Origin: Eubacteriales bacterium
Lineage (GTDB): Bacteria; Bacillota; Clostridia; Oscillospirales; CAG-382
Length of the DNA stretch: 64,000 bases
Direction of reading: 5' to 3'
Assembly (NCBI GenBank): GCA_045538555.1
Contig: JAZSRP010000049.1
Span: 129,476 to 193,475, forward strand
This document shows, piece by piece, positions 1 to 64,000 of the stretch. Both the position numbers and the translations under genes were made by a program. Numbering within the stretch: position 1 is the first letter of the stretch; each line of letters starts with the position of its first letter. A model generated the notes under the pieces. The model was not told where the DNA came from, searched no databases, and saw nothing but the letters and a program-made list of their open reading frames with translations.

Positions 1-1
1 A

Positions 2-277
2 TTCTATGAGAATATTCCGCGTTCTATCCCCAAGGGATTGAGCGCAAAGATCAGCCGTGGCTCCATCCGTGTGCTCCCGATCTTTGAAAGGATCGCAAGA
101 GAAGGCGGAATTGATGAGAGGGATATGTTCAACACATTCAACATGGGTGTTGGTATGAGTGTTATTGTTCCTGCAGAATATGCAGACCGTGCACTTGATG
201 TTCTCAAGGCCAACGGTGAGGATGCATACTTTATCGGTGAGATTGTCAAGTCCGACGAGGGTGTTATTATATGCTAA
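2..277 (+). CDS. purM: Phosphoribosylformylglycinamidine cyclo-ligase (AIR synthetase), C-terminal fragment; gene begins upstream of window
   Basis: The frame is open from the window edge. NTFNMGVGMSVIVP...DAYFIGEIV is typical of the PurM C-terminal domain. It overlaps the purN start by 7 nt and sits in a pur operon. Confidence 0.85.
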   Translation, partial: FYENIPRSIPKGLSAKISRGSIRVLPIFERIAREGGIDERDMFNTFNMGVGMSVIVPAEYADRALDVLKANGEDAYFIGEIVKSDEGVIIC

Positions 278-882
278 AAGCACGGATAGCAGTACTTGTG
301 TCGGGCGGAGGCACAAACCTTCAGGCACTTATCGACGCGCAGAACAGCGGGATCATCAAAAACGGAGAAATCGTGGCTGTCATATCCTCAAAACCGGATG
401 TGTACGCCCTGACCCGTGCGGAAAAGGCGGGTATACCGTCATATGTAGTTTCCAAAAAAGGGAGCACGCAACCGGAGTTTGAAAAAGGAATTGTTAAAAT
501 TTTGGACTCCACCGGGGCAGAGCTGATCATACTGGCAGGATTTATGTCCATTTTGTCAGCCGAATTTACAAAAAAATATGAGAAGCGGATCATCAACGTG
601 CATCCGTCCCTTATACCGTCTTTTTGCGGAGAGGGATATTATGGGCTTCGTGTACATGAGGCGGCGCTGAAATACGGTGTCAAGGTTACGGGAGCCACCG
701 TTCATTACGTGAACGAAATTCCCGACGGCGGAGAGATAATTCTCCAAAAATCAGTATATATTGCCCGAGGCGAAACTGCAGAATCACTGCAAAAAAAGGT
801 GATGCGTGAGGCGGAGTGGAAGATACTGCCCCGTGCCGCCGAGACTGTTTCAAAAAGAATCATCAAGGAGAGAAAGAAATGA
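271..882 (+). CDS. purN: Phosphoribosylglycinamide formyltransferase
   Basis: IAVLVSGGGTNLQALID N-terminus and INVHPSLIP...GATVHYV motifs of GART; pur operon context. Confidence 0.9.
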   Translation: MLKARIAVLVSGGGTNLQALIDAQNSGIIKNGEIVAVISSKPDVYALTRAEKAGIPSYVVSKKGSTQPEFEKGIVKILDSTGAELIILAGFMSILSAEFTKKYEKRIINVHPSLIPSFCGEGYYGLRVHEAALKYGVKVTGATVHYVNEIPDGGEIILQKSVYIARGETAESLQKKVMREAEWKILPRAAETVSKRIIKERKK

Positions 883-1604
883 ACGTATACGAAAACGGAA
901 ATATTCTCGATATTCTCAAAAACAATACTTATCCCGGCAGAGGCATTATTATCGGAACAAGTGCCGACGGACAGTATGCCGTTACCGCATATTTTATTAT
1001 GGGCAGGAGCGAGAACAGCCGCAACCGGGTTTTTGTTCCTGAGGAGAATGCAGTGACCATCTATCCTTTTGATGAGTCAAAGGTGACGGATCCTTCGCTC
1101 ATAATTTACTCTCCTCTGCGCAGGTATGAAAACAAGCTGATCATCACCAACGGTGATCAGACAGATACCGTATACGATGGACTCAAGGAGGGCAAGACCT
1201 TTGCTCATTCGCTGAAAAGCCGTGAGTTTGAGCCGGACGCACCCAACTTTACGCCCAGAATCTCAGGTATGCTCACCTTTGACAATGGCGGGTTTGAGTA
1301 TGAGATGAGCATTCTCAAGAGTGCCGATGAGCAGGGAAATGCCTGCAACAGATATCATTTTGAGTATTCTCCCATCGCAGGTGTGGGCCATTTTATTCAT
1401 ACCTACAACTGTGACGGAAACCCCATCCCTACGTTTACGGGCGAGCCTGAGAGAATCGCCATCGGCAACGATGACATCAATTCGTTTGCTGTGGCTTTGT
1501 GGGAAAATCTCAACCCAAACAACAAGGTTTCACTTCTTGTGAATTACACCAAGCTTGAAGACAACAGTGAAAAAACGGTTATTATCAACCGCCACGTAAA
1601 ATAA
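879..1604 (+). CDS. IMP cyclohydrolase, PurO-like (archaeal-type) family
   Basis: MNVYENGN...TYPGRGIIIG...YFIMGRSENSRNR resembles the PF07826-type IMP cyclohydrolase as I recall it. The ATG at 879 overlaps the purN stop (ATGA). The track ORF from 816 is over-extended. Confidence 0.78.
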   Translation: MNVYENGNILDILKNNTYPGRGIIIGTSADGQYAVTAYFIMGRSENSRNRVFVPEENAVTIYPFDESKVTDPSLIIYSPLRRYENKLIITNGDQTDTVYDGLKEGKTFAHSLKSREFEPDAPNFTPRISGMLTFDNGGFEYEMSILKSADEQGNACNRYHFEYSPIAGVGHFIHTYNCDGNPIPTFTGEPERIAIGNDDINSFAVALWENLNPNNKVSLLVNYTKLEDNSEKTVIINRHVK

Positions 1605-1622
1605 GATCGGAGGTATTCAAAC

Positions 1623-2807
1623 ATGAAAGATTTTACACTCAAATACGGATGTAATCCCAACCAGACTCCCGCAAAGATATATATGAGAGACGGATCCGAT
1701 CTTCCGATTGAGATTTTGGGCGGCAGGCCCGGCTACATCAACTTTCTTGACGCTTTCAACTCCTGGCAGTTGGTTAAAGAGATAAAAGAAGCAACCGGCA
1801 TGGATGCCGCAACCTCTTTCAAGCATGTCAGCCCTACCTCCGCCGCTGTTGGAAAAATACTGAGCCCCGATCTCAAAAAAGCAACGTTTGTTGACGACAT
1901 TCCCGGACTTGACGAGTCACCTATGGCATGTGCCTACGCAAGAGCAAGGGGTACAGACAGGATGAGCTCATTTGGCGACTGGATCGCACTTTCAGGAACT
2001 TGTGACGCTACCACAGCACTGCTTATCAAACGTGAGGTATCGGATGGTATCATCGCTCCGGACTTTACTGATGAGGCGCTGGAGATTCTCAAAACAAAGC
2101 GCAAGGGCAACTACAATATCGTAAAGATCGATCCTTCATACGTTCCTGAGCTCACAGAGACAAAGCAGGTGTTTGGTATCACCTTTGAGCAGGGAAGAAA
2201 CAACGTTGCGATCACCCGTGATATGCTCAACAATATCGTTACTGCCAATAAGAACCTGCCCGAGAGCGCTGTGACAGACCTTATCATCTCGCTTATCACT
2301 CTCAAATATACTCAGTCAAACTCTGTCTGCTTTGCTGTTGACGGACAGGCAATCGGTGTGGGTGCAGGACAGCAGTCCCGTATCCACTGCACCCGTCTTG
2401 CGGGCAACAAGGCGGATATCTGGCATCTGAGACAGAGCAAGCAGGTGTTGGAGCTTCCGTTCCTTGAAACAGTGGGCAGACCTGACCGTGACAACGCCAT
2501 TGATATTTATATTTCCGATCAGTGGGAAGAGCTTTTGGCAGACGGCGAGTGGCAGAAATGGTTTTCCCGCAGACCCGATCCGTTTACAAAACAGGAGCAG
2601 AAGAAATATTTGTCCGGCATCAAGGGCGTATCCCTTGGTTCGGACGCATTCTTCCCATTTGGAGACAATATCGAGCGTGCGGCATTGAGCGGAGTTTCAT
2701 ACGTAGCGCAGCCCGGCGGCTCCGTGAGAGACGACAACGTTATCTCTGCTTGCGATAAGCATGATATGGTGATGTGCTTCACCGGCACAAGATTGTTCCA
2801 CCATTGA
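1623..2807 (+). CDS. purH: AICAR formyltransferase (PurH-like, AICARFT domain only, no MGS/IMPCH domain)
   Basis: 394 aa. YGCNPNQ, SFKHVSP, GVGAGQQSRIHCTRLA and VAQPGGSVRDD are motifs of the PurH transformylase half. RBS GGAGG lies upstream. Confidence 0.85.
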   Translation: MKDFTLKYGCNPNQTPAKIYMRDGSDLPIEILGGRPGYINFLDAFNSWQLVKEIKEATGMDAATSFKHVSPTSAAVGKILSPDLKKATFVDDIPGLDESPMACAYARARGTDRMSSFGDWIALSGTCDATTALLIKREVSDGIIAPDFTDEALEILKTKRKGNYNIVKIDPSYVPELTETKQVFGITFEQGRNNVAITRDMLNNIVTANKNLPESAVTDLIISLITLKYTQSNSVCFAVDGQAIGVGAGQQSRIHCTRLAGNKADIWHLRQSKQVLELPFLETVGRPDRDNAIDIYISDQWEELLADGEWQKWFSRRPDPFTKQEQKKYLSGIKGVSLGSDAFFPFGDNIERAALSGVSYVAQPGGSVRDDNVISACDKHDMVMCFTGTRLFHH

Positions 2808-2859
2808 TGTAGATTTTGAGATTGTTCAAAAAATATAAAGAATTTTTGGGTGCATGATT

Positions 2860-4128
2860 ATGAAAATACTCGTTGTGGGCGGCGGAGGCCGCGAGCATAC
2901 GATCATAAAAAAACTTCGTGAAAGCAAAAAAGTATCCCGGATATATGCGCTTCCCGGAAACGGAGGAATGGCAAAAGACGCCACACTTGTTCCAATTGGC
3001 GCAAAGGATATTGACGGTATCTGTGATTTTGCTGTAAAACATTCCGTTGACTTTTGTGTAGTGGCTCCCGATGACCCTCTGGTGTTGGGCTGTGTAGACG
3101 CCCTCAACAAAAAAGGGATTCCCTGCTTTGGCCCCACAAAAGATGCTGCAATCATTGAGGGAAGCAAGGTTTTTTCCAAAAATCTAATGGAAAAATACGG
3201 TATTCCCACTGCAAAATGCAGGGTGTTTACTGACAGAGATTCTGCGGTGGAGTATCTGAAATCATCCTCGTTTCCCGCCGTGATCAAAGCAGACGGACTG
3301 GCGTTGGGAAAAGGTGTGATCATTGCTGCCGACCTGCAGTCTGCCGTTGACGCGGTTGATTCAATGATGTGTGACCGAGTGTTTGGCGAGAGTGGATCCC
3401 GTGTGGTGATCGAGGAGTTTTTGGAGGGCCCCGAGGTGTCTGTTCTTGCTTTTACAGACGGAAAAACACTCGTACCCATGGTGTCCTCAATGGATCACAA
3501 GCGTGCCCTTGACGGCGACAAGGGACTCAACACCGGCGGAATGGGCACCGTTGCACCCAATCCATATTATACAGACGCTGTGGCAGCGGAGTGTATGAAT
3601 ACGATTTTTCTCCCCACCATGGAAGCAATGAACGCAGAGGGCAGAACGTTCAAGGGCTGCCTGTACTTTGGGCTGATGCTCACCAAGAACGGCCCAAAGG
3701 TTATTGAGTACAACTGCCGTTTTGGCGATCCCGAGACTCAGGTGGTGCTCCCGCTGCTGGAGTCAGACCTGCTGGAGATCATGCTGGCCGTCTCTGAGGT
3801 GCGCCTCAGTGAGGTTGAAGTAAAGTTTTCTGACAAAAGTGCGGCGTGCGTTATCATGGCATCCGAAGGATATCCCGGAAGCTATGAAAAAGGACACGAG
3901 ATTACCATCCCAACGGAGCTGGAGCCCTACGTTTACGTTGCGGGAGCAAAGCTGGAGGGAGAAAAACTTGTCACATCAGGCGGCAGAGTGTTGGGGGTTA
4001 CCGCAACTGCAGACAGCTTGTCCGAAGCACTTGAAATTGCATATGAACGTGTAGACGGAATCAGCTTCAAAAATGCTTTTTACCGTAAGGATATCGGCAA
4101 GAGAGCGCTTGAAGCAAAGGAGGTATGA
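2860..4128 (+). CDS. purD: Phosphoribosylamine--glycine ligase
   Basis: MKILVVGGGGREH N-terminus and ATP-grasp motifs (GLALGKGV, EYNCRFGDPE). The start could also be the ATG at 2854. Confidence 0.9.
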   Translation: MKILVVGGGGREHTIIKKLRESKKVSRIYALPGNGGMAKDATLVPIGAKDIDGICDFAVKHSVDFCVVAPDDPLVLGCVDALNKKGIPCFGPTKDAAIIEGSKVFSKNLMEKYGIPTAKCRVFTDRDSAVEYLKSSSFPAVIKADGLALGKGVIIAADLQSAVDAVDSMMCDRVFGESGSRVVIEEFLEGPEVSVLAFTDGKTLVPMVSSMDHKRALDGDKGLNTGGMGTVAPNPYYTDAVAAECMNTIFLPTMEAMNAEGRTFKGCLYFGLMLTKNGPKVIEYNCRFGDPETQVVLPLLESDLLEIMLAVSEVRLSEVEVKFSDKSAACVIMASEGYPGSYEKGHEITIPTELEPYVYVAGAKLEGEKLVTSGGRVLGVTATADSLSEALEIAYERVDGISFKNAFYRKDIGKRALEAKEV

Positions 4129-4131
4129 CCA

Positions 4132-7100
4132 ATGGTTTACAGACTTTATGTAGAAAAGAAAAAAGGGCTTGACAGTGAGGCGCGATCCCTTTGCTCTGAC
4201 ATTGTGGCAACCCTTGGCATCAAGGGACTGGAGTATATCAGAGTTATCAACAGATACGATGTTGAGAACATCGACAAAGAGGTGTATGAGTACGCCAAGA
4301 CAACCGTTTTTTCGGAACCCCAGCTTGACACTGTCAGCAATGAGCTGGAAATAAAAAACAGCGAGCGTGTGTTTGCTGTTGAGTACCTCCCCGGTCAGTA
4401 CGACCAGCGCGCCGATTCCGCCGCACAGTGTATTCAGCTCATCTCACAGACCGATAGGCCGGATGTACGTACCGCAAGAGTGTATGCCCTGGGCGGAGAT
4501 ATCAGTGATGAGGATTTTGAGCGTATCAGAAAGTATATCATCAACCCCGTTGAGTCCCGTGACGCTTCTTTTGAGCTTCCGCAGACTCTCAAAAACGCTT
4601 ATGATATTCCCGAGTCTGTTCCTTCTGTAAAAGGGTTTATTTCCTTTGACGATGCGGCGCTTGCCGATATGCTGGTGAGATACGGACTGGCAATGGATAT
4701 CGATGATATTCGCTTCTGCCGTGATTATTTTGCATCCGAGAAGCGCGATCCTACATTGACAGAGATTCGTATGATAGATACCTATTGGTCGGATCACTGC
4801 CGTCATACCACTTTTCTCACAAATATTGACAACGTTTCGTTTGAAGATCCTCTTATTGAGGAAGCGTATAAAAAATATCTTTCTGTCAGAGAACAGCTTG
4901 GGGTCAAAAAGCCCATCTGCTTGATGGATATTGCCACGGTTGCAACAAAATACCTAAAAAAAACGGGTATGCTCACAAAGCTTGATGAGTCCGAAGAGAT
5001 CAATGCCTGCACCGTAAAGATCAAGGTAAACGTTGAGGGCAGGGAAGAGGACTGGCTCTTGCTTTTCAAAAACGAAACACACAACCATCCTACCGAGATA
5101 GAGCCATTTGGCGGTGCGGCAACCTGTATTGGCGGAGCTATCCGTGATCCACTTTCAGGCAGATCCTACGTATACGCCGCAATGCGTGTCACAGGTGCAT
5201 CTGATCCGTTGGTTCCTGTCAGCGAGACGCTAAAGGGCAAGCTTCCGCAGAAAAAGATTGTCACTACCGCTGCGGCAGGGTACAGTTCCTACGGCAACCA
5301 GATCGGTCTGGCAACAGGTCAGGTGGATGAGATATATCACCCCGGCTACAAAGCAAAACGCATGGAGATCGGCGCTGTAATTGCGGCCGCACCTATGGAA
5401 AACGTTCGCCGAGAGGTTCCTGCACCCGGTGACGTGGTGATCCTCCTGGGCGGAAGAACCGGCCGTGATGGCTGCGGCGGAGCTACCGGCTCCTCAAAAG
5501 CACACACCGAGGCATCCCTTGTTTCCTGCGGAGCAGAGGTCCAAAAGGGCAACGCTCCCGAGGAACGCAAACTGCAGAGACTGTTCCGCAACAAGACGGC
5601 TTCGCAGATGATAAAACGCTGCAACGATTTTGGTGCAGGCGGTGTATCTGTTGCAGTCGGTGAGCTTGCAGATGGATTGGAAATCATGCTGGACAAGGTT
5701 CCCAAAAAATATGAGGGTCTTGACGGCACTGAGCTTGCAATCAGCGAATCGCAGGAAAGAATGGCGGTTGTAGTGGCAGCAGAGGATTGCGATGCATTTG
5801 TTGCACTTGCCAACGGTGAAAACATTGAGGCAACTACCATAGCAACCGTGACTGAAGAAAAACGGCTTGTGATGCATTGGCGAGGAAACGTCATATGTGA
5901 CGTCTCTCGTGAGTTTTTGAATTCAAACGGTGCATCAAAGCATATCAATATTACCGCTGTAAAGCCCAACAGCTTTTGCAAGGAAATTCCTGTTGATTTT
6001 GCAAAAGGAATGGAAACACTGGCAGGCGATCTGAACGTATGCTCAAAGCGCGGACTTTCGGAGCGGTTTGACTCCACCATCGGTGCAGGCACTGTTTTGA
6101 TGCCCTTTGGCGGTTCAAAGCAGTTGACTCCCATTCAGGCAATGGTAAACAAGATTTCTGTTGAGAAACATGATACCGACACCGTTTCTGCAATGGCATT
6201 TGGATACAATCCATTTATTTCCGAAAAGAGTCCCTTCCACGGCGCATACCTTGCGGTAGTGGAATCGGTAGCAAAACTTGTTGCAACCGGCATGAAATTT
6301 GAGGATGTGTATCTCACCTTCCAGGAGTATTTTGAAAAACCCAAAAAAGACCCTGCACGCTGGGGCAAGCCCTTCTCCGCCCTTCTTGGCGCATTCCGCG
6401 CACAGCTTGACTACGGTATTGCGTCTATTGGCGGAAAGGACTCCATGAGCGGCAGCTTTGAAAATATCGACGTACCTCCCACGCTGGTGTCCTTTGCAGT
6501 CACGACCGGAAGCACCGATACGGTAATCAGCCCCGAGTTCAAAACTGCAGGAAATTTTGTATATCTTATTTCTCCCGAGTATGACGCAGAGGGACTTCCC
6601 GTTGCGGAATCGGTGAAAAAGATTTTTGACACTGTCAGCACCCTTGTTCGTGAAGGCAAAGCAGTTTCTGCATATACTCCCGGATACGGAGGTGTTGCAG
6701 AAGCGCTGATGAAGATGTGCTTTGGCAACGGATTTGGACTCAAGCTGGAGGAAACTCTTACAAACGAGGTTTTGTTTGGTTACCGTTATGGTGCATTTGT
6801 TGTAGAATCCACCTGTGAGCTGGACAACGCACTTCTTTTGGGCAAGGTTTGCTCCTGCGGCTGCATTGTAAAAGGTGGAGACAAGCTTTCTGTTTCTGAT
6901 CTGCAAAAGATCTGGGAGGACAAGCTGGAACCGGTATTTGCATGCAATATCAGGCAATCTGAGGAAAAGATCCCAACGGTTGTGTACGTAAACCCTCAGG
7001 CACCCCACGTGGCTGCAAGCAAATATGCAAAACCCCGCGTGTTGATCCCTGTTTTTCCGGGAACCAACTGCGAGTATGATAGCGCAAAAGCGCTTGCTCG

Positions 7101-7827
7101 TGCAGGTGCAGATCCTGAGATAATGGTTCTCCGCAACCTCACGCCGGCAATGGTGTCAGAGTCTGTCAATACATTTGCCACAAAGCTCTCTGAGTCACAG
7201 ATTGTGTTTATCCCCGGAGGATTCTCAGGCGGTGACGAGCCCGACGGATCGGGAAAATTCATCACGGCATTCTTCCGCAATGAGGCGATCAAGGAGCAGG
7301 TTGGTCGGCTTTTGGAGCAGCGCGACGGACTTATGTGCGGTATCTGCAACGGATTCCAAGCGTTGATAAAGCTGGGTCTTGTCCCCTACGGAAAGATCGT
7401 GGACACAAAGGAAACGGATCCCACCCTTACCTTCAATACCATCAGCCGCCACCAATCCAGACTTGTGCGGACAGCAGTTTGCTCCAACAAGTCTCCGTGG
7501 CTGTCAAAAACCAACGTAGGCGACGTTTATACGGTTCCTATCTCACACGGAGAGGGAAGATTTGTGGCAGATGAGGCAACCCTCCATATGCTGGCAGAAA
7601 ACGGTCAAATAGCGACACAGTACGTAGATGACAACGGTCTTCCTACTTCTGACGTGCGTTTCAACCCCAACGATTCTGTCTGGGCAATAGAGGGAATCAC
7701 CTCTCCCGATGGCAGAGTACTTGGCAAGATGGGTCACTCCGAGCGTATCGGCAACGGCCTGTACGTCAATGTGCCCGGTCAATACGACATGAAGCTCTTT
7801 GAGTCTGCAGTGGAGTATTACAAATAA
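4132..7827 (+). CDS. purL: Phosphoribosylformylglycinamidine synthase, single-chain large form
   Basis: 1231 aa. TYWSDHCRHTTF and NHPTEIEPFGGAATCIGG are FGAM synthase motifs. The C-terminal glutaminase has GICNGFQAL and HGEGRF. Confidence 0.92.
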   Translation: MVYRLYVEKKKGLDSEARSLCSDIVATLGIKGLEYIRVINRYDVENIDKEVYEYAKTTVFSEPQLDTVSNELEIKNSERVFAVEYLPGQYDQRADSAAQCIQLISQTDRPDVRTARVYALGGDISDEDFERIRKYIINPVESRDASFELPQTLKNAYDIPESVPSVKGFISFDDAALADMLVRYGLAMDIDDIRFCRDYFASEKRDPTLTEIRMIDTYWSDHCRHTTFLTNIDNVSFEDPLIEEAYKKYLSVREQLGVKKPICLMDIATVATKYLKKTGMLTKLDESEEINACTVKIKVNVEGREEDWLLLFKNETHNHPTEIEPFGGAATCIGGAIRDPLSGRSYVYAAMRVTGASDPLVPVSETLKGKLPQKKIVTTAAAGYSSYGNQIGLATGQVDEIYHPGYKAKRMEIGAVIAAAPMENVRREVPAPGDVVILLGGRTGRDGCGGATGSSKAHTEASLVSCGAEVQKGNAPEERKLQRLFRNKTASQMIKRCNDFGAGGVSVAVGELADGLEIMLDKVPKKYEGLDGTELAISESQERMAVVVAAEDCDAFVALANGENIEATTIATVTEEKRLVMHWRGNVICDVSREFLNSNGASKHINITAVKPNSFCKEIPVDFAKGMETLAGDLNVCSKRGLSERFDSTIGAGTVLMPFGGSKQLTPIQAMVNKISVEKHDTDTVSAMAFGYNPFISEKSPFHGAYLAVVESVAKLVATGMKFEDVYLTFQEYFEKPKKDPARWGKPFSALLGAFRAQLDYGIASIGGKDSMSGSFENIDVPPTLVSFAVTTGSTDTVISPEFKTAGNFVYLISPEYDAEGLPVAESVKKIFDTVSTLVREGKAVSAYTPGYGGVAEALMKMCFGNGFGLKLEETLTNEVLFGYRYGAFVVESTCELDNALLLGKVCSCGCIVKGGDKLSVSDLQKIWEDKLEPVFACNIRQSEEKIPTVVYVNPQAPHVAASKYAKPRVLIPVFPGTNCEYDSAKALARAGADPEIMVLRNLTPAMVSESVNTFATKLSESQIVFIPGGFSGGDEPDGSGKFITAFFRNEAIKEQVGRLLEQRDGLMCGICNGFQALIKLGLVPYGKIVDTKETDPTLTFNTISRHQSRLVRTAVCSNKSPWLSKTNVGDVYTVPISHGEGRFVADEATLHMLAENGQIATQYVDDNGLPTSDVRFNPNDSVWAIEGITSPDGRVLGKMGHSERIGNGLYVNVPGQYDMKLFESAVEYYK

Positions 7828-7840
7828 ATAAAAAAACGTA

Positions 7841-7880
7841 CGGCTCTGCCATTTATCGGGCAGAGCCGTGTGCCTTGTTT
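7841..7880 (+). terminator. Rho-independent terminator after purL
   Basis: 10-bp stem CGGCTCTGCC/GGCAGAGCCG (7841-7850 / 7859-7868) followed by a T-rich tract. Confidence 0.7.
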
Positions 7881-7938
7881 ATAAAAGAAAAGACAATGAA
7901 AAAAAAACGAAAAGCCGGGAAAAACTTTAACATTTTAC

Positions 7939-7967
7939 TTGACTAACGCAATAAAGTGTGATAATAT
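7939..7967 (+). promoter_or_regulatory. Sigma-A type promoter of the his operon
   Basis: TTGACT (7939-7944), 17-nt spacer, TAATAT (7962-7967) with TGn extended -10. The leader to the hisZ ATG is only ~25 nt. Confidence 0.55.
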
Positions 7968-7995
7968 GTATTGAACAAATACTCGGAGGATAGAA

Positions 7996-9117
7996 ATGGA
8001 CTCTGTGCGCAAGATATTGCCCAAGGATGAGCAGTGCGTTCTCGGTTTGCGGGAGCTGTACGAATCATACGGATATAAAAAATACAAGATGAGCAGGTTT
8101 GAGGAATACGACCTCTATCTTGAGAACAAAAATTTTTTGAAAAACACAGGTATTGCGACTGTAACTGACCCCAAGGGACGCCTGCTGGCACTCAAACCGG
8201 ATATTACGCTCTCTATTGTACGCAACATAAACGGTTCATCTCTGCCTCAAAAGGTGTATTATAACGAAAACGTATACACTGCCGACGGAGAGTCGGGGGA
8301 TATACGAGAAGTTACACAGGTGGGGCTTGAGTATATCGGTGAGCTTGATACCCGTGCGCTGGGCGAGGTATTGCTTCTTGCCGCCAAAGGGCTTGGTGCA
8401 ATTGATACAGAGTATTGTATTGCGTTGTCACATATGGGGTTTGTCTCCGAGGTGCTCTCCTCCACGGGACTTAATCCAAGAGCAAAGAGCAGGGTTCTTG
8501 ACTTGATCGGCTCAAAAAACCTGCATGGCATAAAAGAGCTTGCTGTCTCAAACTCTCTGTCGGAGTCAAATACAGCCAAGCTTTGTGCCCTCGTTACAAT
8601 TGACGGACGTATTGATCAGGCGCTTTTGCGTGCGTTTGAGATATTTGGGAAAGAAAATGTCTCTCTGTGCGAGCTTCAGACAATTTGCCGTCTTATTGAG
8701 AGCTTTGGGCTTTGTGACAGATTTATTCTTGATTTTTCTGTTATCAATGATATGAAATATTACAACGGTCTTGTGTTTCAAGGATTTGTCAGCCGTGTTC
8801 CCAGCAGTGTTATGTCCGGTGGCAGATATGACAAGCTTGTTCAGCTGTTTGGCAAGAATACGTCGGCAATTGGATTTGCAGTGGAGATGGATCACCTGTA
8901 TGAATATCATTACAGCGAGCAGGGGTACGACTGCGATGTACTGTTGAAATACACCGCTTCTGCTGATCCGGTGGTATTGCTCAAAGCGCAGGATGCACTT
9001 ACCTCACAGGGGCTTTCTGTGATTGCAGTGAGCGAGAACGAACAAAATGATTTCAGATACCGTCGTTTGGCGATATTGGACTCCTTTGGAGAAATAAAAT
9101 ATGAATCAGACAATTAA
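7996..9117 (+). CDS. hisZ: ATP phosphoribosyltransferase regulatory subunit (HisRS paralogue)
   Basis: 373 aa HisRS-like sequence without an anticodon-binding domain, directly upstream of and overlapping a short-form hisG. RBS GGAGG. Confidence 0.85.
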   Translation: MDSVRKILPKDEQCVLGLRELYESYGYKKYKMSRFEEYDLYLENKNFLKNTGIATVTDPKGRLLALKPDITLSIVRNINGSSLPQKVYYNENVYTADGESGDIREVTQVGLEYIGELDTRALGEVLLLAAKGLGAIDTEYCIALSHMGFVSEVLSSTGLNPRAKSRVLDLIGSKNLHGIKELAVSNSLSESNTAKLCALVTIDGRIDQALLRAFEIFGKENVSLCELQTICRLIESFGLCDRFILDFSVINDMKYYNGLVFQGFVSRVPSSVMSGGRYDKLVQLFGKNTSAIGFAVEMDHLYEYHYSEQGYDCDVLLKYTASADPVVLLKAQDALTSQGLSVIAVSENEQNDFRYRRLAILDSFGEIKYESDN

Positions 9118-9742
9118 CATTGCCCTTCCAAAAGGAAGATTGGGCGAGAAGGTATATTCAATATTTGAACAGCTTGGGTACGGTGTACCCGAAATGCGTG
9201 AGAACAACCGAAAACTTCTGTTTGGAGGCGAGGAATACGGGGTTTGCTATTTTTGGGCAAAGCCCTCTGACGTTTCCATCTATGTGGAGAGGGGAGCGGC
9301 TGATATCGGTGTGGTAGGCAAGGACATTTTGCTGGAGCACGAACCGGATGTGTATGAGCTGTTTGATCTCGGAATCGGAAAATGCCGTATGTGCGTTGCC
9401 GGCATCAAGGGTGCGAGAATACCCACTGACAGGATACTTCGTGTTGCCACAAAGTTTCCCAACATTGCACGTGGATATTATGCTTCTCAATCGAGAGATA
9501 TTGATATCATAAAGCTAAACGGTTCCATAGAGATCGCACCTCTTCTGGGACTGTCAGACGTGATCGTTGATATTGTTGAGACCGGCACAACGCTGAAGGA
9601 AAATAATCTTGAGCCGTTTGTGGATATCGTCAATATCAGTGCCCGTCTGATTGCCAACAAAGCAAGCTACAAATTCAAGACAGAGGGCATCAACAAGCTG
9701 CTTGCTCTGACCCAAAAGTTTGTAATGGAGAATAAAAAATGA
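9101..9742 (+). CDS. hisG: ATP phosphoribosyltransferase (short form)
   Basis: 213 aa; IALPKGRL, VDIVETGTTLKEN motifs. Confidence 0.9.
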   Translation: MNQTINIALPKGRLGEKVYSIFEQLGYGVPEMRENNRKLLFGGEEYGVCYFWAKPSDVSIYVERGAADIGVVGKDILLEHEPDVYELFDLGIGKCRMCVAGIKGARIPTDRILRVATKFPNIARGYYASQSRDIDIIKLNGSIEIAPLLGLSDVIVDIVETGTTLKENNLEPFVDIVNISARLIANKASYKFKTEGINKLLALTQKFVMENKK

Positions 9743-11007
9743 TAAAGATCCTGAAAAACGCATCCGACAGTGAAATATTGCTTCGCAGTCAAGAGAGCTT
9801 TAATGTATCTGATGGCGTGCGTGATATCATTGCTACTGTTCGCAGAGACGGGGACAAAGCATTGAGAGAGTATTCAAAAAAATTTGACGGCTGTGAGCCC
9901 GCCTCTTTTGAGATAGATTCCTCACTTTTGGAGCAGGCATATCTCAGTACCGGTCCGGATTTTCGCAATGTACTTGATTCAGCTGCGGCAAATATTCGTG
10001 AATATCACGAAAAAATGAAGCAGGAGGGTTTTGAGATTACACGTCCCAACGGTGTTGTAGTCGGTCAGCGTGTTCTTCCTCTTGCGCGTGTGGGATTGTA
10101 TATTCCCGGCGGCACTGCCGCATATCCCTCCTCGGTTTTGATGAACTGCATTCCTGCCAAAATTGCGGGAGTGGGTGAGATCATCATGACCACTCCTCCA
10201 AAAAAAGACGGAACGGTAGGATCAGATATTCTTGCGGCGGCATACGTTGCCGGCGTTGACCGTGTGTTCTGTATAGGCGGTGCACAGGCAGTGGCGGCAC
10301 TTGCTTTTGGAACAGAGACGGTTCCAAAGGTTGACAAGATCGTGGGTCCCGGAAATGCTTTTGTTGCGGAAGCAAAAAAACAGGTCTACGGTATCGTGGA
10401 TATCGATATGATTGCAGGCCCCAGTGAGATACTGATCGTAGCGGACGGTGACAGCAACCCCGCATACGTAGCGGCAGACATGCTGTCACAGGCAGAGCAC
10501 GACAAAAACGCATCTGCTGTGTTGATCACTGAGTCGGAGACGTTGGCTCAGGCAGTTTCTTTGGAGCTTGAAAAACAACTCTCTCTGCTTCCCAGAGAAG
10601 AGATCGCAAGAGCATCTATTGACAACAACGGAAAGATCATACTTGTTTCGGATATAAAAACAGCTATTGAGATTGCAAACAGACTTGCACCCGAGCACCT
10701 TGAACTCTGTACGGACAACAGCTTTGAGCTGCTTCCGCTGGTCAAAAATGCGGGATCGGTATTCCTGGGTAGATATTGCCCCGAGGCGGTTGGCGACTAT
10801 TATTCAGGAACAAACCACACCTTGCCGACAGGTGGGACAGCCAGGTTTTCCGGCGCATTGTCTGTTGACGATTTTGTGAAAAAGACACAGTATACGTATT
10901 ATACCCGTGATGCACTGCTTGAGGATGCAGACAGCATCGCTCTGTTTGCTTCACGAGAGGGACTTGATGCCCACGGCAGAAGTGTTATCATCAGAAAGGA
11001 AAACTGA
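9739..11007 (+). CDS. hisD: Histidinol dehydrogenase
   Basis: 422 aa; GGAQAVAALAFGTE, SQAEHD, PEHLEL, GDYxxGxNHxLPT motifs. Confidence 0.92.
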   Translation: MIKILKNASDSEILLRSQESFNVSDGVRDIIATVRRDGDKALREYSKKFDGCEPASFEIDSSLLEQAYLSTGPDFRNVLDSAAANIREYHEKMKQEGFEITRPNGVVVGQRVLPLARVGLYIPGGTAAYPSSVLMNCIPAKIAGVGEIIMTTPPKKDGTVGSDILAAAYVAGVDRVFCIGGAQAVAALAFGTETVPKVDKIVGPGNAFVAEAKKQVYGIVDIDMIAGPSEILIVADGDSNPAYVAADMLSQAEHDKNASAVLITESETLAQAVSLELEKQLSLLPREEIARASIDNNGKIILVSDIKTAIEIANRLAPEHLELCTDNSFELLPLVKNAGSVFLGRYCPEAVGDYYSGTNHTLPTGGTARFSGALSVDDFVKKTQYTYYTRDALLEDADSIALFASREGLDAHGRSVIIRKEN

Positions 11008-11008
11008 T

Positions 11009-12076
11009 ATGAGCAGGTTTTTGAGTAAATCGCTTTCCCGCTTTGATGCCTATGTTCCGGGCGAACAACCCAAAAACAAAAATCTCATAAAGCTCAATAC
11101 AAACGAGTCCTCATACCCGCCTTCAAAAAAGGTGGCTGAGTATCTTTCAAGAGAGGCGTGTGACGGTCTCAACCGTTATCCCGACCTTGTTTGCAGCGGC
11201 CTGCGTGACAGCTTTTGCAGAGTGTTTGGAGTGTCTGGAAACAAAGTTATGTTTACCAACGGTTCAGATGAGGCACTCTATCTTTCGTTCCTTACATTTT
11301 GTGACGAAAGCAGGGGAGTTGCTTTCCCTGATATAACTTATGGCTTTTATACCGTTTATGCCGACCTGTGCGGAATCAATAAAAAAATCATCCCGCTGGA
11401 TGATGAACTTAGGGTCAACCCAAGCAATTATGTAAACCTTGGCAGAACTATAGTTATTGCAAATCCAAACGCTCCCACAGGCCATGCTTTGTCTTTGGAC
11501 GAAATATCGTTTATACTTGACTCAAACAAGGACAACGTGGTGGTCATTGACGAGGCGTATGTTGATTTTTACGGAGTTTCCTGCAAGTCCCTGCTTGACA
11601 GGTACCAAAACCTTGTGGTGATCGGAACTTTTTCAAAATCCCGTTATCTTGCAGGTGCTCGGCTCGGCTACGTGATTGCATCACCTGAGCTTATTGCAGA
11701 CCTTGAAAAAGCCAAGTATTCCATCAACCCGTACAACGTAAACACCATGACCCAGCTTGCGGGCAAAGCGGCTCTTGATGATAACGAGTATTACATGCGT
11801 GTCAACGCCGAGATTGTCAAAACCCGTGATCTGTTTGCATCCGAGCTTTTGCAGATGGGGTTTGAAGTTCTTCCGTCAGCAACAAATTTTGTATTTGCAA
11901 AATATGACGGTTTTTCCGGTGAGTACCTGCTGGAATCTCTCAGGACAAGAGACATACTTGTACGCAGATTCAAAAATGAGAGAATAAAGGATTTTGTCCG
12001 CATCACAATCGGCACACCTCAGCAGATGAGAATTGTTGCCGACACCCTGCGTGAAATTGTGGGAGGTAAAAAATGA
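11009..12076 (+). CDS. hisC: Histidinol-phosphate aminotransferase
   Basis: The ATG at 11009 gives MSRFLSKSL...; KLNTNESSYPPS and TFSKSRYLAGARLGY (PLP lysine) motifs. The track ORF start at 10907 lies inside hisD. Confidence 0.9.
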   Translation: MSRFLSKSLSRFDAYVPGEQPKNKNLIKLNTNESSYPPSKKVAEYLSREACDGLNRYPDLVCSGLRDSFCRVFGVSGNKVMFTNGSDEALYLSFLTFCDESRGVAFPDITYGFYTVYADLCGINKKIIPLDDELRVNPSNYVNLGRTIVIANPNAPTGHALSLDEISFILDSNKDNVVVIDEAYVDFYGVSCKSLLDRYQNLVVIGTFSKSRYLAGARLGYVIASPELIADLEKAKYSINPYNVNTMTQLAGKAALDDNEYYMRVNAEIVKTRDLFASELLQMGFEVLPSATNFVFAKYDGFSGEYLLESLRTRDILVRRFKNERIKDFVRITIGTPQQMRIVADTLREIVGGKK

Positions 12077-12660
12077 GAAAAAGTGAAATAAAACGTACAA
12101 CCAAGGAGACTGATATTTTTCTGTCTCTTACCCTTGACGGCAATGGAAAGAGTGATATTTCCACGGGCGAGGGATTTCTTGACCATATGCTCACTCTATT
12201 TGCATCCCACGGCCTTTTTGATCTGACGGTGCGCTGCAACGGTGATCTCAATGTAGATTGCCACCACACCGCGGAGGATATCGGTATTTGTCTTGGAATG
12301 GCATTTTCCGAAGCGTTGGGTGACAAAAAGGGTATCGCAAGATACGGTGATATAATTCTTCCAATGGATGAGTCGCTCATACTCTGTGCTGCGGATTATT
12401 CAGGCAGGGCATACCTTGGATTTGATCTTCCCGTTCCTGCCAAGAGAGTGGGGACGTTTGATACAGAGCTTGTAGAGGAATTTTTTGCCGCATTTGTCAG
12501 AACCGCAAAAATGACACTTCATATCAAAAAACTCGGCGGCAGAAACACACACCATATCATCGAGGGCTGCTTCAAAGCGTTTGGCCGTGTGATGGACAAG
12601 GTCACCATGATAGATTTCCGCAGGGGCGGTGCTCTTCCCTCCACAAAAGGAGTTTTGTGA
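12073..12660 (+). CDS. hisB: Imidazoleglycerol-phosphate dehydratase
   Basis: 195 aa; RTTKETDI, GFLDHML, HHxxE motifs. Confidence 0.92.
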   Translation: MRKSEIKRTTKETDIFLSLTLDGNGKSDISTGEGFLDHMLTLFASHGLFDLTVRCNGDLNVDCHHTAEDIGICLGMAFSEALGDKKGIARYGDIILPMDESLILCAADYSGRAYLGFDLPVPAKRVGTFDTELVEEFFAAFVRTAKMTLHIKKLGGRNTHHIIEGCFKAFGRVMDKVTMIDFRRGGALPSTKGVL

Positions 12661-13268
12661 TGATAGGTATTATTGATTACGGAGTAGGCAACCTGTATTC
12701 CATATCCTGCTCTTTGGCTTCCATCGGTCAGGAAACGGTTTTGGTTACCGATCCCGTCGAGATGCGTGCCTGCGACAAGCTGATACTTCCCGGTGTGGGC
12801 GCATTTGGAGATGCTGCGGAGGCGCTGCGAAAAAGCGGAATGTTTGAACCGCTCAAGGAAATTGCAAAAGAAGGAAAACCACTTTTGGGTATCTGCCTCG
12901 GTATGCAGCTTCTTTTTGAACGGAGCTATGAGTTTGGCACCCATGAGGGGCTGGGATTGATACCCGGTGAGATCGTGCCCATAAAGCCGCTTATCGGCGA
13001 AAACAAGGTGCCTCATATCGGCTGGAACGCACTGAGCTTTTCAAAAGAAAAAAGCAAAATATACAAGTATCTCACAGAGAGCGACTATGTTTATTTTGTT
13101 CACTCATTCCATGCCGATTGTCCTGCAGAATACGTTTCTGCCACCACTGATTACGGAGCAACCCTTACTGCATCGGCAGAGAACAAAAATGTGTATGGTA
13201 CCCAGTTTCACCCCGAAAAGAGCGGAAACGTGGGTATATCCATTCTTCGAGCATTTTGTGAAATTTAG
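12657..13268 (+). CDS. hisH: Imidazole glycerol phosphate synthase, glutaminase subunit
   Basis: IGIIDYGVGNL, GICLGMQLL, PHIGWN, FHPEKS motifs. Confidence 0.92.
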   Translation: MMIGIIDYGVGNLYSISCSLASIGQETVLVTDPVEMRACDKLILPGVGAFGDAAEALRKSGMFEPLKEIAKEGKPLLGICLGMQLLFERSYEFGTHEGLGLIPGEIVPIKPLIGENKVPHIGWNALSFSKEKSKIYKYLTESDYVYFVHSFHADCPAEYVSATTDYGATLTASAENKNVYGTQFHPEKSGNVGISILRAFCEI

Positions 13269-13276
13269 GAGCAATA

Positions 13277-13999
13277 ATGAAAATACTACCTGCAATTGAT
13301 ATATTTGAGCAAAAAGCGGTCCGGCTTTTTAAGGGCGATTACAACCAAATGACCGTGTACTCAAATGACCCCGTCTCTGTGGCGTCCTCCTTTTCCGATC
13401 AGGGCGCAGAGTACATCCATCTGGTTGACCTTGAGGGTGCAAAAAAGGGAAGTGACTCAAACTTTTCAGTGGTAGCGTCCATTATACAAAACTGCGGGAT
13501 TCCCTGTGAGATCGGCGGAGGTATCCGTGATATGGAAACGGTGGAAAAATACGTATCCGCAGGTGCAGACCGTGTGATCCTGGGTACTGCAGCAGTGAAC
13601 AACAAGAGCTTTTTGCAAAAAGCGGTTGATAAATACGGAAAAAAAATAGCGGTAGGTGCTGATGTGCGTGACAATATGGTTGCGGTCAGCGGCTGGCTGG
13701 AGACCACGGGGCTGGACGTATTTGATTTTATATTACAGCTCAAGCAGATGGGTGTTCAGACTGTTATCTGCACCGATATTTCAAAAGACGGAGCACTCTC
13801 AGGCACAAACCGTCAGCTTTACTGCGACATCCTTGCCCGTACAAAGATAGATCTTATCGCATCGGGCGGCGTAACCGATACCGAAGATATCAAAGCACTT
13901 GTAAAAACCGGTGTTTCCGGTGCCATACTGGGAAAAGCACTTTACAACGGAAATATTACACTCACGGAGGCACTTGCAGCGGCAAAGGAGGAAAAATGA
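13277..13999 (+). CDS. hisA: ProFAR isomerase
   Basis: ILPAIDI...AVRL.KGDY, HLVDLEGA, GGGIRD motifs. Confidence 0.92.
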   Translation: MKILPAIDIFEQKAVRLFKGDYNQMTVYSNDPVSVASSFSDQGAEYIHLVDLEGAKKGSDSNFSVVASIIQNCGIPCEIGGGIRDMETVEKYVSAGADRVILGTAAVNNKSFLQKAVDKYGKKIAVGADVRDNMVAVSGWLETTGLDVFDFILQLKQMGVQTVICTDISKDGALSGTNRQLYCDILARTKIDLIASGGVTDTEDIKALVKTGVSGAILGKALYNGNITLTEALAAAKEEK

Positions 14000-14757
14000 T
14001 TACAAAACGCATCATTCCCTGCCTTGACGTGCGTGACGGCAGGGTAGTCAAGGGAAAGAATTTCAAAAACCTTTCCGACGTTTCTTCACCCGTGGATCTG
14101 GCTTCAAATTATAGCACGTGCGGAGCAGATGAGCTTGTTTTTTATGATATCACCGCATCATATGAACAACGAAAACTGTTTTCTGACGTGCTCCGTGAGA
14201 CGGCTTCAAAGGTATTTATTCCAATGACAGTTGGCGGAGGTATAAATGATATCTCTGATTTTGACCGAGTGCTGAAATGCGGCGCTGACAAGGTGAGTGT
14301 AAATTCGGGCGCTATCCGAAACCCCGCTCTTATTACCGAGGCGGCAAAAAAATACGGAAGCCAGTGCGTGGTTATATCGGCGGATATAAAACGCGTTGAC
14401 GGACAGTATAGAGTGTTTGCCAAGGGCGGCAGAGAAAATACGGGTATTGAGGGAATCAGCTGGATCAAGCATTGCGTAGAGCTTGGAGCAGGAGAGGTCG
14501 TGGTCAACAGTATTGACACTGACGGTGTAAAAAAAGGGTTTGACCTTGAAATGCTGTCACGGGTGTGCGATGTGGTTGACGTGCCCGTCATTGCATCCGG
14601 CGGCGCAGGAAGCGTGATGGATTTTGTGACGTTGTTTAAAAACGTTCCAAAAGTAGATGCGGGACTTGCGGCATCGGTGTTCCATTACGGAGAGATAGAG
14701 ATCGGCAAGCTCAAGGAGGAGCTTGCCGCCAACGGAATAAACGTTAGAATGAGGTAA
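13996..14757 (+). CDS. hisF: Imidazole glycerol phosphate synthase, cyclase subunit
   Basis: RIIPCLDV.DGRVVKG, DELVFYDITAS, ASGGAG motifs. Confidence 0.92.
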   Translation: MITKRIIPCLDVRDGRVVKGKNFKNLSDVSSPVDLASNYSTCGADELVFYDITASYEQRKLFSDVLRETASKVFIPMTVGGGINDISDFDRVLKCGADKVSVNSGAIRNPALITEAAKKYGSQCVVISADIKRVDGQYRVFAKGGRENTGIEGISWIKHCVELGAGEVVVNSIDTDGVKKGFDLEMLSRVCDVVDVPVIASGGAGSVMDFVTLFKNVPKVDAGLAASVFHYGEIEIGKLKEELAANGINVRMR

Positions 14758-14760
14758 AAA

Positions 14761-15405
14761 ATGATAACAGCAGAACAACTCAAATTTGATGAAAAAGGAC
14801 TTATTCCAGCCATTATTTGCGATCATGATACCGGATCGCCTGTTATGCTTGCTTATATGAACAAGGAAAGTCTGGGCATCACCATGGAGGAGGGGTATAC
14901 TTGCTTTTACTCCAGATCTCGCCAACAGCTCTGGCGCAAGGGTGAGACCTCAGGCAACAGACAAGAGGTCATGTCTATCACAACAGACTGTGATATGGAT
15001 ACACTTCTTGTTACTGTGCGCCGCAAGGGCCCGGCCTGCCACACGGGAAACGAATCCTGCTTTTTCAATGAACTGATGGAAGAAAAGGAACCTGCGTTCT
15101 CTCTTGATGCTCTTATGGAGCTTCTCAAGGGGCGCAAGATCAACAAAAAAGAGGGTTCATATACAACTTATCTGTTTGAAAAGGGCAGGGACAAAATACT
15201 CAAAAAGATCGGCGAAGAATGCACGGAGGTTATCATCGGCGGAAAAGCAGATGACAAAAAAGAAACCGTGTACGAAATAGCGGATTTGATCTATCACGTG
15301 ATGGTGCTGATGGTCGATATGAATATCTCCATCAATGATGTGATTACGGAGCTTGCCTCCCGTCATGTTATAGACAAAAAGGTAAAACAGGAAAAAATGA
15401 CCTAA
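14761..15405 (+). CDS. hisI: Bifunctional phosphoribosyl-AMP cyclohydrolase / phosphoribosyl-ATP pyrophosphatase
   Basis: 214 aa. The N-terminal HisI half has LIPAII.D and CHTG..SCF. The C-terminal HisE half has [19 protein letters not shown]. It is the last his gene. Confidence 0.9.
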
Positions 15406-15410
15406 AAAAC

Positions 15411-15441
15411 AAAAAATCCACCGTGCAGGTGGATTTTTTTG
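15411..15441. terminator. Bidirectional terminator between hisI and the convergent lipoprotein gene
   Basis: ATCCACC-gtgca-GGTGGAT hairpin (15416-15434) flanked by an A-run upstream and a T-run downstream. Confidence 0.8.
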
Positions 15442-15450
15442 TATTTTTGG

Positions 15451-16440
15451 TTATTTGTCGTCCATGGGATAATTCATGTCCAGGTCGATTTTCATAGAAT
15501 TGAATTTTTCGGTAACAAACAGCCGAACCGTATCGTAACCGATGTTGCATTTTTTGTCGGGCCAGATACCGGCACTGGTGGTTTCTTTTTCGGTCCACAG
15601 GGTTTCTTGTCCGCTGTACCACAGCTTTGCATCAAAAACGTTTATGTTGCGGAAGAAGAGATCCTGATTAGTGTTATAAAGTACAACCTCCACAAAATCC
15701 TTTGTGCTGTTTCCCTTGGTGTCCAAAATCAGATTGCCGGGGAAGTCCAGAGCATAGTTCTGGAGATAGGAAGTGTTGGAACCGTCTGCCTTTGAACCAA
15801 TAGAGACAAAACTCTTGTGATCAACTGTACGCTCGTCTTCGGTCAGGACCTTGATTTTGGCATATCCGTCCTTTGAAGAGGAATCCAATTCAAGAATGTA
15901 GACGCCGGGGTCTATCCCAATTTTTGACTCATACCAAGTGTAGGTTCCCTCAGGAGCATCATAGAGATTGTAAAAAATATGCCATTTTCCGCCTGCGCCG
16001 CTTTTGCAAAGACCGGCATCAATGCAGTTGATCCAGTTTCCGTATTCATCAAAAATATCAATGCCCAAAAATACGTAGGCGTTGACGTGCCGTCCGTCTG
16101 ATCGCACAAGAGACAGCTCACAGCTGTTGAGATCAACGGTGATCCTCGCCTTGTTGCATCCTTTAGAGGTGTAGATACAAACGGCGGGACCGTCGGTATC
16201 TGACATTTTTCCTTTGTTTGCGTATGTCTGAGAAGTATAGATCACATCAACGGGCTTGTCAATAACAGTAGTGCTGACCGTGGACATATCGGATGTTTCC
16301 TCCTGATCAATATTATTGTTCTTTTCGCAAGCAGTCAAAAATAACGAAACAAGCAGAATAAAAACTAAGAATCTGACACAATATTTGATAAAAACCACCT
16401 CTTCCGTATATATATTATCACATAAGAACAAAACATACAA
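15451..16440 (-). CDS. Hypothetical secreted lipoprotein
   Basis: Long ORF with a hydrophobic leader ending in the lipobox LTAC. The start is uncertain: a TGTGATAAT -10-like box and a GAGGTGG RBS lie inside the first ~15 codons. No family recognised. Confidence 0.55.
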   Translation of the reverse strand: MYVLFLCDNIYTEEVVFIKYCVRFLVFILLVSLFLTACEKNNNIDQEETSDMSTVSTTVIDKPVDVIYTSQTYANKGKMSDTDGPAVCIYTSKGCNKARITVDLNSCELSLVRSDGRHVNAYVFLGIDIFDEYGNWINCIDAGLCKSGAGGKWHIFYNLYDAPEGTYTWYESKIGIDPGVYILELDSSSKDGYAKIKVLTEDERTVDHKSFVSIGSKADGSNTSYLQNYALDFPGNLILDTKGNSTKDFVEVVLYNTNQDLFFRNINVFDAKLWYSGQETLWTEKETTSAGIWPDKKCNIGYDTVRLFVTEKFNSMKIDLDMNYPMDDK

Positions 16441-16513
16441 GATTTTTGTTGCAATTTTTATTGATGGGTGTTAAAATTATATATAGAAATAACACTCAAG
16501 AGAGGAATATAAA

Positions 16514-17863
16514 ATGTTTTGCACAAATTGCGGAAAACAACTTCCTGACGGTACGGTTTTGTGCCCTGGCTGTAATGCAGATCTGTCAAGCGTGGCGGAG
16601 ATGTTTGCTCCGGTTTCCACTGCGGAGGTGGCAGCTGAGGTGACGTCTCAAGCTGTACCTGAGTTGAATGCAGATATTGCCTCCGTTACAGAGGTGCTGA
16701 CAGAGACCACCACCCCTGCTGAGGAAGAAATTCCGGCAGAAGAACCTGTTACAGAGGATCCGGCTGAGGCATGTCAAAGCGCACCACAGTCTGATGAAAC
16801 GGCGCACCAAACACAAACACCGGAGCAGGACTTTGCTCCTCCTGCTGCTTCGCCTTTTGTCCCTGAGTATACAGAAAAACCAAAAAAATCAAAGAAAAAA
16901 ATATTCCTCAGCATTCTCACCCACACCTTTGCGGTGATAGTGTCAATATTGCTGTGCGCAATGCTTATCGGAGCATCCTTTTATACAGTGTTCAGGATCA
17001 CGTTTTCAGAAAACTCTCTTGAGCGGCTGGTAGAGTCGGTTTTTGCCGCTGAACTTGATGTTACCGACCTTGTGTCTGAACAGCAAAAGCAGGAGCTGGG
17101 TATTGATGACGATTCCGTCAGTCTTGTTGATATTATATATGAAAATATTGATCAGTCCCGCCTCAAATTTTCATTCACCCGCAGTGAACTGTCAGAGCTT
17201 CTTGATTCTCTTGACATCGCGGATCTGATCTCCGAGCGTGTCAGTGAGAGTATTGCACAGATAAAAAGCGGAGATGACGCGTCTATCACAGTTTTTGATC
17301 CCGATGGAGTAGTGGAGCTTCTCAAGGAGCACAAATCTGAGGTAAAAAAGATACTTGGATATTCTCTCACCTCAGATGATTATTCCAATATAAAAAAAGT
17401 ACTGAAAGAAAAACAGGAAGAAAACGATTCTTTTGGCAAAATAGAAATTTCATCGGTTGCTCCCGGTGCTGTCGCTGACGCGGTTGGGATCCTGTTCAGC
17501 AACTGGATTCTTGTTGCAGTGTGGTTCCTTTGCGCTCTTGTTGCCGCATTGGTGTTCCTGATCAGATATTCTGTGACAGGCGGACTCAGATACTGCGGAA
17601 CTACCGCCATTGTTGCGGGCGGTATCGTCACGTTGTGCTCGCTGGCAATGTTGATCGACTTTATTTCGCCACTTGTTGGTGGAGGCATCGGAAAACTTAT
17701 TGCCAGAGCTATTTCTGTGGTGGGAGTAAACACTCTTATCGTGGGCGGAAGTGTTTTGGGGGCAGGTATCCTGTTTATTTTGACAGCGTATCTTATCAAA
17801 CTGATTTGCCGCAAAAGATCCGAAAAAAAAGAAAAAAACAATCAAACAAACGCGTTTGCGTAA
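16514..17863 (+). CDS. Zinc-ribbon domain membrane protein with acidic/Pro-rich linker
   Basis: The N-terminus MFCTNCGKQLPDGTVLCPGCN has two CxxC pairs. It is followed by a low-complexity E/P/T region and several hydrophobic segments. RBS AGAGGAA. Confidence 0.7.
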   Translation: MFCTNCGKQLPDGTVLCPGCNADLSSVAEMFAPVSTAEVAAEVTSQAVPELNADIASVTEVLTETTTPAEEEIPAEEPVTEDPAEACQSAPQSDETAHQTQTPEQDFAPPAASPFVPEYTEKPKKSKKKIFLSILTHTFAVIVSILLCAMLIGASFYTVFRITFSENSLERLVESVFAAELDVTDLVSEQQKQELGIDDDSVSLVDIIYENIDQSRLKFSFTRSELSELLDSLDIADLISERVSESIAQIKSGDDASITVFDPDGVVELLKEHKSEVKKILGYSLTSDDYSNIKKVLKEKQEENDSFGKIEISSVAPGAVADAVGILFSNWILVAVWFLCALVAALVFLIRYSVTGGLRYCGTTAIVAGGIVTLCSLAMLIDFISPLVGGGIGKLIARAISVVGVNTLIVGGSVLGAGILFILTAYLIKLICRKRSEKKEKNNQTNAFA

Positions 17864-17870
17864 AAAAAAT

Positions 17871-17915
17871 ACGGGCTGTAAGAGTATTACTGAGTATTAC
17901 AGCCCGTTTTATTTA
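17871..17915. terminator. Bidirectional terminator
   Basis: 10-bp stem ACGGGCTGTA/TACAGCCCGT (17871-17880 / 17898-17907) with an A-run before and a T-run after, between convergent genes. Confidence 0.7.
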
Positions 17916-18764
17916 TTCAATTATTGCACTGTCGATCAGCTCTTCATCCGCATACAAAAACATTGCATCTCTGTCCGGGGTTTTTGTATATTCAAAAGAA
18001 AAATTGATCTCGTTCACAATAGCACATAGCGTAAATTCTGTTTTGTTTGCCACAGACAAACGATCGCATACCATACCGTTGATGACCAGTTCAGCCACGT
18101 TGTTTCGTATGACCGCAAAAACAGCCAACCCGTTTTTCTTTCCATTGCACAGAGGCAAGGTCCCATCGTCTTCATATTTGCCTATGGGGTCTGACAGCTC
18201 CTCCTCGTCATCCCGCGGAACAAATCCTGCATCAAACATTTCGCCGCCCTGTTGCGGTTCGTCTCCAAAGCTGGGTTGACGGTTTGACCAGATGGGCTCA
18301 TCGACGCTGTCGTAGGGCGGGAGCTTTTCCAGATCAATACTTGCCTTGACACCCACAAACATAAAGTAGAACAGCATACCGTGAAGCACGATGTCAAGCA
18401 CCCACCCTGACAGACCGTTGACAAAAGCCAGAAAAAGCAAAACAAGTGTATCAATGCCAATCAGAATCAACCCCGCAAGCATCCATTTTTTGTGTTTTTT
18501 TGAAAGCATATAACATAGAAAAAACACAACAATAACTGCAGCCGCACCCACAACTCCCAGGGTAAGAATGGAAGGATCGTTGTTTTGAATAGCAAAAAAC
18601 AAAGAATCGTTTGCTATCCACAGGGCAAGGGAAGAAGAAAACGGCATCAGCAAGCTTCCGCCTGTTGCGATAGTGTAAATCTGAAGTGCGGAAAGAATAA
18701 TAAAAAACAAAAGATTTGTTCTTGCTCGTGAGATTTTGATCTTCAAAAGTCGGCGTTCCTGCAT
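17913..18764 (-). CDS. Hypothetical integral membrane protein
   Basis: 283 aa with ~5 N-terminal hydrophobic helices and an acidic soluble C-terminus. No family recognised. Confidence 0.6.
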   Translation of the reverse strand: MQERRLLKIKISRARTNLLFFIILSALQIYTIATGGSLLMPFSSSLALWIANDSLFFAIQNNDPSILTLGVVGAAAVIVVFFLCYMLSKKHKKWMLAGLILIGIDTLVLLFLAFVNGLSGWVLDIVLHGMLFYFMFVGVKASIDLEKLPPYDSVDEPIWSNRQPSFGDEPQQGGEMFDAGFVPRDDEEELSDPIGKYEDDGTLPLCNGKKNGLAVFAVIRNNVAELVINGMVCDRLSVANKTEFTLCAIVNEINFSFEYTKTPDRDAMFLYADEELIDSAIIE

Positions 18765-18829
18765 GACGTAGCTCCAAAAACAAGGTTATATAAAAATTAT
18801 ATCTCTTTGCAGGAAAAAAGTCAACTATA

Positions 18830-19249
18830 TCACAAAAACCTACGCAACGATCTGATATTGTTTTCTTCGGTTTTCAACAGCTTTGCGGCAAGTATCCTTG
18901 ATTCGGTAGAAGCGTGCTTGCTGTTTTTCAATGATCTGGACATATCCACCAGCCCGGCGGTTGATCCAAGAATCATCATTTCTGCCTGCTTTGAGACAGG
19001 GTTTTTTGCAATGTTTCCCATTTTTATCATGGCACCCGTACGCGCTTTTGCAAAAGTGCTGAGAGAGGGGAGAGAACGATAACCACTCAGCTCCTCTGCT
19101 GCACGAAAAATACTTTTGTATTCCTTTTCCTGCCGTTTCAGCTCCTGCCGCAGTTGCTCGCTTTTGCAGTTTTCCAACAGCTTGGGAATAGAGTAAAGTC
19201 CTGCTTGAGCATTTTTATGGATACGTCCCATGAGTTTTTTTGTATTCAA
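18830..19249 (-). CDS. Hypothetical helical protein
   Basis: RBS AAAGGAG lies 8 nt upstream of an in-frame TTG at 19249 (alternatively the ATG at 19231). The track start at 19315 would add an implausible hydrophobic extension. No family recognised. Confidence 0.5.
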   Translation of the reverse strand: MNTKKLMGRIHKNAQAGLYSIPKLLENCKSEQLRQELKRQEKEYKSIFRAAEELSGYRSLPSLSTFAKARTGAMIKMGNIAKNPVSKQAEMMILGSTAGLVDMSRSLKNSKHASTESRILAAKLLKTEENNIRSLRRFL

Positions 19250-19363
19250 AATAATCACTCCTTTGAAAAAATAAAAAAATAAGAGGTATAATAATACGAA
19301 AAAAAGTCCGTACAAATATTATTCCAATTCAAAAAATAAAAATGCTTTTTGTGCAAAAAAGGG

Positions 19364-19392
19364 TTGACAACAAGATATGGATGTGATATAAT
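19364..19392 (+). promoter_or_regulatory. Sigma-A promoter upstream of tRNA-Pro(GGG)
   Basis: TTGACA (19364-19369), 17-nt spacer, TATAAT (19387-19392) preceded by TGn. Confidence 0.6.
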
Positions 19393-19448
19393 TCCTTTTG
19401 CTGTTGTGAGACAGCGCCGTTTTGAAAAAAGACGGAAAAACATAAGAT

Positions 19449-19525
19449 CTGGGTGTGGCGCAGTTTGGTAGCGCGCTACCTTGGGGTGGTAGAGGCCGCT
19501 GGTTCAAGTCCAGTCACTCAGACCA
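19449..19525 (+). tRNA. tRNA-Pro (anticodon GGG)
   Basis: Hand-folded 77-nt cloverleaf. Acceptor CTGGGTG/CACTCAG (one G-U), D arm GCGC/GCGC, anticodon arm CTACC-TTGGGGT-GGTAG, T arm GCTGG-TTCAAGT-CCAGT, encoded CCA. Confidence 0.85.
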
Positions 19526-19530
19526 GGAAA

Positions 19531-19557
19531 AGCACTGCAATCGCAGTGCTTTTTTTC
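19531..19557 (+). terminator. Terminator after tRNA-Pro(GGG)
   Basis: AGCACTGC-aatc-GCAGTGCT followed by TTTTTTT. Confidence 0.85.
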
Positions 19558-19660
19558 ATTTCTTTACAAAAAAAGCTCAAAAGAAGCCCTTTTACCAAAA
19601 CGAGATAAAAAAACGCAGATTTTTTGACAATAGTGACGGAGTGGATTTTGGTTCAATATC

Positions 19661-19689
19661 TTGACATACTCATGCGCTGATGCTATAAT
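19661..19689 (+). promoter_or_regulatory. Sigma-A promoter of nagB
   Basis: TTGACA (19661-19666), 17-nt spacer, TATAAT (19684-19689) with TGn. Confidence 0.6.
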
Positions 19690-19735
19690 TTTTACAGCAA
19701 ATAAAAAAATAAATGTATTGTCGAGGTATTTTTTT

Positions 19736-20458
19736 ATGAGAATTATCGTATGTGAAAATGCAGAGGCCGTTGCAAAAGAGGCGGCAAAAATCTTTGCGGC
19801 TCAGGTTTATATGAAGCCCAACTCCGTTCTCGGACTTGCAACCGGTTCCACTCCCGTTGGTATGTACAAGATTCTTGCCGACATGAACAAGAACGGCGAG
19901 ATCTCTTTCAAGGACTGCAAGAGCTTCAACCTTGATGAGTATTATCCCCTCGCTCCCACCCATGATCAGAGCTACCGTTATTTCATGAACGTCAATTTCT
20001 TTGATCATATCGATATTGACAAAGCAAACACCCGTGTTCCTGACGGCCTTGCAGCAGATCCTGCAGCAATGGGTGCAGAGTATGACGCGGCCATTGACGC
20101 AGCAGGCGGAGTAGACATTCAGGTCCTCGGCATTGGTCAAAACGGCCACATCGCTTTCAACGAGCCCGATGAAAAGCTGGTTGCAGGTACTCACCTCACC
20201 TCTCTTACCGAGAGCACTATCAACGCAAACGCACGTTTCTTTGAGAAAAAAGAGGACGTTCCCACTCAGGCAGTTACAATGGGCATGGCTTCTATCATGA
20301 AAGCCAAGACAATCATCCTTCTCGCTACCGGAAAAGCAAAGCATCAGGCGGTTTCCGAGCTTTTGGATGACAAGATCACTACCCAAAACCCCGCAACCCT
20401 CCTCAAGCTTCACCCCAACACTATTATCATCGCTGACAAAGACGCTTACGAGGGCTGA
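19736..20458 (+). CDS. nagB: Glucosamine-6-phosphate deaminase
   Basis: MRIIVCEN...VLGLATGSTP, NLDEY, GIGQNGHIAFNEP motifs. The track ORF start at 19661 coincides with the promoter. Confidence 0.9.
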   Translation: MRIIVCENAEAVAKEAAKIFAAQVYMKPNSVLGLATGSTPVGMYKILADMNKNGEISFKDCKSFNLDEYYPLAPTHDQSYRYFMNVNFFDHIDIDKANTRVPDGLAADPAAMGAEYDAAIDAAGGVDIQVLGIGQNGHIAFNEPDEKLVAGTHLTSLTESTINANARFFEKKEDVPTQAVTMGMASIMKAKTIILLATGKAKHQAVSELLDDKITTQNPATLLKLHPNTIIIADKDAYEG

Positions 20459-20472
20459 ATATAACAAAAAAG

Positions 20473-20496
20473 AGGCACCGCAAGGTGCCTTTTTTA
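20473..20496 (+). terminator. Terminator after nagB
   Basis: AGGCACC-gcaa-GGTGCCT followed by a T-run. Confidence 0.85.
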
Positions 20497-20513
20497 AGAC
20501 AAGGAGCATTTTT

Positions 20514-21029
20514 ATGGATATATCCATTCTTACAAAAAGACGCAGTATCCGTCAGTACAAGCAAGCACAGATCAGTGACCAAGAACTCAACAGCATTCTT
20601 GAGGCAGGCATCTATGCACCCACAGGGATGAACCGACAGACTCCGTTGGTGGTTGCTGTGCAAAATCCGGAGATCATCAGACAGATGGAGCAGGAAAACG
20701 CAAGAGTTATGGGTACTCCGGACGGCCACCCATTTTACGGTGCGCCCACGGTGGTTGTGGTATTTGCCGACGGTGACGCAAAAACCGGATTTGAGGACGC
20801 ATGCCTTGTGATGGGAAACCTGCTCAACGGAGCATACGCAGTGGGAGTAGGAAGCTGCTGGATCCACAGGGCAAGAGAAGTTTTTGATACAGAACTTGGC
20901 AAGCAGCTAAAAAAAGAATGGGGCATCCCCGATAGCTATTACGGAGTGGGAAATTGTATTCTCGGTTATTGGGAGACAGAACCCGAGGCCCGTCCTCGCA
21001 AGGAAGGTTATTTCAAAATAATAAAATAA
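20514..21029 (+). CDS. Nitroreductase family protein
   Basis: RRSIRQY...APTGMNRQ nitroreductase signature; RBS AAGGAG; 171 aa. Confidence 0.85.
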   Translation: MDISILTKRRSIRQYKQAQISDQELNSILEAGIYAPTGMNRQTPLVVAVQNPEIIRQMEQENARVMGTPDGHPFYGAPTVVVVFADGDAKTGFEDACLVMGNLLNGAYAVGVGSCWIHRAREVFDTELGKQLKKEWGIPDSYYGVGNCILGYWETEPEARPRKEGYFKIIK

Positions 21030-21036
21030 CATCTGA

Positions 21037-21063
21037 AAAAAGACCTTTTATCGGTCTTTTTTG
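21037..21063 (+). terminator. Terminator after nitroreductase
   Basis: AAAAGACC-loop-GGTCTTTT with a T-run. Confidence 0.75.
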
Positions 21064-21135
21064 TTGACAAAAAAAACCAAAAATGGTATAACAGTTGCGT
21101 GCGCAACAGTTGCATACGCAACAAATCTGTTGCAA
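21064..21135 (+). promoter_or_regulatory. Promoter plus tandem palindromic operators upstream of the marR-ABC operon
   Basis: TTGACA (21064-21069), 17 nt, TATAAC (21087-21092) with TGn. Immediately downstream are GTTGCGTGCGCAAC (21094-21107), GTTGCATACGCAAC (21109-21122) and a further GTTGCAA half-site. Confidence 0.55.
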
Positions 21136-21151
21136 AAACGGAAGTGAATTT

Positions 21152-21595
21152 ATGCCAAAGATAATGAAATCCCTCAACAGGATCAGCCGCTGCCAGTCAA
21201 TGTTCCGCAACGAAAGACTCAAAAGGGACAGTATATTGGGCTGTCATCATACCTTTGTTCTGGTGATATGCCGAAACCCGGGCAGCTCTCAGGATGAGCT
21301 GGCACGAGAGCTGTGCATCAACAAGAGCAATGTTACACGCACACTCAATCATCTTGAGGAAAACGGGTATATTGTACGTATTGCCGATGAGGAGGACAAG
21401 CGCAGAATACTTGTCTATCCAACCGAAAAAATGCTTGAGATACTTCCTGCGGTACGCAGCATTGCAAAGGAGTGGAACGAGCTTATCTCAAAAGATATTC
21501 CGGAGGAGGAACTGGCGGTGTTTTACTCGGTGCTTAGCCGTATGGAGATCAGTGCAAAAAATGCAGTAGAAAACGAGGGAGAGAACGTCAAATGA
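21152..21595 (+). CDS. MarR family transcriptional regulator
   Basis: Winged-helix region with SQDELARELCINKSNVTRTLNHLEENGYI..R..D..DKR. The ATG at 21152 lies downstream of the operators. Confidence 0.85.
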   Translation: MPKIMKSLNRISRCQSMFRNERLKRDSILGCHHTFVLVICRNPGSSQDELARELCINKSNVTRTLNHLEENGYIVRIADEEDKRRILVYPTEKMLEILPAVRSIAKEWNELISKDIPEEELAVFYSVLSRMEISAKNAVENEGENVK

Positions 21596-23310
21596 AAATG
21601 GTGTTTGCATTCCTCAAGCCGTTCAGAAAAAGAATGACTCTTGGATTTGTTATCAAGGTCACAGGCACAGTTGCAGAGCTTTTGCTGCCGTTTTTGCTGA
21701 CATATATTCTTGAAAATGTGATCGTCACGCAGGATGTCAACCGGATTTTGATTTTTGGAGCCGTGATGATTTTTTGGGCAGCTGTTGCCTGTGTGGGAAA
21801 CATTGTGGCAAACCGAATGGCGGCAGGGGTCACAACAAGGTTTTCAAAAAAACTCAGAAAAGAACTTTTTACAAAAACCATGTACCTTTCAGCCCGTGAG
21901 ACGGATGGTTTTACGATCCCCTCGCTGGAGTCGCGTATCACAACCGATACGTACAATGTACAAAATTTTGTGGGAATGATGCAAAGAATGGGTGTGCGTG
22001 CTCCCATCCTGCTTGTGGGAGGGATCTCCATCACTCTGCTGATGGATTCGGCATTGGCTTTGGTGATGATCGCTACTCTGCCGTTGATATTTGTTACGGT
22101 GTACAGTATTTCCCGCAAGGGTGTCCCGCTATATTCGGGAGTGCAAAAATCCGTTGACAATATGGTGCGTGTTGTGCGTGAGGACATCCAAGGCATCCGT
22201 GTCATAAAGGCGCTTTCAAAAAACGAATACGAAAATCGCCGTTATGACCGTGTCAATGGAGAGCTTGCCCGCAAGGAACGTTATGCCGGCGTGATAATGG
22301 GCGTAGTCAATCCTGTCATGACCTTGCTGATGAACCTTGGAATCGCAGCAGTTGTGGCAGTAAGCGCATTTCGTGTATCGGACGGAACCTCATCTCCTGC
22401 AACTGTAATCGCGTTTATGCAGTATTTTACATTGATTTCAATGGCAATGATGTCGCTGTCACGCATGTTTGTAATGTACACAAAGTGTGCCGCTTCAGCA
22501 AACAGAATTTCTGAGGTTGTCAATACAGAGGATTCGTTTTTTGTTACAAACCCAAATGATATGGCATCTGACGGCAACCATATTGTGTTTGAAAATGTAA
22601 CTTTCTCGTATTTTGGAAAAAAACCAAATCTAAAAAATATTTCTTTCAGTCTGAAAAAAGGCGGGACTCTCGGAATTATCGGCGCAACGGGAAGCGGCAA
22701 ATCAACTCTTGTAAAATTGCTTTTGCGTTTTTATGAGACAGATGAAGGTTCCATAAGAATTAACGGCAGGGGTATAAAAAGCTTTTCCCGCCAAGAGCTG
22801 TCTTCCATGTTTGGCGTAGCACTTCAAAACGACTTTATATATGCCGATACTATCCGTGAAAATATTTGCTTTGGCAGAGATATCAAGGAATCAGAGGTGC
22901 ACCGTGCCGCACAGATAGCACAGGCAGAGGAATTTATTACTGCTCTGTCGGATGGGTATGACCATATGCTGTCTTCCAAGGGAACCAATCTTTCGGGCGG
23001 ACAGCGGCAGCGAGTTTTGATTGCACGGGCGCTTGCCTCAAGGCCGGAGATACTTATTCTTGACGACGCATCGTCTGCGCTGGATTATAAAACCGATTCA
23101 AACCTTCGCACAGCTTTGAAAAATGAATTGTCTGACTCAACAGTTATCACCGTGGCACAACGTGTCAGCTCGGTGAAGGACTGTGATCTCATCATTGTGC
23201 TGGAGGAGGGTGAGGTTATCGGAATTGGAAAACACGATGAACTGCTGAACACCTGCACACAGTACAAGGAGATCAGCGATTCTCAGATGGGAGGTGCTTT
23301 TGTTGACTGA
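21592..23310 (+). CDS. ABC transporter permease/ATP-binding protein (type I exporter half-transporter)
   Basis: 572 aa with an N-terminal 6-TM domain. Walker A GATGSGKST, signature LSGGQRQR, Walker B ILILDDASSALD. Confidence 0.9.
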   Translation: MKMVFAFLKPFRKRMTLGFVIKVTGTVAELLLPFLLTYILENVIVTQDVNRILIFGAVMIFWAAVACVGNIVANRMAAGVTTRFSKKLRKELFTKTMYLSARETDGFTIPSLESRITTDTYNVQNFVGMMQRMGVRAPILLVGGISITLLMDSALALVMIATLPLIFVTVYSISRKGVPLYSGVQKSVDNMVRVVREDIQGIRVIKALSKNEYENRRYDRVNGELARKERYAGVIMGVVNPVMTLLMNLGIAAVVAVSAFRVSDGTSSPATVIAFMQYFTLISMAMMSLSRMFVMYTKCAASANRISEVVNTEDSFFVTNPNDMASDGNHIVFENVTFSYFGKKPNLKNISFSLKKGGTLGIIGATGSGKSTLVKLLLRFYETDEGSIRINGRGIKSFSRQELSSMFGVALQNDFIYADTIRENICFGRDIKESEVHRAAQIAQAEEFITALSDGYDHMLSSKGTNLSGGQRQRVLIARALASRPEILILDDASSALDYKTDSNLRTALKNELSDSTVITVAQRVSSVKDCDLIIVLEEGEVIGIGKHDELLNTCTQYKEISDSQMGGAFVD

Positions 23311-25108
23311 CGCAAAAAATGCACAAAAAAATGGAAAAAAGCGTGACACAAAAGCAATCATACTCAGATTGGGAAAATACGTATTTCAACAATGGCGCTT
23401 GTTTGTTCCTGCAGTGATCTTTACTCTGTTGGCAAACCAGCTTTCGCTCATGGGCCCCCGATATTCGGGAGCTGCCATTGACGCTATTGAGTTGTCAAGC
23501 GGTGTTGATTATACAACGGTGTGGAAAAACGTGACAGGAATGATAATCTGCTATGCACTTTCGGCATTGCTTTCCTATGTGCTTGCAGTCATAATGGTTC
23601 ATTTAAGCCAGCGTATCATCTATAAGATGAGAAAACAGGTGTTTGAAAAGCTTAACACATTGCCTGTGGGATATTTTGATACTCATACCACAGGAGATAT
23701 TATCAGCCACATATCATATGATATCGATACCATAAACAGCACACTTTCCCACGATCTTGTTCAGGTCATGACCAGTATTTATACCGTGGTGGGATCACTT
23801 GCATTTATGTGGCAGATATCAAAACCGATGATACTCATTTTTGTGTTTACTGTGCCGGTGTCCATATTGTTTACAAGGTTCCGTTCAAAAAAAGTGCGCC
23901 CGCTGTTCCGTGCAAGGTCAAAAAAATATGGTGAGCTCAACGGGTATGCCGAGGAAATGCTTTCGGGCACCCGCAGTATTCAGGCATATGGACGCCAGGA
24001 GGTTATCTCAAATCGCTTCAATGAGCGCAATGAGGATGCCATGAATGCCTATTACAACGCAGAGTATCAGGCGGCATTGCTGTTTCCATCCATCAATATG
24101 ATCAACAACGTGTCAATCTCGTTGGTGGCAATATTTGGCGGTATCCTGTACATGTTCTCCCAAAACGAAACAGTTCTTGCGGGCTCCATGTTTTTTATCA
24201 CCCTGGGCGGAGTGGCACAGTTTGTGCAGTATTCACGCAAATTTGCCGGCCCCATCAACGAGTTTTCAAATATACTTCACGAGTTTCAGTCAGCGTTTTC
24301 TGCGGCAGAGCGTGTGTTTCGTATTCTTGACGAATCTCCCGAACCTCTTGATTCAGAGAATGCGATTGAATTAAAGGATGTAAAAGGCCACGTGGAGATT
24401 GATGACGTTTCGTTTGGATACGTTGAAGATAAACCGATTCTCAAAAACGTTTCCGTAACAGTGAGTCCCGGAAAAACCATTGCTATCGTAGGGCCGACAG
24501 GTGCAGGAAAAACAACGGTGATCAATTTGCTGATGCGGTTTTATGATCCAAATTTCGGTGAGATACGCATTGATGGAATTCCTGCAATGAATATCACCCG
24601 TTCCTCTCTGAGGCGAGCGTTTACCATGGTGCTTCAGGACACGTGGCTGTTTTGCGGAACAATTTTTGACAACATAGTGTACGGCAAAGAAAATGCCACC
24701 ATGGATGAGGTTGTGACAGCGGCAAAAGCCGCAAAAATTCATTCTTATATCGAATCGCTTCCCGATGGGTACAATACAGTGCTGTCTGATGATGGTGTAA
24801 ATATCTCAAAAGGTCAGCGTCAGCTCATCACGATTGCCCGTGCGTTTTTGTCAGATGCTCCCATGCTGATTCTTGATGAAGCAACCTCAAACGTTGACTC
24901 ACGCACCGAGATACAGATCCAGGAGGCAATGACCGAGCTGATGAAAGGCCGAACCTGTTTTGTCATCGCACACCGTTTGTCAACGATCCAAAATGCGGAT
25001 CAGATCCTTGTGATACGTGATGGCAGAATCACGGAGCAGGGCAACCACGATCAGCTTTTGAGGCAGGGCGGTTTTTACAGTACGTTGTACAATTCCCAGT
25101 TTACTTAA
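23294..25108 (+). CDS. ABC transporter permease/ATP-binding protein (partner half-transporter)
   Basis: Walker A GPTGAGKTT, signature ISKGQRQL, Walker B MLILDEATSNVD. The start is uncertain (GTG 23294 or TTG 23300/23303 after GGGAGG). Confidence 0.88.
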   Translation: MLLLTDAKNAQKNGKKRDTKAIILRLGKYVFQQWRLFVPAVIFTLLANQLSLMGPRYSGAAIDAIELSSGVDYTTVWKNVTGMIICYALSALLSYVLAVIMVHLSQRIIYKMRKQVFEKLNTLPVGYFDTHTTGDIISHISYDIDTINSTLSHDLVQVMTSIYTVVGSLAFMWQISKPMILIFVFTVPVSILFTRFRSKKVRPLFRARSKKYGELNGYAEEMLSGTRSIQAYGRQEVISNRFNERNEDAMNAYYNAEYQAALLFPSINMINNVSISLVAIFGGILYMFSQNETVLAGSMFFITLGGVAQFVQYSRKFAGPINEFSNILHEFQSAFSAAERVFRILDESPEPLDSENAIELKDVKGHVEIDDVSFGYVEDKPILKNVSVTVSPGKTIAIVGPTGAGKTTVINLLMRFYDPNFGEIRIDGIPAMNITRSSLRRAFTMVLQDTWLFCGTIFDNIVYGKENATMDEVVTAAKAAKIHSYIESLPDGYNTVLSDDGVNISKGQRQLITIARAFLSDAPMLILDEATSNVDSRTEIQIQEAMTELMKGRTCFVIAHRLSTIQNADQILVIRDGRITEQGNHDQLLRQGGFYSTLYNSQFT

Positions 25109-25123
25109 AAAAACAAAAAAGAA

Positions 25124-25150
25124 AAGGAGCTGAAAAACAGCTCCTTTTTT
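25124..25150. terminator. Bidirectional terminator between the ABC operon and gap
   Basis: AAGGAGCTG-aaaaa-CAGCTCCTT with a flanking A-run and T-run. Confidence 0.85.
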
Positions 25151-25166
25151 GTATGAAAAATATTAC

Positions 25167-26183
25167 TTATGCAAGCTCTGCAAAGTACTTGATGGTGCGA
25201 ACCATCTGGCTGGTGTAGGAGTTTTCGTTGTCGTACCAGGAAACGGTCTGAACCTGATAGGTATCGTCGTCGATCTTGGTAACCATGGTCTGAGTAGCAT
25301 CAAAGAGAGAGCCGTTGGTGATACCGATGATATCGGAAGAAACGAGCTGCTCCTCGGTGTAACCAAAGGAAGCGCTGGAAGCGGCCTTCATAGCAGCGTT
25401 GATGCCCTCTTTGGTAACGTCCTTGCCCTTAACAACAGAAACAAGAATGGTGGTAGAACCGGTGCAGGTGGGAACTCTCTGAGCAGAGCCGATGAGCTTG
25501 CCGTTGAGCTCGGGGATAACAAGACCGATAGCTTTTGCAGCGCCGGTGCTGTTGGGAACGATATTTACAGCAGCAGCTCTTGCTCTTCTGAGGTCACCCT
25601 TTCTGTGGGGGCCGTCAAGAACCATCTGGTCGCCTGTGTAAGCGTGAACGGTGGTCATGATACCGCTCTGGATGGGAGCGTAATCATTGAGCGCCTTTGC
25701 CATGGGAGCGAGGCAGTTGGTGGTGCAGGAAGCTGCAGAGATGATGGTGTCATCAGCGGAGAGAGTGTTCTCATTAACGCCAAATACGATGGTGGGAAGA
25801 TCATTGCCTGCGGGAGCAGAGATAACAACCTTCTTTGCGCCTGCTTTGATGTGAGCAGAAGCGTTTTCTTTGGAGGTGTAGAAGCCGGTGCACTCAAGAA
25901 CAACGTCAACACCGAGCTCGCCCCAAGGAAGGTTCACAGCGTCTTTCTCAGCGTAGATGCGGATCTCTTTTCCTGCAACTTCGATAGCGCCTTCTTTTGC
26001 TACAACCTGAACGCACAGAGCGTATCTGCCCTCTGCAGAGTCATACTTGAGAAGGTGAGCAAGCATTTTGGAATCGGTGAGATCGTTGATAGCAACGATT
26101 TCGTAGCCCTCTGCGCCAAACATCTGTCTGAAAGCGAGACGACCGATACGACCAAAGCCGTTAATTGCAACTTTTACTGACAT
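25167..26183 (-). CDS. gap: Type I glyceraldehyde-3-phosphate dehydrogenase
   Basis: [16 protein letters not shown]-terminus and SCTTNCLAP active site. RBS GGAGG lies before the ATG at 26183; the track start at 26228 is over-extended. Confidence 0.92.
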
Positions 26184-26220
26184 GGTATTTTTCCTCCGAA
26201 AAAATAAATTTTTTATATTC

Positions 26221-26235
26221 CTAACCATAGGTTAG
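26221..26235. promoter_or_regulatory. Perfect palindrome in the gap 5' region (possible operator)
   Basis: CTAACC-ATA-GGTTAG lies ~40 nt upstream of the gap start codon, just downstream of a TGATATAAA -10-like box on the minus strand. Confidence 0.3.
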
Positions 26236-26260
26236 TTTATATCATTTTGGGAAAAATTAC

Positions 26261-26287
26261 AACATCATTTTTTGAAAAAATGATGTT
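26261..26287. terminator. AT-rich perfect palindrome overlapping the radical SAM stop codon
   Basis: AACATCATTTTTT-G-AAAAAATGATGTT. Plausible terminator separating the radical SAM gene from gap. Confidence 0.45.
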
Positions 26288-26948
26288 AATTTGCAGGGGG
26301 GATTTGGTTATTATCGCTAATATAACTACGAATCTTCAGCATTGCACCGCAGTTGGCGGCAATTTCGGCGCATTTTTGCAGCTCCGGTTCCGACAGAGTC
26401 TCTTTCACCACCGAAAAGAAAACCTGAGGGACAACCCCTTTGCATTGCTTTACAAAATCAAGCATTCCGTCAAAAGCATTTTCCCCAAAAACCGAGTGGC
26501 ACAGCGCGTCATATCCGGACCTGTCAGGAGCATTGAGGGATACGGAAACCGTGTCCACAAGCCCTTTGAGGGCAGGGACAACATTTTTTCCTGTGATCAT
26601 GTTTGCCTGCCCGTTGGTGTTGAGACGGATGGGTATGTTGTACAGTTTTTTCAGCTCACCTGCTACTGCCACCAAAACGTCAAACCGACAGGTGGGCTCG
26701 CCGTAACCGCAAAAAACAAATTCCTTGCAATCATCAAAGATGATGTCTTTCACCGCATCAACAACTTCTTTGGCAGAGGGTTCTCTTTCAAGCCATAGTG
26801 GATCGCTGCCATATGCGGTGGAGCCGTTGTTTCGGAGACAAAACTCGCAGCTGTTGGTGCAGCGGTTTGTGATATTGAGATATATTCCGTTGTCTACACG
26901 GTATGCAAAAGTCAACGCTTTTTCAGACGCCAAATAGCTGTTTTGCAT
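26286..26948 (-). CDS. TatD-associated radical SAM protein
   Basis: CTNSCEFC (CxxxCxxC) cluster motif after YLNITNR; ~220 aa; overlaps the 3' end of tatD. Matches my recollection of the TatD-linked rSAM family. The start is ATG 26948 or GTG 26987. Confidence 0.72.
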   Translation of the reverse strand: MQNSYLASEKALTFAYRVDNGIYLNITNRCTNSCEFCLRNNGSTAYGSDPLWLEREPSAKEVVDAVKDIIFDDCKEFVFCGYGEPTCRFDVLVAVAGELKKLYNIPIRLNTNGQANMITGKNVVPALKGLVDTVSVSLNAPDRSGYDALCHSVFGENAFDGMLDFVKQCKGVVPQVFFSVVKETLSEPELQKCAEIAANCGAMLKIRSYISDNNQIPPAN

Positions 26949-27678
26949 TGTGTGCTGTGATCTTTTCCATGTACTCAAAATCAACACCTCTGATTTCTGC
27001 CAGTTTTTCCAGCGTCAACCTCATGTATCCGCTGTCGTTTCGTTTTCCTCTGTGGGGATGGGGTGTGAGGTAGGGACAATCGGTCTCCACAAGAATCCTG
27101 TCATCGGGGACGATGGATGCAACCTCCACGGGGTTTCTTGCGTTTTTAAAGGTGACTGTACCCGAAAAAGAGATATACCACCCGCGGTCAAGCAAAACCT
27201 TTGCTGTTTCAGCACTGCCGGAAAAGGAATGAAAAACACCCCTTACATCGTGCCTGCAAACGCAATCAAGACAATCTCCGACGGACTCCCGCTGATGGAT
27301 AATGACGGGGATATCAAGCTCTTTTGCCATTTCAAGCTGCTTTTCAAAAACAAAAATCTGTTTTTCTCTATTTTCGTTGCCGTAGTGGTAGTCAAGCCCG
27401 ATTTCTCCCAGAGCCACCGCTTTTTTGTGATTCAGGAGAGAGCGCACGGTGTCAAACGTTTCTTCTGTGCAGTTATCTGCCTCGTGGGGATGAATGCCTA
27501 CCGATGCGTATACAAACGAAAACTTTTCCGCAAGCAAGAGCGAGTTTTTTGAGGTCTGTATATCGCATCCAACATTTATGATGTTTGTGACACCATGCTC
27601 GTTGAAAAGCGAGAGAAGCAGTTCCTCGCGTACCTCGTCAAAAGCACTGTCATCATAGTGTGCGTGGGAATCAAACAT
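26923..27678 (-). CDS. TatD family metal-dependent hydrolase
   Basis: MFDSHAHYDD, GEIGLDY, HQRES, VLVETDCPYLTP motifs. Confidence 0.88.
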   Translation of the reverse strand: MFDSHAHYDDSAFDEVREELLLSLFNEHGVTNIINVGCDIQTSKNSLLLAEKFSFVYASVGIHPHEADNCTEETFDTVRSLLNHKKAVALGEIGLDYHYGNENREKQIFVFEKQLEMAKELDIPVIIHQRESVGDCLDCVCRHDVRGVFHSFSGSAETAKVLLDRGWYISFSGTVTFKNARNPVEVASIVPDDRILVETDCPYLTPHPHRGKRNDSGYMRLTLEKLAEIRGVDFEYMEKITAHNAKQLFGV

Positions 27679-27679
27679 T

Positions 27680-29632
27680 TTATCTTACCTTGCTGCCGGG
27701 AGCAACGTTGTCATCTGCAAACAAAACCTTTACACCGTCCGGTGTATCCGCGGCAAGAATCATACCGTTACTTTCGATGCCCCTCAGTTTTGCGGGCTTG
27801 AGGTTGGCAACAAGAACCACCTTTTTGCCGATGAGCTGATCGGGGGTATAATAATTGGCAATTCCGGATACCACTTGACGGACCTCGTCGCCGATATCAA
27901 CCTGAAGCAACAACAGCTTGTCGCTCTTTTCAACCTTTTGGCACTCTTTTACCATACCGACCTTGAGCTGAACCTTTGCAAAATCCTCGATGCCGATCAG
28001 CTCTGCGGGCTTTTCCTCTGCCTTTTCCTTTTGCGCCGCTTTTTTTGCTTCCTTCATCTTTGCCTCGTGCTTTTTGATGAGCTCATCAAGAAATTTTTTC
28101 TCGTCAATCCTTGCAAAAAGCATGGGGATATCACCGATTTCATTGCCCTCGCAACGGTAATCATAGCAAATAGAGGAGTCAAAATCAGCATCGTCACAGA
28201 CACCAAAAACTCCGTTGACCTTTTTGACAGTGGAGGGCATAATGGGTGTGAGAAGGAGAGTGCATATTCTGATGCTGTCCACCAGATTTGACATAACGTC
28301 AGCCAGTTGTGCTCTCTTGGTATCGTCCTTTGCAAGTGCCCAGGGCGTTGTCTCGTCAATGTATTTGTTGCAGGATTTCAGCGCATTGAAAATAGCGGCA
28401 TCTGCATCAGCGATGAGATACTTGTCGTACTTTGAGATCGCTTCCTCAACGTACCCTTTTACGGAATTTTTTAGAGTGACGGCAAACTCGTCGTCGTTTC
28501 CGCTGTTTTTGGGGATAACTCCGCCAAAATATTGCTTGATCATTGCTCCGGTACGGGAAACAAGGTTTCCGTAGGTGTTTGCAAGGTCCGTGTTGGTGCG
28601 CTTGATTAGATTCTCGTATGTGATGGATCCGTCGTTGTAGTATCCCATCTCTGCCAGCAGATAGTGTCTGACGGGATCAAGCCCAAAGTCCTGGATAAGC
28701 TCGTCGCCGTATATAACATTCCCTTTGGATTTGCTCATCTTGTCCTCGCCAAAGAGTAGCCAGGGATGTCCCAGAATCTGCTTGGGCAGAGGAAGTCCCA
28801 GAGACATGAGAATAACAGGCCAGTAGATGGTGTGGAATCTGACAATATCCTTTCCGATAACCTGCAGATCGGCGGGCCAAAGCTTGCCAAACTGCTCGTC
28901 GCTGCCGTCAGGATCATACCCGATAGCGGTGATATAATTGGAGAGCGCGTCGATCCATACATAGATGACGTGTCCCTTGTCAAACTCAACGGGAATACCC
29001 CAGTCAAAGCTGGTGCGGGAAACACAGAGATCCTGCAGCCCGGGTTTGATAAAATTATTCAGCATCTCGTTTTTGCGGGATGCGGGTGTGATGACGTCCT
29101 CGGAGCTTTCAAAAAACTCAATGAGGCGGTCTGTGTATTTTGAGAGCTTGAGAAAATACGCCTCTTCCTTTGCTCTGACGCACTTTCTACCGCAATCGGG
29201 GCAGCAACCGTCAACCAACTGAGTGTCAGTCCAAAAAGACTCACAAGGGGTGCAGTAATTGCCTTCGTACGCACCCTTGTATATGTCGCCATTATCATAG
29301 AGCTTTTTAAATATTTTTTGTACCGCTTTGACGTGAATATCGTCGGTAGTGCGTATAAACCTGTCATAGCTTACGTCAAAATCGTCCCAGATCTGACGGA
29401 TGACACCTGCCACCTCGTCAACGTACTGCTGTGGAGTGATGCCTTTTTTCTCGGCCTCCTGCTGTATCTTTTGACCGTGCTCATCGGTGCCGGTGAGGAA
29501 AAAAACGTCGTATCCCCTCATTCTTTTGTATCTTGCAATGGCATCGGTAAGAACCGCCTCAAAAACGTTGCCGATATGGGGTTTTTTGGAGGTGTATGCA
29601 ATGGCAGTTGTTATATAAAATTTTTCTTTCAT
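27680..29632 (-). CDS. metG: Methionine--tRNA ligase (with C-terminal tRNA-binding domain)
   Basis: PHIGN (HIGH) and KMSKS motifs, a CxxC zinc knuckle, and a C-terminal EMAP/Trbp111-like domain. AAGGAG lies 8 nt before the ATG at 29632; the track start at 29653 is a TTG inside the RBS region. Confidence 0.92.
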   Translation of the reverse strand: MKEKFYITTAIAYTSKKPHIGNVFEAVLTDAIARYKRMRGYDVFFLTGTDEHGQKIQQEAEKKGITPQQYVDEVAGVIRQIWDDFDVSYDRFIRTTDDIHVKAVQKIFKKLYDNGDIYKGAYEGNYCTPCESFWTDTQLVDGCCPDCGRKCVRAKEEAYFLKLSKYTDRLIEFFESSEDVITPASRKNEMLNNFIKPGLQDLCVSRTSFDWGIPVEFDKGHVIYVWIDALSNYITAIGYDPDGSDEQFGKLWPADLQVIGKDIVRFHTIYWPVILMSLGLPLPKQILGHPWLLFGEDKMSKSKGNVIYGDELIQDFGLDPVRHYLLAEMGYYNDGSITYENLIKRTNTDLANTYGNLVSRTGAMIKQYFGGVIPKNSGNDDEFAVTLKNSVKGYVEEAISKYDKYLIADADAAIFNALKSCNKYIDETTPWALAKDDTKRAQLADVMSNLVDSIRICTLLLTPIMPSTVKKVNGVFGVCDDADFDSSICYDYRCEGNEIGDIPMLFARIDEKKFLDELIKKHEAKMKEAKKAAQKEKAEEKPAELIGIEDFAKVQLKVGMVKECQKVEKSDKLLLLQVDIGDEVRQVVSGIANYYTPDQLIGKKVVLVANLKPAKLRGIESNGMILAADTPDGVKVLFADDNVAPGSKVR

Positions 29633-29659
29633 GTCAATTATCTCCTTTTTCAAAAGAAG

Positions 29660-31018
29660 TCAGTTTTTCAAGCTGTGGATGGGAGCGGGAATCCGTCCGC
29701 CTCTGTTGATAAAAACAGCAGGGGATTGTGTGCGGAGATTCATGATGGGGGCTCTTCCCAACAGACCGCCAAAATCAACGGATTCTCCTGCGCTTTTGCC
29801 GTAGGCGGGAATAATCCTCACAGCGGTGGTTTTTGTGTTGGCAACGCCGATAGAGATCTCGTCTGCAATAATACCGCAGATAACCGCCTCTTCGGTGTCT
29901 CCCGGCACGGCAATCATATCAAGTCCCACCGAACAAACAGCGGTCATTGCTTCCAGCTTTTCGATGGACAAAACGCCCTTTTCAACAGCAGCGATCATTC
30001 CCGCATCCTCTGACACGGGAATAAAAGCACCGGACAGACCGCCCACGTGGGAAGAAGCCATAACACCGCCTTTTTTTACGGCGTCGTTCAGCATAGCAAG
30101 AGCGGCGGTGGTCCCGTGTGCACCGCAGGTCTCAAGTCCCATTTTTTCAAGAATATCTGCAACAGAATCGCCGATAGCGGGGGTGGGGGCAAGTGACAGA
30201 TCGACGATACCAAAAGGAATTCTCAGCTTTTTGCTGGCAGCATGCGCTACCAGTTGACCCACTCTGGTGATCTTGAAAGAGGTTCTTTTTATAACCTCTG
30301 CAAGCTCGCTGAGAGAGCAGTTGCCTGCTCTTGTGATGGCGCTGCTGACCACACCGGGACCCGAAACGCCTACGTTGTTGATGGAACCGGGCTCGCCTAT
30401 GCCATGAAAAGCACCCGCCATAAAAGGATTGTCCTCAGGTACGTTGGCAAAAACCACCAGCTTTGCACATCCGATAGAATCCTCGTCTTTTGTAAGGAAA
30501 GCTGTTTTTTTGATAATGCTGCCCATTTTTGCAATGGCATCCATGTTGATGCCCGCTTTTGTGGTGGCAACGTTGACGGACGAACACACTTTTTTTGTCT
30601 GCGAGAGGGCATAGGGGATAGACTCGATCAAGGCGTCCTCTCCGGCAGTGCTTCCCTTGTGGACCAGTGCGCCAAATCCGCCAATAAAATTGATGCCCAA
30701 AGTGTCAGCGGCTCTGTCAAGAGTCTGTGACAGCTCTACGTATCCGTCGCTGTCAAGCTTTCCGCCAACCAAAGACAGCGGCGTAACCGAAACACGCTTG
30801 TTGATGATGGGAATCCCGTAGGTTTTTTCGATTTCCTCACAGGCAGGAACCAGCAACTCAGCCGTTTTTGTGATCTTGTCATAGATGTTTGACGCCAATC
30901 GGTTCTTGTCATCGCTTACGCAATCAAAAAGGGATATGCCCACAGTCACCGTGCGGATGTCCAAGTTTTCCTCACGGATCATATTTATTGTTTCAATAAT
31001 ATCTCTGTTGTCGATCAT
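29660..31018 (-). CDS. UPF0210 / DUF711 family protein
   Basis: 452 aa; [12 protein letters not shown]-terminus as I recall for the family. Paired with a small ACT protein, as is typical in Firmicutes. Confidence 0.78.
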
Positions 31019-31035
31019 AGATGGTTGTCTCCGTT

Positions 31036-31311
31036 TCAGATCCTGTGCATGGAGTCAAAAATATCCTCATGCATTGCATGGATTTCAAGATTGTTTTTCT
31101 TTCCAAACTCGGATACCTTGTCAACAAAATCGGTAAAAGGTATAGAAAGTCCATCGATCTCAACGATCATGATCATGGCAAAATACTGAGAGAGTACGGT
31201 TTGGGAGATATCAATAATATTTGCACCGCAGTCGGCACATAGAGCGCTGACACGTGCGATGATACCCACGTTGTCCTTGCCGGTAACAGAAATAACAGCT
31301 TTTGTTTTCAT
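31036..31311 (-). CDS. ACT domain protein (UPF0237 family)
   Basis: 91 aa [22 protein letters not shown]... ACT fold signature. The ATG at 31311 overlaps the tadA stop (ATGA). Confidence 0.8.
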
Positions 31312-31781
31312 TTTTTTGTTCCTTTCGGTCTTTGCCTGAGAATATGAAAAAAATCCTGCAAAACACGGACGCACTCTTCCTCAAGTACACCGCCTTTTAC
31401 TTCAAATTTGTGATTCAATGGGTATTGGGACAGATCAAAAACGCTTCCCAAAGCGCCCGCCTTTTGGTCTCTGCATCCAAAAACGACACTCTTGATACGT
31501 GAGTTGACAACAGCACCTGCACACATAGGACAGGGCTCCATGGTGACGTAGAGTGTGCAGTCCGACAGCCGCCAAGCTCCCAGCTTTTTGCAAGCGCGTT
31601 GAATTGCAACAGTCTCTGCGTGGAGCAGAGCGTTTTTTGATTTTTCACGCATGTTGCGTCCCGATGCAATGATGCATCCGTCTTTTACGATAACCGCTCC
31701 GATTGGAACCTCTCCCGCTCTTGCGGCGGCACGTGCCCGTACCAGGGCTTTTTTCATAAAAAATACGTCGTCTTTTGTCAT
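31308..31781 (-). CDS. tadA: tRNA adenosine(34) deaminase
   Basis: HAE...PCPMCAGA CDA zinc motifs; 157 aa. Confidence 0.9.
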   Translation of the reverse strand: MTKDDVFFMKKALVRARAAARAGEVPIGAVIVKDGCIIASGRNMREKSKNALLHAETVAIQRACKKLGAWRLSDCTLYVTMEPCPMCAGAVVNSRIKSVVFGCRDQKAGALGSVFDLSQYPLNHKFEVKGGVLEEECVRVLQDFFHILRQRPKGTKK

Positions 31782-32764
31782 ATCAGATATTGCAACCCCA
31801 AAGTTGCTCCCAGCATGATCAGGAAAAATATGGTGCCGGGGTTGAAAATAATTCTCTTTACTGCCTGCGTTGCGGTCACCAAGTAGCCGATCGCTTCGCC
31901 GCTGCGTCTCACAATACGTTTTCTTTCAAGCCCTCCGATGATATAGCAGACAACGGCAACCACTGAGATAACGATAAGAGCGCTGACTGCCAGCCCAAAA
32001 TAAATGGATGCCTCCTCCATCTCAAAAACCAGAATATATGATGCAGCAACAGAAAAAGCGTTGTTGATAAAATGAATCACGCTTCCCAAAAAAACTCTGC
32101 CCGTGCAGCAAAAGAGAATCCCGAGACATAGCCCAAAAACGGTTGCACCCGGCATTTTTGGAATATCTGTGTGCAAAGTACCAAAAAGCAGGGCAGACAC
32201 AATAATTGCGGGCCACTTGCCATAGGGGAGCAGGTTTTTGAGAATAATGCCCCGAAAAAGCCATTCCTCAAAAATTGCGGGAAGCAGTGCCACACTGACA
32301 AAGGTCAAAATAATCCCGCCTACTGATTGAGGTAGTGGAATTTCTGCCAAGGGCTGTTCCTCCAAAAGCTCCGAAAAAACCGCAGAGGAGATCAGTGCTA
32401 TGGCGTATGACAGACCCACCGTTCCAAAAACGTACAGGAGAGGAAACCGAGGTGCGGGTCTGAAATCGATCCTCGGCTTTTTGGGGTTGTTGCGAAACAT
32501 CATCAGAGCGATGGCGATGATGATTGAAAACATGAGGGTGTACGCAATCAGTTGGTATACGCCCATGGGCATTGCCGCTTTGTGATCGGCACCGATATTT
32601 TCGCAGATTAACTGAAAAACGGGATATCCAAAAAAGGATACGAGAATCTGGATCAGCAAAAAAATCCCGCAAACAGCAGCAGCGCGTGAAACGTTTTTTG
32701 AAAAACCCTTTTGCGTATGGATTTTTATATCATTTTCGGCAGGACATATAGTTGTCAAGTTCAT
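31778..32764 (-). CDS. CPBP (CAAX/Abi) family intramembrane glutamic endopeptidase
   Basis: Polytopic protein with EEWLFRG, FGTLH and HFINN motifs. Confidence 0.8.
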   Translation of the reverse strand: MNLTTICPAENDIKIHTQKGFSKNVSRAAAVCGIFLLIQILVSFFGYPVFQLICENIGADHKAAMPMGVYQLIAYTLMFSIIIAIALMMFRNNPKKPRIDFRPAPRFPLLYVFGTVGLSYAIALISSAVFSELLEEQPLAEIPLPQSVGGIILTFVSVALLPAIFEEWLFRGIILKNLLPYGKWPAIIVSALLFGTLHTDIPKMPGATVFGLCLGILFCCTGRVFLGSVIHFINNAFSVAASYILVFEMEEASIYFGLAVSALIVISVVAVVCYIIGGLERKRIVRRSGEAIGYLVTATQAVKRIIFNPGTIFFLIMLGATLGLQYLI

Positions 32765-33477
32765 TTTTTCTCCTGTGTGGCAGACGACATTGTTTCAAAG
32801 CAAAGCTTTGCAGCATCTGCGGAAATGTTGCATCCCAGAGACCACAACGGTATATTTGTCAGCATTTTTGATACAAGATCAAGAGTTGTGGCGGCAATTA
32901 GAGGATCCTTTGGAATGAGTATTTGATGCACCACACGCTCCAGAGCTGTTTTTGGGATCAACCGAGTTATTGTGTTCTCAGGTGACTGGTGCAAAAAGCA
33001 GATTCCGCCGAGAGGAGCGCTTGTGTTTGTGTTCATCATTTCTTTTCCCGCCCAAGGGGTGCCAAACGCATACAAAACTCCGTCCAAAAATCTCAATATC
33101 GGCTTGTCTCCATTGACAACAGTCATCCTGTTGCCCAACAACTCATGCCAAAGGCGGGTATGAGTAGTCTTGCCGGTTCCGCTCTTTGCGGAAAAAGCAT
33201 ATGCCACCCCGTCAACAGCCACCACCGAAGCATGCATAAGAAAAGCGTTGTAGGAGGGAAGCTTGAGTGCGATCTCACGGTATATGCAGACGCTCTCGAT
33301 GTATCCCATCTCCAGCTCAAAGTCATATAGCTTTTTTTCTTCGATCAGTTGCTGCCGAGTAACGCTGACGCAAAAATCCGGCTCCTCGTCCACTATGTAT
33401 CCGGAGCACTGTTTTTTTACGTATTCGTATGTATTGTTGATACCGATACGGATATCTGCTATTTTTATTACAAACAT
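32761..33477 (-). CDS. HPr-kinase-like P-loop protein (HprK C-terminal domain-like)
   Basis: HASVVAVDGVAYAFSAKSGTGKTTH resembles the HprK-type P-loop context (..G.a.l..G.SG.GKS). 238 aa. Its stop overlaps the CPBP start by 4 nt. Confidence 0.5.
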   Translation of the reverse strand: MFVIKIADIRIGINNTYEYVKKQCSGYIVDEEPDFCVSVTRQQLIEEKKLYDFELEMGYIESVCIYREIALKLPSYNAFLMHASVVAVDGVAYAFSAKSGTGKTTHTRLWHELLGNRMTVVNGDKPILRFLDGVLYAFGTPWAGKEMMNTNTSAPLGGICFLHQSPENTITRLIPKTALERVVHQILIPKDPLIAATTLDLVSKMLTNIPLWSLGCNISADAAKLCFETMSSATQEKK

Positions 33478-33572
33478 AAAATCTCACTCACATCGATCGT
33501 GATACAAATATTCAAAATATTATATCACAAGTATATGGTTTTTTCAATAGAAACCTCAACATTGTTGGAGCG

Positions 33573-36152
33573 TCATCCCATTTTTTTGATGTTTTTGTCC
33601 ATCCAGGCGTACCTCATGTTGATCCAATCGGTCAGATAGTCAAGCTGCCCTTGGTAGGTGTCGATTTTTGCTGTCACTTTGTTTTCAAACTGAATCTTTT
33701 TTCCAAGCACCTTCCATCGTTCAAAATTTTGTTCAGCGGAGGGAGCAACTCGCACCTCCGCAGCGCTTACCGTTTCCAGTGCAACAGAGAGCATTTTTTC
33801 TCCGACCTGTTCCCATCTTTCCTTGAGACAGCTGATAAAATAAGGGTCTTTCAGCAGATAGTCCATGATGTTTTCGGGGATGTACATGTTGTATGAGTCC
33901 GTTTCGGAATTGCCGAGGCAGATCCATTCCTCGTAGTCAGAGGAATCCAGCCCCATGTTGCCAAAAGCGTAGTCAAAATCCCACGGGAGACAAAAAAACA
34001 GCTTTCCGTCAGATTTTTTCAACAGATAATCGCTTCTTCTGAAAATTCCGTCAAGATTGTAAGAAAATTCGTACAGCAAAAACCAGTCCACCAGCGAGGG
34101 CACGTCCAACAGCTCATGATAATCCCCGCCGCTCACAACGGCATCTTCCACTGCCTTTACGTAACCGCTGACATAATCAAACTGTTCTTTTGTCAGTACG
34201 TCTGAATCGGGGTTTTTTATTTCCACAAATCGAAACAGCTTGTGAGAAAACACGTTTCCGCCAAAATCCGTCTTTGTGTACTCGCCGCCTATCTCCAGCA
34301 AAAAGTCGGTGTCCGTCTCAGTGCTGTCCTCAACACCCGGCACTCTGCCCCGGTTTATCTCCGGCTGTTCACTGAGCTGATAGACACCATGATACTCTCC
34401 GTTGATATAGAGATCCACCATGTATGCAGATGGTATAAATACCATGTTGTCCAAAACATTGCCTACAGAATAGGCGATCTGATTTCTGATCAGTGAGCGG
34501 TCAACGTGGTTGGCAACCAGCACCCACCTTTTTGCTTTTTCAAGCCCAAAGAGGGATGTGCCTGATTCGAATTTGATTTTGTACGGCTTTTTTTCAAGTT
34601 TCCAGGAGGAGTGTCCTCTGCCCTGAATCCCGATGACGGAGTCATATATGCTGTCAAAATCAAAGTCCTCTCCGTAGTCAATGGAGAAATAAGCGTTGAT
34701 GTATCTGTCCTTTGTGTTAATTTTTGCACCGTTTTCAGTTTCGATTCTGATGATAGGAAGCCGAAAATCTTTTTTGTAAAATTCGATTTTATAACCTCTT
34801 GTACTGCCTGCCGTATCGGTGATCACAAAGTAATATTCTCCGTTGTCACGGATGATCTGGGATTTTGCTTCCTGTGTAAAAGATGCATCAATTTTCACCT
34901 TGTCCGGGTCCACATTATCAGTGAGCTCAAGCTCTGCATACAAGACGTTGCCTCTTGCAAAGGTGTCAAAAGTTCTTCCGGTGACTGAGTCGATCAGCAC
35001 GGCGGATTCAACGTCTGCGCTTCCGCTGCCTCCCATATATCTGTGAACAAAAACTCCGTTGTAGCTCCGAACCGAAAAATTGGTTTCAACTGTCTCAAAC
35101 TCGGGTTTTTCGTCTCCCGTGCAAAAAACGTCACAGGAAGGGGAGTCAAATATCAGCTTTTCACCCAAGGGGATGGCGTTTTTGGAGTAATCAACGGTGA
35201 TTTTTCCCTGCTCACTGGTGTCAAAAACAATATTGTCGGTTATTTTGACATTGCCCGAAAAAGTGACCGAAAGGGGACGGGCAACAGAAAAACCGCTTAG
35301 GCAAAAATCACCGCTCACTGTCAGCTTTTTTATATGGTCATCGATCCGAAGTGCCCCAAACCCGTCCGTAAGATATGCGATGTCATCGGCAGAATCCGCA
35401 AAAACTTCCTCTGTATCGATCTTTCTTCCGCACAGGGATCTTGCATGAACAAAAAACGGCCTTTCTTCCAAAAAGTTTCCAAAGGGAACGTCAACAAAAA
35501 TATCCCAACATGGTGTTTTGCATATCAGATTATCACATGTAAAATCGGAGGCAGAATTGTTTTTTATCTCCATTTTGCCTTCGTTGCGGCTTTCAAACAA
35601 CAGATCACCGTCAACGATCACCATACCTGTCTCCCAACAAAAGGGATGGTTGATCACAAGATCGCATGGATACTCAAACGGATCCGGAGTGTGCAGAGTA
35701 AGGTTTGTGTCAGCTGCAAGAGCCAGTCCGTGCTCAAATCCATATCTTCCTCCCGCAAAAAAGTCGGTTTTTTCTTCTTCGGATAGTGAGAGAGATACGA
35801 GATAATCTCCTGCTTTCAGCTCCCCAAGATCGATATTGCCTTTTCCGTTTTCAATGACGGTGTTACCTTGAAAAACAATTCCGTCTTGTCCCTCCAAGAG
35901 AACAAAGACAAAATAACTTGTGTCCTTTTTTGCTTTTATTTCAAGTGTTCCGCCGCCGGTGGCAGACAGGTTTGGGTTGTGACCGCTGTCGGAGCAAAAC
36001 ACGATCTGATCCTGTCCTGTTTTATATGGCTTGAAAACCACGGACATTCCTGTGACTTTTTGGCTGTTTATCAAAAAAAACAGTGATGCCGTAATTAAGA
36101 CTGTTATTAAAACTGATGTTAGCACCAAAGAGGTTTTTATTTTTCGCTTCAT
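33573..36152 (-). CDS. CotH family kinase-like protein with N-terminal signal anchor and beta-rich extension
   Basis: 859 aa. N-terminal TM segment (SLVLTSVLITVLITASLFFL). The C-terminal ~380 aa carry CotH-like motifs (KPYKIKF, WVLVANHVDRSLIRN, PWDFDYAFG). Confidence 0.78.
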   Translation of the reverse strand: MKRKIKTSLVLTSVLITVLITASLFFLINSQKVTGMSVVFKPYKTGQDQIVFCSDSGHNPNLSATGGGTLEIKAKKDTSYFVFVLLEGQDGIVFQGNTVIENGKGNIDLGELKAGDYLVSLSLSEEEKTDFFAGGRYGFEHGLALAADTNLTLHTPDPFEYPCDLVINHPFCWETGMVIVDGDLLFESRNEGKMEIKNNSASDFTCDNLICKTPCWDIFVDVPFGNFLEERPFFVHARSLCGRKIDTEEVFADSADDIAYLTDGFGALRIDDHIKKLTVSGDFCLSGFSVARPLSVTFSGNVKITDNIVFDTSEQGKITVDYSKNAIPLGEKLIFDSPSCDVFCTGDEKPEFETVETNFSVRSYNGVFVHRYMGGSGSADVESAVLIDSVTGRTFDTFARGNVLYAELELTDNVDPDKVKIDASFTQEAKSQIIRDNGEYYFVITDTAGSTRGYKIEFYKKDFRLPIIRIETENGAKINTKDRYINAYFSIDYGEDFDFDSIYDSVIGIQGRGHSSWKLEKKPYKIKFESGTSLFGLEKAKRWVLVANHVDRSLIRNQIAYSVGNVLDNMVFIPSAYMVDLYINGEYHGVYQLSEQPEINRGRVPGVEDSTETDTDFLLEIGGEYTKTDFGGNVFSHKLFRFVEIKNPDSDVLTKEQFDYVSGYVKAVEDAVVSGGDYHELLDVPSLVDWFLLYEFSYNLDGIFRRSDYLLKKSDGKLFFCLPWDFDYAFGNMGLDSSDYEEWICLGNSETDSYNMYIPENIMDYLLKDPYFISCLKERWEQVGEKMLSVALETVSAAEVRVAPSAEQNFERWKVLGKKIQFENKVTAKIDTYQGQLDYLTDWINMRYAWMDKNIKKMG

Positions 36153-36187
36153 TGTTTTTATCCCCCGATATCAAAGATGTCTTTATT

Positions 36188-36216
36188 ATTTTATCATTTT
36201 TTGCAGGTGTTTTCAA
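36188..36216 (-). promoter_or_regulatory. Sigma-A promoter of the CotH gene
   Basis: On the minus strand: TTGAAA (36211-36216), 17 nt, TAAAAT (36188-36193) with TGn. Confidence 0.5.
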
Positions 36217-36222
36217 CACTGA

Positions 36223-36255
36223 TAAAAAAACTCCCTGCCTTTTTTGGGGCAGGGG
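36223..36255 (-). terminator. Rho-independent terminator of the TIR gene
   Basis: On the minus strand CCCTGCC-ccaaaaaa-GGCAGGG (36233-36254) followed by a T-run (36223-36230). Confidence 0.7.
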
Positions 36256-36262
36256 AAAAAGA

Positions 36263-37264
36263 TCATTCTTTTGTGGTGGGGGAGAGCGCTTGGCAGATCT
36301 GCTCCAAAACCTTGCCCTCCGATGCAAAAATATTTTGATATTTGTCCAAAAACATCTCGTATCCGTACGGAAATTCCGCACTGTCAAGCCGCACTGTGAT
36401 GGGGTGCAGATCTCTGCGCCTGATTGCTCCGTTTATCTCGTCCTCCACACGCTCGGATGCAGCGGAATGCTCGGACGAAAAGAGCAAAAAGTTTTTGCAT
36501 CCTTTTATTCTTTCGCCCAGCATAATGAGCCAGTTGTTTCCTTTGTGGATCCCCTCATCGTACCAGACTCTGTATCCTTCTCTCTGCAGTGCTGAGAGAT
36601 ATGGAATCACCTTTTTGTCGTCCTTGTGGGAGTAGCTGACAAAAACGTAGTCAAGAGTACCTGTGTAAGGAAGATCCACGTACAGACGGTTGTTGAGCCG
36701 CTTTTGCAGCTCCTCCGCTTCCTTGATGATAAGGTCAAACTGGCTGTAAAGAGCGTCAAACCCAAATTCTCCGCCTTCGCTATATATAACAGTTTTGTCA
36801 AAAACATTCATGTTTGCAAGAAACGTGCTTCTCAGCATGGCTCCTTTTTTCAGACGTTTATTTACCTGAATTTCGTCTTTTACGTATTTGCGTGTCATTG
36901 TTTCAAGACTTGTGCTGTCAATGTACATATATATGGGCACCACGTATTCGCCAAAGGAATCCACAATCTCCCGCACAAAATCCAGACTGTCTGGGGACAT
37001 GGTGATAAGTGCGTTTGACCTGCCTCTCACCGCATCAAGGATCTGGGATTTGTAAAAACCCGTTTTTCCGCCGTGGATGGAATAAACAAAATCGCATTGC
37101 ATCACGGTTTTTTCGTCATGGTTTTTGTAGGTGTCATAGTGATACGACAGAGAATCCTCCGGGAGATAATTGTATTTTTGAATCACAGAGTAACCTTTGT
37201 TGGAAAAATACTCTCTTGATTTCTTTGCAACCTCAAGGGTTCCGCCCACCAAAACTATCAGCAT
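36263..37264 (-). CDS. TIR domain protein with degenerate guanylate-kinase-like N-terminal domain
   Basis: The C-terminal TIR (approx 36338-36652) has DYVFVSYSHKDD..., GYRVWYDEG, FLLFSS, SERVEDEI. The start is set to the ATG at 37264 (GAGG RBS 9 nt upstream) because an extended -10 (TGGTATGAT) abuts the track start at 37297. Confidence 0.8.
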   Translation of the reverse strand: MLIVLVGGTLEVAKKSREYFSNKGYSVIQKYNYLPEDSLSYHYDTYKNHDEKTVMQCDFVYSIHGGKTGFYKSQILDAVRGRSNALITMSPDSLDFVREIVDSFGEYVVPIYMYIDSTSLETMTRKYVKDEIQVNKRLKKGAMLRSTFLANMNVFDKTVIYSEGGEFGFDALYSQFDLIIKEAEELQKRLNNRLYVDLPYTGTLDYVFVSYSHKDDKKVIPYLSALQREGYRVWYDEGIHKGNNWLIMLGERIKGCKNFLLFSSEHSAASERVEDEINGAIRRRDLHPITVRLDSAEFPYGYEMFLDKYQNIFASEGKVLEQICQALSPTTKE

Positions 37265-37297
37265 ATCAAAAAACCTCGCAAATTTTATGATAAACAT

Positions 37298-37326
37298 ATC
37301 ATACCATGTTCGTTAAAAAAAAGCAA
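37298..37326 (-). promoter_or_regulatory. Promoter of the TIR gene
   Basis: On the minus strand: TTGCTT (37321-37326), 17 nt, TATGAT (37298-37303) preceded by TGn. Confidence 0.5.
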
Positions 37327-37342
37327 ACCAAAATACAATTCA

Positions 37343-37371
37343 TTGACGAAAACATAAAATGAGTGTATAAT
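37343..37371 (+). promoter_or_regulatory. Promoter of the STAND gene
   Basis: TTGACG (37343-37348), 17 nt, TATAAT (37366-37371). It sits back-to-back with the TIR promoter, with the -35 boxes 16 bp apart. Confidence 0.55.
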
Positions 37372-37409
37372 TCAAAAGAAAAAGAATTTTGTGAAAAAAG
37401 GGCGAAAAA

Positions 37410-40400
37410 ATGAATAATCCCGAGAATCAAAAGTACAACGGAATACGAATGTTTATATCCTCTACCTTTTCGGATATGACCTCTGAACGCCAGCATTTCA
37501 ACGATATAATCGTACCAAAGCTGAGGGCCCTTTGCCGTGACAAGGGAGTTTCGTTTTTTTCTGTGGATCTGCGCTGGGGTGTAACAGAAGAGGATATCGA
37601 AAACGACCGCCTTGTGTCTCTGTGCCTTGAGGAGGTAGACAGGTGCAGACCGTTCTTTTTGGGCATAATCGGCAATCGTTACGGATCACGAATGACACAG
37701 GTGTCTCCTGCGCTTGCGGAGCAATATCCCTGGCTTGCAGACAGTCTCGGTGCCAGCTACACCGAGCTTGAGATACTGTACAATCTGTCCAAAAACGACG
37801 GTCACAAAAATTCACTGTTTCTTTTCAAAAATTGCACTGAGCCCCCCTCTGCTGAGGATACACATAGCATTGCACAGCTCAAAGAAAAAATACTGAAAAC
37901 CGCCAAGGATGAAGTGGCGGAGTACAGTGAGATCTCCGAGTTTGAGTATATTATAGTTTCCCGTTTTTCGACTTGGCTTGATGAGATTTATGGTGATACG
38001 GACGTTCATCTTGAGCGAGAAAAGCTCTTTTCACACAGCATTTCGCTTCATTTTGACTGCAACGAAAAAGAGGTAAAAAGCATTTCATCGTGTATACGTA
38101 TGACCGATTCCACACTGATTCTGCACGGAAACGGGCCTCTGGGAAAAACGTCCCTGCTCAACAGAGTTGCTGCGGAGTTCCCCGCAAGAATCGTCATCAA
38201 CTGTCGTGCGGATGAGTCCAACACGGAGTGGCATTACGTTGCGTTTTCCATTGTAAAAAAACTGATGGAGCATCCGGACGTCACAGTTTATGATTATTCC
38301 TGGTTTGAAGAAAACAGCCATCTTTGGGACAGCGGCCGCATTTTGACAGACATTGAGGAGGAGGCGCTGAATCAAAATTTTGTAAATCTGATCAAAGAGC
38401 TTCACTGCCGGCAAGAGACACTGCTTGTCATCAATGATATTGAATATATCCACGGAAGCCGTACAAAATACCTTCAGTGGATACCCCCTGTCACGGGAAA
38501 TAAATTCCGTATTGTGTGTTCTTCCAACGATGCCGATATTATAAACAGTGCGGAGATCATGGGGTGGCAGTGTCTTGAGATGCGGCAAATGGAAATATCT
38601 TCAGCCCGCCATATTTTGGAATCGGAGCTGAAGAAGTACGGAAAAAACTCAAAAGACGTTTTGCCGCTGCTGGATTCTGACCTTGCCGGATATCCGGGAT
38701 ATCTCATCTCGGCAATCGATTTTCTCAACTGCTTCGGCAGCTTTGATACGGTAGGTGAGATATCAAAAAAGCTGTCGGAGTGCAGTACTTTTACGGAGTA
38801 TTATGACCTGGTTTTTGATTACATAAAAAGTACGCACGGGAAAGAATTTTTTGATCTTTTGCTTACTGTTTTGGCGGCGGTTTCAATCTCGGTGCTTCCG
38901 TTGGAGGAATCGGGCAGATTCTTTGTGCTGACTGACCTGACAAGCTGCGACAAGTTCCAATGGACAGCCGTCAGCCGTTTGATGAGCGCTTTGCGCTTTG
39001 AAACAATCGGCGGAGTTCTTCCCACGGCGTTGCGAGATCATGTCCTGCAGGTGGTGCTGCAATCAAAAAAAGATGAGATCAACATTTCATTGGGCAGATA
39101 CTTTTTGTCTGTTTCCGACTACAAAAAGATCGGAACCGATGCCCGTGATCTGAGACTTCAAAAAAATGCATTGATCCATTTTGTTGCCGGCAGAGATGAA
39201 AATTCGGTTTCGGCAGTGCTCGGAAATACCGATGTGATGATGAACCTTTGCGCTTATGAAAAGGATGCTGTAAGAGCGGCTCTGGCATTTTTGATGCTTG
39301 AAACCAACCGCAACGTATCAAAAATTATTGCTGACAACATGGAGTTCCTTGATCGAAACCATTCAGGGCTTCCCGTTCAGGCAAAGGACGCTTTTTGCAA
39401 TCTCGACGCCATATATATGGACCTTTCATTGCAAAAAGAAATTGATCGTATCAATCAAGTCATTGACTCCGCAGCTCAAAACAAATTTGTTCCTTTCCTG
39501 GAAATCGAAAGAGTTGGAAAAGAGATGTTTTTGGGCGAGGAGATAACCATCGCTGCGGAAGAGAATGGCACGGAATATGCTCTCAATCTGTTGGAAAAAT
39601 ATAGGTCAATGGAGGATGACACTCCCCTCAACCGAGCCATGTTTGCAAACCTTAGGTCCGAGCTGCTATGGAAACACAGACAGGTGGGATCAATGGCGGA
39701 TTTTGAAGATTCTATCCGTCTTTCCACTGAGGCGGGAAGCATCAGTTTTATATTGTTTGCATACAAACGAAAGATAGATTTGCTTATACGTGAAAAGGAG
39801 TATGGGGAGGCAGTCAATCTTTCTTCAAAATGTGAAAAATGGTCTCGCGATCTGGGCTACGTGTTTTTTACTCTCTCGTTCTCAAACAGCATTGCCGTGT
39901 GTCTTTACCGCACAGGAAATATCGATGAATCGTTGGAAATATCCAAAAAATACTACGATATTTGCAAAAAGCACGGGATCACCCAACATGCGTTTACGTT
40001 TCAGCGGGGTATTGCCAACGCCCTCAATATCGGAGGAAAATACAAAGAGTGCATCAAGTTTTGCGAGGATTTTTTGAAAAACAAAAACATTGAATTCTAT
40101 CAGGAAGTGGCAATCGTTGATGTTCTCAAAGGTGCGTATTGCAACGACAACAGACCGGAAAAAGCTATACCGCTGTTGACAAAAATGGTTGAGGATCCAC
40201 GTCTTGACGGATCAAAGAGAATGCTGTTTTCGTGTACACTGGCGAGTATTTTGATCGCTCGGCAGGGCTTTTCAAAAAAAGCAGAGGTGCTTCTCAACGA
40301 TACGTTTTCAATTGCCCAAAACAATCGCAACTTCAGGTTGATACATTTTTTGCTCAATCGTCTTTACAAGGATTTGTGGATATCAAAAGATGGGATTCGG

Positions 40401-41597
40401 TTTTGGAACCGTTGGAAAACCACGCCGGGATACAACGAGTTTCTCACAGACAGCGCAAGCTTTGATGACGAGCAGTTTTCCAACGGAGCTGATTTTTTTG
40501 CAGTAAACAATCTCTCGGTTGCAAAAGCAAATGTTCAAAAGCTGAAAAGCGATTATCGTATTGCATTTGAACGAAAAAAATATGCAGAATCCGCCGAGAT
40601 TGCATACCGTCTTGCTATTCTGACGGCAGAAAACGAGAGCAAAGAGTCGATAGGTATGATAGTGGATGCTTTGGAATCTGCCCGACTGAGCAATGATCCA
40701 AAAATGTTCCGAGAGTATTTGACCTATGGAATAAAGCGTCTCATGCACTGCGGAAAACCAACGGATGAGGAATTGGCAAATCTCCTTGACCTCTACCTTG
40801 ATCCCCAATGCAAGGCATTTTTGAAAAACTGGGAAAAAGCAGGTGAGTACCTGGAGGACATAGACAGTGAGCCGATGAACTGCCTTGTGAGTATAATAAC
40901 GGCAAAAGACGTTCCAAACGAGCTCAAACTTATCTGCCTTGCGGATCTGTCGACGCTTATCATTGGCTGCCTTTCTCCGGCTGAACTGAATGATTTGATC
41001 GATATCGCCTCGCAAGAGGGTTTGGAATCAAATTATCTAAACACGCTATTTGCTTCCAAAACGGTACAGGTTTTTGAGAAACATGATGCTGTGTACGGAG
41101 AGGATTCAGTAAACATAATGAAAAAAACGGAAAAAAGGTTTTTGTCATTCATTTCGTCATCGGGGCGGTTTGAAATTGTGGGAGGATTCGGCAGACAGGA
41201 AAATCCCATTGATCCGAACATGGTATCGGAGAGCTTTACCGTTGAGCCAAAATGCGATTACGATCACCTCGGCCGTGTTCTTGCCACTGTTGGTGTTGCG
41301 GAATCTGCATCAAATGAAAAAATCGATCTTTGGTGCATCACTGACATCGTATTTTCCACGTTGACTCCCGAGCTTATGCAACAGGTTTGGGAGCTGATCG
41401 GCAACACTCCTCTGCCTCAGTATCAGGGGAAAGATTTTTGCCATGTCAATATCCAGCCCAACGAGATGCTCAGATGCATGGGAATGATATCTCTGAACTC
41501 AAAATTGGAGCTTCCCATGGTGTATAGGCTGTATTCTGACCTTGCAATCGATCTGATCCAAAAAGCAGATGCACTGGCAAAAAATCTTGATGGCTGA
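37410..41597 (+). CDS. DUF4062 (TIR-like) / STAND P-loop NTPase / helical (TPR-like) repeat protein, 1395 aa
   Basis: aa 12-92 (37443-37685) FISSTFSDM..ERQ...VDLRWGVTEED...CLEEVDRCRPFFLGIIGNRYGS matches the DUF4062 signature. Walker A is GNGPLGKTS (38127-38153) and Walker B is LLVINDIE (38421-38444). More than 700 aa of helical repeats follow, then a ~230-aa non-repeat C-terminus. Confidence 0.85.
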   Translation: MNNPENQKYNGIRMFISSTFSDMTSERQHFNDIIVPKLRALCRDKGVSFFSVDLRWGVTEEDIENDRLVSLCLEEVDRCRPFFLGIIGNRYGSRMTQVSPALAEQYPWLADSLGASYTELEILYNLSKNDGHKNSLFLFKNCTEPPSAEDTHSIAQLKEKILKTAKDEVAEYSEISEFEYIIVSRFSTWLDEIYGDTDVHLEREKLFSHSISLHFDCNEKEVKSISSCIRMTDSTLILHGNGPLGKTSLLNRVAAEFPARIVINCRADESNTEWHYVAFSIVKKLMEHPDVTVYDYSWFEENSHLWDSGRILTDIEEEALNQNFVNLIKELHCRQETLLVINDIEYIHGSRTKYLQWIPPVTGNKFRIVCSSNDADIINSAEIMGWQCLEMRQMEISSARHILESELKKYGKNSKDVLPLLDSDLAGYPGYLISAIDFLNCFGSFDTVGEISKKLSECSTFTEYYDLVFDYIKSTHGKEFFDLLLTVLAAVSISVLPLEESGRFFVLTDLTSCDKFQWTAVSRLMSALRFETIGGVLPTALRDHVLQVVLQSKKDEINISLGRYFLSVSDYKKIGTDARDLRLQKNALIHFVAGRDENSVSAVLGNTDVMMNLCAYEKDAVRAALAFLMLETNRNVSKIIADNMEFLDRNHSGLPVQAKDAFCNLDAIYMDLSLQKEIDRINQVIDSAAQNKFVPFLEIERVGKEMFLGEEITIAAEENGTEYALNLLEKYRSMEDDTPLNRAMFANLRSELLWKHRQVGSMADFEDSIRLSTEAGSISFILFAYKRKIDLLIREKEYGEAVNLSSKCEKWSRDLGYVFFTLSFSNSIAVCLYRTGNIDESLEISKKYYDICKKHGITQHAFTFQRGIANALNIGGKYKECIKFCEDFLKNKNIEFYQEVAIVDVLKGAYCNDNRPEKAIPLLTKMVEDPRLDGSKRMLFSCTLASILIARQGFSKKAEVLLNDTFSIAQNNRNFRLIHFLLNRLYKDLWISKDGIRFWNRWKTTPGYNEFLTDSASFDDEQFSNGADFFAVNNLSVAKANVQKLKSDYRIAFERKKYAESAEIAYRLAILTAENESKESIGMIVDALESARLSNDPKMFREYLTYGIKRLMHCGKPTDEELANLLDLYLDPQCKAFLKNWEKAGEYLEDIDSEPMNCLVSIITAKDVPNELKLICLADLSTLIIGCLSPAELNDLIDIASQEGLESNYLNTLFASKTVQVFEKHDAVYGEDSVNIMKKTEKRFLSFISSSGRFEIVGGFGRQENPIDPNMVSESFTVEPKCDYDHLGRVLATVGVAESASNEKIDLWCITDIVFSTLTPELMQQVWELIGNTPLPQYQGKDFCHVNIQPNEMLRCMGMISLNSKLELPMVYRLYSDLAIDLIQKADALAKNLDG

Positions 41598-41607
41598 AAA
41601 CCTTCAA

Positions 41608-41632
41608 CGAGAAAAAGTCTCGCGGTTTTATT
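41608..41632 (+). terminator. Weak candidate terminator after the STAND gene
   Basis: CGAGA-aaaag-TCTCG hairpin followed by cggTTTTaTT. The stem is short, so confidence is low. Confidence 0.3.
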
Positions 41633-41854
41633 GGTGCCTTTTAAGGCGTGGAAATAAAAAATCCCCACCGATCGGCTTCGTGTTCTTAGCGGAAAATCGG
41701 ATTAATTTTCTGGCAGGTCAATATGGTCTATCGGCTTTCTTGTGTATGTGGAGCCGGGCATCTGACCGGTTATCGAATCCGGTGGACAGCCGGGTGCTCT
41801 GCTTGCCACAGACAGAGAAAGCGAGTTCAAATGTTCTCCACACCAAAGGCGCCC

Positions 41855-41900
41855 TTGTATAAAGGGCGCTGTCAAAAATCTATTTGATTTTTGACTGAGA
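41855..41900. repeat. Left arm of an inverted repeat pair bracketing the XRE cassette
   Basis: Its reverse complement reads TCTCAGTCA-18nt-GACAGCGCCCTTTATACAA. The right arm at 43118-43157 has the same two blocks (9 and 19 nt, identical) with a 12-nt spacer. The left arm also folds into two hairpins of its own. Confidence 0.65.
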
Positions 41901-42007
41901 GGTTGTCGTTGAACAATATATGTGTATATGCTAGAATATTGGCAAACAGTTTGTGCAACTTGAATTTCGCTCCACCATACCCAAAATGGGGGTGGCTTAA
42001 CAGTCCA

Positions 42008-42036
42008 TTGACGGTTTACCTTGATTACCGTAGAAT
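42008..42036 (+). promoter_or_regulatory. Promoter of the XRE-membrane regulator (a second similar box lies at 41909-41937)
   Basis: TTGACG, 17 nt, TAGAAT. An upstream duplicate is TTGAAC, 17 nt, TAGAAT. Confidence 0.5.
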
Positions 42037-42057
42037 GATGGACGGAGGTAAACAGAT

Positions 42058-43065
42058 ATGACTGATAAAAAAGCTTTCGGCGCGTTTATAAAAATTAAAC
42101 GAACGGAAAAAAACTATTCACAAAAAGATTTGGCAGAAATGTTGTTTGTTACCGAAGGTGCAGTGAGCAAATGGGAGCGTGGGGTATCCTATCCCGACAT
42201 TACCTTGATTACCGATATTTGCCGTGTTCTTGACATAAGCGAACATGAATTGATTACTGCCTCAATCGACACAGAAACAAGGAAGATGAAGCACGAAGCA
42301 CGTAAATTCCGTGTGATTCGTGGCACATGGTTTTGGGTTCCGACAATATCCTATGCTGTTGCACTTGTAACCTGTTTCATTTGTAATCTTGCAGTAAACC
42401 ACACGCTTTCCTGGTTCTTTATTGTGTTGGCCGCATTGATTTGTGCATATACATTTGTACCAACAGTGATTTGTTTTTTTGAGTCGAAGAAATTTCTTGC
42501 ATTTACTGTTTCAACATACCTGTCTATTTGTTTGCTTTTGTTCACTTGTGCAGTATATACGAATGGTTTTTCGTGGTTCTTAACTGCCTGCATAGGCATC
42601 TTGATGGGATATGTGCTTTTGTTTGTGCCTGTCTTGTTATCAAAAACAAATTATTCTCGCTATAAATTCATCATTTCCGTTGCGGTCACACTTGTGTTGA
42701 CAGTTTTGATGATGATACACATTCGTATCCGGCAGCCGTTTATGCTCGGTAACGCAATTCTAATGGCTGTATACGGCTTTGCACCTGTAATTGCTTGTGC
42801 GGTGATATGTGCCTTCCCTTTTAACGAATTTCTTAAAACAGGAATCTGTACCGCCATCAGTGGAATCACGCTTTATTACACAAATCATGTGGCGACAGCT
42901 TTGTTTGGCCCATCTTCCGGCAGTTCCTATCAGGTAGATTTCCAAAACTGGGAACAATGCTTAAGCGGAAATGTTCAACTCATAGTGTTTTTATCATTCT
43001 TGCTTGTTAGTGCCGTCTTTTTTGTAATGGGATTCTTTAGAGTTATACGTAGCAGTAAACGATAA
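42058..43065 (+). CDS. XRE-family HTH regulator fused to a polytopic membrane domain
   Basis: N-terminal YSQKDLAEMLFVTEGAVSKWERG HTH, then ~7 hydrophobic helices. RBS GGAGG. Lower GC than the flanks. Confidence 0.8.
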   Translation: MTDKKAFGAFIKIKRTEKNYSQKDLAEMLFVTEGAVSKWERGVSYPDITLITDICRVLDISEHELITASIDTETRKMKHEARKFRVIRGTWFWVPTISYAVALVTCFICNLAVNHTLSWFFIVLAALICAYTFVPTVICFFESKKFLAFTVSTYLSICLLLFTCAVYTNGFSWFLTACIGILMGYVLLFVPVLLSKTNYSRYKFIISVAVTLVLTVLMMIHIRIRQPFMLGNAILMAVYGFAPVIACAVICAFPFNEFLKTGICTAISGITLYYTNHVATALFGPSSGSSYQVDFQNWEQCLSGNVQLIVFLSFLLVSAVFFVMGFFRVIRSSKR

Positions 43066-43117
43066 ATTGCAATATGACGAATAGATATAGGACTATCAAC
43101 GCTGTTATAAAACAATG

Positions 43118-43157
43118 TCTCAGTCAGCCTGTTCGGATGACAGCGCCCTTTATACAA
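43118..43157. repeat. Right arm of the inverted repeat pair bracketing the XRE cassette
   Basis: TCTCAGTCA (43118-43126) ... GACAGCGCCCTTTATACAA (43139-43157). See the left arm. Confidence 0.65.
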
Positions 43158-43188
43158 AGACACCCCCCATCCCTGCTGTATAATAGAA

Positions 43189-43237
43189 ATGCCTGCACGG
43201 CTCCCGCTAAGGGGCTGTACAGGCATGTGTTATTTTG
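43189..43237 (+). terminator. Long imperfect hairpin terminator downstream of the XRE gene
   Basis: ATGCCTGCACGGCTCCC-gctaa-GGGGCTGTACAGGCAT (about 16 bp, 1 mismatch, 2 G-U) followed by gtgTTaTTTTg. Confidence 0.55.
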
Positions 43238-43342
43238 TGTCACTCTTCCGCTAAAGACATCACGCTTTTCTCGGTGGGGATTCGTTATTGGGAAAAATTA
43301 GCCCTTTATAGCAGCCTGTGGTGCTATGCACAAAAGAGGGGA

Positions 43343-43792
43343 TTATATTTCCTTTGTGGCAAATCGGTAAAAAGAGACGACACTATCTTCGCTACCGTTG
43401 ACTAATCTTTTATAAACCTTATCATTTGGAGTGAGATAAGAACCATCGTCCTTAATCAATAAAGGTACATTCGATGAAGCTTCTTTTCCCCAAACAAAAC
43501 CTTTTTTCGTAAGCCCGTTTTTTAACAATGTTTCGCCTAAATATGAGCCGAATATAATTGCCATACTCCAAATCTGGTTTTCGGTAGGTTTAGAAATAGA
43601 AATATCTTTTGAATACCAATCTAATATTTCCTCCAAATATGTAATGCTGTTTTCAGAATAATCTAATTTTTTATTAAATTCATTTGCATATTCAATGGCG
43701 GAAACGCACATCTTTTGTGCATAAACTGCCCATTCGCCATTTGTGTTTTTAAGGTTTTGCTTTGGCTTTTTAAACATATCAAATAATCCCAT
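43343..43792 (-). CDS. Hypothetical cytoplasmic protein (AT-rich)
   Basis: RBS AGAGGTGG lies 5 nt before the ATG at 43792 (MGLFDMFKK...). 149 aa; family not recognised with confidence (possibly DUF3806-like). Confidence 0.6.
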   Translation of the reverse strand: MGLFDMFKKPKQNLKNTNGEWAVYAQKMCVSAIEYANEFNKKLDYSENSITYLEEILDWYSKDISISKPTENQIWSMAIIFGSYLGETLLKNGLTKKGFVWGKEASSNVPLLIKDDGSYLTPNDKVYKRLVNGSEDSVVSFYRFATKEI

Positions 43793-43902
43793 AAAACCAC
43801 CTCTTGGTTTTATTATAACAAAAAGGAATCCCATTTTCAACACCATACAAAAATCCGCCCGAAGAAATTCGGGCAGATAGTTTTGTTTTATAAAGTCAAC
43901 AA

Positions 43903-46533
43903 TTACTTGTTGTCCTTAATTGCAGCCTGTGCAGCGGCAAGGCGAGCGATGGGAACGCGGAAAGGAGAGCAGGACACGTAGTCCAGTCCCAACTGGTGGC
44001 AGAACTCCACAGAAGTGGGGTCGCCGCCGTGCTCACCGCAGATACCCACGTGGAGATCGGGGTTGACGGGACGGCCGAGAGAAATGGCCATACCCATGAG
44101 TTTGCCTACGCCGGTCTGGTCAAGACGGGCAAAGGGATCGTTTTCAAATATCTTTGCATCGTAGTATGCATCAAGGAATTTGCCTGCATCATCACGGCTG
44201 AATCCGTATGTCATCTGTGTCAGGTCGTTGGTGCCAAAGCAGAAGAAATCAGCGTTTGCGGCAATATCATCTGCTGTGAGACAAGCACTGGGAATCTCAA
44301 TCATAGTGCCCACCTCGTACTCAAGAGCAGTGCCGGCAGCGGCAATTTCTGCATTTGCAGTCTCAACAACAACGTTTTTGACGTACAGGAACTCTTTTAC
44401 GTCGCCAACCAGAGGGATCATGATCTCGGGCTTGACGTTCCAGTCGGGATGTGCGGCTTTTACGTTGATTGCTGCACGGATAACGGCAGCGGTCTGCATT
44501 TTTGCGATCTCGGGGTAGGTGACGGAGAGACGGCATCCTCTGTGGCCCATCATGGGGTTGAACTCATGGAGTGAAGTAATGATGGCTTTGATGGTCTCAA
44601 CCTTTTTGCCCTGCGCGTCTGCAAGAAGTTTGATGTCCGCTTCCTCGGTGGGCACAAACTCATGGAGAGGAGGATCAAGGAATCTGATGCAAACGGGAGT
44701 GCCCTCAAGCGCCTCATACAACGCTTCAAAGTCTGCCTGCTGCATGGGAAGAATCTTTGCAAGGGCGACTTCTCTTTCCTTGACGGTCTCGGAGCAGATC
44801 ATCTCACGGAAAGCGTCGATTCTGCCCTCACCAAAGAACATGTGCTCAGTACGGCACAGTCCGATGCCCTCTGCGCCCAGCTCACGTGCCTTTTTGGCAT
44901 CTGCGGGGGTGTCGGCATTGGTGCGTACCTTGAGAGTTCTGAAGCTGTCAGCCCATTGCATGATGGTATCAAAATTGCCGGAGATCTCAGCATCAACAGT
45001 GGGGATGATACCGTCATAGATTCTGCCGGTGGAGCCGTCAATGGAAATATAGTCACCCTCGGTGAAGGTTTTTCCTGCCAGCTCAAACTTTTTGTTCTTC
45101 TCATCCATTGTGATGTCGCCGCAACCGGAAACACAGCATTTGCCCATGCCGCGTGCTACGACTGCTGCGTGAGAGGTCATGCCGCCTCTTACGGTGAGGA
45201 TACCCTGAGCGGCTTTCATGCCCTCGATATCCTCGGGAGAGGTCTCAAGTCTGACAAGAATAACTTTTTCGCCTCTTGCAGACCATTCTTTTGCGTCCTC
45301 GGCAGTAAACACTACCTTGCCGCATGCTGCTCCGGGAGAAGCACCCAGGCCGTTGCCTGCTGCAGTTGCGGATTTGAGCACCTTGGTGTCAAACTGGGGA
45401 TGGAGCAGGGTATCAAGGTTTCTGGGGTCAATCATGAGAACTGCTTCTTCTTTGGTCTTGTGTCCCTCTTTTACCAGATCGACAGCGATCTGAAGAGCTG
45501 CCTGAGCGGTTCTCTTGCCGTTTCTGGTCTGGAGCATAAAGAGCTCTTCGTTTTCGATAGAAAACTCCATGTCCTGCATATCGTGATAGTGGTTTTCCAA
45601 AATGTCGCAAACCTCAAGGAATCTCTTGTACACCTTGGGGAACTTGTCTGCCATCTCAACGATGGGCATGGGGGTGCGCACGCCGGCGACAACGTCCTCG
45701 CCCTGAGCATTGGTGAGAAACTCACCCATGAGCTTTTTCTCGCCGGTGGCGGGATCGCGGGTAAATGCAACACCGGTACCGCAGTTGTCGCCCATGTTGC
45801 CAAATACCATTGCCTGAACGTTTACAGCTGTGCCCCAGCTGTAGGGAATATCGTTGTCACGACGGTAAACGTTTGCACGGGGGTTGTCCCAGGAACGGAA
45901 CACTGCCTTGACAGCGCCGATAAGCTGCTCTTTGGGATCAGAGGGGAAGTCCTTGCCGATGGTTGCCTTGTACTCGGCTTTGAACTGCTCTGCAAGCTCC
46001 TTGAGATCATCAGCGGTGAGATCAACGTCAAGGGTCACGCCCTTTTGTTTTTTCATCTTGTCGATGAGCTCTTCAAAGTATTTCTTGCCGACTTCCATAA
46101 CAACGTCGGAATACATTTGAATAAATCTTCTGTAGCAGTCATAAGCCCATCTGGGGTTACCGGATTTTTTTGCCATAACCTCAACGACCTCTTCGTTGAT
46201 ACCGAGGTTGAGGATGGTGTCCATCATGCCGGGCATAGAAGCTCTTGCGCCGGAGCGGACGGAGACGAGAAGCGGATTTTCAAGATCACCAAACTTTTTG
46301 CCGGTGATCTGCTCCAACTTTTCGATATATTCCATGATCTGGGACTGAATATCCTCATTGATCATTTTACCGTCGGTGTAATATTGGGTGCACGCCTCGG
46401 TAGTGATAGTGAACCCCTGGGGAACAGGAAGCCCGAGATTGGTCATCTCGGCCAAGTTCGCACCCTTGCCGCCGAGAAGCTCTCTCATCTTGCCATTGCC
46501 TTCGGAAAAGAGATAGACATACTTCTTTGTCAT
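43903..46533 (-). CDS. ppdK: Pyruvate, phosphate dikinase
   Basis: 876 aa. GGKGANLAEM ATP-grasp N-terminus, the GGMTSHAAVVARG phosphohistidine motif and a C-terminal PEP-utilising TIM barrel. Confidence 0.93.
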   Translation of the reverse strand: MTKKYVYLFSEGNGKMRELLGGKGANLAEMTNLGLPVPQGFTITTEACTQYYTDGKMINEDIQSQIMEYIEKLEQITGKKFGDLENPLLVSVRSGARASMPGMMDTILNLGINEEVVEVMAKKSGNPRWAYDCYRRFIQMYSDVVMEVGKKYFEELIDKMKKQKGVTLDVDLTADDLKELAEQFKAEYKATIGKDFPSDPKEQLIGAVKAVFRSWDNPRANVYRRDNDIPYSWGTAVNVQAMVFGNMGDNCGTGVAFTRDPATGEKKLMGEFLTNAQGEDVVAGVRTPMPIVEMADKFPKVYKRFLEVCDILENHYHDMQDMEFSIENEELFMLQTRNGKRTAQAALQIAVDLVKEGHKTKEEAVLMIDPRNLDTLLHPQFDTKVLKSATAAGNGLGASPGAACGKVVFTAEDAKEWSARGEKVILVRLETSPEDIEGMKAAQGILTVRGGMTSHAAVVARGMGKCCVSGCGDITMDEKNKKFELAGKTFTEGDYISIDGSTGRIYDGIIPTVDAEISGNFDTIMQWADSFRTLKVRTNADTPADAKKARELGAEGIGLCRTEHMFFGEGRIDAFREMICSETVKEREVALAKILPMQQADFEALYEALEGTPVCIRFLDPPLHEFVPTEEADIKLLADAQGKKVETIKAIITSLHEFNPMMGHRGCRLSVTYPEIAKMQTAAVIRAAINVKAAHPDWNVKPEIMIPLVGDVKEFLYVKNVVVETANAEIAAAGTALEYEVGTMIEIPSACLTADDIAANADFFCFGTNDLTQMTYGFSRDDAGKFLDAYYDAKIFENDPFARLDQTGVGKLMGMAISLGRPVNPDLHVGICGEHGGDPTSVEFCHQLGLDYVSCSPFRVPIARLAAAQAAIKDNK

Positions 46534-46646
46534 TTTTAGTCCTCCTGAAAATAATTTTTGTTTTTATCCAATATATTATATATCAAATATCAGTTTTGTC
46601 AAGGGAATAGCAAAAAAAGCCATGGGAAAAAGTTTTTTGCTTTTCA

Positions 46647-46686
46647 AAAAAGAAAAAACGGATCCCGCAAAAAAGTGAGGGATCCG
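46647..46686 (-). terminator. Terminator of rnpB
   Basis: On the minus strand CGGATCCC-tcactttttt-gc-GGGATCCG hairpin (46659-46686) followed by a U-run (plus-strand A-run 46647-46658). Confidence 0.7.
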
Positions 46687-47032
46687 GACACGCTCCTGTA
46701 AGCCGAGTTCTGTCGTGAACAATCATCTATCTTGGATCTGCGTCGCCGCAGACCTCTATGCCACCTCCCCGAGAGCTGCCGAGCAGGCATTGACGCTCTC
46801 TCCGCGGTGTTGCTCCGGATAGGGTTTACATGGCCGCACGGTCTCCCGTACGCCGGTGAGCTCTTACCTCGCCTTTCCATCCTTACCAAGCAAAGCTTGG
46901 CGGTTTATTTCTGTTGCACTTGCCCTGAAGTCGCCTTCGGCAGACGTTATCTGTTATCCTGCTCTGTGGAGCTCGGACTTTCCTCACGGCACGGGATTTC
47001 TCCATGGTGCCGCGCGATTGTTCGGAACGGTC
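46686..47032 (-). ncRNA. rnpB: RNase P RNA (bacterial, type A-like)
   Basis: The minus strand contains the universal GAGGAAAGTCCGAGCTCC (plus-strand complement at 46968-46985), GGTAAGAGCTCACCGG, GTAAACCC and ACAGAACTCGGCTTACAG (P4 3' strand). The ends are approximate (+/-10 nt). Confidence 0.85.
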
Positions 47033-47039
47033 AAAAATT

Positions 47040-47068
47040 ATTTTATCACAACGGGATAATTTTGTCAA
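47040..47068 (-). promoter_or_regulatory. Promoter of rnpB
   Basis: On the minus strand: TTGACA (47063-47068), 17 nt, TAAAAT (47040-47045) with TGn. Confidence 0.55.
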
Positions 47069-47154
47069 ACACTTGATTATTTTTTTCAGCGGTTATATAA
47101 TGATTTGAATATAATGTTATTATGCCAAAATGTTTTTATTATTCGGAGGCAGCC

Positions 47155-48495
47155 ATGCTTTTTGAGTATGCATCACAATACAAGGGCAGACGTGTGGGAT
47201 TTGTAGGCCTGGGCGTCAGCAATCTGCCCATTCTTGAGCTTTTTTTGGCGGCGGGAGCTTTGTGTACCGTACGCGACAAAAAGGACATATCGGGCAACGG
47301 TGATTTTTGCGTTTTCCGTGATAGGGGAGCGGAGTTCATCTGCGGTGATGGTTATCTTGACGGTATTCGGGAGGAGCTTTTGTTCCTTTCTCCTGCAGTA
47401 AGATCAGATCTGCCCCCGCTTTTGGAGGCAAAAAAACGGGGCACTCGAATCACCTGCGAGATGGAGGAATTCTTTTCTCTCTGCCCCTGCAAAAAAATTG
47501 CGGTGACCGGCAGTGACGGAAAGACAACCACCACGACTCTCATTGCACTTTTGCTGGAAAAGGCGGGACACCGTGTCCACCTTGGCGGCAATATCGGAGT
47601 CAACCTGCTGTCAAAGCTTGACAGTATTCAAAAAGAAGATTTTGCCGTTGTGGAGCTTTCCAGCTTTCAGTTGATGAAAATGACACAGAGTCCTCACGTT
47701 TCGGTGGTCACAAACATTTCTCCAAACCATCTGGATTGGCACAGAGATATGGCAGAATATATCGCTGCAAAGAAAAATATTTTTTACAACCAGACCTCCG
47801 ACGGAGTTTTGGTACTCAACCTTGATGACGACACCTCCCGTTCATTCTCTGCCGAAGCCAAGTGTGCTGTCAGAAATATATCGGGAAAAACAATGGCAGA
47901 CGTGTGGTTTGATGCTGAGGGAATCCATTGCGGTGACCGCCTGTTGGTTTCCGACGGTGACATCAAGCTTGTAGGAGTTCACAACAGATACAATTACTGC
48001 CAGGCATATTGTGCCGTCATGGATCATGTTTCGGTACAGGATCTGTATGATGTGGCAACAACCTTTGGCGGTGTTGAGCACAGGATTGAGTTTGTGAGAG
48101 AAAAAGACGGTGTGAAGTATTACAACTCATCGATCGATTCCAGCCCTTCACGTACCCGAGCATGTCTTATGAGCTTTGAAAAAAAAGTCGTGGTTATAAG
48201 CGGTGGTTATGACAAGCAGATTCCGTATGATTCCATGGGGGAGCTGTTTTTTAAAAAAGTCAAATATGCCGTGCTGATGGGTGCAACTGCAAAAAAAATT
48301 GCATCTGCCCTTGACTCGGCGGGATTTTCGGATTATTGCTTTGCAACGGATATGGATGACGCCGTAAAAAAAGCATCGGAGATGGCGCAACCCGGAGATA
48401 CCGTGGTGTTGTCACCTGCATCCGCCAGCTTTGATATGTATAAAAATTTTGCCCAACGAGGCGAAATATTCAAGCAAATAGTAAACGGTCTCTAA
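47155..48495 (+). CDS. murD: UDP-N-acetylmuramoylalanine--D-glutamate ligase
   Basis: GLGVSN Rossmann N-terminus and GSDGKTTTT P-loop of Mur ligases. The ATG at 47155 follows GGAGG. Confidence 0.9.
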   Translation: MLFEYASQYKGRRVGFVGLGVSNLPILELFLAAGALCTVRDKKDISGNGDFCVFRDRGAEFICGDGYLDGIREELLFLSPAVRSDLPPLLEAKKRGTRITCEMEEFFSLCPCKKIAVTGSDGKTTTTTLIALLLEKAGHRVHLGGNIGVNLLSKLDSIQKEDFAVVELSSFQLMKMTQSPHVSVVTNISPNHLDWHRDMAEYIAAKKNIFYNQTSDGVLVLNLDDDTSRSFSAEAKCAVRNISGKTMADVWFDAEGIHCGDRLLVSDGDIKLVGVHNRYNYCQAYCAVMDHVSVQDLYDVATTFGGVEHRIEFVREKDGVKYYNSSIDSSPSRTRACLMSFEKKVVVISGGYDKQIPYDSMGELFFKKVKYAVLMGATAKKIASALDSAGFSDYCFATDMDDAVKKASEMAQPGDTVVLSPASASFDMYKNFAQRGEIFKQIVNGL

Positions 48496-48517
48496 AGACA
48501 ATATACGGAGGAACAAT

Positions 48518-49549
48518 ATGGAAAAACTCAAAGAACTTATCCAAAACCTCACACCATACCCCGGTGTATCCGGAAACGAGAGCATGGCTTTTTGCAAACT
48601 TACTGAATATGTAAGCTCTCTCGAAATTTTTGATGAGCTTGGTACCACCGAGGTAGGCAGTTTTTACGGAATTGTCCGTTGCGGAAAAGAAAATGCGCCG
48701 CTGTTGCTGCTTGATGCACACCTTGATACCATCGGTTTTGTTGTAACAGAGATTTGCGACGGCGGATTCCTCAAGGTGGCGCCCATCGGCGGTGTTGCCG
48801 CAAAGATCCTGTCCGCAACTCCCGTCAATATTTACGGAAAGAAAACGATCGAGGGAGTTTTTGCTTCAAAACCGCCTCACCTGCAGCAACCGGGCGAGAG
48901 TGAAAAAAAGCTCGACGTGCTCGATATGTGTATTGATACGGGATTGACAAAAGAAGCGCTTGAGGATATCGTTCGCATCGGAACTCCCGTGGGATTTCCC
49001 TGTGAGCTTACCATGCTTGCCAACAACAAACTGGCGGGAGCCGGTTTTGACGACCGTCTTTGCGGAGCGGTGCACCTGAGAGCGTTGATGAATATAAAAA
49101 GAGACGAAATAAACTGCGACGTTGCATTTGTGTTCTCAGGCGGGGAGGAGACCGGATACAAGGGAGCAATGACCACCGCTTATAGACTCGATCCCGCACG
49201 TGCCATAGTTATGGACGTGACTCATGCATATGTTCCGGGCGCACCCGAATACCGAAAAGCAGTCTATGCAGGAAAGGGCTGTGATATCTGCTTTTCGCCT
49301 CAGACAAACCGTGCCTATACCAAACGTGCGGCTGAACTTGCCCAAAAAAATGGCATCAGCGTTCAATTTTCGGCGGCTCCGGGCAGAACGGGAACCAACT
49401 CAAATGCCGTACAGACAACCCGAAACGGAATCCCCGTGCTGTTGGTTTCCATTCCTCTCAAAAATATGCACACCATGAGCGAGATTGTTGATCTCGGAGA
49501 TGCAATGGCGGCGGCGGATCTGGTTGCCGCAGTGATTGCGGATATGTAA
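48518..49549 (+). CDS. M42 family metallopeptidase (copy 1)
   Basis: LLLDAHLDTIGF, AGAGFDDRLCGA, SGGEETGYKGA motifs of M42 (FrvX/YsdC-like). Confidence 0.85.
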   Translation: MEKLKELIQNLTPYPGVSGNESMAFCKLTEYVSSLEIFDELGTTEVGSFYGIVRCGKENAPLLLLDAHLDTIGFVVTEICDGGFLKVAPIGGVAAKILSATPVNIYGKKTIEGVFASKPPHLQQPGESEKKLDVLDMCIDTGLTKEALEDIVRIGTPVGFPCELTMLANNKLAGAGFDDRLCGAVHLRALMNIKRDEINCDVAFVFSGGEETGYKGAMTTAYRLDPARAIVMDVTHAYVPGAPEYRKAVYAGKGCDICFSPQTNRAYTKRAAELAQKNGISVQFSAAPGRTGTNSNAVQTTRNGIPVLLVSIPLKNMHTMSEIVDLGDAMAAADLVAAVIADM

Positions 49550-49562
49550 CGGAGGTGAATAT

Positions 49563-50585
49563 ATGAAACAGCTTCTCAAAAGATATTGCAACGCACTTTC
49601 GCCCTCCGGAATGGAAGACGAGGTGAGAGACCTCATAATTGAAGATATCAAGGATTGCGGCTGTGAGTACAGCGTTGACCCCTGCGGAAACCTTACGGTG
49701 TTCAAAAAGGGACGCAGAAAAAGAAATAAAAAAGTCCTCTTTTCGGCACATATGGATGAGGTGGGCTTTATGATAAAGCACATCGATGATGAGGGTTATT
49801 TGTGGTTTGATTGTGTCGGCGGCATCGACCGCCGAGTGGTAAGCGGCAGGCGGGTGAGATTTTGTGAGAGCGGAATTCCCGGAGTTATTGCATCAAAAGC
49901 CATTCATATGCAGACCCCCGAGGAGCGCGGCAAATGCGAGCCCCTGTCAGAAATGCGTATCGATATTGGTGCTCTTGACAAGGAAGACGCACAAAAAATG
50001 GTGTCGGTAGGAGACTGTGCCGTGTTTGAGCCCAATTTCAGGGATTTTGGCGACGGTTTTGTGTGCTCAAAAGCACTTGACGACCGATTTGGCTGTGCTA
50101 TTTTGGTAAAGATGATCCAATCCGATCTTGAGTATGACACTTATTTTGCATTCTGTACCTGTGAGGAGGTAGGATGCGACGGTGCAAAAGAGGTTGCCCA
50201 CTCACTCCGTCCCGACGTGGTAGTGGCTCTGGAAGCAACCACAGCGGGTGATATTGCCGGTACCCCCAGAGCCAGACGTGCCTGCTGCCTTGACAGCGGA
50301 GCAGTGCTTTCTTTTATGGACAGGGGAACGATATACAGCACCCGAATGCTTGATATCGCAAGAGAAACCGCAAAAGAAAAAGGTATAAAATATCAGCTCA
50401 AAAACGTGGTTGCGGGCGGAAACGAGGCAAGTGCATACCAAAAAGCCGCACACGGTGCGGAGGTTCTTGCCATAAGTGCGCCTGCCCGTTATATCCACTC
50501 CGCGTCAAACGTACTTTGCAACAACGATATTGAGGCAGTATCTGCACTTGCCTTTGCCATCAACGAAAGGAGCTTTGAACAATGA
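49563..50585 (+). CDS. M42 family metallopeptidase (copy 2)
   Basis: SAHMDEVGFMIKHIDDEGYL, KALDDRFGC, CEEVGCDGA. The ATG at 49563 follows GGAGG. Confidence 0.85.
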   Translation: MKQLLKRYCNALSPSGMEDEVRDLIIEDIKDCGCEYSVDPCGNLTVFKKGRRKRNKKVLFSAHMDEVGFMIKHIDDEGYLWFDCVGGIDRRVVSGRRVRFCESGIPGVIASKAIHMQTPEERGKCEPLSEMRIDIGALDKEDAQKMVSVGDCAVFEPNFRDFGDGFVCSKALDDRFGCAILVKMIQSDLEYDTYFAFCTCEEVGCDGAKEVAHSLRPDVVVALEATTAGDIAGTPRARRACCLDSGAVLSFMDRGTIYSTRMLDIARETAKEKGIKYQLKNVVAGGNEASAYQKAAHGAEVLAISAPARYIHSASNVLCNNDIEAVSALAFAINERSFEQ

Positions 50586-51580
50586 TTAGATTTGATATGA
50601 TAAAAAGATTTCTCACCGCCTTTTCCGTATCCGGATTTGAGGATGAGCTTGCCGCAGTTATTTCGGAGGAGCTGAAAGATTTTTGTGATTCTGCCACAAT
50701 TGACGCCATGGGCAACCTGCTTGTTTTCAAAAAAGGCAAGGACAGCACAAAAAAACTTATGATCGCGTCCCATATGGATGAGATAGGATTTATCGTAACA
50801 GATATTGATGACAGCGGATTGATCCGTGTCGCCCCGATAGGAGGAATCAACCCCGTTGCATCCTGCTTCCACAGAGTTGCATTCAAAAATGGTGTAAAGG
50901 GCGTTTTGGTACTTGAAGACGGCACAAAAGCCGGTGATATCACCGCCAACAAGCTTTTTGTGGACATTGGCGCCGGAGACGGAAAAAAAGCTGCCCGAAG
51001 AGTAAGCGTCGGAGACGTATGTGCAGTGATCCCCATGGTACAAAAGCTTTCTGCAAAGCGCTACGCAGCAAAAGCGTGTGACGACAGGATCTGCTGTGCT
51101 ATCTCCGCATTGGCGGCATTGCAGGCAAAAGAATTTGCATATGATACTTATTTTGTGTTTACCGTTCAGGAGGAGGTAGGATGCAGAGGCGCAAAGCCCG
51201 GTTCGTTTACCGTGATGCCGGATTATTCCATTGCCCTTGACGTCACCCCCTGTCCCGCAACGGGCAACCCCAACCATCTGACCGTAAAAATGGGTCAGGG
51301 TGCGGCAATCAAAATCAAGGACAGCTCGGTTATTTGCTCTCCAAAAATGGTTGACCGTCTCACAGTGCTTGCAAAAGAAAGCAATATCAAATATCAGTAT
51401 GAGGTTCTGCTCTATGGCGGAACCGACACCTCGCAGATGCAGATTGCCGGCTCCGGCTCTGTTGCGGGCTGTATCTCACTGCCCACCAGATACGTACACA
51501 CACCCGTGGAGACGGTGGATATGGATGACCTGAAAAACTGCGTTGACCTGTTGGTGGAATTTATTGAAAAAGGAATGTAA
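50582..51580 (+). CDS. M42 family metallopeptidase (copy 3)
   Basis: ASHMDEIGFIVTDIDDSGLI, KACDDRICC, QEEVGCRGA. 4-nt overlap with copy 2. Confidence 0.85.
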   Translation: MIRFDMIKRFLTAFSVSGFEDELAAVISEELKDFCDSATIDAMGNLLVFKKGKDSTKKLMIASHMDEIGFIVTDIDDSGLIRVAPIGGINPVASCFHRVAFKNGVKGVLVLEDGTKAGDITANKLFVDIGAGDGKKAARRVSVGDVCAVIPMVQKLSAKRYAAKACDDRICCAISALAALQAKEFAYDTYFVFTVQEEVGCRGAKPGSFTVMPDYSIALDVTPCPATGNPNHLTVKMGQGAAIKIKDSSVICSPKMVDRLTVLAKESNIKYQYEVLLYGGTDTSQMQIAGSGSVAGCISLPTRYVHTPVETVDMDDLKNCVDLLVEFIEKGM

Positions 51581-51618
51581 TCTTTTTTACCGACGGTAAA
51601 AAGAAAAAGGAACAAAAA

Positions 51619-52869
51619 ATGTTTTCACCCGAATTACTGAAAAGAGCAGGGGAGTGCGAGCGCTCCCTTGCGGAAATATTTTCAAAAATTGACGAAACAG
51701 CATTTAAAAACACCCAAAAGGTGATGGAGATTTTTGCCAATAACCACCTCTCCGATCGACATTTTGCGCCCTCCTGCGGTTATGGATACAACGATGACGG
51801 ACGTGACTTGTGCGATGTTCTTTTTGCACAGGCGCTTGGATGCGAGAGCGGCTTTGCCCGCTCGGGAATCATTTCGGGCACCCATGCTCTTGCAATTGCA
51901 CTGTACGGGTTGCTCCGTCCCGGTGATACGCTTTTGTCTGTCAGCGGAAAACCCTATGACACCCTGGATTCAGTCATCGGATTTGAAAATCGAGGAGAGG
52001 GAAGTCTGGCGGAATACGGAGTAAAATACCACGGAATAGATCTTGTGGACAACAAGACCATTGATCTGGCAGCCGTCCGCAGCTATCTCTCGGCACACAA
52101 TGAAGTAAAAGTCGTTTTTGTGCAGCGCTCAAAGGGTTATGGTGACCGCAGAACGCTTACGGTCGGTGAGATAAATCAGCTTTTTGACCTCGTGCGTGAG
52201 TTTGCCGGCGTGTATCTGGTGGTTGACAACTGCTACGGTGTGTTTACAGAGGCATCCGAGCCCAAAGGCGATCTTCTTGTGGGATCACTCATAAAAAATG
52301 CCGGGGGAGGTATTGCCGAGACCGGCGGATATATCGTTGGCACCAAAAGAGCTGTGGAGCTGGCGGGATACCGTCTCACAGTTCCCGGCATCGGGCTTGA
52401 GGCAGGGTGCTCACTGGGTACTACCAAGTCAATGATAAAAGGGCTTTTCTTTGCGCCTCACACCACAGCCCAGGCGCTAAAAACCGCACATTTTGCCGCC
52501 GCAATGCTTGAAAGCTACGGATTCCGCTGTGCGCCCGCATCTACAGAGATGCGCAGTGATATTATTCAGACCGTGTATCTCGGAAATGCAAAAAACGTTC
52601 TTGGATTTTGCAAAGGTATTCAAAAAGGATCACCTGTTGACAGTTACGTTGTTCCGGAGGGATGGGAAATGCCCGGCTACAACGACCCTGTTGTGATGGC
52701 AGCAGGTGCTTTTACTCAGGGCAGTTCTATTGAGTTGTCTGCCGATGCTCCTTTGAGAGAACCGTATATTGTCTATCTGCAGGGCGGACTTACCTACGAA
52801 AGCGGAAAATATGGTATTCTTACAGCTATCAAAACAATGCTTGAAGAAATGGAGGAAAAACAGTCATGA
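51619..52869 (+). CDS. YnbB-like PLP-dependent enzyme (Met_gamma_lyase / aluminium-resistance family)
   Basis: 416 aa; GYGYNDDGRD...ISGTHAL...QRSKGY resembles the family as I recall it. Confidence 0.78.
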   Translation: MFSPELLKRAGECERSLAEIFSKIDETAFKNTQKVMEIFANNHLSDRHFAPSCGYGYNDDGRDLCDVLFAQALGCESGFARSGIISGTHALAIALYGLLRPGDTLLSVSGKPYDTLDSVIGFENRGEGSLAEYGVKYHGIDLVDNKTIDLAAVRSYLSAHNEVKVVFVQRSKGYGDRRTLTVGEINQLFDLVREFAGVYLVVDNCYGVFTEASEPKGDLLVGSLIKNAGGGIAETGGYIVGTKRAVELAGYRLTVPGIGLEAGCSLGTTKSMIKGLFFAPHTTAQALKTAHFAAAMLESYGFRCAPASTEMRSDIIQTVYLGNAKNVLGFCKGIQKGSPVDSYVVPEGWEMPGYNDPVVMAAGAFTQGSSIELSADAPLREPYIVYLQGGLTYESGKYGILTAIKTMLEEMEEKQS

Positions 52870-54713
52870 AACGTTTTTTGTCAATCCTTGTGTTGATTTT
52901 TCTTGCTTTTTCTCTTGTGTCTTGTAAAAATGAAAAAGATGGAAACAACAGCCAATCCCAACCCGAGACCGACTATGTTGCCGAAGCGCAAAAGCTGCTG
53001 AATGACGGAAAAATCAAGGAAGCATATCAGTATCTCTACACAAACCGAAAAAATGAAAAAGCGGCGGAGATGCTTGAGGATTTTCTTGTGATACATCGTC
53101 ATACCGACCAAAAAACTTATTCACGTTACAACGCAAAGAGGGTTACCATTTACAATGAGCATGGAGATATGATCCGTGAGGATGTCACATTTCCTTTTCA
53201 GAGCTATTACTCGCAGGACTTTGTCCGTGAGTATAGGATCGAATACGATTCAGATGGTAGAATGCTGAAAAGCACAGAGATAGTCAACGGCACGGAGGAG
53301 ACCGTAGAGGTTTATACCTACAACGAGCATGGGCTTGTCCATACTTTCCAAAACGGTTATAAAGTGGATACCTATACATACGATGCCGACGGAAACACAA
53401 TACTTATATTCTCCGATCACATCGACAGCCCTTATTCCGAGACAAAGGAGTTTACATACGATCTGGAGGGCAATCTGCTCAACGAGGTCTTTTCCTACGC
53501 AGGTGGCGGTGACGAGGGAGATATGAGCGGTATCTATTACGACGAGAGATATACCTATGATGCCGCCGGAAATATGATCCGCAAGCTCTATTTCTCCGAG
53601 AATAACGAGACTATCCGCGATACTGCCTATACTTACAATGAGCATGGTGACGTTCTGACCCAGACCGTAAAGACAACTCACACCTACGTGTATGATGGCA
53701 ACGAGAAAACCAATGAGTACGTTGTTGAAACCTCATATCAATACACCTATGATGATGAGGGCAGAGTGACAAAAAAGATCACCGAGAACCCCAATATTAC
53801 AAAAACAGAGGAATTTGTTTACAATCAGCAGGGCGACGTTGTAAATGAAACCTGCACCGATTCCACCGGTGTTATCTATATCAAAGAGTTTGAGTTTGTA
53901 TATTCGGACAGCGGTGAGATAACGCAGATCACAGAGGTGCAAAACAGTTATACGGAGCTGACCTTTGATGAGACGTTTGACGACCGAGGCAATATTACCG
54001 GTCAGCATTCAGTAACCGCCACAGACGACAGAAGCAACAGCACGGAGTATACATATGATGAAAAGGGAAGGGTAACAAAAAAAGTGCATACCGACCCTGA
54101 TGGTGAGATAAACACCTTTGAGTATGAGTATGATGACCGAAACAACGTAACAAAAAAGACTCAAAGGACAGAGTTGGGCAATGAGTTTGTCTATGAGTAC
54201 ACCTATGACGACCAAAACCGTGTTGTAAAAGAAGTCAAAAATTCTTACGGTTCAGTGACCGTCACCACAAATGAATACGATGAGCATGGCAATCTGACCA
54301 AAATTACGGAGAACCCCTCCGACGGAGAAAAAAAGGTGCGTGAGCATCGATATCAGTATGACGAGCGTGGCAATATATTGAAAAAAGAGTATATCAATGG
54401 CGGTGCCTTGGTTCAGACCACCGAATACGAGTACGATTCTGCGGACAGAGTGATCAAACGCACAAATTATTCTGCAGAAAACAAGATTATCGGCACTGTC
54501 ACCATTGAGTACGATGCGGACGGAAATACTCTTCGTGAGAAATGTGAAGCAGGGGAAGCAGGTGACTCGCTTACACCGTACGATTCGATCTATCGATATG
54601 ACGAGTTTGGAAACATGGTTTATCGGTATTATGCGTATCAGGATTCCCGATACGAATCTTGGTATTCTGATTTTTGTTATTTCTATCTACCCGGCAGAGT
54701 GGAGATCAAGTGA
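52866..54713 (+). CDS. YD-repeat lipoprotein
   Basis: Signal peptide with lipobox LVSC, then more than 15 degenerate repeats of the form YTYDxxGN / YEYDxxxN(V/L)TK. No recognisable C-terminal toxin or DPxGL motif. Confidence 0.75.
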   Translation: MKRFLSILVLIFLAFSLVSCKNEKDGNNSQSQPETDYVAEAQKLLNDGKIKEAYQYLYTNRKNEKAAEMLEDFLVIHRHTDQKTYSRYNAKRVTIYNEHGDMIREDVTFPFQSYYSQDFVREYRIEYDSDGRMLKSTEIVNGTEETVEVYTYNEHGLVHTFQNGYKVDTYTYDADGNTILIFSDHIDSPYSETKEFTYDLEGNLLNEVFSYAGGGDEGDMSGIYYDERYTYDAAGNMIRKLYFSENNETIRDTAYTYNEHGDVLTQTVKTTHTYVYDGNEKTNEYVVETSYQYTYDDEGRVTKKITENPNITKTEEFVYNQQGDVVNETCTDSTGVIYIKEFEFVYSDSGEITQITEVQNSYTELTFDETFDDRGNITGQHSVTATDDRSNSTEYTYDEKGRVTKKVHTDPDGEINTFEYEYDDRNNVTKKTQRTELGNEFVYEYTYDDQNRVVKEVKNSYGSVTVTTNEYDEHGNLTKITENPSDGEKKVREHRYQYDERGNILKKEYINGGALVQTTEYEYDSADRVIKRTNYSAENKIIGTVTIEYDADGNTLREKCEAGEAGDSLTPYDSIYRYDEFGNMVYRYYAYQDSRYESWYSDFCYFYLPGRVEIK

Positions 54714-54735
54714 TACTTGGTAATCAACAAAATAA

Positions 54736-54770
54736 AAACAAGCTGCGGTTGTTTGCCGCAGCTTGTTTTA
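54736..54770. terminator. Bidirectional terminator
   Basis: 13-bp stem AAACAAGCTGCGG/CCGCAGCTTGTTT with a flanking A-run and T-run, between convergent genes. Confidence 0.85.
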
Positions 54771-54776
54771 TCTATC

Positions 54777-55139
54777 CTATGGGTTTGGAAGCGCAAAGCT
54801 CTTTTCTTTCCAAGCGGATGGGTCGTCATTTGGATAAAAGCCCCATGATATACAAATCGAACGTTCATTTTGGGTTATTTTATAAACCCCCTCATTGAAA
54901 GGGCAAAAACCGTCGTCACCTCCCGTTGTCTCACCCAGCAGGACAGGGTCATCGCTTCCTTTTTGAAAATAGATCTCAGCCCCGCTTCCAAGCAAAAAAC
55001 GCCATTCTTTAATAATGATTTTTTCTGACGAATCCTGCAATGCTACGGAAATATCTTCAAGGTATTCACGGCTGTAATTACAACCTGCCATGGAAACAAG
55101 ACATGCCAGCATCAATACAAGCAGTACAATTCTTTTCAC
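54777..55139 (-). CDS. Hypothetical small lipoprotein
   Basis: MKRIVLLVLMLACLVSMAGC lipoprotein signal; 120 aa. Confidence 0.6.
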   Translation of the reverse strand: MKRIVLLVLMLACLVSMAGCNYSREYLEDISVALQDSSEKIIIKEWRFLLGSGAEIYFQKGSDDPVLLGETTGGDDGFCPFNEGVYKITQNERSICISWGFYPNDDPSAWKEKSFALPNP

Positions 55140-55163
55140 TTTTTCACCCCTTTTTGAAAAATT

Positions 55164-55487
55164 CTATGCGTAGAAAATAAAAACCGAAACGATCACAAGG
55201 ATAACTGCTGAAACGGTTTCCGCAACAGCGGCATATCTTATGGATTTTTTTGAAAAAAGCTTGATGCATACTGCAGATAGAATCAACCCAAGCAAAGAAA
55301 TGACAAACAAAACGATGCCGTATCCCATACCGATCCCAAAAGAGTCGATACCGCTTGTGTTGTGTGCAGCAGCAATATCATTTTTGATAGTGATAATGTC
55401 GTATACAGCGTATATACTGCCGGCAACGGCCAATACAACCACAAAAAGGGACACAACAAACAAAACCTCAGATACTGCTTTTTTCAT
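55164..55487 (-). CDS. Hypothetical small membrane protein
   Basis: Three hydrophobic helices. GAGGAA lies 9 nt before the ATG at 55487. Confidence 0.55.
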   Translation of the reverse strand: MKKAVSEVLFVVSLFVVVLAVAGSIYAVYDIITIKNDIAAAHNTSGIDSFGIGMGYGIVLFVISLLGLILSAVCIKLFSKKSIRYAAVAETVSAVILVIVSVFIFYA

Positions 55488-55514
55488 GGTGTGATTCCTC
55501 ATATCGGATCGATG

Positions 55515-57056
55515 TTATTCGCCCCAAATCCCCTTTTCTTTCAAAATTCTGTTTGCTCTGACAGTGTTGAAGGAATAGCCGGAAAAACCGGTTTTTGATC
55601 TTATCTTTTCGGCTCTCCGACGCAAAAATTCCTCTGCCTCGTCCCTCAGCTCCGTGTCGTCACAGTCCAGCAGCGAGGCAACGTACGGAACCGCTCCGTC
55701 ATCCAGAGTGTACATGGCCTTTATATCCACGGTTTCCAGATTTCCGTCAAGATATGAGTTGACGTTGTATTGAGCAATCCGGGCATCAACGTTTGAAAAG
55801 ATCAGCACCAGCACCATCATCGCAACGGCTCCTGCAGTGCATAGGTTGAACCTGAGCTTTTCAAATACTTGTTTTATTATGATCAAAAGAAATACCAATC
55901 CCAAAAGTATCATAAACCACGTGGTAACAAAACGTTTTGACGTGAGTCCATAGCTGTTGATATACATAGCCATTTTTGCAATATCGATGGCAACCAAAAC
56001 CTCAGTGCAAACAGAGATCAAAATGGTGATAATTTTGAGCATCAGTGGTTTTTTTCCTTCTTTCCGTTGGCAAAAAAGATTGATGCAACCAATGATGCAC
56101 AGGTTAATTACTGCCACCGAGCATAGCTCAAAAAAACCCTTTCGCGCATATTCGGCGTAGGAATAATCAGGTGGTAGAATATTTTCAAACGCTGATACAA
56201 AATATGCAAATTGTGATACAAAAAACAGTCCGTATACCAGCAGCAGCGGAACCGTTGCTCCAAGAACCGTTGCAGGTGATATCTTTTGAGCTTTTTTCAA
56301 AAAATCATTGTGGCTTTCGGTGATGCTGTCAGGTTTTTTGTACTGATTACAGTTTCCCCACAATGCGCCAAACAGGTACAGTGCAAGAGGAACGCCAAAC
56401 ATAAGCATCAAAAAATTTTCAAACACGGACCATTGGTCAATGACAAAAATACTGTCAAAAATGTTTGAAAAAGCAGCGTCTGCATCCTTCAGCAACGAGA
56501 TGACCATTATCAGCGGAACCGTACCCACAGCAAGTCCTGCCGCAACCTTTGACAGATATCTGTTTTTACCTTTGTTTTCGCGGTTTGATGAAAAAACAGC
56601 ACCCCATATACTTCCAAAAGCAGAAAATGGAATCTGAAATATAGCTTTTGCTCCGTCAAACAAAAAATAACCGTCAAAAGGAGCACTGCTCTCGTTTTTG
56701 CACAGAATCATCAAAAGATAGGTCAATCCAACAGTAAAAGAAATCAGACTGATGTTTTCAACATAGTCGTTTCGGCTGATCGAATATGCAAAGCATACAG
56801 CAACCAAAAATGCCGTCAAAGCGATGTGAACCTTTTCAAACCGTTTTTTTGCCAAAATGCAATATCCGCATACGGAAAAAAGTATTGCAAGCATCACCGC
56901 CGTCAGTCCAAACCCTCTAAACGAGGCGGTAAAAAACCAACAACGGGCAAACAGGTATCCAAGCACAAAAAACAAGATGCCAAAAATTCTGTCATACCTG
57001 CCAAAAAATCTTTTTGGCATTTCTGCAAAAAATCCCGTGTCTGCGCCAGTATTCAT
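55515..57056 (-). CDS. Polytopic membrane protein (DUF4153/DUF4173-like)
   Basis: 513 aa with more than 10 TM helices. Its start overlaps the stop of the upstream small HTH gene by 4 nt. The family call is from memory of the common DUF2975-HTH-DUF4153 neighbourhood. Confidence 0.65.
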   Translation of the reverse strand: MNTGADTGFFAEMPKRFFGRYDRIFGILFFVLGYLFARCWFFTASFRGFGLTAVMLAILFSVCGYCILAKKRFEKVHIALTAFLVAVCFAYSISRNDYVENISLISFTVGLTYLLMILCKNESSAPFDGYFLFDGAKAIFQIPFSAFGSIWGAVFSSNRENKGKNRYLSKVAAGLAVGTVPLIMVISLLKDADAAFSNIFDSIFVIDQWSVFENFLMLMFGVPLALYLFGALWGNCNQYKKPDSITESHNDFLKKAQKISPATVLGATVPLLLVYGLFFVSQFAYFVSAFENILPPDYSYAEYARKGFFELCSVAVINLCIIGCINLFCQRKEGKKPLMLKIITILISVCTEVLVAIDIAKMAMYINSYGLTSKRFVTTWFMILLGLVFLLIIIKQVFEKLRFNLCTAGAVAMMVLVLIFSNVDARIAQYNVNSYLDGNLETVDIKAMYTLDDGAVPYVASLLDCDDTELRDEAEEFLRRRAEKIRSKTGFSGYSFNTVRANRILKEKGIWGE

Positions 57057-57268
57057 ACCGTTTCTCCTTTTTTGTATTCCAAAATATCTCCCGGTGTGCA
57101 GTCCAGCTCCCTACATATGGCCTCAAGAGTAGAAAACCTGATGGCCTTTGCTTTGTTGTTTTTCAGTATAGAAAGATTTGCTTGTGTGATCCCAACACGC
57201 TCAGCCAGCTCCTGCAAAGAAATTTTTCGTTTTGCCATCATTACGTCAAGATTGATAATAATACTCAT
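57053..57268 (-). CDS. Small XRE/YozG-like HTH transcriptional regulator
   Basis: 71 aa; MAKRKISLQELAERVGITQANLSILKNNKAKAIRFSTLEAICRELDCTPGDIL. Confidence 0.85.
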   Translation of the reverse strand: MSIIINLDVMMAKRKISLQELAERVGITQANLSILKNNKAKAIRFSTLEAICRELDCTPGDILEYKKGETV

Positions 57269-57277
57269 TATACCACC

Positions 57278-57730
57278 TCATATGGTGAGCTCGGTTTCTT
57301 TTTTATACTCGGATCCCTGCTCCAAAACGTTTTTTACCACCCGCAGTAAAACGCCCAAAAATGAGGTGGCAAACGCCAAAGCAAAAACGCTGTAATAACA
57401 AAAACCGATGACAACAAATAGGGGAGTCACCCCAAAGCAACACCAAGATATCCCTCTGATCAATGACACGGTAATCGGAGAAAACACAAGATTTCTCATG
57501 ATGCGCTTCATGAGCAAAACCAACATTGAAGAGGCAACTACACCCATCAGACAGGCGGGATACAAAAAGCAGAGCGTAAAGGTGTAGTGGCGATATTCGG
57601 TGTCAAAAAATCCCACAGCCCATTTCCATGCCCATGGTAGAGAGACAGTGAGAGACAAGAATGCCAGTGTCATGATGATGCACAAAACAAAAGTCACCTT
57701 TGCCGATACGTACTTGTTTGCTCTTGCCAT
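57278..57730 (-). CDS. DUF2975-like membrane protein
   Basis: 4 TM helices. GGAGG lies 8 nt before the ATG at 57730. It is the first gene of a three-gene unit with the small HTH. Confidence 0.65.
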   Translation of the reverse strand: MARANKYVSAKVTFVLCIIMTLAFLSLTVSLPWAWKWAVGFFDTEYRHYTFTLCFLYPACLMGVVASSMLVLLMKRIMRNLVFSPITVSLIRGISWCCFGVTPLFVVIGFCYYSVFALAFATSFLGVLLRVVKNVLEQGSEYKKETELTI

Positions 57731-57846
57731 ACAGAAATACCTCCAAAAAAACAATTATTCTATACACTGACTCTATCACACAAAATGCTGTTTGTCAATA
57801 GAAAATTATCGAAAAACAATAAAATTATTCTGTATATCAAAAACTG

Positions 57847-57875
57847 TTTACAAAATTGAATTTGGCTGGTATAAT
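57847..57875 (+). promoter_or_regulatory. Promoter of the ATPase gene
   Basis: TTTACA, 17 nt, TATAAT with TGn. Confidence 0.5.
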
Positions 57876-57904
57876 ATACAAAACACAAAAAGAGGAGGGA
57901 ATAT

Positions 57905-58783
57905 ATGCTGTTTCTGGAATCTTTTTCCGTCCCGACGGAGGGAGCGGAGCGGAGCTTTTTGCTGGAATCTCATCCGGAGCTGGATATGACCTGTTATTCA
58001 CAGACAGGGGCATATCCTTTTCGGTTGTTCCCTTCAAAAAAGATATCACATTTTGAGTTTTTGCCTGTAACTATATTTTACGGTGGAAATGGCTCGGGCA
58101 AATCCACGCTTCTCAATGTTATTGCCCAAAAACTTTGCCTCCCTCGTATGTCTCCTTTTTTTCTTCCGCCGTTGTTTGAAAAATACGTGTCGCTCTGCAA
58201 AGCGGAGCAAAGCATCAAGTCGCCTCAGCACAGCCGCATTATTACCAGTGACGATATTTTTGATTATTTGCTTGATATCCGCAGCATCAATGGTGGAGTG
58301 GACGCAAAGCGCAAAGAGATGTTTGCTCTCTATGATGAGTCAAAGGATGACGATGTATTAAAATTTGACGGACTGGCGGATTATGAATCGCTCAAGTTCC
58401 GAAACGAGGTTCGCCGCAGCTCAAAATCACAGTTCACTTCAAAAAGGATCCCTCGTGAGATCAAGCTCAACTCCAACGGTGAGAGCGCATTGAGTTATTT
58501 TACAAGCACTATAAAAAATGATGCACTTTACCTACTGGATGAGCCGGAGAACAGCTTGTCGGCAGAGTATCAAAAGATTCTTTCTGAATTTCTTCATGAT
58601 TCTGCCAGATATTACGGATGCCAGCTTGTGATATCTACCCATTCTCCTTTTTTGCTTTCAATACCGGGAGCGCGTGTGTATGATCTTGATTCCGTTCCAT
58701 GTCAGGTAAAAAAATGGAGCGACCTGAAAAACGTCAGGGCATACTACGACCTGTTCTGTCGGCATAAAAAGGATTTCGAATGA
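57905..58783 (+). CDS. Stand-alone ABC-like (AAA_21-type) ATPase
   Basis: Walker A GGNGSGKST, Walker B LYLLDEPENSLS, STHSPFLL (H-loop). 292 aa with no TM or partner gene. RBS GGAGG. Confidence 0.8.
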   Translation: MLFLESFSVPTEGAERSFLLESHPELDMTCYSQTGAYPFRLFPSKKISHFEFLPVTIFYGGNGSGKSTLLNVIAQKLCLPRMSPFFLPPLFEKYVSLCKAEQSIKSPQHSRIITSDDIFDYLLDIRSINGGVDAKRKEMFALYDESKDDDVLKFDGLADYESLKFRNEVRRSSKSQFTSKRIPREIKLNSNGESALSYFTSTIKNDALYLLDEPENSLSAEYQKILSEFLHDSARYYGCQLVISTHSPFLLSIPGARVYDLDSVPCQVKKWSDLKNVRAYYDLFCRHKKDFE

Positions 58784-58958
58784 TCATCTGCACCTATGTT
58801 ACAATAGATAGGAAAAAATAAAATCAAATAAAAAACCCGCCGTATCCCTTGACATTGCGGCGGGATTTAATTATAATCAAAAAGGTCAAAACTGTGCAGA
58901 TCATGCTTGGCTGTGTGTGCGTTTTAGAAACGATAAAATTCGAGTAATAAAATTATTT

Positions 58959-59034
58959 CGGGGTGTGGCTCAGTTGGTAGAGCGGGTGGTTTGGGACCAT
59001 CAGGCCGCAGGTTCAAGTCCTGTCACTCCGACCA
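58959..59034 (+). tRNA. tRNA-Pro (anticodon TGG)
   Basis: Hand-folded 76-nt cloverleaf. Acceptor CGGGGTG/CACTCCG, D arm GCTC/GAGC, anticodon arm GGTGG-TTTGGGA-CCATC, T arm GCAGG-TTCAAGT-CCTGT, encoded CCA. Confidence 0.88.
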
Positions 59035-59039
59035 AATTA

Positions 59040-59078
59040 ACACCTACCGTTTATTTTAGTAGGTGTTTATTGTTTTGT
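59040..59078 (+). terminator. Terminator after tRNA-Pro(TGG)
   Basis: ACACCTAC-loop-GTAGGTGT (59040-59066) followed by TTTATTGTTTTG. Confidence 0.7.
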
Positions 59079-59099
59079 TACAAACACAAGAGGTAAAGT

Positions 59100-59966
59100 A
59101 TGCTTAGAAGAAATAAAAAAAGCAAAATTGAAATTAGCAAATATACATGCTCTCGATTACTTTCAGATCATAACAACAAATCCCTAATTTCGACCTTTTC
59201 GTGTTCCAAAAATCCTTTGCTCGCAGCAAATATACAACGAAGTGCATGGTTTGAGGAACAAAATAATAAGCGCGCATATTATCTTATCAAAGAAGATAGT
59301 AAGATTGTTTTATACTTTTCATTACAATGTGGTTTGTTGATCAAATCACACGAAAAGATACTTCGCGGCATCGGGCATAAAGAAACAACTACTGGCTTCG
59401 AATATTATATCAACGACGATATTGTCGATGTAACTAAAACCATTCCCGCAATCGAACTTTCCCATTTTTGCATAAACGATTCATACAAAAACAAAAAGAA
59501 TGAATGGTTTATTCTTAACGGACCATTCAAGTATCATGTTGGGCAATATTGTTTTTATCAATATATTGCACCAATTGTTATTGATATTGCTAACAAATTA
59601 GGTGTGGAAATTCTATATCTCTTTTGTGCTGACGAGGGTAACGGTAAATTATTTAATTATTATTCGTTGTTACATTTTAAGATTATGGATGATATGGCGT
59701 GTGTTAGATCAGAACACGAGAATAATCTCCTTTGTATGACTCAAAAAATCAATGATTTGAAATTATTCGCAAAACAATTCATGGATGAAAAGAAAGCAAC
59801 GGCTATTTTAGCATATTTAAAAATACATAAGAGTATAAACATCAAAAAACTCAAAAGTATATTTCATGTTTATGATGTGCTTGAACTAATGAGAAAGCTG
59901 ATTGAGCAAGGCTTCATTGAAGAAGATTCAGATCATATAAATTCATATAGATTAAAGCAAAAATAA
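59100..59966 (+). CDS. AT-rich orphan protein (possible GNAT-like fold with C-terminal winged-helix-like tail)
   Basis: 288 aa; RBS GAGG. The first 60 nt have 27% GC by spot count. PAIELSHFCIN and a downstream helix resemble the GNAT beta4-alpha3 region, but this is weak. Confidence 0.55.
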   Translation: MLRRNKKSKIEISKYTCSRLLSDHNNKSLISTFSCSKNPLLAANIQRSAWFEEQNNKRAYYLIKEDSKIVLYFSLQCGLLIKSHEKILRGIGHKETTTGFEYYINDDIVDVTKTIPAIELSHFCINDSYKNKKNEWFILNGPFKYHVGQYCFYQYIAPIVIDIANKLGVEILYLFCADEGNGKLFNYYSLLHFKIMDDMACVRSEHENNLLCMTQKINDLKLFAKQFMDEKKATAILAYLKIHKSINIKKLKSIFHVYDVLELMRKLIEQGFIEEDSDHINSYRLKQK

Positions 59967-60058
59967 TTTTGCAAAACCACATAAACATTCCACGCATATC
60001 ACTTGCTTTTCTCTATACAGTATACAGTTCATATCTTTTTCTTTGTTTACTCCGCACC

Positions 60059-60092
60059 AACCATTGAGGGCGCCTTATTCGGCGCCCTCTTT
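60059..60092. repeat. 34-nt hairpin module, copy 1
   Basis: AACCATTGAGGGCGCCTTATTCGGCGCCCTCTTT. It is identical to 62081-62114 except for one loop base. The stem is GAGGGCGCC/GGCGCCCTC. Confidence 0.85.
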
Positions 60093-60209
60093 GCGTTTTG
60101 CTTTTTCTTCCGCAATCTCCGCTTTGACTTGCTCGATCATCTCGGCGAGCTTGATTTCGCATTGCTCTTTCGTTTCGGCTTAGACGTTGAACTTTTTTCG
60201 CTTGCCGTT
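60075..60209 (-). pseudogene. Possible remnant of an integrase N-terminal region
   Basis: The minus-strand frame reads NGKRKKFNV*AETKEQCEIKLAEMIEQVKAEIAEEKAKRKEGAE*. This resembles the GKRK..F.YgKTkkEaeeKL motif near the N-terminus of many Firmicute tyrosine integrases. It has an internal stop and is truncated. Confidence 0.3.
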
Positions 60210-60304
60210 TTAGTTAGAAACTGCTTTCCCGCAGGCTGTCGTTAATCTGATACAGATAATTCATTCCAAACTTCCTTTTTTTACAAATGTTTTTATAAAA
60301 CCGC

Positions 60305-60335
60305 TTGACATTGACGCTACGTCAAGTGATATGAT
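60305..60335 (+). promoter_or_regulatory. MerR-type promoter with 19-bp spacer containing a perfect palindrome
   Basis: TTGACA (60305-60310), 19-nt spacer, TATGAT (60330-60335). The spacer begins with TTGACG-CTA-CGTCAA (60311-60325). Confidence 0.6.
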
Positions 60336-60357
60336 ACAATACAGAGGGGGTGAGGAT

Positions 60358-61059
60358 ATGTATCAAAAGCCACTATACGATATTACAGAAGTTTGTAGGA
60401 TGCTTGGTACAACGTCAAGAACGCTTCGTTTCTATGAGGAAAAAGGCATTATTCAAAGCACCACGATCGGAACTTCATCTCGCCGTCAATATACCGAGGA
60501 TCAATTATCCCTTGTGAAAAATGTTCTTGTTCTTCGCACTTTGGGATTATCCGTAAAGGCAATCGCCGAGTTACAAAACAGCGGAACGGATTTGAAGGAT
60601 GCCGTCCTTTCCAAACGCGCAGAAATATATGCTTCTATTGAGTCACGAGTACGCGAAATCAATCTTTTGAATGAAGCCCTTTCGGCATTGGAATCTGGCA
60701 AAAATATATTTAGCGAGAACTGGCAACATTCTTTTGATCTGAATGCCGAAGAAAATGAAATTGCTCGGCTTTGTACTGATGCTATTTTGAATGGGGATGA
60801 CAATATTCTTTATGAACATTTAAGTCCTCGCTTGACGCAATATATGCCCAAAGATGTTTATCGTGTTGTACGAAAAGATACGTTAGAGCCACTTGGTGAT
60901 TTCGTTTCGATCGATAAGACCGTTGCTGATGATAGATTATCAAACAAACTATATTGTTTTGTCAGATATTCAAAACTTGGTCTAAAAGTTACATATGTTT
61001 TTCACGGTGAAAAGATAGACGGACTTTGGTTTGGATATTATGACACAAATTCGAGGTGA
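60358..61059 (+). CDS. MerR family transcriptional regulator
   Basis: YDITEVCRMLGTTSRTLRFYEEKGII HTH, a coiled-coil, and a ~110-aa C-terminal effector domain. The ATG at 60358 follows GGGGGTGAGG. Confidence 0.85.
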   Translation: MYQKPLYDITEVCRMLGTTSRTLRFYEEKGIIQSTTIGTSSRRQYTEDQLSLVKNVLVLRTLGLSVKAIAELQNSGTDLKDAVLSKRAEIYASIESRVREINLLNEALSALESGKNIFSENWQHSFDLNAEENEIARLCTDAILNGDDNILYEHLSPRLTQYMPKDVYRVVRKDTLEPLGDFVSIDKTVADDRLSNKLYCFVRYSKLGLKVTYVFHGEKIDGLWFGYYDTNSR

Positions 61060-61064
61060 AACGA

Positions 61065-62072
61065 ATGAAAAGGCTTATTTCTATTATTTTTCTTATATGT
61101 GTCCTTGTGCTTTCGGGATGTAACGCTGATACCTCCAACACAAGCGACACGACGAACGGCGGCGAAACAATTTTCGGGGAATCGACGAACACATCACCCA
61201 ACAATGGCTCTGAATTGCGCATCGAGGAAAAGCGTTTTTTGTTGCCAAGCGACGGCTATCAATTAAATGCTGTTTATACCTATATTGATGACGGAAAGGC
61301 TCACCCTGCAGTTTTGCTGATTGCAGGTTCCGGTCCGAGCGATTGTGACGAAACCGTAGGTGCCTTGAAACCATTTGAAGATATAGCGCACGGACTTGCG
61401 CAAGAAGGTATCAATTCTCTGCGCGTAGATAAAAGAACGTTCAGCTATGCTGCCGATTTCGATATAAAGTGCGGTATCAAAGAAGAATACATTGATGACT
61501 GTAATGCTGCCATTGAATATTTGAAAACGCAAAACATTTCGAGCTTATACTTGCTCGGACATAGCCTCGGTGGACAGATTGCAACCGAGCTTGCTAAAAA
61601 CACCGCAGACATTGATGGTATGATCCTCTTCAACAGTTCCGCTCGGCATCTTGCGGATATTGCCTGCGATCAATATTCCGCTATTGATCCAGTAAATAAA
61701 TCCTCATATATCACATATGCTGAGGCTGCAAAAAATGTAACCGCTTCTTCGGCGAAGGGATACTATTATTACAATGTGAGTGATCATTATTGGGTATCCT
61801 ATAATCAAATGGATACCGCCAAAAATATTTCAGATGCTAACATAAAAACTCTTATCATTAACAGTAAATTTGATAACCAATCATTTAACGAGGATCTCAA
61901 TCTATGGTCAACGCTCTTTTCGGATTCTGCAAATGTTTCTATATGTGTATATGACGACATAAGCCATTTCGGATATAAGATTAATACGTCAGATCCTTCG
62001 TCAATATATACTCGTGTTGATTTTCCAAGCGAGGTCATTACAGCTTTTGCTGATTTTATTAAGGAAAATTGA
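61065..62072 (+). CDS. Alpha/beta hydrolase lipoprotein
   Basis: Lipobox LSGC, nucleophile elbow GHSLGG. The ATG at 61065 lies 6 nt after GAGGTG. Confidence 0.8.
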   Translation: MKRLISIIFLICVLVLSGCNADTSNTSDTTNGGETIFGESTNTSPNNGSELRIEEKRFLLPSDGYQLNAVYTYIDDGKAHPAVLLIAGSGPSDCDETVGALKPFEDIAHGLAQEGINSLRVDKRTFSYAADFDIKCGIKEEYIDDCNAAIEYLKTQNISSLYLLGHSLGGQIATELAKNTADIDGMILFNSSARHLADIACDQYSAIDPVNKSSYITYAEAAKNVTASSAKGYYYYNVSDHYWVSYNQMDTAKNISDANIKTLIINSKFDNQSFNEDLNLWSTLFSDSANVSICVYDDISHFGYKINTSDPSSIYTRVDFPSEVITAFADFIKEN

Positions 62073-62080
62073 CAATAAAA

Positions 62081-62114
62081 AACCATTGAGGGCGCCTTAC
62101 TCGGCGCCCTCTTT
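62081..62114. repeat. 34-nt hairpin module, copy 2 (bidirectional terminator between convergent genes)
   Basis: AACCATTGAGGGCGCCTTACTCGGCGCCCTCTTT. See copy 1. Confidence 0.85.
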
Positions 62115-62118
62115 TAGT

Positions 62119-62778
62119 TTAACTATTTTCTGAAATCCATTTCTTTGACCAGGCAAACAACGATTCGGACATTGAATTGAACTCTACCGCTCCTCCATTT
62201 TTCAAATTCAGAAACGTATCAACGATAACCCTTTCATCATTTGAAACATTATTCCGCAATTCACTTTGATGTTTTATGTATTTGCCTGTTTGCTTGAAAG
62301 CGATAGCCTGCACAACGAAAGAAGCGGATTTATATAATCCTTTCAAAATATCCTCGCTCTTATCAAACAGCATATTGTGAACGCACCCGTGATAGACGTT
62401 GCAAGCACCGATTTTAATTGCTTTGTTAACAGCGGATTCATCAAGCAACGCAAGCAATTTATCAAGACTACCTTGTATAGGGGTTGTGTCATAATAAAAC
62501 TGAAAAAGGTCGGAAGGCTCCCAATTCATAATTTCCTTTTTGCCCGAAAGGAAGCCACAAATAAATTTTCTGTGAGGTAACGTATCCAGCATATCATTAT
62601 AAGTTTTGATATCCATAGCAGACAATTCATCCAGAATCACAACAACGTCAACGTCGCTTGTTTCTGTTGCTTCACCGCGACCGTAACTGCCTTGCAAACC
62701 GACAAACCATACGCGGTTTGCAAAGGTTTCATTTAATGCTTGTAAAAAGTCTTCCATCCAAGCAGTAATATCGATCAT
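62119..62778 (-). CDS. Nucleotidyltransferase domain protein (Pol-beta superfamily, KNTase/MNT-like)
   Basis: GSYGRGEATETSDVDVVVILD is the G[SG]-x9-13-DxD NTase motif. GAGG lies 8 nt before the ATG at 62778. The substrate is unknown. Confidence 0.72.
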   Translation of the reverse strand: MIDITAWMEDFLQALNETFANRVWFVGLQGSYGRGEATETSDVDVVVILDELSAMDIKTYNDMLDTLPHRKFICGFLSGKKEIMNWEPSDLFQFYYDTTPIQGSLDKLLALLDESAVNKAIKIGACNVYHGCVHNMLFDKSEDILKGLYKSASFVVQAIAFKQTGKYIKHQSELRNNVSNDERVIVDTFLNLKNGGAVEFNSMSESLFAWSKKWISENS

Positions 62779-63068
62779 CTTAATCACCTCGTCAAATTGA
62801 TTTTTTCAGTGAGAGTATTATATCATTTTTCTCGCCTTTTCTCAACCCTTTTTTCTTTGTCTACTGTGGGGAAACGGTTGGTGTGGGGTTGCAAGGTGGA
62901 TCTGTTTATGATATAATGGTTGCACGGTGAAAGCCGAATTTATTTTTTGGAGAATGCTGTTTGAAAAGAAACAACACCTTGGAGATTGTAGCGTAACCGA
63001 GAGGTTGGCTGCAATGTCGCAAAACCTCTCATAAAATTGATTCGTCACAATATTATTGGAGGTAACAA

Positions 63069-63722
63069 ATGGAAAATTTGACGATACGTTTAGAGACAGA
63101 AAAAGACTACAGAGCCGTAGAAGAACTGACCCGTGAGGCGTTTTGGAACGTCTACAAGCCCGGGGCGGACGAGCATTATTACGTTCATACGATGCGTTCC
63201 CATCCCGATTTCATACCGGAGCTTGCTTTTGTGCTTGAGAAGGACGGCGAGATCGTGGGCAACATCATGTACACGAAGGCGTGGCTTGAAGATGAAGACG
63301 GAAACCGCAAGGAGATCCTTTCCTTCGGACCGCTTTGCGTCGCACCGAAATATCAAAGGCAGAAACTCGGCAAACGGCTCATCGAGCATTCCTTTGAGGC
63401 GGCTCGCAAGATGGGATATGACGTGAACATCAACTTCGGCAATCCGGGCAATTACGTCAGCCGTGGGTTCGTGAGCTGCAAAAAGAAGAACGTGAGCTTT
63501 GTGGTGGACGGAAACTTCCCGACCGCGCTTCTCGTTTGCGAGCTTGTTCCAAACGTACTTGACGGCAAAAAATGGATGTATATCCCGTCTACTGCCGCCG
63601 ATTGCTGTGAGGACGTCGCCGCTGTCGAAGCATTTGATTCAACCTTTCCTTCCAAGGAAAAGAAGTGGATGCCCAGCCAAGAGGAGTTCTATATTTATAG
63701 TCATTCGTCTGTTATAAGGTAA
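63069..63722 (+). CDS. GNAT family N-acetyltransferase
   Basis: YQRQKLGKRLIEHSFEAARKMGYD is an acetyl-CoA-binding Q/RxxGxG/A-like motif. RBS GGAGG. Confidence 0.82.
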   Translation: MENLTIRLETEKDYRAVEELTREAFWNVYKPGADEHYYVHTMRSHPDFIPELAFVLEKDGEIVGNIMYTKAWLEDEDGNRKEILSFGPLCVAPKYQRQKLGKRLIEHSFEAARKMGYDVNINFGNPGNYVSRGFVSCKKKNVSFVVDGNFPTALLVCELVPNVLDGKKWMYIPSTAADCCEDVAAVEAFDSTFPSKEKKWMPSQEEFYIYSHSSVIR

Positions 63723-63731
63723 ACGTAAAAG

Positions 63732-63766
63732 CCGCTGAGGTTAAATTCCTCAGCGGTTGTTTTTGT
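63732..63766. terminator. Bidirectional terminator
   Basis: CCGCTGAGG-loop-CCTCAGCGG followed by TTGTTTTTG, with an A-run upstream. Confidence 0.85.
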
Positions 63767-63772
63767 GTGGTG

Positions 63773-64000
63773 TTATATTTTTATAATCTTCGATATTTGG
63801 TTTTCGGTGGCGTTGGGGAGCATGGTTTTGAGATGGGCGATGATTCTTTGTTTTGATTCCTCGGTGGCGGTTTTATAGGCGGAGGTGATGTAGTTGTATC
63901 CGAAGAGGTGCTCCGGGGTTGTGTATTGCGCCACGCCCCAGCCGTAGGGGTTGCCGTGCCTATCGAGCATATAGATAAAGTCCGCAACGCAAACATAACT
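63773..64000 (-). CDS. Hypothetical protein, C-terminal fragment (gene starts beyond the window end)
   Basis: The frame stays open upstream of the track's Met to the window edge (SYVCVADFIYMLDRHGNPYGWGV...). No family recognised. Confidence 0.45.
   Translation of the reverse strand, partial: SYVCVADFIYMLDRHGNPYGWGVAQYTTPEHLFGYNYITSAYKTATEESKQRIIAHLKTMLPNATENQISKIIKI

Follow-up and report, generated by a model that had tools for sequence, protein, structure and literature searches.

DUF4062, or "NIR", is a TIR-like NADase domain that occurs, among others, in a single-gene Avs2 protein with a DUF4062-STAND-TPR layout, as reported in three 2026 preprints. PsAvs2 of Pseudomonas chlororaphis has this NIR-STAND-TPR architecture and acts as a single-gene defence, for which its catalytic Glu is necessary (Le Mouellic et al., bioRxiv 10.64898/2026.09.04.749371). 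The NIR catalytic Glu lies in an acidic-SYT motif and corresponds to E108 in PsAvs2, E97 in KpSwz and E1008 in TEP1; the latter is experimentally required, and the TEP1 crystal construct spans residues 895-1113 (Osinski et al., bioRxiv 10.64898/2026.05.01.722283). The NIR proteins NWD1, NWD2 and NPHP3 display no NADase activity in vitro, and a conserved Glu is therefore no proof of NIR activity. Of the bacterial NIR genes, about 20% have known defence genes nearby, versus 3.9% expected by chance. The defence systems Swarozyc, Evangelion, Vulcan and Vesta (2026) combine NIR with a short auxiliary region, HEAT repeats or a separate alkaline phosphatase, without a STAND NTPase. Among TIR systems, Thoeris pairs the TIR protein ThsB with a ThsA effector encoded next to it, of the SIR2, Macro or TM-SLOG type.

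The locus described here lies in a 64,000-nucleotide stretch of DNA from a Eubacteriales bacterium (the window) and consists of two divergent genes, one encoding a NIR-STAND protein and the other a protein with a guanylate-kinase-like and a TIR domain (GK-TIR). They are probably two independent single-gene candidate anti-phage proteins standing back to back, each of them expected to destroy NAD+ and thereby kill or arrest the infected cell. A preliminary description had proposed a single two-gene immune module; the anti-phage-type, NAD+-centred domain content that it saw in both proteins is borne out, and neither protein matches a named PADLOC system.

Organisation of the locus

Both open reading frames and the 145-bp divergent spacing are real (Table 1). 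The first-ATG form of the minus-strand reading frame, 36263..37297, encodes 344 aa; the start is placed at the ATG at 37264 rather than 37297, because MLI.., which begins at M12 of the 344-aa form, opens 35/35 aligned homologues and a GAGG lies ~10 nt upstream. The NCBI-sourced GK-TIR protein (P0121) is 333 aa long. The terminator previously assigned to this gene is matched by a terminator-like hairpin. A search of the 145-bp intergenic region for a convincing shared operator found none; a weak imperfect palindrome at 37277-37312 was all that it showed.

The pair is flanked by a CotH-family gene on one side and an HTH membrane protein gene on the other, in keeping with the earlier observation that a ThsA-type partner is missing. 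The placement of the pair in a lower-GC accessory stretch has to be withdrawn: the two genes have GC contents of 0.448 and 0.444 versus 0.454 for the window, low GC is confined to the two small genes that separate the STAND gene from ppdK (0.396 and 0.325), and PADLOC defence models match nothing in the flanking genes beyond generic HTH matches and a TatD-family gene matching QatD.

Table 1. Features of the GK-TIR and NIR-STAND locus, in window coordinates
Feature	Position	Strand	Basis or remarks
Terminator-like hairpin	36233..36254	minus	After GK-TIR stop codon; 7-bp stem (6 GC), 8-nt loop, T-run; consensus match only
GK-like-TIR gene	36263..37264	minus	333 aa plus stop; ORF
TIR domain, aa 204-333	36266..36655	minus	Pfam TIR_2, profile and Foldseek matches
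Codon of E276 (333-aa numbering; second Glu of RVEDEI), putative TIR catalytic Glu	36437..36439	minus	
Guanylate-kinase-fold domain, N-terminal, aa 1-193	36686..37264	minus	AF2 model and Foldseek; P-loop degenerate (MLIVLVGGTLEVAKKSR, no GxxGxGK[ST])
Divergent intergenic region	37265..37409		145 bp, between GK-TIR and NIR-STAND genes
Weaker promoter-like site	37316-37287	minus	9/12 match
Sigma-70-like promoter-like site TTGACG-17-TATAAT	37343-37371	plus	11/12 match; precedes STAND gene
NIR(DUF4062)-STAND gene with presumed helical repeats	37410..41597	plus	1395 aa plus stop; ORF
NIR/DUF4062 TIR-like NADase domain (predicted), about aa 9-195	37434..37994	plus	Pfam DUF4062, TEP1 match
Codon of E121, motif S116-Y-T-E-L-E121, putative NIR catalytic Glu	37770..37772	plus	
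STAND NTPase module, about aa 232-560 (nucleotide-binding domain plus helical and winged-helix arms)	38103..39089	plus	AF2 and Foldseek
Walker A G240-NGPL-G245-K246-T247	38127..38150	plus	
Walker B-like strand LLVIN-D343-IE	38421..38444	plus	
C-terminal helical (TPR-like) region and C-terminal domain, presumed sensor	39090..41594	plus	

The NIR-STAND protein

The DUF4062 N-terminus of the 1395-aa protein is confirmed by Pfam (PF13271, residues 13-122, E 1.7e-11, 44.6 bits versus a cut-off of 24.7), and phmmer aligns the domain to the human TEP1 NIR crystal chain 11gz_A with an E-value of 1.4e-19 and 36% identity over 124 positions. E121 aligns with position 115 of this chain (SVTEMEV), a position that the 895-1113 crystal construct places at E1008; E121 is conserved in 71/71 family members, and the S-x-T-E-x-E catalytic motif is invariant or nearly so across the family. 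The five strands of the modelled NIR domain fall at residues 11-18, 48-52, 81-87, 135-140 and 169-172, with helices between them. The earlier view that the protein has no classical effector is outdated by the description of DUF4062 as an NADase effector and by the conservation of E121.

Identification of the large protein as a STAND NTPase comes from the structure model only. The AF2 model of residues 1-700 (pLDDT 89.7, pTM 0.84) has as top Foldseek PDB matches CED-4, the STAND-TPR protein 6mfv, Apaf-1, ZAR1, MalT, Avs3, NRC2 and NOD2 (E 7e-8 to 1e-4), which mostly concern the STAND module. By sequence profile, AAA_16 reaches 22.3 bits, below its cut-off of 32.6, and NACHT and NB-ARC have no Pfam match; the STAND/NLR layout proposed before is thus upheld by the model and not by Pfam. 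The Walker A (GNGPLGKTS, residues 240-248) and Walker B (LLVINDIE, 338-345) motifs were correctly located; in Walker A, G240 and K246 are conserved in 70/71 sequences and G245 and T/S247 in 71/71, while in Walker B a hydrophobic stretch leads into N/D342 and then D343, where 54/71 have D. The more than 700 aa of TPR-like repeats described previously fare similarly: the model shows nothing but helices from residue 396 to 700, whereas the only TPR match, TPR_12 at 790-854, is sub-threshold (E 0.025).

Twelve clusters of NIR-STAND homologues were found at 35-41% identity, ten of them full length; the best non-self match is 39% identical at full length and 41-42% for two partial sequences. Distant members have clear TPR domains in Pfam and NACHT or AAA_16 in precomputed Pfam annotation. 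No PADLOC family, Avs included, matches the protein at E<=1 (PADLOC-DB 2.0, Avs1-5); since no PADLOC 2023 model matches, it falls outside the defined Avs types, and the best reading is that it adds a new member to the NLR-like proteins with a NIR domain.

The protein is predicted to combine an effector (the N-terminal NIR NADase), a switch (the STAND ATPase) and a presumed sensor (the long C-terminal helical region), and would stop phage replication through abortive infection. It shares with PsAvs2 the order of NIR/DUF4062 with a catalytic Glu, STAND NTPase and C-terminal helical repeat sensor (presumed here), the status of a single-gene unit and the same predicted logic, in which sensing leads to oligomerisation and NAD+ depletion. 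However, it matches no Avs model, the Avs2 trigger (terminase) cannot be carried over to its possibly unrelated C-terminal region, and its host is a gut Clostridia bacterium rather than a Proteobacterium. In human TEP1/NWD1-type NIR-NACHT proteins DUF4062 also lies directly N-terminal to a STAND NTPase, and the window NIR domain shares DLRWGVTEE and the S-x-T-E-x-E motif with TEP1; TEP1 contains TROVE and WD40 and sits in vault/telomerase particles, whereas the bacterial protein appears to have helical repeats. Swarozyc, Evangelion, Vulcan and Vesta have the NADase effector domain and acidic-SYT/Glu motif in common with the window protein, which differs from them by a STAND module of 330 aa and some 835 residues more.

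The GK-TIR protein

The TIR domain reported for the minus-strand gene is found by Pfam TIR_2 (E 3.6e-17, 63.4 bits versus a cut-off of 28) and ThsB_TIR (25.9 bits versus 21.2), and the PADLOC ThsB models reach E-values of only 1e-5 to 1e-2 over the TIR core. Its profile matches are SPARTA TIR-APAZ 8qlo (best in PDB), AbTir, Cat1 and SARM1; the AF2 model (pLDDT 86.7) contains both a GK fold and a TIR fold, and its Foldseek matches include the TIR domains of SARM1 and AbTir. E276 is invariant in 35/35 family members and is the putative catalytic Glu, by analogy with TIR NADases in general; a TIR domain with a catalytic Glu is what GK-TIR would share with Thoeris ThsB, AbTir, SPARTA TIR-APAZ and Cat1. 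GK-TIR differs from ThsB and other bacterial TIR NADases/cyclases by its guanylate-kinase-fold N-terminal domain, and from Thoeris by the absence of an adjacent ThsA.

The "GK-like" remark of the preliminary description is supported by the model, as guanylate kinases account for every one of the top 24 Foldseek PDB matches of this domain (E 2e-6, target TM 0.54-0.69). The domain shares the GMP-kinase fold with them (target TM about 0.66), whereas sequence similarity to Gmk is undetectable: hhalign against E. coli Gmk gives a probability of 0.1%, neither Guanylate_kin nor any other Pfam family matches the domain, and no PADLOC model covers it. The family consensus of the P-loop region is MLIILxGxTLxVGxxSR, without GK[ST]; conserved basic/aromatic residues listed for the domain are R17, K30, Y33, Y61, R137 and Q175. 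The GK domains of MAGUK proteins are pseudo-kinases that have also lost Walker A, and became binding modules.

The family is rare, with 79 clusters at 50% identity among 1.84 billion proteins, and very patchy, occurring in 25 of about 185,000 species representatives, with stray Eggerthellaceae, Desulfovibrionaceae and Blautia members; among cultured isolates, at least Ruminococcoides intestinale CLA-JM-H38 carries it. The best non-self match is 70% identical. The GK-like domain is nearly always fused to TIR, and 720-aa GK-TIR-x-TIR relatives exist. Among the 87 flanking ORFs of 26 GK-TIR loci there is no recurrent partner; a recurrent SIR2 or SLOG partner was likewise not found in these loci, which hold one SIR2 and one Macro-ARH, each once, and an Argonaute or CRISPR partner is absent from the locus and not conserved in the 26 homologous loci. 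A search for a published description of the family found none; GK-TIR appears undescribed and is the sole novel element of the locus.

GK-TIR would be a solitary pseudo-kinase and TIR protein in which the GK-like domain, lacking an ATP-binding P-loop, most likely has a sensory or regulatory part, binding a ligand or a protein and controlling oligomerisation of a TIR domain that seemingly retains its catalytic Glu. A more specific proposal, possible and put forward tentatively, is that GK-TIR is the founder of a single-gene TIR system: the pseudo-kinase, without ATP binding, would sense a nucleotide-type ligand (phage-derived or an alarmone) and activate the TIR NADase/cyclase, with the 720-aa relatives as elaborated forms.

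Relationship between the genes and alternative explanations

The two genes could form one mutually dependent system, in which, for example, the STAND protein is the sensor and switches on a separate TIR effector, or the TIR protein makes a signal to which the STAND protein responds, as their divergent arrangement just 145 bp apart and the NAD+-centred immune-type domains of both proteins might suggest; however, the claimed two-gene module does not pass the co-occurrence check that the preliminary description had itself set for it. Searches with tblastn and the family profile found no DUF4062-STAND homologue within up to 10 kb of GK-TIR at any of 27 loci (25 with full-length genes from species-representative genomes, plus two further contigs), and a GK-domain HMM found no GK-like ORF in 86 loci with DUF4062-STAND homologues. 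The order ppdK...GK-TIR is retained in three loci (L006, L008 and L165) from which the STAND gene is absent. Independence is further favoured by the five unrelated genomic contexts in which the five closest STAND homologues examined lie, and by the very different divergence rates of the two families (best matches as given above). Some other TIR-domain gene does directly adjoin NIR-STAND in 7/84 loci examined, a figure with no baseline frequency for comparison; the adjoining proteins have unrelated architectures (TIR-only, ThsB-like, TIR-FGE-sulfatase, TIR-Macro, SAM-TIR-NACHT-TPR), a pattern consistent with clustering in islands or with tandem arrays of NLR genes. The large protein would need no partner because DUF4062, of a validated effector class, would itself be the effector, and the lack of a convincing shared operator also counts against joint function. 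A two-gene system is thus very unlikely, and GK-TIR and NIR-STAND are probably chance neighbours; cross-talk in this one genome may be compatible with no co-occurrence elsewhere.

Either gene might serve a role outside defence. GK-TIR could be a conserved physiological enzyme of NAD+/nucleotide metabolism or signalling, its GK-like domain sensing a guanine nucleotide or alarmone, beside a NIR-STAND protein that acts in defence. Its neighbours are mainly housekeeping (recA, ligA and prfA-type genes) with few defence genes, and its conservation, up to 70% identity across genera, lies far above that of the STAND protein; for these reasons a physiological role fits GK-TIR as well as defence does. 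Its position near ppdK in several lineages and NAD/ADP-ribose-salvage-type neighbours at L165, with an isochorismatase-family gene, and at L164, with Macro plus ADP-ribosylglycohydrolase, the two loci that show such genes, point the same way. The combination is nevertheless judged unlikely: the very patchy distribution is typical of defence genes, as are a tandem duplication (L008), a split copy (L004) and other TIR genes adjoining GK-TIR in 4 loci, and no neighbour is conserved across loci. The large protein, for its part, could be a STAND protein without an immune role, regulating like MalT or scaffolding like TEP1, with DUF4062 as a catalytically silent or interaction module. MalT is among its structural matches, the DUF4062 domains of NWD1, NWD2 and NPHP3 are inactive in vitro, and the window has no defence-gene neighbours; against this, Pfam finds no DNA-binding domain in the 1395-aa protein, the full S-x-T-E-x-E motif is kept, the domain is 36% identical to the active one of TEP1, and bacterial NIR genes are enriched near defence genes. 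Sequence turnover is also rapid and contexts vary, one homologue (L081) adjoining WYL, AAA and Card1-like genes. A non-immune role is highly improbable. Two independent single-gene candidates for NAD+-depleting defence remain the preferred reading.

Significance

Neither the NIR-STAND nor the GK-TIR result changes current concepts. For work on Avs2 and TEP1, the NIR-STAND protein might provide a point of comparison from a Gram-positive anaerobe; should GK-TIR prove to protect against phage, the known range of TIR proteins would gain a new sensor domain.

Gene organization and genomic context

The small gene, encoding a guanylate kinase (GK)-like domain followed by a TIR domain (GK-TIR), and the large gene, encoding a DUF4062-STAND protein with helical repeats, are recovered by ORF calling at the positions of the preliminary description; the spacer between them also stands at 145 bp once the TIR start is revised. 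The start of GK-TIR is assigned to the second methionine of the longest ORF because every one of the 35 homologues aligned begins there, as does the database entry P0121 (333 aa), with a GAGG ~10 nt upstream. No convincing shared operator is seen in the spacer, which holds only a weak imperfect palindrome. The pair had been placed in a lower-GC stretch, a placement that is withdrawn here; the two genes have the GC content of the window (0.448 and 0.444 vs 0.454), and GC-poor DNA is confined to the two small genes that separate ppdK from the large gene (0.396 and, for the 167-aa ORF beside ppdK, a very low 0.325). PADLOC defence models match none of the flanking genes, except for generic HTH matches and a TatD-family gene (QatD model).

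Coordinates of features in the window and in loci of relatives (L-numbers)
Locus	Feature	Coordinates	Strand	Remark
Window	GK-TIR ORF, longest form	36263..37297	-	from first ATG
Window	GK-TIR gene, revised start	36263..37264	-	second Met, MLIVLVGG...
Window	STAND gene	37410..41597	+	ORF, 1395 aa
Window	Part of DUF4062 (NIR) domain of STAND gene matching TEP1	37434-37808		aa 9-133
Window	Terminator-like hairpin	36254-36233		after TIR stop codon
Window	Near-consensus sigma-70-type site	37343-37371		TTGACG-17-TATAAT, precedes large gene
Window	CAAX/Rce1-like protease gene	31778-32764	-	
Window	238-aa ORF	32761-33477	-	
Window	167-aa ORF	43343-43846	-	
Window	Flank, one side			metG, DUF711 gene, tadA, CAAX protease gene, CotH gene
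Window	Flank, other side			HTH membrane protein gene, 167-aa ORF, ppdK, Mur ligase gene
L008	134-aa ORF	7555-7959	+	
L008	Two GK-TIR copies	8990-9982 and 10001-10981		tandem paralogues
L004	GK-TIR in two ORFs	10001-10342 and 10370-11029		
L081	STAND homologue and preceding genes	3003-9894		
L164	Macro fusion, 237-aa unknown ORF, GK-TIR	748-4657		in this order, one strand
L165	Isochorismatase-family gene between ppdK and GK-TIR	63-4793		

An N-terminal MGLFD(M/I)FKK motif links the 167-aa ORF to one of 134 aa in an equivalent position beside ppdK in L008, a Clostridia MAG locus; no specific defence family is assigned either to the 167-aa ORF or to the neighbouring HTH membrane protein of 335 aa. 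On the other flank, the 238-aa ORF carries a P-loop-like SAKSGTGKTTH, is matched by neither Pfam nor PADLOC, and overlaps the CAAX protease gene operon-style; the two lie upstream of the gene for an 859-aa CotH-kinase-domain protein, and together these genes may form a peptide-maturation or spore-coat-related cluster.

The NIR-STAND protein

The large protein has a DUF4062 domain over the Pfam cut-off at residues 13-122, with sub-threshold AAA_16 and TPR_12; NCBIfam returns nothing useful for this protein or for GK-TIR. The model of residues 1-700, built with 71 homologues, is confident (pLDDT 89.7, pTM 0.84). In the PDB it most resembles STAND NTPases, namely CED-4, 6mfv (an archaeal/bacterial STAND-TPR protein), Apaf-1, ZAR1, MalT, Avs3, NRC2, and NOD2. 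Walker A (G240..G245-K246-T247) is kept in at least 70 of the 71 sequences; N-D343 closes the Walker B strand. The N-terminal segment of residues 9-133 matches the human TEP1 DUF4062 crystal chain 11gz_A by sequence search (E 1.4e-19, 36% identity), and an exact DLRWGVTEE block is common to both proteins. The S116-Y-T-E-L-E121 segment aligns with TEP1 S-V-T-E-M-E, whose second Glu, numbered from the crystal construct (895-1113), is E1008, on which the NADase activity of TEP1 depends; E121 is kept in 71 of 71 family members. Database matches of this domain include TEP1-like proteins from Dictyostelium, and on sequence the Clostridia family may lie near the NIR clade of eukaryotes.

DUF4062 has been shown by Osinski et al. 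to be a TIR-like NADase, active both in Swarozyc, a defence system of one gene, and in human TEP1 (10.64898/2026.05.01.722283). The domain has been renamed NIR by Le Mouellic et al., in whose work the gene for PsAvs2, an Avs2 with DUF4062-STAND-TPR layout, suffices by itself to protect E. coli through Glu-dependent NAD+ depletion (10.64898/2026.09.04.749371); Evangelion and an "acidic-SYT" catalytic motif were reported by Ibarra-Chavez et al. (10.64898/2026.06.25.731849). These three 2026 preprints make DUF4062 the effector and so overtake the earlier view that the STAND protein lacks a classical one; with its STAND switch and presumed helical sensor, the large protein has the full set of parts expected of an NLR-like defence protein.

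The GK-TIR protein

GK-TIR is matched by TIR_2 (E 3.6e-17) and, just over the cut-off, by ThsB_TIR in Pfam; PADLOC gives weak matches only, confined to the TIR core. The AlphaFold2 model, built with 35 homologues, is confident (pLDDT 86.7); Foldseek against the PDB pairs its first ~195 residues with guanylate kinases (the top 24 matches, E 2e-6 to 7e-5, target TM 0.54-0.69) and its C-terminal part with the TIR domains of SARM1, AbTir, and MyD88, so the original label of a GK-like-TIR protein was apt. The GK assignment is based on fold only; neither Pfam nor a profile comparison with E. coli Gmk shows similarity. The kinase P-loop is gone, the family consensus MLIILxGxTLxVGxxSR having no GK[S/T]; in the TIR domain E276 (333-aa numbering; E287 in the 344-aa form), the Glu of RVEDE-I, is invariant. 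The family profile also matches SPARTA TIR-APAZ, AbTir, and Cat1. A Thoeris classification of this protein is rejected for lack of a ThsA.

The GK-like domain is rare; searched alone against 1.84 billion cluster representatives it returns only 79 clusters. The C-terminal partner in sampled members is TIR, in forms of ~335 aa or ~720 aa, the latter GK-TIR-x-TIR; relatives with two TIR domains span about 700-820 aa (P0202, P0203, P0217, P0235, and others), and three ~500-aa relatives (P0229, P0233, P0242) have no Pfam domain after the GK-like part. Distribution is patchy, mainly in gut and rumen Clostridia with stray occurrences in Eggerthellaceae, Desulfovibrionaceae, and Blautia. Two tandem paralogous copies are present in L008; the gene is split in L004 (an Acutalibacteraceae MAG), probably as a pseudogene or through a sequencing frameshift. 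There is no evidence of mobile carriage for either gene of the pair, with no close relatives in phage and plasmid collections, where one TIR-domain-only phage match and two DUF4062-only plasmid matches are the sole returns.

Conservation of the gene pair

The two genes had been proposed to form a two-gene immune module, for which conservation together in other genomes would be expected; this is absent from both sides. For the TIR side, a scan of 185,579 species, each represented by a single genome, gave 80 loci, 25 of them with full-length GK-TIR and flanks of up to 10 kb. No STAND homologue lies near these 25, by tblastn with the STAND protein or by family HMM, nor on two further GK-TIR contigs, one carrying the closest homologue at 70% identity. 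STAND matches among the 80 loci are confined to L042 and L071, where they lie next to or inside TIR-only matches, apart from one weak match (L012, E 3e-6) 2.5 kb from a GK-TIR gene, which is probably repeat-driven. Approached from the STAND gene, the five nearest homologues whose contigs could be retrieved share 35-41% identity, have no GK-TIR nearby, and lie in five unrelated contexts; one of them (L081, 36% identity) directly follows WYL, AAA-ATPase, and faint Card1-endonuclease-like genes, a defence-island-like setting unlike that of the window. The ORFs of 80 metagenome loci with more distant DUF4062-STAND genes likewise contain no match to the GK-like domain. Rates of evolution differ greatly between the two families, whose highest identities outside self-matches are 70% (GK-TIR) and 39% (STAND protein at full length; 41-42% for two partial sequences).

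In three loci (L006, L008, L165) ppdK lies a few kb from GK-TIR, as in the window, and the interval holds RHS-type fragments with small ORFs, a second tandem GK-TIR, or an isochorismatase-family gene. Because other genes fill it there, the ppdK-to-TIR interval is a variable spot that holds the STAND gene in the window genome. The proposed two-gene system is thus not supported, the families being without co-occurrence in the loci searched.

A different TIR-domain gene directly adjoins a DUF4062-STAND gene in 7 of 84 loci examined (L151, L152, L098, L125, L042, L133, L130), a frequency whose enrichment over background is unproven. A generic TIR plus NIR-STAND system was considered on this basis and set aside because the adjoining proteins have mutually unrelated architectures (TIR-only, ThsB-like, TIR-FGE-sulfatase, TIR-Macro, and SAM-TIR-NACHT-TPR); we read the adjacencies as clustering of immune genes and not as a defined system.

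Proposed functions

With these domains, folds, and catalytic residues in place, the large protein most likely unites sensor, switch, and effector in one self-contained NLR-like molecule; PsAvs2, Swarozyc, and TEP1 are the models from which its activity, trigger, and phenotype are predicted. Recognition of a phage component by the C-terminal helical region would make the STAND ATPase oligomerise, upon which NAD+ would be hydrolysed by the NIR domains, leading to abortive infection, much as in PsAvs2. No PADLOC model matches the large protein; an Avs1-5 classification is rejected on this ground, and the protein stands outside those families as modelled there.

GK-TIR would act as a solitary TIR protein, in which the pseudo-kinase GK-fold domain probably serves as a sensing or regulatory module. 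Given its high conservation and housekeeping neighbours, a physiological role outside defence is a serious alternative. All-vs-all ORF clustering of the 25 genome loci finds no recurrent partner, nor does a Pfam census reveal a recurrent family among 87 ORFs that flank GK-TIR in 26 loci; the commonest neighbours are TIR_2 (4 ORFs) and HAD and VTT domains (3 each), the rest being mostly housekeeping. Beside the closest homologue (L164, 70% identity), a 701-aa fusion of Macro and ADP-ribosylglycohydrolase lies two genes upstream, and in L165 the gene directly upstream belongs to the isochorismatase family, which includes nicotinamidases; these neighbours of NAD/ADP-ribose-salvage type are suggestive, though not recurrent across loci.

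The large protein falls in the already described, broader class of NIR-containing NLR-like proteins. The GK-TIR architecture is found neither in PADLOC nor in the searchable literature, where the sole mention near the topic of a guanylate-kinase/TIR fusion is of phage SLOG-GK fusions; the family is a modest addition to the TIR proteins with variable sensor domains.

What the first reader, a model, noticed from the sequence alone, without database searches (positions are those of the whole stretch)
36263..37264. TIR fused to a guanylate-kinase-like domain with a destroyed P-loop
From the RBS-supported ATG at 37264 the protein starts MLIVLVGGTLEVAKK, where guanylate kinases have hhhhGPSGxGK[ST]; the Gly-Lys-Ser/Thr is missing. 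Further on, HGGKTGFYKSQILDAVRGRSNALITMSPDSLDFVREI...VVPIYMYIDSTSLETMTRKY parallels by eye the GK layout (..nYYGT..v......g..vildid.qG...vk....v.IFi.PPS.eeL..R). The last ~110 aa are the TIR. The motif S-E-R-V-E-D-E-I aligns with the SxWCxxEL helix that carries the catalytic Glu of NADase TIRs. A pseudo-kinase GK-like module on a TIR would be an unusual sensor or adaptor, binding a nucleotide or a peptide as in MAGUK GK domains.
Basis: partly seen in the sequence, partly recalled or inferred. Interest (0 to 1): 0.7.

Follow-up and report, generated by a model that had tools for sequence, protein, structure and literature searches.

The report
Dead guanylate-kinase domain fused to TIR
This gene encodes a probable NAD-cleaving TIR enzyme whose front half is a guanylate kinase that has lost its catalytic sites; the fusion has not been described and probably acts as the sensor or switch of a bacterial immune-type protein.

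Summary
The ORF 36263..37264 (-) is a real 333-aa gene with its own promoter-like site, ribosome-binding site and terminator. About 50 full-length homologues were found, all from metagenomes or metagenome-assembled genomes; the few labelled ones are Clostridia.

Residues ~207-320 are a TIR_2 domain. Its invariant Glu276 aligns with the catalytic Glu of NADase TIRs. Residues 1-193 give a confident AlphaFold model (pLDDT 90.6), and its top 50 PDB matches are all guanylate kinases. A profile comparison links it to P-loop-intact relatives that pass Pfam Guanylate_kin (99.5% probability, E 1.4e-22).

Both kinase sites are gone. GxxGxGK[ST] has become G-x-T-L-x-V-G/A-x (only 3 of 94 family members fit the Walker A pattern), and TTRxxR has become Y-N-Y-x-P-x. 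K30, Y61, G69 and R137 are still invariant or nearly so.

The same dead-kinase module also sits in front of a TIR-helical-TIR arrangement and a domain with an HEPN-like motif. That argues it is a sensor or regulator placed ahead of toxic effectors.

The neighbouring STAND protein is a DUF4062 (NIR)-type, Avs-like protein with its own NADase-type head. It is adjacent in only 2 of 13 loci, so it is probably not an obligate partner. Function is inferred, not shown. This is a new variant of a known kind and of moderate interest.

The parts
36263..37264 (-). Complete CDS (333 aa plus stop) of the pseudo-guanylate-kinase-TIR protein
   Evidence: ORF list. The identical 333-aa protein P0001 is in the public collection, with 49 full-length homologues. 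The start is conserved in all aligned homologues.
36686..37264 (-). N-terminal guanylate-kinase-fold domain, residues 1-193, catalytically degenerate
   Evidence: AF2 pLDDT 90.6. Foldseek PDB top 50 are all guanylate kinases. hhalign to P-loop-intact GK-like proteins gives probability 99.5% and E 1.4e-22. There is no direct Pfam hit.
37214..37246 (-). Remnant of the Walker A / P-loop, residues 7-17 (GGTLEVAKKSR)
   Evidence: The Walker Gly, Lys and Thr positions align to V12, A/G13 and x14. Only 3 of 94 family N-domains fit G.{4}GK[ST], and K14 is kept in 34%. In the model helix alpha-1 starts at residue 10, leaving a 3-residue loop.
37157..37177 (-). Remnant of the GMP-binding K/S-x-TTRxxR motif, residues 30-36 (KYNYLPE); K30 is invariant and both Arg are lost
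   Evidence: Alignments with intact relatives and with human GUK1; column counts.
36854..36856 (-). Codon of R137, kept in 93 of 94 family members; it aligns with the conserved LID-region Arg of guanylate kinases
36647..36685 (-). Inter-domain linker, residues 194-206, with the invariant P199, Y200 and G202 (YVDLPYTG). It is the most conserved stretch of the protein.
   Evidence: Invariant columns. Mean pairwise identity is 60%, against 43% for the N-domain and 51% for the TIR. In the full-length model it is a loop after the long helix 169-193.
36305..36646 (-). TIR domain, residues ~207-320
   Evidence: Pfam TIR_2 E 3.6e-17 and ThsB_TIR E 1.4e-5. PDB sequence hits are to TIR-APAZ, AbTIR, Cat1 and SARM1.
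36437..36439 (-). Codon GAG of Glu276, the putative catalytic glutamate of the TIR
   Evidence: Read from the sequence. Invariant in 37 of 37 and in 93 of 95 TIR domains. It aligns with the Glu of AbTIR (NYELDG) and Cat1 (WDELEQ).
36233..36254 (-). Intrinsic-terminator-like hairpin and T-run directly after the stop codon
   Evidence: 7 pairs, 6 of them G-C, followed by AGTTTTTTTA.
37274..37316 (-). Promoter-like site (TTAACG-18-TATCAT, 37316..37287) and GAGG ribosome-binding site (37277..37274)
   Evidence: and the sequence. These are consensus matches only.
37410..41597 (+). Divergently transcribed neighbour: a DUF4062 (NIR)-STAND-TPR protein of 1395 aa, Avs-like. It is probably an independent defence gene of the same island.
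   Evidence: Pfam DUF4062 E 1.7e-11, weak AAA_16 and TPR_12. DUF4062 is reported as a TIR-like NADase effector of Avs-type proteins. A related DUF4062-STAND lies next to a homologue only in L017.

Best explanation
The gene encodes a two-domain protein. Its C-terminal half is a TIR domain that looks catalytically competent. It is predicted to cleave NAD+, either simply depleting it or making an ADP-ribose-derived product.

Its N-terminal half descends from a guanylate-kinase-family P-loop kinase but has lost the Walker A loop and the GMP phosphate-binding arginines, so it cannot be a kinase. It keeps the three-part kinase fold (core, NMP-binding lobe, LID). It also keeps a few invariant residues: K30, Y61 and G69 align to NMP-site motif positions, R137 to a LID-region Arg, and R17 sits on helix alpha-1.

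I propose that this dead kinase is the input module. It would bind a trigger, either a nucleotide-like small molecule or a foreign or host protein, in the remodelled cleft. Through the long helix and the invariant LPYxG linker it would then release or promote TIR self-association. By analogy with other sensor-TIR fusions (TIR-SAVED, TIR-STING, Cat1), self-association switches on NADase activity. The outcome would be an abortive-infection-type or stress response.

The protein most likely works as a stand-alone, one-gene unit that tends to sit in defence islands.

Shown here: the fold, the homology, the loss of kinase motifs, the conserved Glu, the swapping of effector domains on the same N-domain, and the variable neighbourhoods. 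Inferred: ligand binding, oligomerisation, NADase activity and an immune role.
For: - Fold: the AF2 model is confident (pLDDT 90.6). Foldseek returns only guanylate kinases in the top 50 of the PDB (again with the full-length model). Viral guanylate kinases lead the BFVD hits, with zeta-toxin and other P-loop proteins only among the weaker ones.
- Homology: the family profile finds P-loop-intact relatives that pass the Pfam Guanylate_kin cutoff (P0131, P0163, P0170). hhalign gives 99.5% and E 1.4e-22 over 180 columns. A mixed profile hits human GUK1 at E 2e-10.
- Loss of catalysis: only 3 of 94 fit the Walker A pattern and none has TTRxxR, while M1, G7, K30, Y61 and G69 are 100% conserved and R137 is 99%.
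- TIR competence: TIR_2 at E 3.6e-17. E276 aligns to the Glu of AbTIR and Cat1 and is kept in 93 of 95.
- Modularity: among 94 N-domains, 69 are followed by one TIR, 17 belong to 600-830-aa proteins (the four checked have TIR, a helical region and a second TIR_2 stretch), and 5 are followed by a different C-domain with an invariant RNxAAH motif (HEPN-like).
- Autonomy: the gene has its own promoter-like site and terminator. Neighbours differ among 13 independent loci.
- Defence-like company: nine of the 13 loci have defence- or conflict-type genes within 10 kb. These are a DUF4062-STAND, Card1-type nucleases, a DUF4011 helicase, other TIR genes, GAP1/DO-GTPase genes and a Tubulin_2 protein.
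Against: - No experiment exists for any member, and four literature searches found no description.
- No PADLOC model covers the protein beyond weak TIR-only hits.
- Four of the 13 loci are flanked only by housekeeping genes. Two genomes share PPDK synteny (window and L015), which fits vertical inheritance as well as a mobile defence gene.
- The relative position of the two domains is not predicted with confidence (full-length pTM 0.57).
- The tryptophan that usually precedes the catalytic Glu in NADase TIRs (WxxxE) is Val here.
- No ligand can be named.
Confidence: 0.5

Rival explanations
1. Thoeris-like signal generator. The TIR would make an NAD-derived second messenger after the pseudo-kinase domain senses infection. 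A separately encoded effector would read that signal, for example the large proteins with a Card1-type PD-(D/E)xK nuclease domain seen next to some homologues.
For: Weak ThsB-type hits: Pfam ThsB_TIR E 1.4e-5 and PADLOC ThsB E 1.2e-5. Homologous 950-1500-aa proteins ending in a Card1-type nuclease lie directly upstream in L003 and L010, nearby in L017, and about 9 kb away in L001, often with a conserved 94-aa RyR protein.
Against: The window has no such protein anywhere in its 64 kb (tblastn), and eight other loci have none. No ThsA-type partner (SIR2, SLOG or Macro domain) was seen in any annotated locus. The same N-domain is also fused to a non-TIR, HEPN-like domain, which fits an effector better than a signal synthase.
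Confidence: 0.2
2. Two-gene system with the adjacent DUF4062-STAND protein. The STAND would sense a phage protein and oligomerise. Its TIR-like head would then recruit or template the TIR of the pseudo-kinase protein (adaptor or amplifier model).
For: The two genes are divergent and share a 145-nt control region in the window. A second, independent locus (L017) has a DUF4062-STAND directly upstream on the same strand; the N-termini are 27% identical (E 3e-8).
Against: The STAND is adjacent in only 2 of 13 loci. L015 shares the PPDK flank with the window but has no STAND. DUF4062-Avs proteins are reported to defend on their own, using their own NADase head.
Confidence: 0.1
3. Not immunity. The protein would be a housekeeping or regulatory factor of gut Clostridia, in which the dead kinase senses a guanine-nucleotide-related metabolite or binds a cellular partner. 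The TIR would tune NAD+ levels or act only as an interaction module.
For: Housekeeping flanks in L013, L014, L015 and L019. The gene is shared at 58-70% identity among related gut and rumen Clostridia, with partial synteny. The closest TIR-only relatives carry PASTA, RDD, FHA or LRR domains.
Against: The Glu is invariant. The effector is swapped for an HEPN-like domain. Conflict-system genes are frequent neighbours, including a run of five TIR-type genes in L021.
Confidence: 0.15
4. The N-domain is still a working nucleotide-binding enzyme, with a Walker A shifted by one residue (G8-x4-G/A13-K14).
For: The window protein has G8...A13-K14-K15-S16. Three family members fit G.{4}GK[ST] in that register.
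Against: Across the family K14 is kept in 34%, G8 in 21%, and position 15 is rarely Ser or Thr. Bulky T9, L10 and V12 sit inside the would-be loop. The model turns residues 10-22 into a helix. The NMP-site arginines are also lost.
Confidence: 0.05

Closest known systems
Sensor-fused bacterial TIR NADases (TIR-SAVED of CBASS, TIR-STING, CARF-TIR Cat1, TIR-APAZ of SPARTA)
   Same: A TIR with the catalytic Glu is joined in one chain to a ligand- or partner-binding domain. The PDB sequence hits of this TIR are to exactly these proteins (8qlo TIR-APAZ, 9mud Cat1, AbTIR).
   Different: The input domain here is a degenerate guanylate-kinase fold, not SAVED, STING, CARF or APAZ. No cyclase, CRISPR or Argonaute partner is nearby. 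The order is sensor-N, TIR-C.
Thoeris ThsB
   Same: A small cytoplasmic TIR protein with an extra domain; weak ThsB HMM hits.
   Different: No ThsA-type gene is adjacent in the window or in any related locus. The hits cover only the TIR.
MAGUK guanylate-kinase-like (GK) domains of animals (PSD-95, DLG, MPP)
   Same: A guanylate-kinase fold that has lost catalysis and been recruited as a binding module. MAGUK GK domains appear among the profile and fold matches.
   Different: MAGUK GK domains keep the GMP-site Arg and Tyr cluster to bind phospho-Ser peptides (my knowledge of that family). Here those Arg positions are Y33/L34 and variable residues. This is an independent bacterial origin and is fused to an enzyme domain.
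P-loop-intact guanylate-kinase-like proteins found here (e.g. P0170, P0163; tandem forms P0131, P0132; P0153, which carries a CAP12/Pycsar-type TIR-like C-domain)
   Same: They are the nearest sequence relatives (hhalign 99.5%). They share K30, Y61, G69, R137 and the F-D motif. P0153 shows that a kinase-plus-TIR-like architecture also exists with a live P-loop.
   Different: They keep GxSGSGK[ST] and TTRxxR, so they are presumably active kinases or NTPases. They are themselves uncharacterised.
DUF4062 (NIR)-STAND Avs-type proteins (the neighbouring gene)
   Same: Proteins with a reported NAD+-depleting effector head, found in defence islands.
   Different: A different protein family and architecture. 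It is listed only because it is adjacent.

Membership tests
Guanylate kinase family (Pfam PF00625; enzyme EC 2.7.4.8) | Three-part fold: P-loop core sheet, NMP-binding lobe, helical LID | tested here: met
   AF2 pLDDT 90.6 with element order b1-a1-b2-hairpin-a-b-a-b-a-a-b-a. The PDB top 50 are all guanylate kinases, TM up to 0.71.
Guanylate kinase family (Pfam PF00625; enzyme EC 2.7.4.8) | Direct match to the Pfam Guanylate_kin model above its gathering score | tested here: not met
   No Pfam hit for residues 1-210 even at E <= 1. No PDB sequence hit for this region with the family profile.
Guanylate kinase family (Pfam PF00625; enzyme EC 2.7.4.8) | Common ancestry shown by profile comparison with proteins that do pass PF00625 | tested here: met
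   P0131, P0163 and P0170 pass the cutoff. hhalign of A2 against A5 gives 99.5% and E 1.4e-22. The mixed profile hits GUK1 at E 2e-10.
Guanylate kinase family (Pfam PF00625; enzyme EC 2.7.4.8) | Walker A motif GxxGxGK[ST] | tested here: not met
   The sequence is GGTLEVAKK. The Walker Lys aligns to A/G13. Only 3 of 94 fit the pattern.
Guanylate kinase family (Pfam PF00625; enzyme EC 2.7.4.8) | GMP-binding residues (S/K-x-TTRxxR arginines, Tyr of the YG motif) | tested here: not met
   TTRxxR is replaced by YNYLPE, and the Tyr of YG by T/V68.
Guanylate kinase family (Pfam PF00625; enzyme EC 2.7.4.8) | Phosphotransfer from ATP to GMP | not testable with these tools
   Needs an enzyme assay. Predicted to be absent.
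TIR-domain NADases | TIR domain recognised by curated models | tested here: met
   TIR_2 at 63.4 bits against a cutoff of 28; ThsB_TIR at 25.9 against 21.2.
TIR-domain NADases | Catalytic glutamate in the alpha-C helix | tested here: met
   E276 aligns to the Glu of AbTIR, Cat1, 7uxr and 8qlo. Invariant in 37 of 37 and kept in 93 of 95.
TIR-domain NADases | NAD+ cleavage on self-association | not testable with these tools
   Needs a biochemical assay.
Thoeris (ThsB plus ThsA) | Adjacent ThsA-type effector (SIR2, SLOG or Macro/TM) | tested here: not met
   The window neighbours are a CotH protein and a DUF4062-STAND. None was seen in 12 related loci.
Thoeris (ThsB plus ThsA) | Match to ThsB models | tested here: inconclusive
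   Best PADLOC ThsB hit E 1.2e-5 at 22.9 bits, over the TIR region only.
MAGUK-type non-catalytic GK domain | GK fold without kinase activity, used as a binding module | tested here: inconclusive
   The fold and the motif loss are met. The binding function is untested.
MAGUK-type non-catalytic GK domain | Retained GMP-site Arg and Tyr cluster that binds phospho-peptides | tested here: not met
   Both Arg positions are non-conserved and are not Arg.
Two-gene system with DUF4062-STAND | Conserved adjacency across homologues | tested here: not met
   Adjacent in the window and L017 only, 2 of 13 loci. L015 is syntenic but lacks it.

The most novel reading that the evidence does not exclude
The dead guanylate kinase is a molecular bait or nucleotide sensor. 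It would mimic the host or phage guanylate/dNMP kinase to capture a phage factor that targets that enzyme, or it would bind a guanine-derived alarm or phage-specific nucleotide in its remodelled cleft. That event would license a family of interchangeable suicide effectors (TIR, TIR-TIR, HEPN-like). This would be a previously unrecognised one-protein immune sensor class built on a pseudoenzyme. It would parallel, by independent evolution, the conversion of guanylate kinase into the MAGUK binding domain in animals.
Probability: 0.2. Interest if true: 0.8.

Novelty: new variant of a known kind. Interest (0 to 1): 0.58.

Why it matters
TIR enzymes are central to immunity in bacteria, plants and animals, and what varies between systems is how they are switched on.

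This is a family of 94 full-length N-domains among sequence clusters, from metagenomes and assembled genomes; the few labelled ones are Clostridia from animal guts. In it the switch is a guanylate kinase that has lost both substrate sites but keeps a small set of invariant residues at former substrate-site and LID positions and a very conserved linker.

If the module proves to be the trigger-binding part, it would:
- add a new sensor type to bacterial immunity;
- give a clean bacterial example of a pseudoenzyme recruited for sensing;
- offer a small (333 aa), single-gene system in which the coupling between ligand binding and TIR activation can be studied.

The occurrence of the same module in front of an HEPN-like domain suggests a portable regulatory cassette.

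Tried and rejected
- A direct Pfam, NCBIfam or PADLOC assignment of the N-domain gave nothing.
- A PDB sequence search with the family profile found TIR hits only.
- The search for related loci with the N-domain alignment failed because no stretch was conserved enough. The single-protein scan of GTDB species genomes found only two loci, since its exact-peptide patterns are insensitive. I draw no conclusion about phyletic spread from it.
- A conserved operon partner was rejected. The upstream genes in L013 and L014 are a methionine synthase and a glycerate kinase, named by my reading of their translations; no family search was run on them.
- The upstream ATG at 37297 as the start was rejected, because homologues start at the ML of 37264 and the promoter-like -10 lies downstream of 37297.
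- A Card1/RyR partner in the window was rejected: tblastn found no hit in the 64 kb.
- The MAGUK-style phosphopeptide site was rejected as a specific model because the arginines are absent.
- HEPN identity of the alternative C-domain could not be confirmed with Pfam or PADLOC. It rests on the invariant RNxAAH motif only.
- Four literature searches for this architecture found nothing (one search likewise).
- GC content gives no clear island signal: 0.42-0.46 across the two genes against 0.39-0.53 nearby.
Full report
**1. The gene**

The minus-strand ORF 36263..37297 contains two in-frame ATGs. The second one, at 37264, is the real start.
- The public protein collection holds the identical 333-aa product (P0001).
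- All 37 aligned homologues begin at the corresponding Met (ML/MF).
- A GAGG sits 9 nt upstream.
- A promoter-like site (37316..37287) would start transcription downstream of the first ATG.

A GC-rich hairpin followed by a T-run (36254..36233) comes straight after the stop codon. The gene therefore looks monocistronic and is separated from the CotH-type gene downstream. The 145-nt region upstream is shared with a divergently transcribed 1395-aa gene, which has a near-consensus promoter-like site (TTGACG-17-TATAAT).

**2. The C-terminal half is a TIR that looks catalytically competent**

Pfam TIR_2 matches residues 207-295 in 333-aa numbering (218-306 of the longer ORF) at E 3.6e-17, well above the curated cutoff.

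A profile of the family finds solved TIR NADases: TIR-APAZ 8qlo, the TIR-domain entry 7uxr, Cat1 and AbTIR. In those alignments the invariant Glu276 lies on the Glu of AbTIR (..NYELDG) and Cat1 (..WDELEQ).

Glu276 is invariant in 37 of 37 full-length homologues and present in 93 of 95 TIR domains of the wider set. The Trp that usually sits three residues before it is Val here. Whether that matters cannot be said from sequence.

**3. The N-terminal half is a guanylate-kinase fold**

No curated model recognises residues 1-200. With a 28-sequence alignment, AlphaFold2 gives a confident model (pLDDT 90.6, pTM 0.87).

Foldseek against the PDB returns guanylate kinases in all 50 top places (best E 1.2e-7, TM 0.71, 10-16% identity). 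The full-length model gives the same result. In BFVD, viral guanylate kinases lead the hits; zeta-toxin and other P-loop proteins appear only among the weaker ones.

Sequence evidence agrees independently.
- An exhaustive profile search finds 194 representatives at E <= 1e-3.
- Among the weaker hits are 180-200-aa and tandem 380-aa proteins with intact GxSGSGK[ST] and TTRxxR motifs.
- Three of these pass the Pfam Guanylate_kin gathering score.
- hhalign between the two groups gives 99.5% probability and E 1.4e-22 over 180 columns.
- A mixed profile reaches human GUK1 at E 2e-10 over its full length, and also MAGUK GK domains.

**4. The kinase machinery is gone, but not everything**

In all alignments the Walker A string G-x-S-G-x-G-K-T corresponds to G7-G-T-L-E-V-A13-K14.
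- The Walker Lys position is Gly (68%) or Ala (21%) in the family.
- The Ser/Thr position is variable.
- Large residues (T9, L10, V12) fill the former loop.
- The model shortens the loop to three residues and starts helix alpha-1 at residue 10.
- Only 3 of 94 family N-domains fit G.{4}GK[ST], in a register shifted by one.

The NMP-site motif K/S-x-T-T-R-x-x-R has become K30-Y-N-Y-L-P-E, and none of the 94 keeps the arginines. The Tyr of the YG motif is Thr or Val.

What survives:

| Residue | Conservation | Aligns with |
|---|---|---|
| M1, G7 | 100% | — |
| K30 | 100% | Ser37 of GUK1 in the alignment |
| Y61 | 100% | — |
| G69 | 100% | Gly of the YG motif |
| R137 | 99% | conserved LID-region Arg, KRL in GUK1 |
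| F155 | 97% | — |
| Q175 | 96% | — |
| R17 | 86% | — |

K30, Y61, G69, R137 and the F155-D156 pair are also invariant or nearly so in the P-loop-intact relatives. By alignment, K30, Y61 and G69 fall at NMP-site motif positions, R137 at a LID-region Arg, and R17 on helix alpha-1. I read this as a remodelled binding cleft, but it is an inference: I could not inspect coordinates.

The 13-residue linker (YVDLPYTG...) is the most conserved part of the whole protein, at 60% mean pairwise identity against 43% and 51% for the two domains. That suggests it has a role in coupling them.

**5. The module is portable**

Among 94 full-length N-domains:
- 69 are followed by a single TIR (300-370 aa);
- 17 belong to 600-830-aa proteins. 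Pfam was run on four of them, and each gave two TIR_2 stretches, consistent with TIR, a helical region and a second TIR;
- 5 are followed by an unrelated ~320-aa domain whose invariant residues include R-x-x-Y-R-N-x-A-A-H;
- 3 are short.

That R-x4-H signature is typical of HEPN RNases. This rests on my knowledge of the motif and was not confirmed by any library.

One input domain in front of interchangeable toxic outputs is the usual design of bacterial conflict proteins. It is the strongest argument that the dead kinase is a sensor or regulator.

A P-loop-intact relative (P0153) is fused to a CAP12/Pycsar-type TIR-like domain. A kinase-plus-TIR-like arrangement may therefore predate the loss of catalysis.

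**6. Neighbourhoods**

I looked at 13 independent loci.

| Locus | What lies nearby |
|---|---|
| Window | DUF4062-STAND adjacent, divergent |
| L017 | DUF4062-STAND adjacent upstream, plus a Card1-type nuclease protein, a RyR protein and a DUF7659 protein |
| L003 | PP2C, a kinase-Card1-nuclease giant directly upstream, RyR directly downstream |
| L010 | Card1-type protein directly upstream; homologue of the L017 DUF7659 protein downstream |
| L001 | RyR and a Card1-type protein ~9 kb away |
| L007 | DUF4011 helicase 3 kb away |
| L016 | Large Tubulin_2 protein |
| L021 | Run of five TIR-type genes |
| L023 | GAP1/DO-GTPase genes |
| L013, L014, L015, L019 | Housekeeping genes only |

L015 shares the pyruvate-phosphate-dikinase flank with the window but lacks the STAND. 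No partner is universal. The gene often sits among conflict-type genes, which fits a self-contained unit that lives in defence islands.

The recurrent Card1-type and RyR genes in the more divergent branch (40-47% identity to the window protein) keep a Thoeris-like two-component reading alive for that branch.

**7. The STAND neighbour**

Its N-terminus is DUF4062 (E 1.7e-11), followed by a weak AAA_16/STAND match and TPR-like repeats.

Three 2026 preprints report DUF4062 (renamed NIR) as a TIR-like NADase. It is the effector head of some Avs proteins and of the Swarozyc, Vulcan, Vesta and Evangelion systems, which defend on their own.

The neighbour is therefore most simply a complete defence protein in its own right.

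**8. Comparison with what is known**

In how it works, the closest analogues are sensor-TIR fusions such as TIR-SAVED, TIR-STING and Cat1. In evolutionary logic, the closest is the MAGUK GK domain, a guanylate kinase turned into a binding module.

It is not a member of the enzyme family in the functional sense, because the defining catalytic motifs were tested and are absent. It is not a MAGUK-type phosphopeptide binder either, because the arginines are absent. It is not a Thoeris ThsB, because there is no ThsA. It is a member of the TIR superfamily.

No paper describing a guanylate-kinase-like or pseudokinase domain on a bacterial TIR was found.

**9. Verdict**

The function is inferred.

My preferred model, at about 0.5, is a stand-alone NAD+-cleaving effector gated by a pseudo-guanylate-kinase sensor. 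The rivals are:
- a Thoeris-like signal generator (0.2);
- a non-immune regulator (0.15);
- a STAND-dependent pair (0.1);
- a still-active NTPase (0.05).

Novelty: a new variant of a known kind. Interest is moderate to good, because the architecture is undescribed, small, widespread in metagenome samples and directly testable. However, new input domains on TIR effectors are by now a familiar theme.

Noticed in passing
window 37410-41597 (+): A 1395-aa protein with an N-terminal DUF4062 (NIR) domain, a STAND-type ATPase (weak AAA_16) and TPR-like repeats. This is an Avs-like architecture whose head domain was reported in 2026 preprints as a TIR-like NADase. I did not verify its catalytic Glu.
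   Followed up: partly
window 33573-36152 (-): An 859-aa protein with a hydrophobic N-terminus and a C-terminal CotH kinase domain (E 1.3e-42), directly downstream of the TIR gene but separated from it by a terminator.
   Followed up: partly
window 32761-33477 (-): A 238-aa ORF with a Walker-A-like SGTGKTT string and no Pfam match at E <= 0.01.
   Followed up: no
proteins P0109, P0110, P0111, P0113 (not in the window): The same dead guanylate-kinase module is fused to an unrelated ~320-aa C-domain. Its invariant residues include TSALENELK and RxxYRNxAAH, an HEPN-like Rx4H signature. No library recognises the domain.
   Followed up: partly
L003 5501-9982 and 11030-11314; L010 5123-7981; L017 811-4210; L001 20009-21041: Homologous 950-1500-aa proteins ending in a Card1-type PD-(D/E)xK nuclease recur next to or near pseudo-GK-TIR genes; one also carries a protein-kinase domain and a PP2C neighbour. 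In L001, L003 and L017 they come with a well conserved 94-aa RyR-domain protein (61-69% identity). This may be an undescribed multi-gene system.
   Followed up: partly
L010 9115-12615 (-) and L017 8076-11501 (-): Homologous 1141-1166-aa proteins (DUF7659 in one) lie convergent, directly downstream of the pseudo-GK-TIR gene, in two independent loci.
   Followed up: no
L021 617-9179: Five genes in a row on one strand carry TIR or TIR-like domains: pseudo-GK-TIR, CAP12-PCTIR_TIR, a faint TIR_2 hit plus DUF6273, TIR plus Sel1, and TIR. An acetyltransferase and a PfkB kinase are interspersed.
   Followed up: no
L023 1712-7095: GAP1 and DO-GTPase2 genes (a GTPase-centred conflict system) lie just upstream of a pseudo-GK-TIR homologue.
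   Followed up: no
proteins P0131, P0132, P0147, P0150, P0153 (not in the window): Uncharacterised guanylate-kinase-like proteins with intact P-loops. Some are tandem two-domain forms in which only the first copy keeps Walker A. One form is fused to a CAP12/Pycsar-type TIR-like domain.
   Followed up: partly
window 43903-46533 (-) and L015 63-2879: Pyruvate phosphate dikinase flanks the pseudo-GK-TIR gene in both the window and a 64%-identical homologue's contig. The STAND and HTH-membrane genes are present only in the window, as if inserted between the two.
   Followed up: partly

Follow-up and report, generated by a model that had tools for sequence, protein, structure and literature searches.

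What is encoded by the large gene at positions 37410..41597 (+) of the window (the whole stretch of 64,000 nucleotides that was analysed), and does it act alone or together with the TIR gene lying beside it? We consider it probable that the gene codes for an anti-phage sensor of the Avs-like (bacterial NLR-like) kind that consists of one protein, with an N-terminal DUF4062/NIR domain of the TIR-like NADase type as its presumed effector. The gene is a complete ORF in a single frame, coding for 1395 amino acids that comprise a DUF4062/NIR domain, a STAND NTPase, a helical/TPR region and an orphan C-terminal domain; its product is identical to a 1395-aa ORF product in NCBI (P0001, on a contig of 212,916 bp). 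The ORF proposed by the first-pass annotation can be taken as a real gene because 11 full-length or near full-length homologues exist (P0002-P0012, 35-39% identity), together with about 40 proteins of a sister family.

Concerning the N-terminal module, Pfam DUF4062 (PF13271) matches aa 13-122 with an E-value of 1.7e-11 and 44.6 bits, above the gathering score of 24.7, so that its presence, predicted from the sequence, is borne out by profile search. The TIR-like fold proposed for it is supported as well: a search with the family profile finds the TIR-like NADase domain of human TEP1, known as a crystal structure (PDB 11gz_A), with an E-value of 4.6e-23, and structure and biochemistry in three 2026 preprints identify DUF4062 ("NIR") as an effector of the TIR-like NADase type, an Avs2 STAND protein among the examples. 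The extent first given to the domain (37443-37685) was however much too short. Its homology to other DUF4062 proteins reaches a median of aa 194, and DUF4062 domains that have been solved or defined measure 189-219 aa in the 2026 preprints; therefore the TIR-like domain spans about aa 10-195 (37437..37994, +), and what had been read as a linker of about 150 aa is the remainder of it. The label "eukaryote-style" is also misleading, as about 8.7% of prokaryotic genomes are reported to have the domain.

The predicted catalytic glutamate is E121, in the motif S-Y-T-E-L-E121-I (codon at 37770..37772, +), which in the profile alignment falls opposite the second Glu in the "SVTEME" of TEP1, that is E1008 in the sole numbering that also places R908, R954 and R976 on arginines. 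E121 is present in 120/120 homologues and E119 in 112/120. The equivalents of two TEP1 active-site arginines are conserved too, R976 as the invariant R90 and R954 as R67 (R or Q in the family), while the equivalent of R908 is S21 and is not conserved.

The STAND P-loop NTPase core follows at aa ~232-395 (38103..38594, +). Both motifs annotated from the sequence have exact coordinates, Walker A (GNGPLGKTS, aa 240-248) at 38127-38153 and Walker B (LLVINDIE, aa 338-345) at 38421-38444, and among homologues G240, G242, G245, K246 and T247 of the G-x-G-x-x-G-K-T signature and D343 of Walker B are invariant. Pfam AAA_16 is weak on the protein itself (22.3 bits, below gathering), yet it is matched in 11/11 relatives, and the AlphaFold2 model places the core strands at aa 236-239, 259-264, 337-342, 366-371 and 387-390. 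The motif IVCSSND, read by eye, is without the Arg of the usual "hhhTSR/TTR" sensor-1 motif, and an Asn directly precedes the Walker B Asp, suggesting that the nucleotide cycle may be atypical.

In the AlphaFold2 model of aa 200-1395 (pLDDT 84.3) this alpha/beta core is followed by an all-helical stretch (aa ~396-1250) and a terminal alpha/beta domain. Aa ~396-539 (38595..39026, +) are mostly helices with short breaks, and form a helical and winged-helix-like region whose sub-domain boundaries are not resolvable from coordinates; in Foldseek the first ~400-530 residues of the model align to the NBD, HD1 and WHD of Apaf-1 (1z6t), MalT (8bob) and the NRC1 NB-ARC (8bv0). Regular helix pairs then make up TPR-like repeats at aa ~540-1015 (39027..40454, +), a putative sensor scaffold: a PDB profile search matches aa ~830-930 weakly to consensus TPR proteins, Pfam TPR_12 is matched in 5/11 relatives, and the Foldseek matches include the STAND-TPR protein 6mfv and the LGN TPR. 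After a low-confidence loop (aa 1016-1040) comes a second helical region, aa ~1036-1250 (40515..41159, +), defined by secondary structure and pLDDT of the model and present in the larger sister family too; of the 120 matches listed, 44 are found by a profile of aa 1020-1240, 33 of them sister-family proteins. The best Foldseek matches of the whole model are solved STAND proteins, namely the STAND-TPR protein PH0952 (3.7e-8) and Avs3 (1.1e-7), then Apaf-1, MalT, Avs4, NRC1 and ZAR1. The first reading of the protein as a STAND sensor is supported.

A non-repeat C-terminal domain had also been noticed, and it exists, but it is smaller than the ~230 aa first assigned to it: SSSGRFEIVGG, which marks its onset, begins at aa 1249, leaving 147 aa to the end, and the first strand starts at aa 1254. 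The domain (aa ~1254-1395; 41169..41594, +) has four strands, a helix, two strands and a long helix; aa 1240-1395 modelled separately give a pLDDT of 90.7 and a pTM of 0.87, and the same elements recur in the longer model. It is specific to this clade. Its profile finds 12 proteins among 1.84 billion representatives, 11 belonging to its own family (full-length or fragments) and one a spurious repeat protein; profile comparison shows it to be missing from the sister family, and Foldseek against PDB and BFVD returns nothing at E<=1e-3. It is plausible that this orphan fold serves as a sensor or regulatory module.

Among the closest characterised systems is PsAvs2 of Pseudomonas chlororaphis, an Avs2 with a DUF4062/NIR effector, which has the same layout (N-terminal NIR with catalytic Glu, STAND NTPase, C-terminal helical repeats), is likewise a single-gene system, has the large terminase as its trigger and depends on E108 for the NAD+ depletion by which it defends (Le Mouellic et al., bioRxiv 10.64898/2026.09.04.749371). 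By this analogy the expected output of the window protein would be conversion of NAD+ to ADPR and nicotinamide, with abortive infection. The two differ in host, a proteobacterium against a gut Clostridia bacterium, and in the ~145-aa orphan alpha/beta domain, undescribed for Avs2. When the protein was checked against characterised Avs and bNACHT clades through their PADLOC models, nothing matched, and since no PADLOC v2 or NCBIfam model matches it, it is not a recognised member of Avs1-5 or bNACHT and is not placeable in Avs2; the likeness to PsAvs2 is drawn from the published description.

The sister family (P0014-P0053, from Ruminococcus and Lachnospiraceae MAGs, 1450-1700 aa), annotated merely as "DUF4062 domain-containing protein", is collinear with the window protein over the first ~1240 aa of the latter (NIR, NTPase, winged helix, TPR and second helical region), with NTPase profile E-values of 1e-42 to 1e-56. 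It differs by about 400 aa more of TPRs in place of the orphan domain, and overall identity is about 24-32%. Swarozyc, Evangelion and Vulcan, in which DUF4062 is joined to an auxiliary or HEAT region, share the effector domain, its catalytic Glu and the logic of a single-gene sensor-NADase fusion; however, they are without a STAND NTPase and become active when they assemble directly on a phage protein (for KpSwz, the portal) or via the AUX region, whereas the window protein adds a switch of ~300 aa made up of NTPase, helical and winged-helix parts and is 3-5 times larger. In both KpSwz and TEP1, which are NADases, activity increases with assembly or concentration (10.64898/2026.05.01.722283).

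In human TEP1, NWD1, NWD2 and NPHP3, too, DUF4062 stands immediately before a STAND NTPase, after which come repeats, and Pfam NPHP3 N-terminal matches occur in 10/11 relatives of the window protein. However, Pfam NACHT is unmatched (1/11 relatives, E 0.067), the repeats are TPR-like and not WD40, TROVE and vWA domains are missing, and the gene is bacterial and lies in a variable chromosomal island. Purified full-length NWD1, NWD2 and NPHP3 were inactive as NADases in vitro, so that the conserved Glu is no guarantee of activity, and it is conceivable, though rather unlikely, that the window protein is a STAND protein of signalling or regulation outside immunity, in which DUF4062 is an oligomerisation or scaffold domain or has a substrate different from NAD+, as perhaps in these human proteins. 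MalT-type transcription regulators are among its structural neighbours, many homologous loci have housekeeping neighbours alone, and according to two preprints proximity to known defence genes, or a place in a predicted defence island, holds for only about 20% of prokaryotic DUF4062 genes. Nevertheless, the retention of the catalytic Glu in all 120 homologues and the invariance of R90 argue for a retained enzyme, and neither Pfam nor the AlphaFold2 model reveals a DNA-binding or other output domain. The sporadic distribution, the fast-diverging sensor end, where the C-terminal domain is exchanged for extra TPRs in the sister family, and the variable neighbourhoods are typical of defence genes, and all bacterial DUF4062 proteins tested so far protect against phage (2026 preprints).

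The neighbourhood bears on whether the gene acts alone. The TIR gene (36263..37297, -) is divergent from the STAND gene, with about 110-145 bp between them. Within this shared intergenic region, 39 nt 5' of the STAND ATG, a pattern match alone gives a promoter-like site (37343..37371, +; TTGACG, 17-nt spacer, TATAAT; 11/12 consensus matches). Pattern scans also give a terminator-like hairpin for the TIR gene (36254-36233) and, as weak evidence, one directly 3' of the STAND stop codon (41608..41631, +), with a 5-bp stem and the T-rich tail CGGTTTTATT. Some STAND relatives adjoin defence-type genes (WYL, CARF-nuclease, TIR), several loci have housekeeping genes as sole neighbours, and no neighbour is conserved across seven loci (L001-L007). 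The patchy distribution of the family, neighbourhoods that differ from locus to locus and the slightly low G+C of the 36-44 kb region (0.40-0.45) fit a horizontally acquired defence gene. With its own promoter-like site, no conserved neighbour, and a sister-family member (P0048) standing by itself, flanked by Tex and flavodoxin genes, the STAND gene behaves as a single-gene unit.

The first-pass annotation had suggested a two-gene system, in which the oligomerised STAND sensor recruits the neighbouring free TIR protein and heterotypic NIR-TIR contacts make a composite active site or signal. In its favour, the two genes are adjacent, both products have TIR-type folds, TIR domains generally work via oligomeric interfaces, and a plausible catalytic region can be picked out by eye in the translated TIR protein (S..S..S.RVEDEI). 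We nevertheless regard this as improbable because co-occurrence is lacking: a TIR gene adjoins the close STAND homologue in 0/7 loci (L001-L007), where the sole TIR sequence is a fragment of 22% identity lying 2.7 kb downstream in L001, past a MatE gene. Full-length homologues of the TIR protein form about 50 clusters, against 13 close STAND relatives, and in L008-L012, the five places read, which represent four different neighbourhoods, no STAND gene was called. Transcription is divergent, with the promoter-like site on the STAND side and the terminator-like hairpin on the TIR side, and the characterised DUF4062 systems (PsAvs2, Vulcan, Swarozyc, Evangelion) need no TIR partner. The premise of a partner gene shared with a characterised Avs/bNACHT clade also falls away, as the STAND gene has no conserved partner.

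It is more doubtful still that the NIR domain makes a nucleotide second messenger switching on a separate effector, rather than simply depleting NAD+, a reading raised by the AAA ATPase and CARF-PD-(D/E)xK nuclease genes directly upstream of two relatives on the same strand (L001 and L006, with gaps to the STAND gene of 107 bp and 22 bp) and in keeping with the cyclic ADPR-type signals made by some TIR domains (Thoeris), but these neighbours are confined to one subclade (68% identity between P0006 and P0013), are missing from the window and five other loci, and constitute by PADLOC names a CRISPR-associated module in its own right, so that adjacency is perhaps mere defence-island clustering, while the TEP1 domain yields ADPR and nicotinamide alone, with no other ADPR derivatives, and in PsAvs2 infection ADPR rose and the NARP1 NAD+ reconstitution pathway counteracted defence.

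Returning to the single-protein sensor, by analogy with PsAvs2, Vulcan, Swarozyc and TEP1 the protein would be monomeric or otherwise autoinhibited in the uninfected cell. A phage-derived protein or other ligand would be bound by the C-terminal sensor, that is the TPR-like superhelix, the second helical region and the orphan alpha/beta domain, and binding would permit nucleotide-dependent oligomerisation of the STAND NTPase, activating the predicted NADase. Depletion of NAD+ would leave the infected cell arrested or dead before phage release, so that the protein most likely kills phage-infected cells through NAD+ destruction. This kind of protein is known from the 2026 preprints, and the gene described here would add a member from a lineage of gut Clostridia, one that neither PADLOC nor NCBIfam detects.

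The STAND gene corresponds to a single uninterrupted open reading frame of the window (37410..41597, + strand) encoding 1395 aa, and the NCBI copy of the protein is 100% identical to it. Its relatives comprise 11 full-length or near full-length proteins with 35-39% identity and a sister family of about 40 clusters (1450-1700 aa, DUF4062 plus TPR) coming from Ruminococcus and Lachnospiraceae MAGs. The identical copy, the homologues and the sister family together indicate that the gene is real and conserved. The gene has a promoter-like site of its own, TTGACG-17-TATAAT, found by pattern matching at 37343-37371 (+). The close clade consists of about 12 protein clusters, every one of which comes from a metagenome of gut or rumen type. 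Scans of GTDB representative genomes, JGI metagenome contigs and IMG/VR with the family alignment, and with two family-specific peptide patterns each, returned no relatives of the family, and the comparative set is therefore made of short Logan and ENA contigs. A plasmid collection gave two matches, both confined to the DUF4062 domain, and a phage collection gave none. No PADLOC-DB v2 model, including those of Avs1-Avs5/AVAST, matched the 1395-aa protein at E<=0.01, nor did any NCBIfam model.

The gene lies in a small variable island whose G+C is slightly lower, and the flanks of the window are made of housekeeping genes (MetRS, TatD, GAPDH, PPDK, Mur ligase, RNase P RNA). The PPDK is 85-87% identical to proteins of Oscillospiraceae, Christensenellaceae and Ruminococcus MAGs, and from this similarity the host is taken to be a Clostridia bacterium of gut type. 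An ordinary chromosomal context was confirmed by the class A RNase P RNA (46682-47033, - strand, 269.5 bits) and by two tRNA-Pro genes, with anticodons GGG and TGG, at 19449-19525 (+) and 58959-59034 (+). Elsewhere in the window, a 615-aa protein with RHS repeats (52866-54713, +, E 1e-25) may be a fragment of a polymorphic toxin.

The N-terminal domain is detected by profile search, as the first-pass annotation had anticipated: Pfam DUF4062 (PF13271) matches aa 13-122 at E 1.7e-11, its score of 44.6 bits lying above the gathering threshold of 24.7, and the same model matches all 11 relatives. In the PDB, the family profile finds the solved domain of TEP1, human telomerase protein component 1 (11gz_A), with an E value of 4.6e-23. 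From this homology a TIR-like (flavodoxin-like) fold is predicted, and the earlier proposal of such a fold is thus borne out by the TEP1 match and by preprints of 2026. Homology to other DUF4062 proteins reaches a median of aa 194, which gives a span of aa ~10-195 for the domain, now also called NIR, and published DUF4062 domains measure 189-219 aa. The stretch of about 150 aa first described as a linker thus belongs to the TIR-like domain, of which it forms the C-terminal half; the label "eukaryote-style" for DUF4062 was likewise withdrawn, as one of three corrections to the original observation.

To locate the catalytic residue we used the alignment with 11gz_A, in which the segment SYTELE121I stands opposite SVTEME of TEP1, with E121 opposite the second glutamate. 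Only one numbering of 11gz_A places TEP1 R908, R954 and R976 on arginines, and the same numbering places E1008 on the second glutamate, so that E121 is the predicted catalytic residue of the STAND protein and the counterpart of TEP1 E1008, PsAvs2 E108 and KpSwz E97. E121 is kept in all 120 listed homologues and the nearby E119 in 112 of them. As for the arginines, mutation of R908 or R976 lowers the activity of TEP1 (10.64898/2026.05.01.722283); the counterpart of R976, R90, is invariant, that of R954, R67, is either R or Q, and that of R908, S21, is a variable position that is not conserved in the family.

The combination of domains noted at the beginning turned out to be of an already known kind, according to three preprints of 2026 on DUF4062. 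Osinski et al. (10.64898/2026.05.01.722283) described DUF4062 as a TIR-like NADase, solved the structures of KpSwz (Swarozyc) and of the TEP1 domain and found that NAD+ is depleted, and infection aborted, when the portal acts as trigger. Le Mouellic et al. (10.64898/2026.09.04.749371) renamed the domain NIR and reported that PsAvs2, an Avs2 with DUF4062-STAND-TPR architecture, senses terminase, leading to E108-dependent NAD+ depletion and defence, while Ibarra-Chavez et al. (10.64898/2026.06.25.731849) described the Evangelion family. [quoted passage not shown] In Swarozyc, Evangelion and Vulcan, DUF4062 is directly fused to AUX or HEAT and there is no NTPase, whereas the protein studied here carries an NTPase between effector and repeats.

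Concerning this NTPase, the two Walker motifs lie exactly where the first-pass annotation had put them. Walker A, GNGPLGKTS, occupies aa 240-248 (nt 38127-38153), with K246 and T247 invariant for the tested pattern GxxxxGK[ST]; Walker B, LLVINDIE, occupies aa 338-345 (nt 38421-38444), and its invariant D343, preceded by an invariant Asn, comes directly after a strand of the model (aa 337-342). Inspected by eye, the sequence at the sensor-1 position is IVCSSND, which lacks the usual Arg of the NACHT-type hhhTSR. An AlphaFold2 model of aa 200-1395, built on an alignment of 43 sequences (mean pLDDT 84.3, pTM 0.67), has a P-loop core of five strands (aa ~236-390), followed by an all-helical region at aa 396-1250, in which aa 1016-1040 form an interrupting loop of low confidence, and by a terminal alpha/beta domain. 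TPR-like helices extend over aa ~540-1015, C-terminal of the NTPase, and the protein thus has the tripartite layout of N-terminal effector, NTPase and C-terminal repeats.

The best Foldseek matches of the model in the PDB are STAND proteins, namely Pyrococcus PH0952 STAND-TPR (6mfv_A, 3.7e-8) and Avs3 (8dgc_A, 1.1e-7), followed by Apaf-1 (1z6t, 3.2e-5), MalT (8bob, 1e-4), Avs4 (8dgf, 1.5e-4), the NB-ARC of NRC1 (8bv0, 2e-4) and ZAR1 (6j6i). The predicted arrangement of nucleotide-binding, helical and winged-helix domains resembles that of the solved STAND proteins. Profile searches did not assign the NTPase to NACHT, NB-ARC, Avs or another named family: Pfam gave a weak AAA_16 match to the window protein (aa 218-347) and no match to NACHT (PF05729), and among the relatives AAA_16 was found in 11 of 11, the NPHP3 N-terminal model in 10 of 11 and NACHT in one (E 0.067). 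DUF4062 homologues at a greater distance, however, are annotated with NACHT or NPHP3_N, which makes the NTPase a diverged relative of NACHT. We conclude that it is a diverged NTPase of STAND type.

The C-terminal end had been described as a non-repeat region of about 230 aa. A separate alpha/beta domain is indeed predicted, but its length does not stand, because only 147 aa remain from SSSGRFEIVGG, which starts at aa 1249, to the end of the protein. Modelled alone (aa 1240-1395, 11 sequences), it reached a pLDDT of 90.7 and a pTM of 0.87, with a topology of four strands, a helix, two strands and a long helix; the same elements are found in the long model. When the profile of the domain was compared with 1.84 billion representative proteins, 12 were found, 11 of the same family (full-length or fragments) and one spurious repeat protein. 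In the sister family, homology is collinear up to aa ~1240, after which further TPRs take the place of the domain. Foldseek gave no match for it in the PDB and BFVD at E<=1e-3. The nearest PDB entry was 3cxj (E 9e-3, TM ~0.4), several type III secretion chaperones followed with TM 0.4-0.5 and E>0.03, and the nearest BFVD entry was gp493 of Bacillus phage G (E 4.5e-3). As none of these matches is significant, the faint resemblance to type III chaperones is to be taken as a lead only.

The domain is a clade-specific orphan fold and the sole feature of the STAND protein without precedent. It may serve in ligand sensing, in autoinhibition or in dimerisation. We also considered that the small clade could represent an undescribed NIR-STAND lineage in which the orphan domain, and not the TPR superhelix, does the trigger recognition or autoinhibition; this is a speculative idea that we hold to be doubtful, but, if true, an NLR-like NADase would have a sensing module of a new type and probably also respond to a new phage trigger. 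In a short protein of 118 aa (P0193), which came up in the representative-protein search, the first ~64 aa of a DUF4062 like that of P0007, one of the full-length relatives, are fused directly to the final ~54 aa of the orphan domain; it probably reflects an assembly artefact or an internal deletion.

By analogy with the described systems, we interpret the STAND protein as a further member of the NIR-effector, NLR-like/Avs-like kind, in a rare lineage of gut Clostridia. A phage component would be bound by the C-terminal sensor (TPR superhelix, second helical region, orphan domain), the STAND NTPase would oligomerise, the clustered NIR domains would become active NADases through E121, and the resulting NAD+ depletion would abort the infection. 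Taken as a whole, we regard this sequence of events as probable. The protein might also be a STAND protein with no role in immunity, its NIR being inactive or a scaffold: NWD1, NWD2 and NPHP3 are inactive in vitro, and several of the homologous loci have housekeeping neighbours. We consider this unlikely.

The first-pass annotation had instead proposed that the STAND protein recruits the free TIR protein encoded next to it, through contacts between two TIR-type modules. The TIR gene is a 344-aa reading frame (36263..37297, - strand) whose true start, judging from homologues and the NCBI copy, is probably M11, giving 333 aa. Its product has a C-terminal TIR_2 domain (aa 217-305, E 3.5e-17) after a region of about 200 aa with no assignment, and PADLOC gave a weak, ThsB-like match to the TIR part only. 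Full-length homologues form about 50 clusters (32-70% identity, ~330-346 aa) in Ruminococcaceae-type metagenomes, where the gene stands alone. The two genes of the window are divergent, and the TIR gene ends in a good terminator-like hairpin (36254-36233).

We therefore compared the neighbourhoods of seven loci with close STAND homologues and of five places with TIR homologues. A TIR gene adjoins the STAND homologue in none of the seven, where the neighbours vary (ketohexokinase, a ribose-phosphate pyrophosphokinase-type protein with Pribosyltran domains, an ACT-domain protein, radical SAM, MatE), and no STAND gene was called near the TIR homologues, which occur in four different neighbourhoods. 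On this comparison the TIR protein was rejected as a partner of the STAND sensor. With divergent genes, signals of their own and no co-occurrence, TIR-TIR recruitment is left without comparative support, and we judge the model very improbable; a cooperation evolved locally between the two neighbours, equally without such support, is conceivable in the strict sense. We prefer to regard the TIR gene as independent and possibly as a defence gene itself; its product may represent a single-gene TIR defence protein not described before. It should be noted that the adjacency of two TIR-type genes in a genome is no evidence that they function as a pair.

Finally, a model based on a signalling nucleotide is suggested by two of the seven loci, in which genes for an AAA ATPase and a CARF-PD-(D/E)xK (Card1/Can2-like) nuclease immediately precede the STAND gene in the same orientation (L001 7237-9894, +; L006 2-2481, +; PADLOC CARF4--CARF_PDDEXK, E 4.7e-30 and 3.4e-19; gaps of 107 bp and 22 bp), but this arrangement is limited to one subclade whose STAND proteins are 68% identical, and the model has, in our opinion, only a slight chance of being right. 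The arrangement could be an operon or mere adjacency in a defence island. WYL and NUDIX genes are also found nearby in L001.

Downstream of the STAND gene lies an HTH gene (42058-43065, +) with a promoter-like site at 42008-42036; its 335-aa product has an N-terminal XRE-type HTH_3 domain (E 8.4e-12) and a C-terminal part of about 260 aa with no assignment, and its likeness to RmrA and to the N-termini of phage repressors is limited to the HTH. As tblastn found no copy of it in the seven STAND-homologue loci, the HTH gene was left out of the STAND system. The intergenic region between the two genes (41598-42057, 460 bp) contains an 8-bp perfect GC-rich hairpin (GCGCCCTT...AAGGGCGC) at 41849-41869 and gave no Rfam match at the gathering threshold; a 97-aa reading frame that overlaps the STAND stop codon (41569..41862) matches no family and is probably non-coding. 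On the other side, directly downstream of the TIR gene and beyond its hairpin, there is a gene for an 859-aa CotH-kinase protein (33573-36152, - strand; C-terminal CotH, E 1.3e-42; N-terminal region of ~500 aa with no assignment), after which come a protein of 238 aa that matches no family and a Rce1-like CAAX protease.

If our reading is right, gut Clostridia would carry NIR-type NLR-like immune sensors that are missed by PADLOC v2 and NCBIfam. The orphan C-terminal domain is the part worth experimental testing. The STAND gene would also offer a test case, outside the Proteobacteria, for the question of whether oligomerisation activates the DUF4062-STAND architecture that it shares with human TEP1, NWD1, NWD2 and NPHP3.
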